Origin: an uncultured virus (IMG/VR IMGVR_UViG_3300038393_002953)
Taxonomy: Duplodnaviria > Heunggongvirae > Uroviricota > Caudoviricetes
Direction: 5' to 3' (one strand)
DNA: 20,000 nt
Virus record (IMG/VR): IMGVR_UViG_3300038393_002953
Of the stretch, positions 1-20,000 are shown in pieces (the first letter of the stretch is position 1; each line of letters opens with the position of its first letter). The translations under genes and the position numbers were made by a program. The notes below the pieces were generated by a model. The model was given only the letters and a program-made list of their open reading frames with translations, searched no databases and was not told the origin of the DNA.

Positions 1-2
1 CC

Positions 3-680
3 GGGTATTGGTTCGAACACGCCATCGCCGGGGTCTCCATGCCCAGCCGCGACGGCCACGACCGCCAGGCGCTCGTTCAGACCTTCGTGCCCCGCCAGGA
101 GCTGTTCCTGGTGCGCGAGCCGAACAACGAGTTCGACCGCAACGCGATCAAGATCGTGGACCAGTACGGTCGCAGCCCGGGCTACGTCTCGGCCAAGCCT
201 GCCGACTGGTGGGGCATCCCGGGCGGGCTCGCGGGCTTCCTGGCCGAACGCATGGACAAGGGGGAGGTCTGGCGCGCTTTCGTGGTCGGCGTCTTCGGCG
301 GCAAGCCCATGTACGGCAAGCCCACCTGGGGCTGCCGCGTCTGCTTCGTCATGCTGAAGGGAGCGCCCTTCTCGCTGACCTCGCGCTTGCCGCTGGGCGA
401 GCAGACCTGGCGCGACGACGGCCTGCCGTTCCCCGACGATGCCGCCGCGATGCTCGCGACGATCATGCCGCAGGCGGGCGCGCTGCCCGAGTCCTGGCAG
501 GCCTACCTGGCGCAGGTGTCCTTTGCGGTGAACCGCTTCGGCGGCGCGCCCCTGGTCGTGCGCAACGCGCTGCGCGGCCTGCTGGGCCTCCCGGCGCTGT
601 CCGAGATCGTGGTGCCCGCCCAGCGCGACCACGAGCCCCAGCCGGTCGCGGCCAACGACGACTGGGACACCTATGCCTAG
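3..680 (+). CDS. HIRAN-domain protein (5'-truncated by window edge)
   Basis: Frame is open from position 3 (GYWFEHAIAGVSM...). HIRAN-like motifs: IAGVS, LVREPNNEFDRNAIKI, GYV. Confidence 0.75.
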   Translation, partial: GYWFEHAIAGVSMPSRDGHDRQALVQTFVPRQELFLVREPNNEFDRNAIKIVDQYGRSPGYVSAKPADWWGIPGGLAGFLAERMDKGEVWRAFVVGVFGGKPMYGKPTWGCRVCFVMLKGAPFSLTSRLPLGEQTWRDDGLPFPDDAAAMLATIMPQAGALPESWQAYLAQVSFAVNRFGGAPLVVRNALRGLLGLPALSEIVVPAQRDHEPQPVAANDDWDTYA

Positions 681-1053
681 CGAGCTGATCTTCTCGTCGT
701 TCGCCCAGGCCAAGAAGCGCAAGGGCCAGCCGCTCTACTCGATCGCGCTGTTCTCGCCCCAGGGCGTCTCGGGCATGCGCGAGCTGCCGGTCTTCTACCC
801 GACGGAGTACATGCTCGCCCAGAGCAAGGCCGGTGCCATGCCCTGGGCGGAGTATGTCGAGCGCTTCTACGGCCTGCTGCTGGAGCGCCACGAGCGCGTC
901 GTCGCCCAGCTGGAGCGCCTGCCCGAGCGCGCCGTGCTGTGCTGCTGGTGTTCGCTCAAGCCGACCGCCGCAGACCCGGCGCCGCATTGCCACCGCCAGC
1001 TCGTGGCGGCCTACCTGGAGCGCAACTTCGCGATCCGGGCCCTCGTGGAGTGA
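673..1053 (+). CDS. DUF488-like protein
   Basis: W..YVERF..LL, then LCCWC and CHRQLVAAYL, typical of the DUF488 family. Overlaps the upstream stop. Confidence 0.65.
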   Translation: MPSELIFSSFAQAKKRKGQPLYSIALFSPQGVSGMRELPVFYPTEYMLAQSKAGAMPWAEYVERFYGLLLERHERVVAQLERLPERAVLCCWCSLKPTAADPAPHCHRQLVAAYLERNFAIRALVE

Positions 1054-1055
1054 GC

Positions 1056-1349
1056 ATGAAGGACGACCTCAAACCCGTTCGCAAGATCATCCCGCCGCCG
1101 CTACTGGGTCCGCGCGCCGAGCCCCGCGCCCACGATCACCCCTGCAAGCATTGCCCGTCCGCGCACCACCCTGACGATCCCGAGTCGGCGGAAATCAAGA
1201 CCTGGCCCCACGAGGAGCGCCTGAAGACGGCCTTCCCCTGCGGCTGGAACGGGCGGCGCTACTGCAAGGGCTACTGCGACCAAATGGGCCTCTCGGACGC
1301 CGACCTGGTGCGGCTCCAGGCCATGCAAGACAGAGGAGAAGTCGGATGA
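1056..1349 (+). CDS. Cys/His-rich hypothetical protein
   Basis: ATG at 1056 just after the upstream TGA, preceded by GGAG. Contains HPCKHCP and FPCGW...CKGYC. ATGA overlap with the next gene. Confidence 0.65.
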   Translation: MKDDLKPVRKIIPPPLLGPRAEPRAHDHPCKHCPSAHHPDDPESAEIKTWPHEERLKTAFPCGWNGRRYCKGYCDQMGLSDADLVRLQAMQDRGEVG

Positions 1350-1666
1350 GCGATACCAAACCCGTCGAGACCCAACGCGGCTGGACCTTCCAGGCCAACA
1401 AGAAGGGCGTGATCCCTGTCGAGGTCAAGCTGGACCAGTGGAATAAGCGCTATTTCAACGGTAAGCGCCTCGACGCGAAGGGCGAGGTCCAGCCGGGGCA
1501 CATCTACGTGGCGGTCGAGCAGTTCTTCCTCGACCCTGAGGAGGCCCGCCAGAAGCTCGTGGAGTACCATGAGGAGACGCTCAAGAAGCACCTGGAGAAC
1601 GCCGAGAAGACCCGCGCGAGTCTCGCCAGGGTCCGCGCGCAGAAGCTGAGCAAGGAGGCGCCATGA
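1346..1666 (+). CDS. hypothetical protein
   Basis: AGGAG RBS, ATGA overlaps at both ends, GC3-biased codons, coiled-coil-like C-terminus. Confidence 0.75.
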   Translation: MSDTKPVETQRGWTFQANKKGVIPVEVKLDQWNKRYFNGKRLDAKGEVQPGHIYVAVEQFFLDPEEARQKLVEYHEETLKKHLENAEKTRASLARVRAQKLSKEAP

Positions 1667-2079
1667 ACCAGAGCGAGATCGACCCCGAGATCCAGGCTTG
1701 CCGCGACGCGATCGAGGGGGCCCTCAACGACGAGTCCCAGGGCATGGGCGAGGTCGCCGACGCGCTATTCCGCTACGTCTCGGTGCTGGAGCGGCGCATG
1801 CGCCTGCCCCAGTTCCGCCCGCATGATCCCGAGGACGGCGCGCCCAGGCCGACGGGCTGGTATATCTCCGGCGATCCCGTCGAGGGTTCCGACGGCTTCT
1901 CGCTGGTCGGGCTGATCGAGGGCCCCTCGCATCTCAACCACAACCGCCCTTTCGTGGTCTACAGCGGCGAACGGCGCGAGCTGCTGGGCTTCGCCAGCGA
2001 GGGCGTCCTGGATCACGAGATCCTCAAGGTCGTCCGGGAGCAGAACCGAGAGGCCACCCGCATCATGTGGGTGGCCTAG
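1663..2079 (+). CDS. hypothetical protein
   Basis: AAGGAGG RBS, ATGA overlap, GC3-biased codons. Confidence 0.75.
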   Translation: MNQSEIDPEIQACRDAIEGALNDESQGMGEVADALFRYVSVLERRMRLPQFRPHDPEDGAPRPTGWYISGDPVEGSDGFSLVGLIEGPSHLNHNRPFVVYSGERRELLGFASEGVLDHEILKVVREQNREATRIMWVA

Positions 2080-2102
2080 TCCTTTTGCGGCGCGCGCCGT
2101 TG

Positions 2103-2108
2103 TATAAT
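2103..2108 (+). promoter_or_regulatory. possible -10 element (TATAAT)
   Basis: Perfect TATAAT in a short intergenic gap of a GC-rich sequence, but no convincing -35 at 17 bp. Confidence 0.4.
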
Positions 2109-2143
2109 GTTTGAAGAAACTCCCGAAACGAGGCCCTGACAGG

Positions 2144-2467
2144 ATGGGATACCCGAAACCAGAGCCGAGGGCGTGGTGCCACTTCCAGGGCGAATGGTGG
2201 TGGTGTCACGACCTCTTCCCCTACCAGGGGCAGCAGTACGCGATGCTCATGCGCGAGACCCCGATCGAGCGCGTCACCTTCGGCCAAGTCGAGGGCAGTC
2301 GGTTGATCCTGCCACCGCCGGGCCTCTACCAGCGCGTGGTCCAGGCCTTCGAGAGCCGGTTGACGCTGCAACTCATGGAGCAAGGAGAGTCGGCCCTCCC
2401 GCGCGTCGGGGAGTTCGAGGAGGACCGCCGCATGATCGAGCTATTCGAAAGGGAAAGCGAGCTATGA
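2144..2467 (+). CDS. hypothetical protein
   Basis: ORF 2111..2467. ATG 2144 preferred because it lies downstream of the TATAAT. ATGA overlap with the next gene. Confidence 0.65.
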   Translation: MGYPKPEPRAWCHFQGEWWWCHDLFPYQGQQYAMLMRETPIERVTFGQVEGSRLILPPPGLYQRVVQAFESRLTLQLMEQGESALPRVGEFEEDRRMIELFERESEL

Positions 2468-2706
2468 ACAACTACGGCAACCAGGCGCTCACCGCGCTCG
2501 GCCAGAACACCTGGCGGCTGGAGACCCGCCTCAAGGAGAAGGATCTGCGCCGCCTCCTGACGGGCTTCCGGACCATCGAGTTGAAGGAGTTCAAGGACGA
2601 TCCGAACGACCGCAACCTGCACGTCGCGGTCCTCTACGACTGGCGCAACACTCTGGGCTACGCCCACTACCGCGACATGTTCTTCCGCGCTATGTACGGC
2701 ACCTAG
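2464..2706 (+). CDS. hypothetical protein
   Basis: MNNYGNQALTALG... starts at an ATGA overlap and ends just before a terminator. Confidence 0.7.
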   Translation: MNNYGNQALTALGQNTWRLETRLKEKDLRRLLTGFRTIELKEFKDDPNDRNLHVAVLYDWRNTLGYAHYRDMFFRAMYGT

Positions 2707-2726
2707 CTCGATCCGAGCAAGCAAAG

Positions 2727-2758
2727 GGCCCCGCCGATGGCGGGGCCTCTCCTTTTTT
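2727..2758 (+). terminator. rho-independent terminator between convergent operons
   Basis: GGCCCCGCC-GAT-GGCGGGGCC stem-loop (2727-2747) followed by a T-run, with AAA upstream. Confidence 0.8.
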
Positions 2759-2773
2759 CTGGGGGGTCGGAGC

Positions 2774-2944
2774 TTATAGGGATCTCGCCTGGCAGGCCTT
2801 GCATAGGCGTCTCCCCTCCTGGTGGCTATAGGGGCTCAGTTTGCTCATGGGGAATCCGCACTGAGCGTATGAGGCGCCTTCGAGTACCAGGTGGGTGCTG
2901 CGGTGGCGCCCCTTCACGGCGGGCCTTATCGTATACATGGGCAT
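2774..2944 (-). CDS. small Cys-containing hypothetical protein
   Basis: MPMYTIRP...H...CG...CKAC. GAGG lies upstream of ATG 2944. Confidence 0.55.
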   Translation of the reverse strand: MPMYTIRPAVKGRHRSTHLVLEGASYAQCGFPMSKLSPYSHQEGRRLCKACQARSL

Positions 2945-2968
2945 GGAAGACTGCCTCTTGTCAGGACT
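2941..2968 (-). repeat. 28-bp junction element, core GAGGCA
   Basis: AGTCCTGACAA GAGGCA GTCTTCCATGC. Confidence 0.5.
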
Positions 2969-3173
2969 GGCCGAGGCGGCGCAGCATCCCGCCGTATTGC
3001 TCGTTGGTCTCGTCGAGTGCTGCCTGGAAGTCAAGGTCGCGGATCGCGTCGGTCTTGGAGGGCCTGAGGAATAAGCCCCTCAAGCGTTCTTGTTCGTCCC
3101 TTGCCGCCGTGCAGCAGGCTTGATGGCCCTCGACGCCGCAGTACCGGCAGCGGTAGATATCGGGGTTCGGCAC
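2961..3173 (-). CDS. hypothetical protein
   Basis: 70 aa, GTG start, N-terminal CRYCG...CC. Fills the gap in a tightly packed operon. Confidence 0.55.
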   Translation of the reverse strand: MPNPDIYRCRYCGVEGHQACCTAARDEQERLRGLFLRPSKTDAIRDLDFQAALDETNEQYGGMLRRLGQS

Positions 3174-3201
3174 TGGTCAGATCCTCATCCAGGTCATGAG
3201 C
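3174..3201 (-). repeat. 28-bp junction element, core GGATGA
   Basis: GCTCATGACCT GGATGA GGATCTGACCA. Confidence 0.55.
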
Positions 3202-3700
3202 GCGCCGAGGCGTGGACGTACATCTTCCGGAAGTCCCCCTCCTCGGGGGTGAAGGACTCGTGGCAGGTCATACAGTAGACGCCGTGCGTCAGCATCTCGG
3301 AGACCTGGAGCTTGGAGTCGATACGTCCGATCATCGGGTTCTCGCCGCACTCTGCGCAGCAGTCCAGCCGATAGTCCCGCTTGATGATGTTGCCCGACTC
3401 GTCGCAAAGCTCCTCCAGCGCGGCCTCGATCTGGTCGCTCGTGAGGGGGCTGTCACCTTCGCCCAGGTGTTGCCGGACCGACCACGGGCTATACAGCACA
3501 GCGCCTTCCGTCTCCATCGACTCGATAGCCCGGCGCACGATGTCGCGAGGTGCCATTGAACTGGCCTGTGTGGACATAAGGGCCTTGAAGGCCGCCTCGT
3601 ACTCGCCTTTGGCCTTGCGCTCCTTGGTGGCCGCCTCGCTGGCCTCGTCGTGCGCCTTGATGTACGCCTGTTTCAGCGCCTCCACGGTTGCTTCGGTCAT
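3194..3700 (-). CDS. hypothetical protein (N-terminal helix/coiled coil, C-terminal CxxC...CxxC zinc ribbon)
   Basis: AAGGGG RBS. CAECG and CMTC motifs. Confidence 0.75.
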   Translation of the reverse strand: MTEATVEALKQAYIKAHDEASEAATKERKAKGEYEAAFKALMSTQASSMAPRDIVRRAIESMETEGAVLYSPWSVRQHLGEGDSPLTSDQIEAALEELCDESGNIIKRDYRLDCCAECGENPMIGRIDSKLQVSEMLTHGVYCMTCHESFTPEEGDFRKMYVHASARS

Positions 3701-3725
3701 ATGGTCCCCTTCTTGAGAACGTAGA

Positions 3726-3947
3726 CTATGTGGATTCGCCGCGCTTATAGGCCTCCACCCAGTTCCGCAGGGCGATGGTCGCCAGGCGCCGCGTGCGATA
3801 GCCGGTCATCGGGACCGACTTGAGGGGCACGTGCCAGCTCCAGGTCTTGCCGTTCCGGCGCACGTCGCCGATGTAGCTGATGCCGTCGTAGACCTCGTAG
3901 TTCGCCCCGTGGCCCAGCGACGTGCCCGTGTTGATGTACTTGAGCAT
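3726..3947 (-). CDS. small hypothetical protein
   Basis: GGAGG RBS. YEVY...IGDVRR...W...GYRTRRLA pattern shared with 11546..11734. Confidence 0.7.
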   Translation of the reverse strand: MLKYINTGTSLGHGANYEVYDGISYIGDVRRNGKTWSWHVPLKSVPMTGYRTRRLATIALRNWVEAYKRGEST

Positions 3948-3965
3948 TGGTCCTCCAGATTTGCT

Positions 3966-4259
3966 TTAGGGTTTGCGCTCGTCCGCCCGTTCCCCGCCCA
4001 GCTCGGGCGCGTCGCCCTCTTGCTGGGTAATGGGGATCGGGGTGGTCTTCTTGCTGCGCCAGGCTGGCGGGAACCCGTTCTCGTCGGAACCCCACGGGAT
4101 GACCCAGCCGCCCCAGCCCCACTCCAGAATCGAGCCGTCCTCGAAATGTACCTCCTTCACGCCAGGGATGCCCATCTCGTCGGGCGGTGTGCCATAGTGG
4201 CTCTCGGTCCGTGACTTGATGATTTTCAGCGCCTTGCGGGCTTGTGATTCGTTGCTCAT
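3966..4259 (-). CDS. Trp/Gly-rich hypothetical protein
   Basis: GAGG RBS and an upstream extended -10 element. Confidence 0.7.
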   Translation of the reverse strand: MSNESQARKALKIIKSRTESHYGTPPDEMGIPGVKEVHFEDGSILEWGWGGWVIPWGSDENGFPPAWRSKKTTPIPITQQEGDAPELGGERADERKP

Positions 4260-4277
4260 GACTTCCTCTATAGGCGC

Positions 4278-4286
4278 ATTTTACCA
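4278..4286 (-). promoter_or_regulatory. extended -10 promoter element (TGG-TAAAAT)
   Basis: TGnTAAAAT in a 61-bp intergenic gap upstream of 3966..4259. Confidence 0.45.
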
Positions 4287-4320
4287 GGCATTCAGGCGCG
4301 GACTTGGGTACGGATCTGCG

Positions 4321-4674
4321 CTAGGTCGCCGGCTTCAAGGCGTGCCGGATGGCGCGCCGCCAGTTGCCAACCTCGCAGGTGCAGTAGGCGGGGTGGCTGC
4401 CGGGGCAATCGTCCCCGTGTTCGCCGTACCGCTCCATCTTGTGGTCCAGGGACTGCATCGCCATTCGGAGGCGGTCCACCTCGGCGATCAGCGCCCGCAG
4501 GTAGGGCGGCACATACTCGTCGCTCATCTTGCCGCCGCTGCAGACGTAAGGGTGCGTCAGCCAGTCGGCGACGGCCCGAGCCGCGCCTAGATCGACAACG
4601 TCACCAGGCACCGGGGCGGGGACGCCCTCGAATCTCTCGACCAACTCGCGGACGGTGGGGCTTGGATCGGGCAC
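4321..4674 (-). CDS. hypothetical protein
   Basis: GTG start after AAAGGAGG. LRALIAEVDRLR phage-type helix and H..DC...CTC motif. Confidence 0.65.
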   Translation of the reverse strand: MPDPSPTVRELVERFEGVPAPVPGDVVDLGAARAVADWLTHPYVCSGGKMSDEYVPPYLRALIAEVDRLRMAMQSLDHKMERYGEHGDDCPGSHPAYCTCEVGNWRRAIRHALKPAT

Positions 4675-4686
4675 GTCGCGCCCTCC

Positions 4687-4714
4687 TTTCGTGGGAATGC
4701 CTCTTATCGCTCGT
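4687..4714 (-). repeat. 28-bp junction element, core GAGGCA
   Basis: ACGAGCGATAA GAGGCA TTCCCACGAAA. Confidence 0.65.
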
Positions 4715-5186
4715 TCTTCCGGGCCTCGAAGGCGGCCTGGTCCTGGGGCACGCCGCAGAAGTTGACCCGGCGGAACACCTCCCAGGCTTCCTCGTCCGTG
4801 AGGTCGTGGACTACGAAGATCGACAGCCCCATATTGCTGAAGCGTCGCCGGTCCCCGCCTGTCCACTCGTTGAAGGTGTAGCCCTGGTACGGGAAGCACC
4901 CGTCCATAAACTCCATCAGCGCGGTCAGGCGTTGCTTGCCGTCCACCACTTCGCGCCAGGGGCCTTCCGAACCCGCGTCGTGGTGGCGCAAGTAGAGCGG
5001 CGGCACGCCGAGCCCGCCGATGAACGAGTCGATCAACAGGGCCTTCTGCTCGGGCGTCCAAACGTGACCGCGCTGGTAAGGCGCGTCCAGGTTGAACTCC
5101 CCTCTCTCGTACTGCATGTGGATGCCGAATAGGGTCTCGTTATGGGCGGTCACATTGAAGCGCCGCTTGAGTTCAAAACCGGCCAA
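4704..5186 (-). CDS. DUF262 (GmrSD N-terminal / ParB-like) domain protein, stand-alone
   Basis: YQRGHVW, LIDS, VVDGKQRLTA and F.RVN are the diagnostic DUF262 motifs. AAGGAGG RBS, TTG start. Confidence 0.85.
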   Translation of the reverse strand: MAGFELKRRFNVTAHNETLFGIHMQYERGEFNLDAPYQRGHVWTPEQKALLIDSFIGGLGVPPLYLRHHDAGSEGPWREVVDGKQRLTALMEFMDGCFPYQGYTFNEWTGGDRRRFSNMGLSIFVVHDLTDEEAWEVFRRVNFCGVPQDQAAFEARKNER

Positions 5187-5197
5187 GGCGGCCTCCT

Positions 5198-5225
5198 TTT
5201 CTAGCGAATCATCCCTATCTAGGCT
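5198..5225 (-). repeat. 28-bp junction element, core GGATGA
   Basis: AGCCTAGATAG GGATGA TTCGCTAGAAA. Confidence 0.55.
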
Positions 5226-5554
5226 CGCTCGACCAGTACCGATGGGACGCGAATCCAGTCGCCGTCAGGGAAGTCGATGACCAGCGTGGCATCGGTGGTT
5301 GTGGGCGTCAGGAACAACGCCTGGGTCACGCGCCCGACCTGGCCCTGATGGACGAAGAAGCCCTCAACATCGGAGCCGTCACCGAAGTACCGCATGCGAC
5401 CACCGCTGCGGACACGGTACTCGCCCTGCACGCGCAGGAGCCTCGCCACCGCCTTCTTGCGTTGGTTGCGCTTCAACCTGACAGCCTGGCCGATGCTGAA
5501 GCCATCAAGCAGGACTTCCGGCGCGTGCTGGTCCACGGAGTAGATGGGCATCAC
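5219..5554 (-). CDS. hypothetical protein (beta-rich, possibly SH3-like)
   Basis: AAAGGAGG RBS. Start is GTG 5554 or ATG 5551. Confidence 0.7.
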   Translation of the reverse strand: MMPIYSVDQHAPEVLLDGFSIGQAVRLKRNQRKKAVARLLRVQGEYRVRSGGRMRYFGDGSDVEGFFVHQGQVGRVTQALFLTPTTTDATLVIDFPDGDWIRVPSVLVERA

Positions 5555-5561
5555 GCCCTCC

Positions 5562-5589
5562 TTTCGTGCTAATGCCTCAACCCTTGCGC
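5562..5589 (-). repeat. 28-bp junction element, core GAGGCA
   Basis: GCGCAAGGGTT GAGGCA TTAGCACGAAA. Confidence 0.6.
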
Positions 5590-5843
5590 TCGGCGGCGCG
5601 TTGCTGCTTCAAATTCTCGGCGGCCTGACCGTGTTCCGCAAAGACAGCCAGGGCACCCTCAACCTCAGGGTTGTCGTAGGCGATGCCGCTCTCGTAGATA
5701 TGCCGAAGCAGAACCGCCCCGGCTCGGCGCAGGTCAAGCACGCACCAACACGCCCAACCGCAACAGCCCTCGAACTTTTTAGCATTGGCGGGGTGAGCAA
5801 CATCCAGGCAAGTCGGGCAATATGTGAAATACACGTCAGACAC
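5577..5843 (-). CDS. Cys-rich hypothetical protein
   Basis: CPTC...CCGWACWC. GTG start directly after the upstream stop. Confidence 0.6.
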   Translation of the reverse strand: MSDVYFTYCPTCLDVAHPANAKKFEGCCGWACWCVLDLRRAGAVLLRHIYESGIAYDNPEVEGALAVFAEHGQAAENLKQQRAAERKG

Positions 5844-5860
5844 TCATCCTTCGCTGGGCT
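5833..5860 (-). repeat. 28-bp junction element, core GGATGA
   Basis: AGCCCAGCGAA GGATGA GTGTCTGACGT. Confidence 0.6.
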
Positions 5861-5993
5861 TGGTCAGCGGGTCGCGGAGGTCCAGCAGCACCTCCAAGAT
5901 GAGCGCCTGGTTCGTCAACAGGGCGCTCTCGGCGTAGGTTCGGCCATAGGGCTCCTGCTCGACCTCGTTCTCAATATCGTGGCGCGTCCTCAT
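5844..5993 (-). CDS. 49-aa hypothetical protein (not in ORF track)
   Basis: Hand-translated MRTRHDIENEVEQEPYGRTYAESALLTNQALILEVLLDLRDPLTKPSEG. AAAGGGG RBS. Confidence 0.65.
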   Translation of the reverse strand: MRTRHDIENEVEQEPYGRTYAESALLTNQALILEVLLDLRDPLTKPSEG

Positions 5994-6001
5994 GGCGCCC
6001 C

Positions 6002-6029
6002 TTTCGCGGTAGTTGTCGCTCTCGCGGCT
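6002..6029 (-). repeat. 28-bp junction element, core CGACAA
   Basis: AGCCGCGAGAG CGACAA CTACCGCGAAA. Confidence 0.7.
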
Positions 6030-6035
6030 TGGTTG

Positions 6036-6305
6036 CTAGTCGTCCACCGCAGCGGCGATGGTATCAAACAGGCGGTTGAAGACCTCCTGGTGCCCCTCGC
6101 ACGACTCGCCGTCCTGGCATGTCTCGCAGTCCTGGACGTGAGCCCGGTAGGTGACCAGGCGCTTACGGAGGCGCTCCAGCTTGGCGCGGTCGGCATCCCA
6201 CTCCGACAGCATCGCTTCAAGCTCCCCGCTATGGACTGGGACGACCTTCCCTGAGGCGCGGGTGCGCGCCACGACGGCCTCTAGCAATTCCCTTCCGGTC
6301 CCCAT
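6036..6305 (-). CDS. hypothetical protein
   Basis: GGGAGG RBS. H..DCETC...C motif. Confidence 0.7.
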   Translation of the reverse strand: MGTGRELLEAVVARTRASGKVVPVHSGELEAMLSEWDADRAKLERLRKRLVTYRAHVQDCETCQDGESCEGHQEVFNRLFDTIAAAVDD

Positions 6306-6315
6306 AGGGGCCTCC

Positions 6316-6343
6316 CTTCGTGGTAGTTAGTGTTCTCGGCGCC
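6316..6343 (-). repeat. 28-bp junction element, core CACTAA
   Basis: GGCGCCGAGAA CACTAA CTACCACGAAG. Confidence 0.7.
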
Positions 6344-6357
6344 TGCTAATTTCCAAA

Positions 6358-6816
6358 CTAGACTCTCGCCAGGGCGTCGGCCAAGAACTCGCCGGGTCCG
6401 AGCTTCACCAAAAGCGGGAACGTCTCACGTTCGATGTCCCGAATAAACTCGTCCCACTTCGAGCCGATGAAGCCGATGAACTTCTCGTTGTTCCCCCGCG
6501 CCTTGTAGCGGGCGAGGTATTCGTCCTTCAGATCGATGGCCGGATAGACCAGCGCGTAGGCGATCCCGTGGTCCTTCAGGGCGCGCCTCACGACGCCATG
6601 GGACGAAATCAAGATGTAGTCCAGCATGCCCCGGTCGATGCTGGCCTGGATGTGTCGCATGTAGTTCGCCGGGAAGTCCGGGTCGCGAATGTCAGGCCCC
6701 AACCACGAGAAGTGGCTGCTGTCTGAGTCCGAAACAACCAAATCGGGTGAGTTCCGCAACACACTCTTTCCAACCCCAGGGAAACCCGCGATGACTTTGG
6801 GTTTTTCGTTACGCAT
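6358..6816 (-). CDS. P-loop NTPase / nucleotide kinase-like protein
   Basis: N-terminal Walker A VIAGFPGVGKS, then DSDSS.F, FP.NY, LVYP and Y..RGN, a small phage kinase-like pattern. Confidence 0.75.
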   Translation of the reverse strand: MRNEKPKVIAGFPGVGKSVLRNSPDLVVSDSDSSHFSWLGPDIRDPDFPANYMRHIQASIDRGMLDYILISSHGVVRRALKDHGIAYALVYPAIDLKDEYLARYKARGNNEKFIGFIGSKWDEFIRDIERETFPLLVKLGPGEFLADALARV

Positions 6817-6838
6817 TGATCCTGTCTCAAATCTGTAT

Positions 6839-7039
6839 TTAGCCTAGTGCCGCTCGTAGGTTGTCGGCTTCACCCCTGGCTTCGTCGCGTTCTCGCTTAA
6901 CCCGTTCGTATGCCTCAACAATTTGGTTACGTTCAGGCCAAGAGAGTTTAAAGCCGAAGCGACAGCGCGGCGGGTCTATGTTACACTCGTTAATAGACTC
7001 AAGGGGCCATAATTCAGCGTCCAATGGTTGATAGGTCAT
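6839..7039 (-). CDS. hypothetical protein
   Basis: MTYQPLDAELWP... with AAGGA RBS and C-terminal ERDEAR coiled coil. Confidence 0.6.
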   Translation of the reverse strand: MTYQPLDAELWPLESINECNIDPPRCRFGFKLSWPERNQIVEAYERVKRERDEARGEADNLRAALG

Positions 7040-7060
7040 AGCTTCATCCTTCTCTTGCGT
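7033..7060 (-). repeat. 28-bp junction element, core GGATGA
   Basis: ACGCAAGAGAA GGATGA AGCTATGACCT. Confidence 0.5.
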
Positions 7061-7262
7061 CGATAGCCTTGAGCATGCGGGCGACTTCCCCGACGAGACC
7101 CAGGTGGCGCTCAGATACAATCAGCACGGCACCCGCGCACCCTTGCACCCCGAAGCCTGCGTATGCCCAACCGTCACGGTCAAGCCGAACTTCGGTGTTC
7201 TCGATGAGGTCAGCCGCGCTGTTAGCGGCAGATTCAAGGATCTTTGAATTTCCGTGTGCCAT
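7044..7262 (-). CDS. hypothetical protein
   Basis: AGGAGG RBS, 72 aa. Confidence 0.65.
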   Translation of the reverse strand: MAHGNSKILESAANSAADLIENTEVRLDRDGWAYAGFGVQGCAGAVLIVSERHLGLVGEVARMLKAIDAREG

Positions 7263-7267
7263 CTATC

Positions 7268-7295
7268 CTCCTGATAAGTTATCCCTCACGCCTCA
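7268..7295 (-). repeat. possible variant junction element, core GGATAA
   Basis: TGAGGCGTGAG GGATAA CTTATCAGGAG (weaker match). Confidence 0.35.
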
Positions 7296-7489
7296 TAATG
7301 CACTCTGCAAAAGGCAGACCACGCGGCATCGTCGCGGCTCATCCATGCCCTAGCCGCTTCGGGAAGGCATTTCGAGCAGGGAAACATCATATCCATGCTG
7401 TGGATCCAGCCAACTACGCAGTACGGGTCGCCGCACTGACTACTCGCCGTTCCGCAGTCCTCACAATGGGGTTCACATCGTTTGCTCAT
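7286..7489 (-). CDS. Cys-rich hypothetical protein
   Basis: GGGAGG RBS. Nine cysteines in 67 aa, including CEDC and CSKC. Confidence 0.65.
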   Translation of the reverse strand: MSKRCEPHCEDCGTASSQCGDPYCVVGWIHSMDMMFPCSKCLPEAARAWMSRDDAAWSAFCRVHYEA

Positions 7490-7499
7490 CGCCCCTCCC

Positions 7500-7527
7500 G
7501 GGTCAGATAATTGTTGTTGTCACGCTT
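7500..7527 (-). repeat. 28-bp junction element, core CAACAA
   Basis: AAGCGTGACAA CAACAA TTATCTGACCC. 7500-7528 is 27/29 identical to 13589-13617. Confidence 0.8.
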
Positions 7528-7777
7528 TGAGCCGCACCGCACGCTGGCGGCGCTCGGTGCGCTTGCGATCGCGAGCCTCCAGCCTGCGGACGCCCTCAGC
7601 CACGTCCGAGATCTCCCACTCGCGCCGGTCGTACACCAGGCACCGGATAGACTGAATGCCACGCTCCCAGCGGTCTTTGCGGACGATCTTGCCGTCTTCC
7701 CGGAACTCCAGGTCTTCCAGCTTGGCATAGCGGAACTCCGGCATGCGGAGGTCTTGCTCGGTGACTTCGCGCTGCAT
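7520..7777 (-). CDS. hypothetical phage protein
   Basis: AAAGGAG RBS before ATG 7777. MQREVTEQDLRMPEFR...EFREDGKIVRKDRWERGI. Confidence 0.75.
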   Translation of the reverse strand: MQREVTEQDLRMPEFRYAKLEDLEFREDGKIVRKDRWERGIQSIRCLVYDRREWEISDVAEGVRRLEARDRKRTERRQRAVRLKA

Positions 7778-7786
7778 CGGCGCTCC

Positions 7787-7814
7787 TTTCGTGGGTTTTA
7801 GTGTTAGCTGACTT
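7787..7814 (-). repeat. 28-bp junction element, core CACTAA
   Basis: AAGTCAGCTAA CACTAA AACCCACGAAA. Confidence 0.65.
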
Positions 7815-7989
7815 CGACCGCAGCGCTGCCGACCATGCGAACTAGGGCATTTCGGGCGAGCGTCTTGGCTTCTTCGATGTCGTTGGCGGCCCCTTCGACA
7901 ACGCAGGCCCACTTCTCGCCGTCACCTCGGCGCTCGTCGTAGACATAGAAGGCCCACCAGCCGGGCCGCACCTCAATAAACTTGCTCAT
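7804..7989 (-). CDS. hypothetical protein
   Basis: AAGGAG RBS, 61 aa. Confidence 0.7.
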   Translation of the reverse strand: MSKFIEVRPGWWAFYVYDERRGDGEKWACVVEGAANDIEEAKTLARNALVRMVGSAAVEVS

Positions 7990-8001
7990 CCTGGTCTCCT
8001 T

Positions 8002-8029
8002 AGGTCAGATAGTTGTCGGAATCCGGACT
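8002..8029 (-). repeat. 28-bp junction element, core CGACAA
   Basis: AGTCCGGATTC CGACAA CTATCTGACCT. Confidence 0.7.
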
Positions 8030-8180
8030 AACCGCCCACCTGGCGAATTTCGGTCACTTCATGGTCTCTAATGTGGTCCGTCCAGTCCACCTGGCCGACC
8101 TTATTCTCGGCCTGGGCCTCGTTGTCGGCAGTCACGTAGAACTTGACGTGCAGGACGGCGGTCACCTCGTAGTTGGGCAT
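8028..8180 (-). CDS. 50-aa hypothetical protein (not in ORF track)
   Basis: Hand-translated MPNYEVTAVLHVKFYVTADNEAQAENKVGQVDWTDHIRDHEVTEIRQVGG. GGAGGAG RBS. Confidence 0.7.
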   Translation of the reverse strand: MPNYEVTAVLHVKFYVTADNEAQAENKVGQVDWTDHIRDHEVTEIRQVGG

Positions 8181-8197
8181 TGTGTCTCCTCCCGGCG

Positions 8198-8225
8198 TCG
8201 CCGGAGTTTTAGTGCTGTCACGAGC
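8198..8225 (-). repeat. 28-bp junction element, core CACTAA (first of island 1)
   Basis: GCTCGTGACAG CACTAA AACTCCGGCGA. Confidence 0.6.
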
Positions 8226-8343
8226 TTCAGGTGGGGCCGCGAGAACACTTGATTGCCATCTCGGCCCAGGTCTCGCCCTGTTCGAGGGTGACCGCGCCCT
8301 CGTAGCCGTCGCACGCGATGTCGCACTCGTATTCCAGCTCGAT

Positions 8344-9243
8344 CTATTGCGGCAACCCGGCGGCGTCGCAGGCGCCCTTCCAGGACTTGTGGAACTTCTT
8401 GATCTCCTTCATGGAAGGCCAGGTGCGCGGGTTCTCCGCCTTGGAGCGCGCCGCGTTGTACTCGTTCAGGCGCGGGCGGCGGCCCAGTTCGCTCCCCAGC
8501 GCCTTGAGGCAGGAGAGGTCCAGCTTGCGCTCGGGCTTGGTCTTGACGATCGCGCGCAGGCAGTCCTGGTCGGGCTCGTAGCCGGGCTCGGCCAGCTTGG
8601 CCTTCAGCGCAGGGTCGATCAGCTTGGCGATGTTCGGCCAGCTCTTGAAACGACGGTAGAGCTGGCGCGGCGCGGGCCAGTCGCGCCGCGCGGCCACGGC
8701 CTCGTACTCCGAGACGCTCGGCATGCGCCCGATCTGCACCGCGAGCGTCAGCACCATGTCCAGCAGGTCCTCGTTGGACCAATACTGGTAGTGCGTGGGC
8801 TCCGTACCGGCGGCCTGGAGCGTAGCGGTCCAGCTCCCGAAGCCCTTCATCAGCGAGGCTGAGTGGGGCGCCTCGGGATTCTGATCGCGGCGCGCCTCCT
8901 CGTACTCCTTCTCGGTGACGGAGCGGCCTCGCTCCTTGATCAATTGGCGCAGGAAGGAGACGTCCTGCTTCTTGAACGTGCTGGGGAACTCCTCGCGCAG
9001 GGGGGTGATCGCCTGCGACCAGCCGCCGCAGCGGTTGCGGATCGTCATCGCGGACGGCCAGGGGAAGATCTTCGTGCCGTTCGCGAAACCCTCGACGTTC
9101 TCGTGGCTCTCGTCGAGCCATGCTTTGAGCGCCTCCTCGCGGATCGTCTCGTACTTCTTGATCGAGGGGAGATAGCCGATGACTTTCGCGACCGTTCGGA
9201 TCGAGTCCAGCATCTCCTCCTCAGTGAACATGAGCCTTGCCAT
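8344..9243 (-). CDS. homing-endonuclease-associated repeat protein (4 repeats, no nuclease domain seen)
   Basis: Four repeats of the form L..L...lGr.P...EY...PS...i..rFgSW..a...AG. Start moved to ATG 9243, which has an AAGGAGG RBS and lies downstream of the promoter. Confidence 0.8.
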   Translation of the reverse strand: MARLMFTEEEMLDSIRTVAKVIGYLPSIKKYETIREEALKAWLDESHENVEGFANGTKIFPWPSAMTIRNRCGGWSQAITPLREEFPSTFKKQDVSFLRQLIKERGRSVTEKEYEEARRDQNPEAPHSASLMKGFGSWTATLQAAGTEPTHYQYWSNEDLLDMVLTLAVQIGRMPSVSEYEAVAARRDWPAPRQLYRRFKSWPNIAKLIDPALKAKLAEPGYEPDQDCLRAIVKTKPERKLDLSCLKALGSELGRRPRLNEYNAARSKAENPRTWPSMKEIKKFHKSWKGACDAAGLPQ

Positions 9244-9281
9244 CTCGACATTCCTCCTTGACTTCTGGGACTTCGACAATC

Positions 9282-9310
9282 AGGTTAGCACGCATGGGTA
9301 TCAAAGTCAA
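9282..9310 (-). promoter_or_regulatory. sigma70-type promoter (leftward)
   Basis: TTGACT-17 bp-TAACCT with TGn extension. Confidence 0.65.
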
Positions 9311-9338
9311 CACCTAAACAGGTTAAGGGAAGACTGTA

Positions 9339-9367
9339 TTGACAACGGTGTTAGGATCGGTTATAAC
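9339..9367 (+). promoter_or_regulatory. sigma70-type promoter (rightward)
   Basis: TTGACA-17 bp-TATAAC. Confidence 0.75.
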
Positions 9368-9393
9368 TGGGTAAGCAGGAAGGAGAGAGCCGC

Positions 9394-9954
9394 ATGCTCG
9401 CATTGTTTTGGTATTCCCCGATCCCCCATTATGCCTTGCCCAACCGCGACGGCCAGCCCGCGTTTTTCCTGGAAGGCGAGACCTTCGAGGATCTGGCCTG
9501 GGACCTGGTGGAGCAATTCTTCGAGGGTTTCATGACCCAGGACGTGATCCACATCGCCACGCCCCAGCCGGTCAGCGGCCCCTTCTTGATGGACGGCGCG
9601 GACTTCGTGCCCTCGATCACGAAGCTGAACCGCTACCACGAGGAGCGCTTCTCTGAAGCCTGGTGGGATCGCCACCAGTGGGCGCTCGTCGAGTTCCTCG
9701 GCCAGGGCCGACTGGGCGAGATGGCGATCGCGAACTTCCGCGAGATCTGCCCGCCGCGCGCGCTGCTCGCGATCTACCTCTCGGTGATGATCGGTCGGTA
9801 CTACGCGCAGTTCCACGGCTTCCCAGAGGCCCCGCTCGACGCGCGCGTCGCGATCGAGTGGTTCGCGGCCAACAACTACCTGAAATGGCTCCCCACCCAG
9901 GACTCCCAGGCGATGTCGGCCATCATGGCGGGCGACCTGAGGGTGCTGTGGTAA
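9394..9954 (+). CDS. hypothetical protein
   Basis: AAGGAG RBS, downstream of a promoter, GC3-biased codons. Confidence 0.75.
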   Translation: MLALFWYSPIPHYALPNRDGQPAFFLEGETFEDLAWDLVEQFFEGFMTQDVIHIATPQPVSGPFLMDGADFVPSITKLNRYHEERFSEAWWDRHQWALVEFLGQGRLGEMAIANFREICPPRALLAIYLSVMIGRYYAQFHGFPEAPLDARVAIEWFAANNYLKWLPTQDSQAMSAIMAGDLRVLW

Positions 9955-9973
9955 CCCGACCCGGAGGTCCCCC

Positions 9974-10291
9974 ATGCTCGACCATACCTTCGCCACCCTC
10001 AACGCGCTCCAGGCCGCGCGCGAAGCCGCGCTCGCCGAGGACAAGCCCTTCAAGGCCAACGGCCTGAAGAAGGCCTACGACCACATGCGCGCGTTCTTCG
10101 CCAACGCGACGGACGCCTCGCTGCGCCCCGAGGTGCTGCGCGCGCTGCTCGCCGATCTGCGCCAGATGCGCCACGAGGCGCTGGGCAAGAACCACTACTT
10201 CGAGTCGATCGGCCTGCGCATCGCGATCGACGCGGTGATCGACCTGCTGCACCAGGCGGAGCAGGCCAATGCCGGGCTCCGACGCGCTTAG
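9974..10291 (+). CDS. hypothetical helical protein
   Basis: GGAGG RBS, GC3-biased codons. Confidence 0.75.
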   Translation: MLDHTFATLNALQAAREAALAEDKPFKANGLKKAYDHMRAFFANATDASLRPEVLRALLADLRQMRHEALGKNHYFESIGLRIAIDAVIDLLHQAEQANAGLRRA

Positions 10292-10688
10292 TCGCATCGC
10301 CGAGCAGGTCCGCACGCTCGTCCCTCGCCACGAGGTGGCGGCGCGCATCCGAGACGCCATCCGGGGTCACGACGACGCCGCGCTCGTGGCACTGGTCCTG
10401 GCGTTCCGGCAGCCCGACCTGGACGGCTACGTCGCGCGTCTGCTCGGCGAGAACCGCCCCAAGCACGTCCCCTGCCCGGCCTGCGCCGGGGAGGGGTCTC
10501 GCGGCGAGGAGCGGATCGCGCTGCGGCAACCGTGCCTGCTGTGCGGCGGGCGCAAGGCGATCGCGGTCAGCGACAAGCCCTGCCCGGTCTGCGCCGAGGT
10601 GCGCGCGGCGCTCCGGCCCGGCGCCTTCTTCCCCTGCCCGGCCTGCGCGGGCACCACCTTCCTGCTCAAGAGAAAGGACGAGGCATGA
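10269..10688 (+). CDS. DnaJ-type zinc-finger-like protein
   Basis: Four CxxC motifs (CPACAGEG, CLLCGG, CPVC, CPACAG). Confidence 0.65.
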   Translation: MPGSDALSRIAEQVRTLVPRHEVAARIRDAIRGHDDAALVALVLAFRQPDLDGYVARLLGENRPKHVPCPACAGEGSRGEERIALRQPCLLCGGRKAIAVSDKPCPVCAEVRAALRPGAFFPCPACAGTTFLLKRKDEA

Positions 10689-10990
10689 CCATCCAGGACG
10701 GCCACTGGACCGCCGACCCGGCTCCCGCCTACGACGGCCAGGGCTACGCCACGGTCAGGACGGACGAGGCGGTTTCCTACGCGCCGTATACGGCGAGCCA
10801 CTGCCTGCGCTTCACGCCGATCACGGCCCAGGGCGTCAAGGGTTACCGCCTGGACGAGGTGCCGGTCGGCGACGTGTACGTCCTGCGGGGCGACCAGTCG
10901 TTCGGCCAGCGCCGCAAGAAGGCCGACCCGGCCAAGAAGTCGAAGCGCAAGCAGACGAAGCGCTCGCGGCTGAAGAACCGCAAGAAATAA
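10685..10990 (+). CDS. hypothetical protein with Lys/Arg-rich C-terminal tail
   Basis: ATGA overlap at 10685. Ends RRKKADPAKKSKRKQTKRSRLKNRKK. Confidence 0.7.
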   Translation: MTIQDGHWTADPAPAYDGQGYATVRTDEAVSYAPYTASHCLRFTPITAQGVKGYRLDEVPVGDVYVLRGDQSFGQRRKKADPAKKSKRKQTKRSRLKNRKK

Positions 10991-11024
10991 AAAGGCCCCC
11001 GGAGAGACGTCTCTCCGGGGGCCT
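10986..11024 (-). terminator. rho-independent terminator (perfect 32-bp palindrome) between convergent operons
   Basis: AGGCCCCCGGAGAGAC|GTCTCTCCGGGGGCCT at 10993-11024, followed by a T-rich tail on the minus strand. Confidence 0.85.
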
Positions 11025-11048
11025 CGTCTTGGCGCTCAGGCGGCTTCT

Positions 11049-11549
11049 TCAAGGGGTCTCCTCCTGCTTCGTCTCGAACAGCGCGACGGCCCGTTCGACG
11101 TGGCGCTCGCGCAAGCCCCCGTCGTCGTCCATGAAGGACGTCTGGACCAGCCGGTGCGCCAGGTGCGCCATGTCGTCCTCGTCGTCCAGGATCACGATCT
11201 GCTCGGGCGCCACGCGGTGGCGGGTCATCCATTCCTGGATCTCCAGCCCGCGCGGGCCCGGGATCCTCGGCGTGACGCCGACGATCTCGTGGGCCTCGCT
11301 CAGGCCGCGCTCGCGCAGCCAGCCCGGGAGCTGCACGAGCCCCCGCCAGGACGACGAGATCACCACCTTGGCGCCCGTGCGGCGCAGCAGCGCGTCCAGG
11401 CGCGCCACGGCCTGGCCGTCGAGCTGCTTGAGGTGCCAGGTCTCGTTGGACTCGCCCTTGTTGTAGATCTCGGCGGCCTCGATCAGGTAGGCGCGGTGGT
11501 TCAGCACGCCGTCCACGTCCAGGAAAATGTAGCGTTCGGGATCGTTCAT
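11049..11549 (-). CDS. HAD-superfamily protein (Swiss-Army-knife RNA-repair HAD type)
   Basis: IFLDVDGVLN, VVISSSWR, RG.EI..W and VILDD motifs. Confidence 0.85.
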   Translation of the reverse strand: MNDPERYIFLDVDGVLNHRAYLIEAAEIYNKGESNETWHLKQLDGQAVARLDALLRRTGAKVVISSSWRGLVQLPGWLRERGLSEAHEIVGVTPRIPGPRGLEIQEWMTRHRVAPEQIVILDDEDDMAHLAHRLVQTSFMDDDGGLRERHVERAVALFETKQEETP

Positions 11550-11734
11550 CGGGTCTCCTTGAACAGCTTGCGCGCGGCGTGGTCGCGCTGGGCATAGCCG
11601 ATGGCGACGTGGACGCCCTCCATGTTGGTGGCGTACCAGTCCCTCGGGCGTTCACGGACGAAGCCGATCAGGCGCTCGCACAGGTAGACCTTGTAGCCGC
11701 CCAGGCCGGGCTTGTAGATCAGGTCGTCGGTCAT
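11546..11734 (-). CDS. small hypothetical protein
   Basis: MTDDLIYKPGLGGYKVY... with ATGA overlaps on both sides. Confidence 0.7.
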   Translation of the reverse strand: MTDDLIYKPGLGGYKVYLCERLIGFVRERPRDWYATNMEGVHVAIGYAQRDHAARKLFKETR

Positions 11735-12048
11735 GGATCCACCTTGACGACCTTGCCGTAGACGTTCTGGCCGCCGCACCAGCCGTTGGTGTGGCCGTGG
11801 TTGTTGCCGATCTTGAAGCGCATCTCGTCGTGCCGCGAGCGGTCCACGGCCTGAACCAGGTGGACGTAGATGTTGCCGCGCACCTTGCACAGCACCGCGT
11901 CGCCGACCATGACGTCGGCGCTCCTGACCGGCGCGATCGTGACCAGCTCGCGGTGCTTGATGCGCGGCGTCATGGAGTTGCCCGAGGGGCGGAACTGGAC
12001 GGTCTCGCCGCGCTTCAGCTTCTCGATGTGGACGTCGTAGAAGCCCAT
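11731..12048 (-). CDS. S24/S26 peptidase-like protein
   Basis: GNSMTP.I (catalytic Ser motif), GD.VL, VHLV and GKV. Confidence 0.7.
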   Translation of the reverse strand: MGFYDVHIEKLKRGETVQFRPSGNSMTPRIKHRELVTIAPVRSADVMVGDAVLCKVRGNIYVHLVQAVDRSRHDEMRFKIGNNHGHTNGWCGGQNVYGKVVKVDP

Positions 12049-12049
12049 G

Positions 12050-12268
12050 CTAGGCCTCCTCGGCGAAGCGGAAGACGCATTCGCCCCGGTTCACGTCGCG
12101 GTGGGCCTGGCGCAGGATCGCCATGTCGGCGTCGTCCGGCAGCCCGGAGACGAAGGCCCGGATGATCGCGCGGTCGAGCGCCATCACCGTGCCCTCGTCG
12201 TTCGCGCTCCAGAACGGGTTGAAGCGCGTGATCGCGCGGTGGAGCTGCGCCTGGGTGTAGGTGGTCAC
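12050..12268 (-). CDS. hypothetical protein
   Basis: GTGA overlap at 12268. VTTYTQAQLHRAITRFNPFW... Confidence 0.6.
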   Translation of the reverse strand: MTTYTQAQLHRAITRFNPFWSANDEGTVMALDRAIIRAFVSGLPDDADMAILRQAHRDVNRGECVFRFAEEA

Positions 12269-13020
12269 CGGGCACCGGCCTTCTTCAGGCACTCCTGGCA
12301 GAGCTTGTCGCGGTGGAAGCGGTGGACCAGGAAGGCGTAGGTCGCGCGCGGCTTGCGCACGGGGAAGTCCGGCATGCAGAGCGAGGCCTTGGGGTCGCCG
12401 CCGAACGGGATCAGGTGGTGGACCGCATGGCCCCACGAGCGATCGCGGTCGGTCCAGACGTAGCCCTCCGGCGGCAGGATCGGGTCGGCCACCGCCATCC
12501 CGCGCGCCTGGGCGAATGCCTCGGCATGCTCGGAGACCTTCAGCGCGGCGCGGGCGATCGCCTCGGCCTCGGTCGCGCCGAAGCCCATGAACCCCGTGCG
12601 GGCGAGGACGCCGATCGTGCATGAGTAGGCGTCGTCACCGCCTCGGCCCGTGCTGGCGAGGCGGAACGGCACGTCGCCGTCCGGGTACTCGCCGGGCGCC
12701 GCGAAGGGCAGCAGCATGCGCGCGAGCCCGAGCGCCTCGAAGGCGTCCTTGACGTCGCGGTGGCAGTCGGGCGCCAGCCAGAAGGGCTTCTTGGCGCGCT
12801 TGCCCCAGCTCTCGCCGACGCGGACGTGCGAGGTGCAGTGGCAGTTGTCGCGGGGGCCGGGCCAGTCCTGGAAGACCGTGATCGGCCAGGGGGCCATCGC
12901 GCCCTCGACGAAGCCGTCCACGCGCTTCGAGTAGCCGAAGAGCTTCTCGGCCAGTTGGTTGTCGAGTTCGCGCCCGGTCAGGGGCTGGGGCTCGGCGGGG
13001 GCGTTTTCGGTGGTGATCAT
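12265..13020 (-). CDS. phage ABA-sandwich-like domain protein with C-terminal CxxC
   Basis: GRELD..LAEKLFG, P....D...AF and A.AIARAAL motifs. AAAGGA RBS. Confidence 0.65.
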   Translation of the reverse strand: MITTENAPAEPQPLTGRELDNQLAEKLFGYSKRVDGFVEGAMAPWPITVFQDWPGPRDNCHCTSHVRVGESWGKRAKKPFWLAPDCHRDVKDAFEALGLARMLLPFAAPGEYPDGDVPFRLASTGRGGDDAYSCTIGVLARTGFMGFGATEAEAIARAALKVSEHAEAFAQARGMAVADPILPPEGYVWTDRDRSWGHAVHHLIPFGGDPKASLCMPDFPVRKPRATYAFLVHRFHRDKLCQECLKKAGAR

Positions 13021-13114
13021 GCGGGTCCTTTCTCGCGAGGGGATCTTTCATCGCTAGGGTCACGGCGATGATGTCACACGAAGTATTCGTTGCTACGTTC
13101 AGCCAAGATCGCAC

Positions 13115-13142
13115 GGATCTGGGTTTGCCTCTTATCGGGGTC
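13115..13142 (-). repeat. 28-bp junction element, core GAGGCA (last of island 2)
   Basis: GACCCCGATAA GAGGCA AACCCAGATCC. 13119-13137 is 16/19 identical to 4691-4709. Confidence 0.65.
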
Positions 13143-13299
13143 AGCGCATCTGCGGCGAGTCCACGGCGGCGCGGACAGCCGTCAGCGTGATCGCGATGAT
13201 TCGCTCCCGAGCCTGCTGCTTGAGCCCTTCCGGGTGGTCGCATAGCAATTCGGACAGGCGCTCAACCCATTCGCGCTCCTTGGCTTCCCAGTCGATCAT
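13141..13299 (-). CDS. 52-aa hypothetical protein (not in ORF track)
   Basis: Hand-translated MIDWEAKEREWVERLSELLCDHPEGLKQQARERIIAITLTAVRAAVDSPQMR. GGAG RBS. Confidence 0.6.
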   Translation of the reverse strand: MIDWEAKEREWVERLSELLCDHPEGLKQQARERIIAITLTAVRAAVDSPQMR

Positions 13300-13322
13300 T
13301 GTTTGCTCCATTCTGGCGCGTA

Positions 13323-13350
13323 GCGCCGGGTAATCATCCTTCGCTGTGCT
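13323..13350 (-). repeat. 28-bp junction element, core GGATGA
   Basis: AGCACAGCGAA GGATGA TTACCCGGCGC. Left arm plus core is 16/17 identical to 5844-5860. Confidence 0.6.
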
Positions 13351-13573
13351 TGGTCGGCGGCTCGGGTTCCCCCGCCATCGCGGCTACCAGCTTCGTAAGA
13401 CCGCCCCGGTCGTCCTCGCCATTGGCACGGGCGGTCTCGCGGGGCGTGGGCTTGCCCTCGCGGACCAGCTTCGCGCACTTCCCGCACCAGCGGTCGCCGC
13501 GCAGGCGTGTAAAGTTGGCGGCTCGATTCGTGATCGCCTGGCAGCCCGCGCAGGCGTAGAGTGAAAAGCCCAT
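13334..13573 (-). CDS. CxxC-containing hypothetical protein
   Basis: AAGGAGG RBS. CAGC...CGKC. Confidence 0.7.
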   Translation of the reverse strand: MGFSLYACAGCQAITNRAANFTRLRGDRWCGKCAKLVREGKPTPRETARANGEDDRGGLTKLVAAMAGEPEPPTKHSEG

Positions 13574-13588
13574 CGGTATATCCTCCTT

Positions 13589-13616
13589 GGGTCAGATAAT
13601 TGTCGTTGTCACGCCT
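13589..13616 (-). repeat. 28-bp junction element, core CGACAA
   Basis: AGGCGTGACAA CGACAA TTATCTGACCC. Confidence 0.8.
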
Positions 13617-13884
13617 TCGCGGGCTGCCCGTGAACGGCCTCATATGCCTTAGCGAATCGGGCGGCGGCCCTGGCGTGGCTCGCCTGCGCGTCTTTCAGGT
13701 TTCTGGTAACGATTGCCAGCGTCAACTCGGCGTTCCGAAGCTCTACAACCTCGGGGGCGACGTACTTGCCAGTGCCCTCGCAGACCGAGCAGGCAACTCG
13801 GTAGCGCGCGGTCCATTCCTTCGGGCCGCATCCCGCCCCTTCGCACTTCGTGCAGGGGTTCTTCTTGATTCGGCGCGCGATCAC
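13609..13884 (-). CDS. DnaJ-type zinc-finger-like small protein
   Basis: CTKCEGAG and CSVCEGTG (CxxCxGxG). AGGAGG RBS, GTG start. Confidence 0.7.
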   Translation of the reverse strand: MIARRIKKNPCTKCEGAGCGPKEWTARYRVACSVCEGTGKYVAPEVVELRNAELTLAIVTRNLKDAQASHARAAARFAKAYEAVHGQPAKA

Positions 13885-13898
13885 CTGGGCGCCCTCCT

Positions 13899-13926
13899 CT
13901 CGGTGATAGTTAGTGCTATCGCGGTT
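13899..13926 (-). repeat. 28-bp junction element, core CACTAA (first of island 2)
   Basis: AACCGCGATAG CACTAA CTATCACCGAG, with a clear GATAG-N6-CTATC dyad. Confidence 0.7.
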
Positions 13927-13937
13927 TACGCGCTAAC

Positions 13938-16103
13938 CTACTCCGGCATGAACGCCTGGCTCTCGGTGGGCAGCGCGCCCTCCAGGAGCTGGCGCAGGCC
14001 GTACTCGACCAGGATCTTGACCTTGGGTTTTCCGGAGGTCTCGGCGTCCTGGTTGATCGCCATGGCCTCGGAATGCTTGACCGTGCCGAAGCCGCCCGCA
14101 CCGACGCAGACGTGCGTGGTCTTGCGCGAGACCGAACCTGTCACGCGGGCACCCAGGCGCTCCAGCCGGGCCTTGAGCCCGTTCTCACCGTCGCGCTCGC
14201 CGAGTTCGGGGAACTCTCCGGTGATCACGACGACCAGGCCGGTCAGCGGCTTGGGCGACTCGTCGGGCGGCGCGGGCAGCAGGTTCAGGTGTTCTGGCAT
14301 GTACCAGAGCCATTCGCGCTGACCGATCAGCCATTCGACCAGCGCGCGCGCCGTGACCGGGCCGATGAAGGGCAGGCCCATCAGCGTCTGGGCGGCGGCT
14401 TCGGGGGACTGGCAGGCCATTTCGATCAGCGCGCGCAGCCCAAGCCCCTTGGACTCCAGGCTCTTGATCTCGGGCACGCCGAGGCCGGGGCAGCCCAGCG
14501 CCTTGAAGGCCGTGACGAACGGCTTGGCCTTGGCTTTCTCCAGCGCCTTGCGGATCTTCTGGGCGGTCTTCGTGCCGAGCGTCTTGCCCGAGGCCAGCTT
14601 CAGCCCGGACCAGGCCTCCTCGTCCAGCCCCCAGATCTGGTAAGGGTTCTGGACGCCGGATTCGACCAGCGCCGCCGCCACCTCGCCGCCGAGTCCGCTG
14701 ATGTCGAGCCGCTCGCGCGCGGCCAGGTGCTTCAGCAGGCTCGCGAGCTTGGGCTTGCAGAGCGGGTTGAGGCAGAGCAGGTGGACGCGGGTCGCGGTGG
14801 TCGGGTGGCCGCAGGCCGGGCACTCGCGCGGGTAGTCCACCACCAGCGCCATCGGCAGCAGCAGCTTGGGCACGGCCTCGTCGGTGTCGTGGTAGCGCAC
14901 GACGCCCTCGGCGACGTTCTCGTAGATCAGCCTGTTGTTCAGGATCGCGAGCGTCTCGGGGATGATCATGTTGGCCTTGCGCACGCCGATCTCGACGCCG
15001 GGCGCCAGGCGGAACAGGTTGACGCGCCGCAGGTTGCAGAGCGTCGAGTAGCGCACCTTCGTGCCTTCGAGCTGCACCTCGTCGAACAGGCCGCGCGGGG
15101 CCAGCACGTTCGAGCGGCCCGGGCGCCACTCGATGTCTCGCAGGATCGTCTTGACGATCGTGTCGGGGAACTTGAAGGCGATCGCCCCCAGGATGTTCTC
15201 GGCGTCCTCGCCCATGGCCGCGAAGAGCGCGTTGTCGTTGACGCGCAGGATCACGCCGTCGGTGGGCAGGTAGTAGGCGCGGAAGGGCGAGAGCTTCGCG
15301 ATCAGCTCGGGGCCGTCGAGACCGGCCAGCTCGTCGAAGGGGAAGGTCATGAACATGGGCGTCTCGAAGCCCATGGCCTCCAGGTACTTGATCTCCTGGT
15401 CGTGGCTGTGCATGTTGTGGCCGCCGTAGGAGATCAGGCGGTAGGCGACCACCTTGAGGTGCGCGAGTTCCTTGGGCGAGGGCTCCAGGCGGCGCAGGAT
15501 GCCCGCCGCCGCGTTGCGCGGGTTGGCCCAGAGGTCCTCCTCCTCGCCGCCAGCGTCCAGGATCTCCTGGTTGAGGAACTCGACCGACTCCCAGGTCATG
15601 GCGACCTCGGCGCGCACCTGCGTGAGCCCGCCGAAGCCGAGCGTCTGGGGGAAGCCCTGGACGTGGCGGAGGTTGTGGGTCACGTCGTCGCCGGTCACGC
15701 CGTCGCCGCGCGTCGCGGCCTGGACGAGCTGGCCGTCCTCGTAGATCAGGTCGATCGCCATGCCGTCCACCTTCGCGGTGCCGGTCAGGCCGAGTCTGAG
15801 GTCCTCGCCGGTCTGCGAGGCGGCGATCGCACGCTTCATGAACGCGCCGAACTTCTCGGGCTTCGAGTGCTTCATCTTGTCGATCGAGAGCATGCGGATC
15901 TGGTGCGTGACGCGGCGCAGGCCCTCGGTCGGCGCGCCCAGCTTCTGGTACTTCTGCTCGGTGCGGTCGAGGAATTGCTGCGCCAGACGCTCGAACTCGC
16001 CGTCAGACATGATCGGCGCGTTGCGGTCGTAGGCGTCCTGCGCGGCGTCGAGGACCGCGCGCAGCTCCTCGATAGGGAGCGTCTCGATGGCTTCGGCGGA
16101 CAT
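13938..16103 (-). CDS. ligA: NAD-dependent DNA ligase
   Basis: MSD.EF, H...MLSIDK, KVDG adenylation motif, TRGDG.TGDDVT.N, NPRNAAAG, IAFKF, CPAC...C.NP.C zinc finger, HhH motifs and a C-terminal BRCT domain (VVITG...GARVTGSVSRKT). Confidence 0.97.
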   Translation of the reverse strand: MSAEAIETLPIEELRAVLDAAQDAYDRNAPIMSDGEFERLAQQFLDRTEQKYQKLGAPTEGLRRVTHQIRMLSIDKMKHSKPEKFGAFMKRAIAASQTGEDLRLGLTGTAKVDGMAIDLIYEDGQLVQAATRGDGVTGDDVTHNLRHVQGFPQTLGFGGLTQVRAEVAMTWESVEFLNQEILDAGGEEEDLWANPRNAAAGILRRLEPSPKELAHLKVVAYRLISYGGHNMHSHDQEIKYLEAMGFETPMFMTFPFDELAGLDGPELIAKLSPFRAYYLPTDGVILRVNDNALFAAMGEDAENILGAIAFKFPDTIVKTILRDIEWRPGRSNVLAPRGLFDEVQLEGTKVRYSTLCNLRRVNLFRLAPGVEIGVRKANMIIPETLAILNNRLIYENVAEGVVRYHDTDEAVPKLLLPMALVVDYPRECPACGHPTTATRVHLLCLNPLCKPKLASLLKHLAARERLDISGLGGEVAAALVESGVQNPYQIWGLDEEAWSGLKLASGKTLGTKTAQKIRKALEKAKAKPFVTAFKALGCPGLGVPEIKSLESKGLGLRALIEMACQSPEAAAQTLMGLPFIGPVTARALVEWLIGQREWLWYMPEHLNLLPAPPDESPKPLTGLVVVITGEFPELGERDGENGLKARLERLGARVTGSVSRKTTHVCVGAGGFGTVKHSEAMAINQDAETSGKPKVKILVEYGLRQLLEGALPTESQAFMPE

Positions 16104-16112
16104 GGCGACCTC

Positions 16113-16298
16113 CTAGCGGCTGCCGGGGCAGCGGCGGTTGGTGCAGCTCTGGGCGACCGCGCCGGTCGTGCCGAACTTGCTCAGCTTCTTGGTCTGCGGA
16201 TCCTTCCAGAGGACGTGCGTGTCGTCGCAGGTCGCGCAGGCGTAGCGGCTGGGGGAAGCGGAGGACTGGTGCGGCAGCGCGGGCCGTTGGTTGTACAC
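16113..16298 (-). CDS. small zinc-ribbon-like hypothetical protein
   Basis: AAGGAG RBS, GTG start, CATC...CTNRRC. Confidence 0.6.
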   Translation of the reverse strand: MYNQRPALPHQSSASPSRYACATCDDTHVLWKDPQTKKLSKFGTTGAVAQSCTNRRCPGSR

Positions 16299-16332
16299 GG
16301 TTTTCTCCTTCTATCATGCGGGGAACGAGGGT

Positions 16333-16362
16333 ATTGTACCCACGGCTATCACGTCCTGTCAA
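16333..16362 (-). promoter_or_regulatory. sigma70-type promoter (leftward, ligA operon)
   Basis: TTGACA-18 bp-TACAAT. Confidence 0.75.
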
Positions 16363-16389
16363 TTAAGTACGGGTTAAGCTGGCTACGTC

Positions 16390-16419
16390 TTGGCAACTCC
16401 GCTACGACTGTGTTATTCT
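16390..16419 (+). promoter_or_regulatory. sigma70-type promoter (rightward)
   Basis: TTGGCA-18 bp-TATTCT with TGn extension. Confidence 0.55.
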
Positions 16420-16446
16420 GGTGGAAAGGAAGGGGACACCCGCAGG

Positions 16447-17073
16447 ATGAGCGCTGGCGCGACGTCTTTCAGAAACGTAATTCTTCAGCGCACCCGGGCC
16501 AACTGCGAGGGATGCCGCGCCTGCTCGCGCGCGGAGACCCGCAAGGCGGTCCTCTGGGGTCGCGGCGCCGAGACCGCGCCGTACATGATCGTCGGCGCGT
16601 TCCCTGGCCCGCTGGAGGACAAGAATCGCGCGCCTTTCTCCGGTCCCACCGGCAAGCTGATCGAGCGTCTCGCCAAGGCGCTCCGCCTGGACCCCGCCAG
16701 GGACCTGTTCTTCACGCAGGTGGTGCGCTGCTTCGACGGCTCAGCCGAGCCCGCGCTGACGCCGGAGCATGTCGAGGCCTGTCGCCCCTGGCTCGTCGCG
16801 CAGATCGAGACGATCCGACCGCGCGTGATCCTGGCGCTCGGCGAGGTGCCGCTGCGCTGGTTCACCGGGGGCGTCGGCGACATCGAGGCCATGCGGGGTC
16901 AGTGGATCTCGTGGCGCGGCTTCGACGTCATGCCGACCGTGATGCCGCAGAGCTGGATGGACGAGGCGACGCTCGCGCGCTGCCGGGCCGAGTGGCGGCT
17001 CGCTGCCTCGCGCAAATGGAGCGCCGACGGCGCGGTCTGGCATGGCCGGGGCGCCTTGAACGGTCGAGAATAG
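16447..17073 (+). CDS. uracil-DNA glycosylase family 4-like protein with altered catalytic motifs
   Basis: CxxC, MIVGAFPG..ED...PF.G..GKL, T.VV.C, C.PWL..QI..I.P.VILALG and MRG.W. ATG 16447 preferred because the TTG at 16390 overlaps the promoter. Confidence 0.9.
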   Translation: MSAGATSFRNVILQRTRANCEGCRACSRAETRKAVLWGRGAETAPYMIVGAFPGPLEDKNRAPFSGPTGKLIERLAKALRLDPARDLFFTQVVRCFDGSAEPALTPEHVEACRPWLVAQIETIRPRVILALGEVPLRWFTGGVGDIEAMRGQWISWRGFDVMPTVMPQSWMDEATLARCRAEWRLAASRKWSADGAVWHGRGALNGRE

Positions 17074-17086
17074 GAGAATCCACCCC

Positions 17087-17521
17087 ATGATGCTCGAAGA
17101 CGAGAATTCCCCCCGGCGCCCGTCCCGGCCCCCCTTCGACAAGGACAAGACCGAGTTCATCGGCTTCGTCTCGGAGTCCGGCAGGCTGATGTTCCTGGAC
17201 ATGGCCGCCGACCACCGCCACACCGTCGAGGTCAGGATCACCCCGACTACCGGCTACGGCGCGCCCGAGAGCCAGTACCGCGTCGAGGTGGTCTCGCGCT
17301 TCCCGGACAAGATCGCCTGGTTCAAGTACATGTACCAGCAGCACCTGCGCACGATCCTGGCCTGCAACAAGGCGCTCAAGGATCCCCTGGAGGTGCCCTC
17401 CGACGAGATCGCGCGACGCCCCGAGGAGTTCTGCCGCCAGGTCGGCCCTCGTCCGTCCCCCGAGCCCACCCCGTCGCTCGTCGAGGCGCCGGAGTCGCTG
17501 CCCCAGAAGGACTGGTTCTAG
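17087..17521 (+). CDS. hypothetical protein
   Basis: AGGAG RBS, GC3-biased codons, tight packing. Confidence 0.75.
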   Translation: MMLEDENSPRRPSRPPFDKDKTEFIGFVSESGRLMFLDMAADHRHTVEVRITPTTGYGAPESQYRVEVVSRFPDKIAWFKYMYQQHLRTILACNKALKDPLEVPSDEIARRPEEFCRQVGPRPSPEPTPSLVEAPESLPQKDWF

Positions 17522-17522
17522 C

Positions 17523-18623
17523 ATGCTGCGCGTCCTCAACATCGCCCACCTCGATGTGGACGGTATCTCCTCGGCGCTGCCGATCGCCTTCGCGCACCCC
17601 GGCGCGCACGTCACGCGCCGCTTCGTCGCGACAGACGAGGCCGAGTGGGACCTGCTCAAGGCGCTGCGCGAGCGCCGCACGCCCTACGACCTGATCATCC
17701 TCTCGGACGTCTCTTTCCGCGTGCCCGGCGAGACGCTGCCCGAGATGGAGGACGCCGAGAAGAAGAAGCGGCTGGCGAAGCTGCTGAACGAGGATCTGCC
17801 CCAGGCGATCCGCGAGTACCGCGCGCGCGGCGGGAGGTTGATCCTGCTCGACCACCACAAGAGCGCGCTCAAGGCACAGGCTTACTACGCCGAGGAACTC
17901 GACCCCGCCTCGATCGTGATGACGGTGGACGAGGAGGGCGCGCCGATCGCGGGCGCCGAGGTGGCCTTCCGCTACTACATGGCCGTCTCGGGCGGCGGCT
18001 TCACGCAGTCCTTCTCGCTGGGCCAGGGCCCCGACTTCGCCCGCCTCCTCGCCGACCTCTGCCGCGTGACCTCGGACTTCGACGCCTGGCGCGACCCCAG
18101 CGGCCTGGGCGGCTACATGGCCATGGCGACCGAGGTGATGAACGACCCCCAGGGCGTCTACGAGTGCTTCCTCCAGGCGCTCGAAAGCGCGCGCGAGTGG
18201 TTGACCGCGACCGGCTCCTATTCCTGGCGCGACGCGGTACCTCCCCTGTTCGGCGAGTACATGGACCTCGCGGGCGAGAAGTACCAGGCCGCCGTCGATC
18301 AAGCTTGGGAGAGCCTGGTCGATCACGGCGGCGGCGTGGTCGAGATCTTCGCGGACTTCTTCCCCTCGCTCGTCGCCAAGGAGATCTACGACGATCACGG
18401 CGGCGCCGTGATCGTGCGCTACCGCAAGGACCGGAACAAGGCCAACCGCGTCTCGCTGCGCCGCCACCCCCGCGTCGCGCTCGACTTGGACGCGTTCGCG
18501 CGCCGCTTCGGCGGCGGCGGGCACGAGGCCTCCGCCGGGATCCGCTTCGACGAGAAGGCCGTCTCGATCGACGACATCGCCGCCGCCCTGCGCGCGGAAC
18601 TGGAGCAGAAACATAATGTTTGA
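17523..18623 (+). CDS. DHH/DHHA1-family phosphoesterase
   Basis: HLDVDG, ILSD, LLDHH, D.W, VSLR and GGGGH..SAG motifs. Confidence 0.9.
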   Translation: MLRVLNIAHLDVDGISSALPIAFAHPGAHVTRRFVATDEAEWDLLKALRERRTPYDLIILSDVSFRVPGETLPEMEDAEKKKRLAKLLNEDLPQAIREYRARGGRLILLDHHKSALKAQAYYAEELDPASIVMTVDEEGAPIAGAEVAFRYYMAVSGGGFTQSFSLGQGPDFARLLADLCRVTSDFDAWRDPSGLGGYMAMATEVMNDPQGVYECFLQALESAREWLTATGSYSWRDAVPPLFGEYMDLAGEKYQAAVDQAWESLVDHGGGVVEIFADFFPSLVAKEIYDDHGGAVIVRYRKDRNKANRVSLRRHPRVALDLDAFARRFGGGGHEASAGIRFDEKAVSIDDIAAALRAELEQKHNV

Positions 18624-19248
18624 AGCCATCACTCCGGAACTCGACTTCACACTGGATTGCGAGTCCAACGGACTGTATGGACAGGTCTTCGCGATCGGCT
18701 ATTCCGTGCGCGACGCCGAGGGTAACGTCCTGGAGCGCGGCTACGCGGGCGCCGACCCGAGCCTCTACAAGGACCTCGGCATCCTGGACCCCTGGGTCGA
18801 GGCCAACGTCCTGCCCCACCTGCCGCCGCATACCCACCAGACCGCCTACGACGTGCGTCAGTGGTTCTGGCCGATCTGGATGCGCTGGAAGGCCATGGGT
18901 GCGAAGCTCTACGCCGACTGCGCCTACCCCGTCGAGGCGGGCTTCCTGGCCGACTGCGTGCGCGACGACGAGGCCAGCCGCCAGTGGGACGGGCCCTACC
19001 CCTTCCACGAGATCGCCTCGTTCCTGGCCGCCGCCGGGATGGATCCGCTCGCGGTCTACGACCGCCTGCACGAGGAGGAGCCCAGGCACCACCCCGAGGC
19101 CGACTCGCTCCAGTCCGGGCGCCTGCTGTTCGAGGCCAAGCGCCTGCTGCGCCAGCGCGAGATCGGCTCGCGGAGGACCGCCTTGATCGACGCCGACATC
19201 AAGCACAACCAGCCAAGTACCCTCAACCCCGAAACCAAGGAGTCCTAG
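18616..19248 (+). CDS. DEDDh 3'-5' exonuclease (DnaQ-like)
   Basis: LDCESNGL (ExoI), WV..NVLPHL, and HHPEADS (ExoIII HxxxxD). Confidence 0.75.
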   Translation: MFEAITPELDFTLDCESNGLYGQVFAIGYSVRDAEGNVLERGYAGADPSLYKDLGILDPWVEANVLPHLPPHTHQTAYDVRQWFWPIWMRWKAMGAKLYADCAYPVEAGFLADCVRDDEASRQWDGPYPFHEIASFLAAAGMDPLAVYDRLHEEEPRHHPEADSLQSGRLLFEAKRLLRQREIGSRRTALIDADIKHNQPSTLNPETKES

Positions 19249-19251
19249 GCC

Positions 19252-19521
19252 ATGAAATGTTTCAAGCTGGTCCGCCACGAGGACGAAAGCGGCGTGTCGG
19301 GGACCGGGGTCGTGGCCCAGGGCGTGATCTTCGACGACGGCCAGGCGGCCATGCGCTGGCTGACCAAGGACTGCTCGACGGGTATTTACGACTCGATCGA
19401 GGCCCTGGAGCGCATCCATGGCCACGGCGGCAAGACCAGGGTCGTCTACTGCGATCCCGACGCCAAGGAGTTCGCGCGGCGCCTTCACCAGTCTTTCTAC
19501 GACAAGGGGGTCGAGGGATGA
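19252..19521 (+). CDS. conserved phage hypothetical protein
   Basis: F.L.R..D.SGVSGTGVVA.GV.F.DG...RW...IHGHGG.T pattern. AAGGAG RBS. Confidence 0.8.
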   Translation: MKCFKLVRHEDESGVSGTGVVAQGVIFDDGQAAMRWLTKDCSTGIYDSIEALERIHGHGGKTRVVYCDPDAKEFARRLHQSFYDKGVEG

Positions 19522-19811
19522 GGCGCCTGATCGCGACGCTGTTGTTGCTCCCCCTGGCCTGGGGGACGCCGCAGCCCCCGGCCCAGGCGCTCGACCTCGC
19601 GAGCGGCGCGGGCCACCTCGGCGTCACCTACATGCTGACCGACCAGCTCATGCGCTCCGGCCAGACCCAGGACCAGGCCATGCTGACCGCGATGTTCGTC
19701 ATGCTGCTGGCCCAGGCGCTCTACCCGCCCGCCGATCCCGTCGCCTCGTTCGGCGGCTCCATGCTCGGCGCGGCGACGGCCAGCCGTCTCCAGCTCCGCT
19801 ACAACTTCTAG
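19518..19811 (+). CDS. small signal-peptide/membrane protein
   Basis: ATGA overlap. MRRLIATLLLLPLAWG...AQA signal-like N-terminus and further hydrophobic segments. Confidence 0.65.
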   Translation: MRRLIATLLLLPLAWGTPQPPAQALDLASGAGHLGVTYMLTDQLMRSGQTQDQAMLTAMFVMLLAQALYPPADPVASFGGSMLGAATASRLQLRYNF

Positions 19812-19820
19812 GAGGCCCCG

Positions 19821-20000
19821 ATGCTCGGCAACCGACCCAGTTGGGACGACTACTTCATGATGATGGCGAGCGTCGCGGCCATGCGCGCGACTTGCGACCG
19901 GCTGCACGTCGGCGCGGTGATCGTGCGCGATCGCCACATCATCGAGACCGGCTACAACGGCGCGCCCCCGGGCCAGCCTCACTGCGACGACGTGGGCCAC
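19821..20000 (+). CDS. dCMP deaminase (ComEB-type), 3'-truncated by window edge
   Basis: Hand-translated [69 protein letters not shown]. Confidence 0.92.

Follow-up and report, generated by a model that had tools for sequence, protein, structure and literature searches.

A 16-nt motif ahead of the Shine-Dalgarno sequence of small accessory genes in a soil phage: a candidate start-associated leader element

Examination of gene junctions in a large soil phage revealed a shared asymmetric 16-nt motif, GAnAR-CRMYAA-HWMYC, which is C/A-rich and G-poor. It occurs in eight copies, all on the minus strand, in the interval from a stop codon to the next Shine-Dalgarno (SD) sequence. These repeats could best be explained as a start-associated leader element, with the motif 5-8 nt ahead of a strong SD at eight small accessory genes, and we put the probability of this reading at about 0.55. 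The likely point of action of such an element is the initiation of translation at genes inside two long operons. The window, i.e. the whole stretch of DNA analyzed, covers 20 kb out of the ~143-kb phage genome (~65% G+C) and contains 42 ORFs. The nearest kin are large Streptomyces phages, which are distant, and no close relatives were found in any collection searched.

The motif and its position

A first-pass annotation had described 17-18 elements of 28 bp, arranged as 11-6-11 and all in the same orientation. The six 28-mers that it quoted all exist where it had placed them, and the eight real copies are indeed direct. The repeated junction element itself is thus real, but smaller (16 nt) and rarer: the motif is found at 8 of 22 island gene starts, and two of the quoted sites, 4687 and 5833, score below the members by PWM. 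The copies are as follows.

13905..13920, minus strand: motif copy GATAGCACTAACTATC, before the GTG start at 13884; PWM 25.7; SD 5 nt past the core; best dyad of the set (7/11); first junction following the ligase gene
13595..13610, minus strand: motif copy GACAACGACAATTATC, before ATG 13573; overlaps the TGA of the preceding gene; PWM 24.2; in repeat D13
8204..8219, minus strand: motif copy GACAGCACTAAAACTC, before ATG 8180; PWM 20.5; core-to-SD distance 11 nt, the sole outlier, with a small GC hairpin (CCGGC-GAC-GCCGG) inserted ahead of the SD
8008..8023, minus strand: motif copy GATTCCGACAACTATC, before ATG 7989; PWM 20.0; in the 23-nt repeat family D5
7793..7808, minus strand: motif copy GCTAACACTAAAACCC, before ATG 7777; overlaps the TAA of the preceding gene; PWM 17.6; dyad 1/11
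7506..7521, minus strand: motif copy GACAACAACAATTATC, before ATG 7489; overlaps a TGA stop; PWM 25.8; in repeat D13
6322..6337, minus strand: motif copy GAGAACACTAACTACC, before ATG 6305; PWM 23.7; SD 6 nt past the core; stop 20 nt upstream
6008..6023, minus strand: motif copy GAGAGCGACAACTACC, before ATG 5993; PWM 20.7; SD 6 nt past the core

In the comparison with shuffled controls that had been proposed as a check, the pattern CRMYAAHWMYC, which was derived from the tested sites themselves, gave 9 matches against 0.75 expected, and none of 200 shuffles contained at least 9. Eight of the nine are at minus-strand stop-to-SD junctions and the ninth (9870-9880, plus strand) is inside a gene. 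With the 16-nt PWM the eight sites score 17.6-25.8 (11.1-23.8 in leave-one-out), and the next matches in the window score 11.1 and 8.1. No PWM match was found upstream of any start in the plus-strand operons, in agreement with the earlier claim that the flanking core operons are free of sites. Among the other 14 island starts, two have the SD-proximal half only (4676-4703 and 5551-5578), three have GAAGGATGA, an SD-plus-stop word (3 copies against 0.15 expected), and nine have nothing above chance.

The motif is present on the sense strand only, in the accessory islands, and its spacing is kept relative to the SD and the start codon, not to the stop codon. Its core begins 25-34 nt ahead of the start codon in all eight cases, and such slots make up ~1.35% of minus-strand positions. 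GGAG/GGGG begins 5-8 nt past the core at seven of the eight sites (11 nt at the site with the hairpin insert), and seven of the eight genes start with ATG. The gap to the upstream stop is variable, from -5 to +20 nt. Most of what had been drawn as an outer right arm is sequence leading into the SD. The predicted unpaired probability at -35..-16 averages 0.59 for the eight sites; the 14 remaining island starts average 0.50 and the whole transcript 0.43, a small effect.

No RNA run containing the phage sequence was found. The inferred role of the motif on the polycistronic mRNA would be to ensure or control that ribosomes load separately at every small gene. It may do so as an enhancer or standby site free of structure, or as a docking site for an RNA-binding regulator, which would cover the adjacent SD. 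That one particular 16-nt word recurs, invariant at five positions, suggests that a specific partner recognizes it. The motif is missing from four island junctions that have space for it (at least 25 nt from stop to start), and expression therefore does not require it. As a likely side effect, near-identical copies would offer short homologies for gene swapping.

Islands, operons and other repeated junctions

The two minus-strand islands of small genes noted in the first-pass annotation are present, at 2774-8180 and 13141-13884. It had also proposed that each small gene carries its own RBS and is expressed from an upstream promoter; each gene does have its own SD, and the genes lie within long promoter-to-terminator operons bounded by the following signals.

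16333..16362, minus strand: sigma-70-like promoter TTGACA-18-TACAAT, matching the consensus at 11 of 12 positions; heads the minus operon with island 2
10992..11025, minus strand: strong intrinsic terminator, a 15-pair stem then a T run; closes the minus operon holding island 2
near 9310-9282: weaker promoter, picked by eye; heads the second long operon
2726..2748, both strands: strong two-way terminator hairpin with stems of 9-10 pairs, G-C except one pair; closes island 1 and the converging plus-strand operon

Neither a sigma-70-like promoter nor a terminator was found at the eight motif sites, and the islands lie between promoter and terminator. GC3 is 0.74-0.87 in most island genes (one 0.95, one 0.66), compared with 0.90-0.96 in core genes, and falls to 0.49-0.63 in three island genes at 6839-7489. 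By composition, the island genes look like accessory, horizontally acquired genes. No pair of them showed protein similarity with E below 0.01.

Three further junction pairs, D12, D13 and D14, are 28-31 nt long and 89-93% identical, and their flanking proteins are unrelated. D13 (29 nt, 93% identity) joins the region of the 13595..13610 site and 7500-7528; the members of the two other pairs are listed below.

4676..4703, minus strand: second leader type GAGGCATTccCACGAAAGGAGGGCG, before GTG 4674; repeat D14
5551..5578, minus strand: second leader type, before ATG 5551; repeat D14 (28 nt, 89% identity to 4676-4703); pair score 19
5844..5874, minus strand: shared 3′ gene end ...ACCAAGCcCAGCGAAGGATGA, ..TKPSEG*; SD and stop at a back-to-back stop/start junction; repeat D12
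13334..13364, minus strand: the other copy of this 3′ gene end, ..TKHSEG*; repeat D12 (31 nt, 90% identity to 5844-5874), in two proteins that are otherwise unrelated; supported by the excess of GAAGGATGA (3 against 0.15 expected)

The second leader at 4676..4703 has CACGAAAGGAG in common with the motif sites at 7800 and 6320.

Symmetry and alternative readings

The 11-6-11 dyad was not borne out as a family feature: the arms match at 7, 6, 6, 6, 5, 4, 2 and 1 of 11 positions, the background being 3.05 ± 1.5. No arm-arm correlation was detected, as 44.3% of alignment cells pair compared with 46.2 ± 3.5% in shuffled alignments, 391 of 500 shuffles reaching at least the observed value. Conservation peaks over the hexamer and inner bases (1.21 bits per column), with 0.68 and 0.65 in the arms and 0.30 in the flanks. 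The symmetry that survives is inner and at consensus level only, GA.A.-N6-.T.YC; pair 7-22 is G-C in 8/8 sites, and 8-21 and 10-19 are paired in 5/8. This partial palindrome, such as a dimeric DNA-binding protein would read, counts against a leader element, as does the identity of some copies (26/29 to 28/31 nt), which exceeds the need of a loose enhancer.

We regard it as unlikely, but worth weighing, that the motif is a DNA operator, at which a dimeric phage or host regulator binds gene boundaries and controls island transcription. The inner consensus symmetry would fit, with at least 6 of 11 arm matches at four of the eight sites compared with 6% of background windows. The near-mirror left arm reported at 7787 also stands: reverse-complemented, the common right arm TTATCTGAC matches 8 of the 9 positions of GTCAGCTAA (site 7800). 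Streptomyces phage phiC31, with its conserved inverted repeats, offers a precedent, as do the cluster A stoperators and the ESAS inverted repeats. For ESAS, in the account of Pope et al., DNA-binding proteins were favoured on the ground that departures do not support RNA pairing (PMC3203893); covariation is likewise missing here. However, the conserved centre (CACTAA/CGACAA) is asymmetric, all eight copies have a single orientation, and the dyad is almost absent at four of the eight sites (1-5 of 11). A fixed SD distance is unexpected for an operator, and the visible promoters have no operator-like copy.

It is improbable that the repeated junctions serve mainly as recombination linkers, i.e. 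short homologies for homologous or microhomology-mediated gene insertion, deletion and swapping. Neither a related genome nor informative read data were found in the collections searched to show breakpoints, no promoter-plus-terminator unit moves with the genes, and selection on a common expression signal also yields shared junctions. Such linkers would nevertheless explain the near-identity of D12, D13 and D14 between unrelated proteins, the connection of islands 1 and 2 by D12 and D13, and the location of D12 within the final 10 codons of two unrelated genes. The lower GC3 of island than of core genes would fit as well, as would the start of the 0.49-0.63 block at the 7500 site and a 152-aa gene (6358-6816) whose product shares 52-56% identity with proteins of low-GC Bacillus, Clostridium and Mammaliicoccus phages. 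One precedent is provided by the boundary sequences known from lambdoid phages. The PeSL cassettes of T4-type phages, as described in PMC2839356, are another, but at ~100 bp are far longer than these homologies. Given the junction pairs that join unrelated genes and the lower island GC3, recombination between such shared junctions, in the manner of T4 PeSLs, is a possibility.

A phage-specific promoter, middle or late, read by a phage sigma factor or RNA polymerase with transcripts starting just before the SD, appears very improbable: with only 5-8 nt between motif and SD, transcripts would start at or inside the SD. As a promoter might, the motif stands out by its A/T content from the 65% G+C genome, points one way, keeps a fixed short distance upstream of starts, and is dense in the accessory region. 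It has no conserved -35-like partner in the poorly conserved flanks, though, ordinary TTGACA/TACAAT promoters are present elsewhere in the phage, and the 42 ORFs of the window yielded neither an RNA polymerase nor a sigma domain.

The first-pass model, in which 28-bp sites are the cores for a phage tyrosine recombinase or host XerCD and the genes are excisable cassettes, is scarcely credible. The 11-6-11 geometry can be drawn, direct repeats would excise circles, hexamers are identical within site groups (CACTAA, n = 4; CGACAA, n = 3), as strand exchange would need, and the inner bases ACAA-N6-TTAT at 2-3 sites resemble ATAA-N6-TTAT in the dif examples given in PMC2731167. In real dif, as described there, the binding arms, the XerD arm above all, are conserved and the central hexamer is least conserved (PMC2731167), the reverse of what is seen here; pdif sites must alternate in orientation, according to PMC13141974, whereas all sites here are direct. 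Half of the sites lack palindromy, the arms do not correlate, the outer right arm is SD run-up at a fixed SD distance, no attC-like hairpin was found, and no recombinase domain was detected among the 42 ORFs of the window.

Comparison with known systems

Translational enhancers rich in CA or A/U, of which the T7 gene 10 epsilon leader is one, adjoin the SD and are loose in sequence. Like the epsilon leader, the phage motif is poor in G, rich in C/A, presumably single-stranded, placed immediately 5′ of the SD, and in sense orientation only; unlike loose CA-rich enhancers, it is a defined 16-nt word in which five positions never vary. Cluster A stoperators, which PMC3203893 mentions, are repressor-binding DNA sites of temperate phages that have no known fixed relation to the SD. 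The motif resembles such sites in being short, asymmetric, dispersed over short intergenic gaps and oriented with transcription, and differs in its fixed SD relation.

With dif/pdif XerC-XerD sites and Acinetobacter plasmid dif modules, as presented in PMC2731167 and PMC13141974, the phage sites share a 28-bp frame that can be drawn, genes between sites, G+C below the surroundings and an inner A/T-rich partial palindrome around 6 bp. They differ in unconserved arms, weak or absent palindromy, direct and not alternating orientation, a position that follows the SD, and the lack of any Xer-type enzyme among the window's 42 ORFs.

The promoter-early stem-loops (PeSLs) of T4-type phages, mobile regulatory cassettes, are likewise described as repeated stop-to-SD modules common to unrelated genes (PMC2839356; see also PMC4122927), clustered in hyperplastic regions ahead of ORFan genes, with gene shuffling proposed to occur by inter-copy recombination (Arbiol et al. 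2010, PMC2839356). Mini-circles and breakpoints are reported there as demonstrated. Unlike PeSLs, which carry a consensus sigma-70 promoter and a terminator stem-loop, the phage sites have neither and share only 16-31 nt.

Cluster K mycobacteriophages carry repeats, SAS/ESAS, to which the leader element appears comparable and whose function was still untested in 2025 (PMC12699233). These were described in 2011 as asymmetric one-orientation repeats adjoining the starts, mostly ATG, of non-structural genes, with an imperfect inverted repeat sometimes just upstream (PMC3203893). The sequence differs, SAS being GGGATAGGAGCCC. The SD is part of SAS, which is 3-7 bp away from the start, whereas the phage motif precedes a separate SD by 5-8 nt and corresponds in position to ESAS. 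ESAS has 17-bp arms and a variable spacer, whereas the dyad here is 5+5 inner bases around a conserved 6-mer. Cluster K comprises 60-kb temperate mycobacteriophages and the present virus, ~143 kb and related to Streptomyces phages, belongs to another host lineage. Like SAS/ESAS as described in that report, the phage motif is short and asymmetric, has one orientation, directly precedes the mostly ATG starts of non-structural genes that belong to unrelated families, overlaps the upstream stop codon at times, and has in about half of its copies an imperfect inverted repeat that does not behave as an RNA hairpin.

The phage and its small-gene islands

The window has a G+C content of about 65% over 20 kb, and its own proteins are on record on a contig of 143,485 bp. 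Besides an NAD-dependent DNA ligase, its phage-type genes encode a uracil-DNA glycosylase, a DHH phosphoesterase, an HNH-repeat protein and members of several PHROG families. No tRNA genes were found in the window, and an Rfam scan of it gave 0 matches. An 89-aa gene (19252-19521) shares 65-70% amino-acid identity with homologues in Streptomyces phages, for example Stigma (Stanwilliamsviridae), and because of this the virus is probably a distant high-GC relative of Stigma-type phages, with an actinobacterial host also probable. The homologue lies two positions before the terminase in the ~129-kb Streptomyces phages, and two IMG/VR contigs carry one at 58-62% identity. The contigs and phages found through this gene have 46-53% G+C and gave no start-associated match to the position weight matrix (PWM) of the motif described below.

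Neither megablast nor blastn with 2700-8400 as query found a match among 50,697 phage records, and no usable relative sharing the region came to light. The ligase has no match in IMG/VR, and the best homologue found for it in 5.8 billion proteins shares 31% identity; the HNH-repeat protein matched only itself. The sequence is present in nine soil or rhizosphere runs, with no RNA run among those listed. Contigs of four of the nine runs were compared with the window at 85% likeness; in these low-depth assemblies the long contig pieces among those listed (32 out of more than 2,800) were 100% identical to it at a depth of 2.5-8.

The first-pass annotation had described two minus-strand arrays of small genes and proposed expression from an upstream promoter. 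Both arrays were confirmed and sit within long operons, and a promoter scan found an upstream operon promoter.

Operons and small-gene islands
16362-16333 to 11025-10992, minus: operon with the ligase gene and island 2, from a TTGACA-18-TACAAT promoter to a strong terminator
13938-16103, minus: NAD-dependent DNA ligase gene
13884 down to 13141, minus: island 2, three small genes, then a larger gene starting at 13020
Near 9300 to 2726-2748, minus: operon with the HNH-repeat gene and island 1, from a divergent region to a hairpin
8180 down to 2774, minus: island 1, 18 genes

The promoter near 9300 is weak and was picked by eye. Because the divergent intergenic regions 9280-9394 and 16299-16390 both carry near-consensus sigma-70-type boxes (for example TTGACA-17-TATAAC ahead of 9394, by eye, and the TTGACA-18-TACAAT at 16362-16333), the phage appears to depend at its operon heads on promoters of the host type.

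Most island genes have a GC3 of 0.74-0.87 (one 0.95, one 0.66) against 0.90-0.96 in core genes, and a 152-aa P-loop protein (6358-6816) shares 52-56% identity with proteins from low-GC Bacillus, Clostridium and Mammaliicoccus phages. This composition and likeness argue that the islands are accessory DNA, horizontally acquired. Three consecutive small genes at 6839-7489 (minus) have a GC3 of 0.49-0.63, compared with 0.90-0.96 in the core, and suggest a recent acquisition in which amelioration is still incomplete. This block opens at the motif site at 7500, and the motif is absent from its internal junctions.

The HNH-repeat gene (8344-9279, minus) terminates at an in-frame TAG (8344-8346). Past this codon the same frame stays open for another 39 codons, whose third positions are G/C-rich as in coding sequence (by eye), and ends at a TGA at about 8225-8227, followed by in-frame TGA and TAA; within this extension (8225-8346) an ATG 11 codons short of the end is the one canonical start. 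The extension could reflect read-through of the TAG, a recent nonsense mutation or initiation at a non-canonical codon. No variant in this stretch was among those listed for the low-depth contigs of the four runs.

A motif tied to the starts of small genes

All 28-mers quoted in the first-pass annotation, where they were read as arm-hexamer-arm (11-6-11) elements, were found in the sequence. When the 50 nt preceding each of 40 gene starts were compared in pairs, without bias, four pairs scored 17-23, and ten random sets of coding segments reached 15 at most. The pattern CRMYAAHWMYC gave nine matches in the window where 0.75 would be expected, and none of 200 shuffles gave as many; this count is partly circular, since the pattern was written from the recurring core of the sites themselves. 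The placement of the matches is not circular: eight of the nine lie on the minus strand in the gap between a stop codon and a Shine-Dalgarno (SD) sequence. With a 16-nt PWM (GAnAR-CRMYAA-HWMYC) eight sites scored 17.6-25.8 (11.1-23.8 in leave-one-out), and no other position in the window scored above 11.1. Because the PWM separates these sites from the rest, the family has eight members, not the 17-18 elements claimed earlier; the observation was real but over-counted. All eight share one orientation, direct and on the minus strand, as had been described.

Two junctions (4676-4703 and 5551-5578, minus) carry a second leader type, GAGGCATT..CACGAAAGGAGGGCG, which has only its SD-proximal part in common with the motif. 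The GAAGGATGA common to three junctions is an SD within the last codons plus the stop. At the other nine of the 22 island starts no common sequence above chance was found. AGAGGCA, seen at three stop codons, was rejected as being at chance level (3 copies, 2.8 expected), and TATCTGACC with one mismatch allowed shows weak enrichment, with 5 copies where 1.8 are expected and 8 of 200 shuffles attaining 5. The 9-mer CAGATCCGT occurs at 4304-4312 and 13112-13120 (minus), shortly past the stop in two longer island gaps that lack the motif. A 21-nt motif query gave 0 matches in IMG/VR and 0 in genome_contigs; a single metagenome-contig match, within AT-rich coding sequence on an unrelated contig of 11 kb, was discarded as chance. 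Two other junction words had 0 matches in IMG/VR.

The distance from the core to GGAG or GGGG is 5-8 nt in seven of the eight sites, the exception being the site at 8210, where a small hairpin is inserted. At all eight, which lie in the accessory islands on the sense strand, the core starts 25-34 nt before the start codon, and this codon is ATG in seven. The gap from the upstream stop to the motif ranges from -5 (overlap) to +20 nt. Because the spacing is constant to the SD and start and variable to the stop, the element is part of the downstream gene's initiation region and not a gene boundary as such. The outer half of the right arm reads TGACC(C/T) or (A/G)CGAA(A/G), and the second form continues into GAAAGGAGG, a long SD that would fit the CCUCCUUUC 3' end of 16S rRNA. 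No sigma-70-like promoter or terminator found by scanning coincided with any of the eight sites. Predicted single-strandedness rises slightly, to 0.59 in the motif region from 0.50 at other island starts and 0.43 overall.

Action on the polycistronic mRNA is the reading we favour, with a probability of roughly 0.55. The motif would then serve as a standby or enhancer, presenting a G-poor, C/A-rich stretch on the message, or as the binding site for a regulator, which would thereby cover the SD.

The earlier proposal of a dyad about the hexamer bears on the main rival. In the 11-6-11 frame the hexamer is the most informative part, at 1.21 bits per column, followed by the left arm (0.68), the right arm (0.65) and the flanks (0.30), and hexamers are identical within subgroups (CACTAA in four sites, CGACAA in three). 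The consensus is symmetrical in part, G7-C22 pairing in 8/8 sites and A8-T21 and A10-T19 in 5/8 each; the left arm at 7800 does mirror the common right arm, at 8/9 positions, yet this is a single case. Arm-to-arm matches at the eight sites are 7, 6, 6, 6, 5, 4, 2 and 1 of 11 (background 3.05 +/- 1.5). Across the eight aligned 28-mers 44.3% of cells pair, against 46.2 +/- 3.5% with partners shuffled between sites, and 391/500 shuffles were at least as high, so the arms show no site-by-site correlation. The proposed dyad thus stands in the consensus but fails as palindromy in half of the sites. The idea of an RNA hairpin was rejected, there being no covariation. The partial dyad keeps alive the explanation that the motif is a DNA operator, which we regard as rather unlikely.

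Junctions shared by unrelated genes

Three pairs of junctions are near-identical repeats.

Junction repeat pairs
7500-7528 and 13589-13617, minus: D13, 29 nt, 93% identical
4676-4703 and 5551-5578, minus: D14, 28 nt, 89% identical
5844-5874 and 13334-13364, minus: D12, 31 nt, 90% identical

The proteins flanking these pairs are unrelated to each other, which rules out paralogy of the flanking genes as the cause of the similarity. D12 and D13 link the two islands. D12 falls in the final ten codons of two genes unrelated to each other (proteins of 49 and 79 aa), both with the tail TK(P/H)SEG, and its 31 nt take in GAAGGA as well as the stop codon TGA. The copy at 5844 is followed directly by the next gene; the copy at 13334 is separated by 34 nt from the next likely start (ATG at 13299, which has a GGAG of its own), and an SD explanation therefore fails to cover both copies.

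The three pairs, together with the acquired-DNA composition, form the pattern expected if genes were exchanged at shared junctions. Such exchange by recombination is reported as shown for the PeSLs of T4-type phages (PMC2839356). A PeSL holds a sigma-70-type promoter and a terminator stem-loop inside each junction; its copies flank the genes by which close relatives differ, and it gives rise to mini-circles. The junctions here are much shorter and lack promoter and terminator at the eight sites, with only the 8210 site having a hairpin, a small one. Near-identical junctions beside unrelated proteins in acquired islands would suit recombination linking of genes, but it is quite improbable that this is their primary role. 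It is likewise unlikely, if slightly less so, that the motif and the three pairs are crossover points of accessory-island gene shuffling in large high-GC actinophages. Were that so, they would correspond to the T4 PeSL minus its promoter, with an expression signal that doubles as a recombination handle, and a protein reading the partial dyad would possibly help recombination. Among the contig joints listed for the four low-depth runs, the sides were 20-37 nt and motif sites were not connected to each other. Junction pairs common to unrelated genes bear on how phages add or swap small accessory genes.

A phage-specific promoter at the motif is very unlikely, because the room before the SD is too short.

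Dif sites are described as having conserved arms (the XerD arm, inner bases above all), the hexamer least conserved and about 16 of 28 nt palindromic (PMC2731167); in pdif modules neighbouring sites must alternate in orientation, C/D then D/C, and exchange requires identical spacers (PMC13141974). The subgroup-identical hexamers (CACTAA n=4, CGACAA n=3) are the sole feature of the motif that fits. Its conservation profile is the opposite of dif (hexamer 1.21 bits, arms 0.68/0.65), arm palindromy of 1-7 of 11 is below the dif standard, half of the sites failing, all eight copies are direct without alternation, their position is tied to the SD, and the window's 42 ORFs yielded no domain of an integrase or recombinase, so that we give almost no credence to a site-specific recombination cassette model. 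The dif-like tyrosine-recombinase sites of the first-pass annotation are thus not upheld, while its statement that the window encodes no recombinase is. An integron gene cassette carries attC, an imperfect inverted repeat that folds into a hairpin, at its 3' end, and works with intI, attI and Pc. The islands have the upstream operon promoter, but no integrase turned up among the window's 42 ORFs and no attC-like long local inverted repeats at the junctions, in agreement with the earlier remark that attC hairpins are absent. The motif gives no grounds for proposing a new cassette system driven by a recombinase.

Comparison with start-associated elements of other phages

Stigma, the distant relative, has its own stereotyped junction before small genes (ON456343, 83001-129455): a G+C-rich hairpin, (C)AAGCTT, a leader that varies in length and is often rich in C/A, and the SD. 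AAGCTT occurs there in 47 copies against about 11 expected; 35/47 lie within 60 nt upstream of an annotated start, 32 of these after a hairpin of at least -8 kcal/mol strength. Some copies overlap TTGACA/TAAGGT-type promoter boxes in a PeSL-like manner. A literature search found no description of this element, and another, on conserved inverted repeats of phiC31, gave no usable match.

The motif is best placed among start-associated phage leader motifs. Such repeats have been known in mycobacteriophages since 2011, with the mechanism still unproven. The SAS of cluster K mycobacteriophages are described as asymmetric, one-orientation repeats beside the starts of non-structural genes; the genes belong to unrelated families and mostly start with ATG, and about half of the SAS have just upstream an imperfect inverted repeat whose behaviour is not that of an RNA hairpin (PMC3203893). 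A 2025 survey describes the role of SAS/ESAS as still unverified (PMC12699233). A second, unrelated example in a large soil actinophage would mean that the arrangement is not peculiar to one cluster, and since the SD is separate, the spacing fixed and the word short and defined, the motif lends itself to clean tests of action through ribosome, regulator or DNA.

Like SAS/ESAS, the motif is asymmetric, keeps one orientation (8/8 sense) and lies close upstream of the starts of non-structural genes. The SAS consensus, GGGATAGGAGCCC, includes the SD and lies 3-7 bp from the start codon, whereas the motif has another sequence, is separate from the SD, which it precedes by 5-8 nt, and belongs to a phage very different from those of cluster K. 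By this analogy the motif would work like SAS/ESAS; since its sequence differs and its SD is separate, we place it outside that family.
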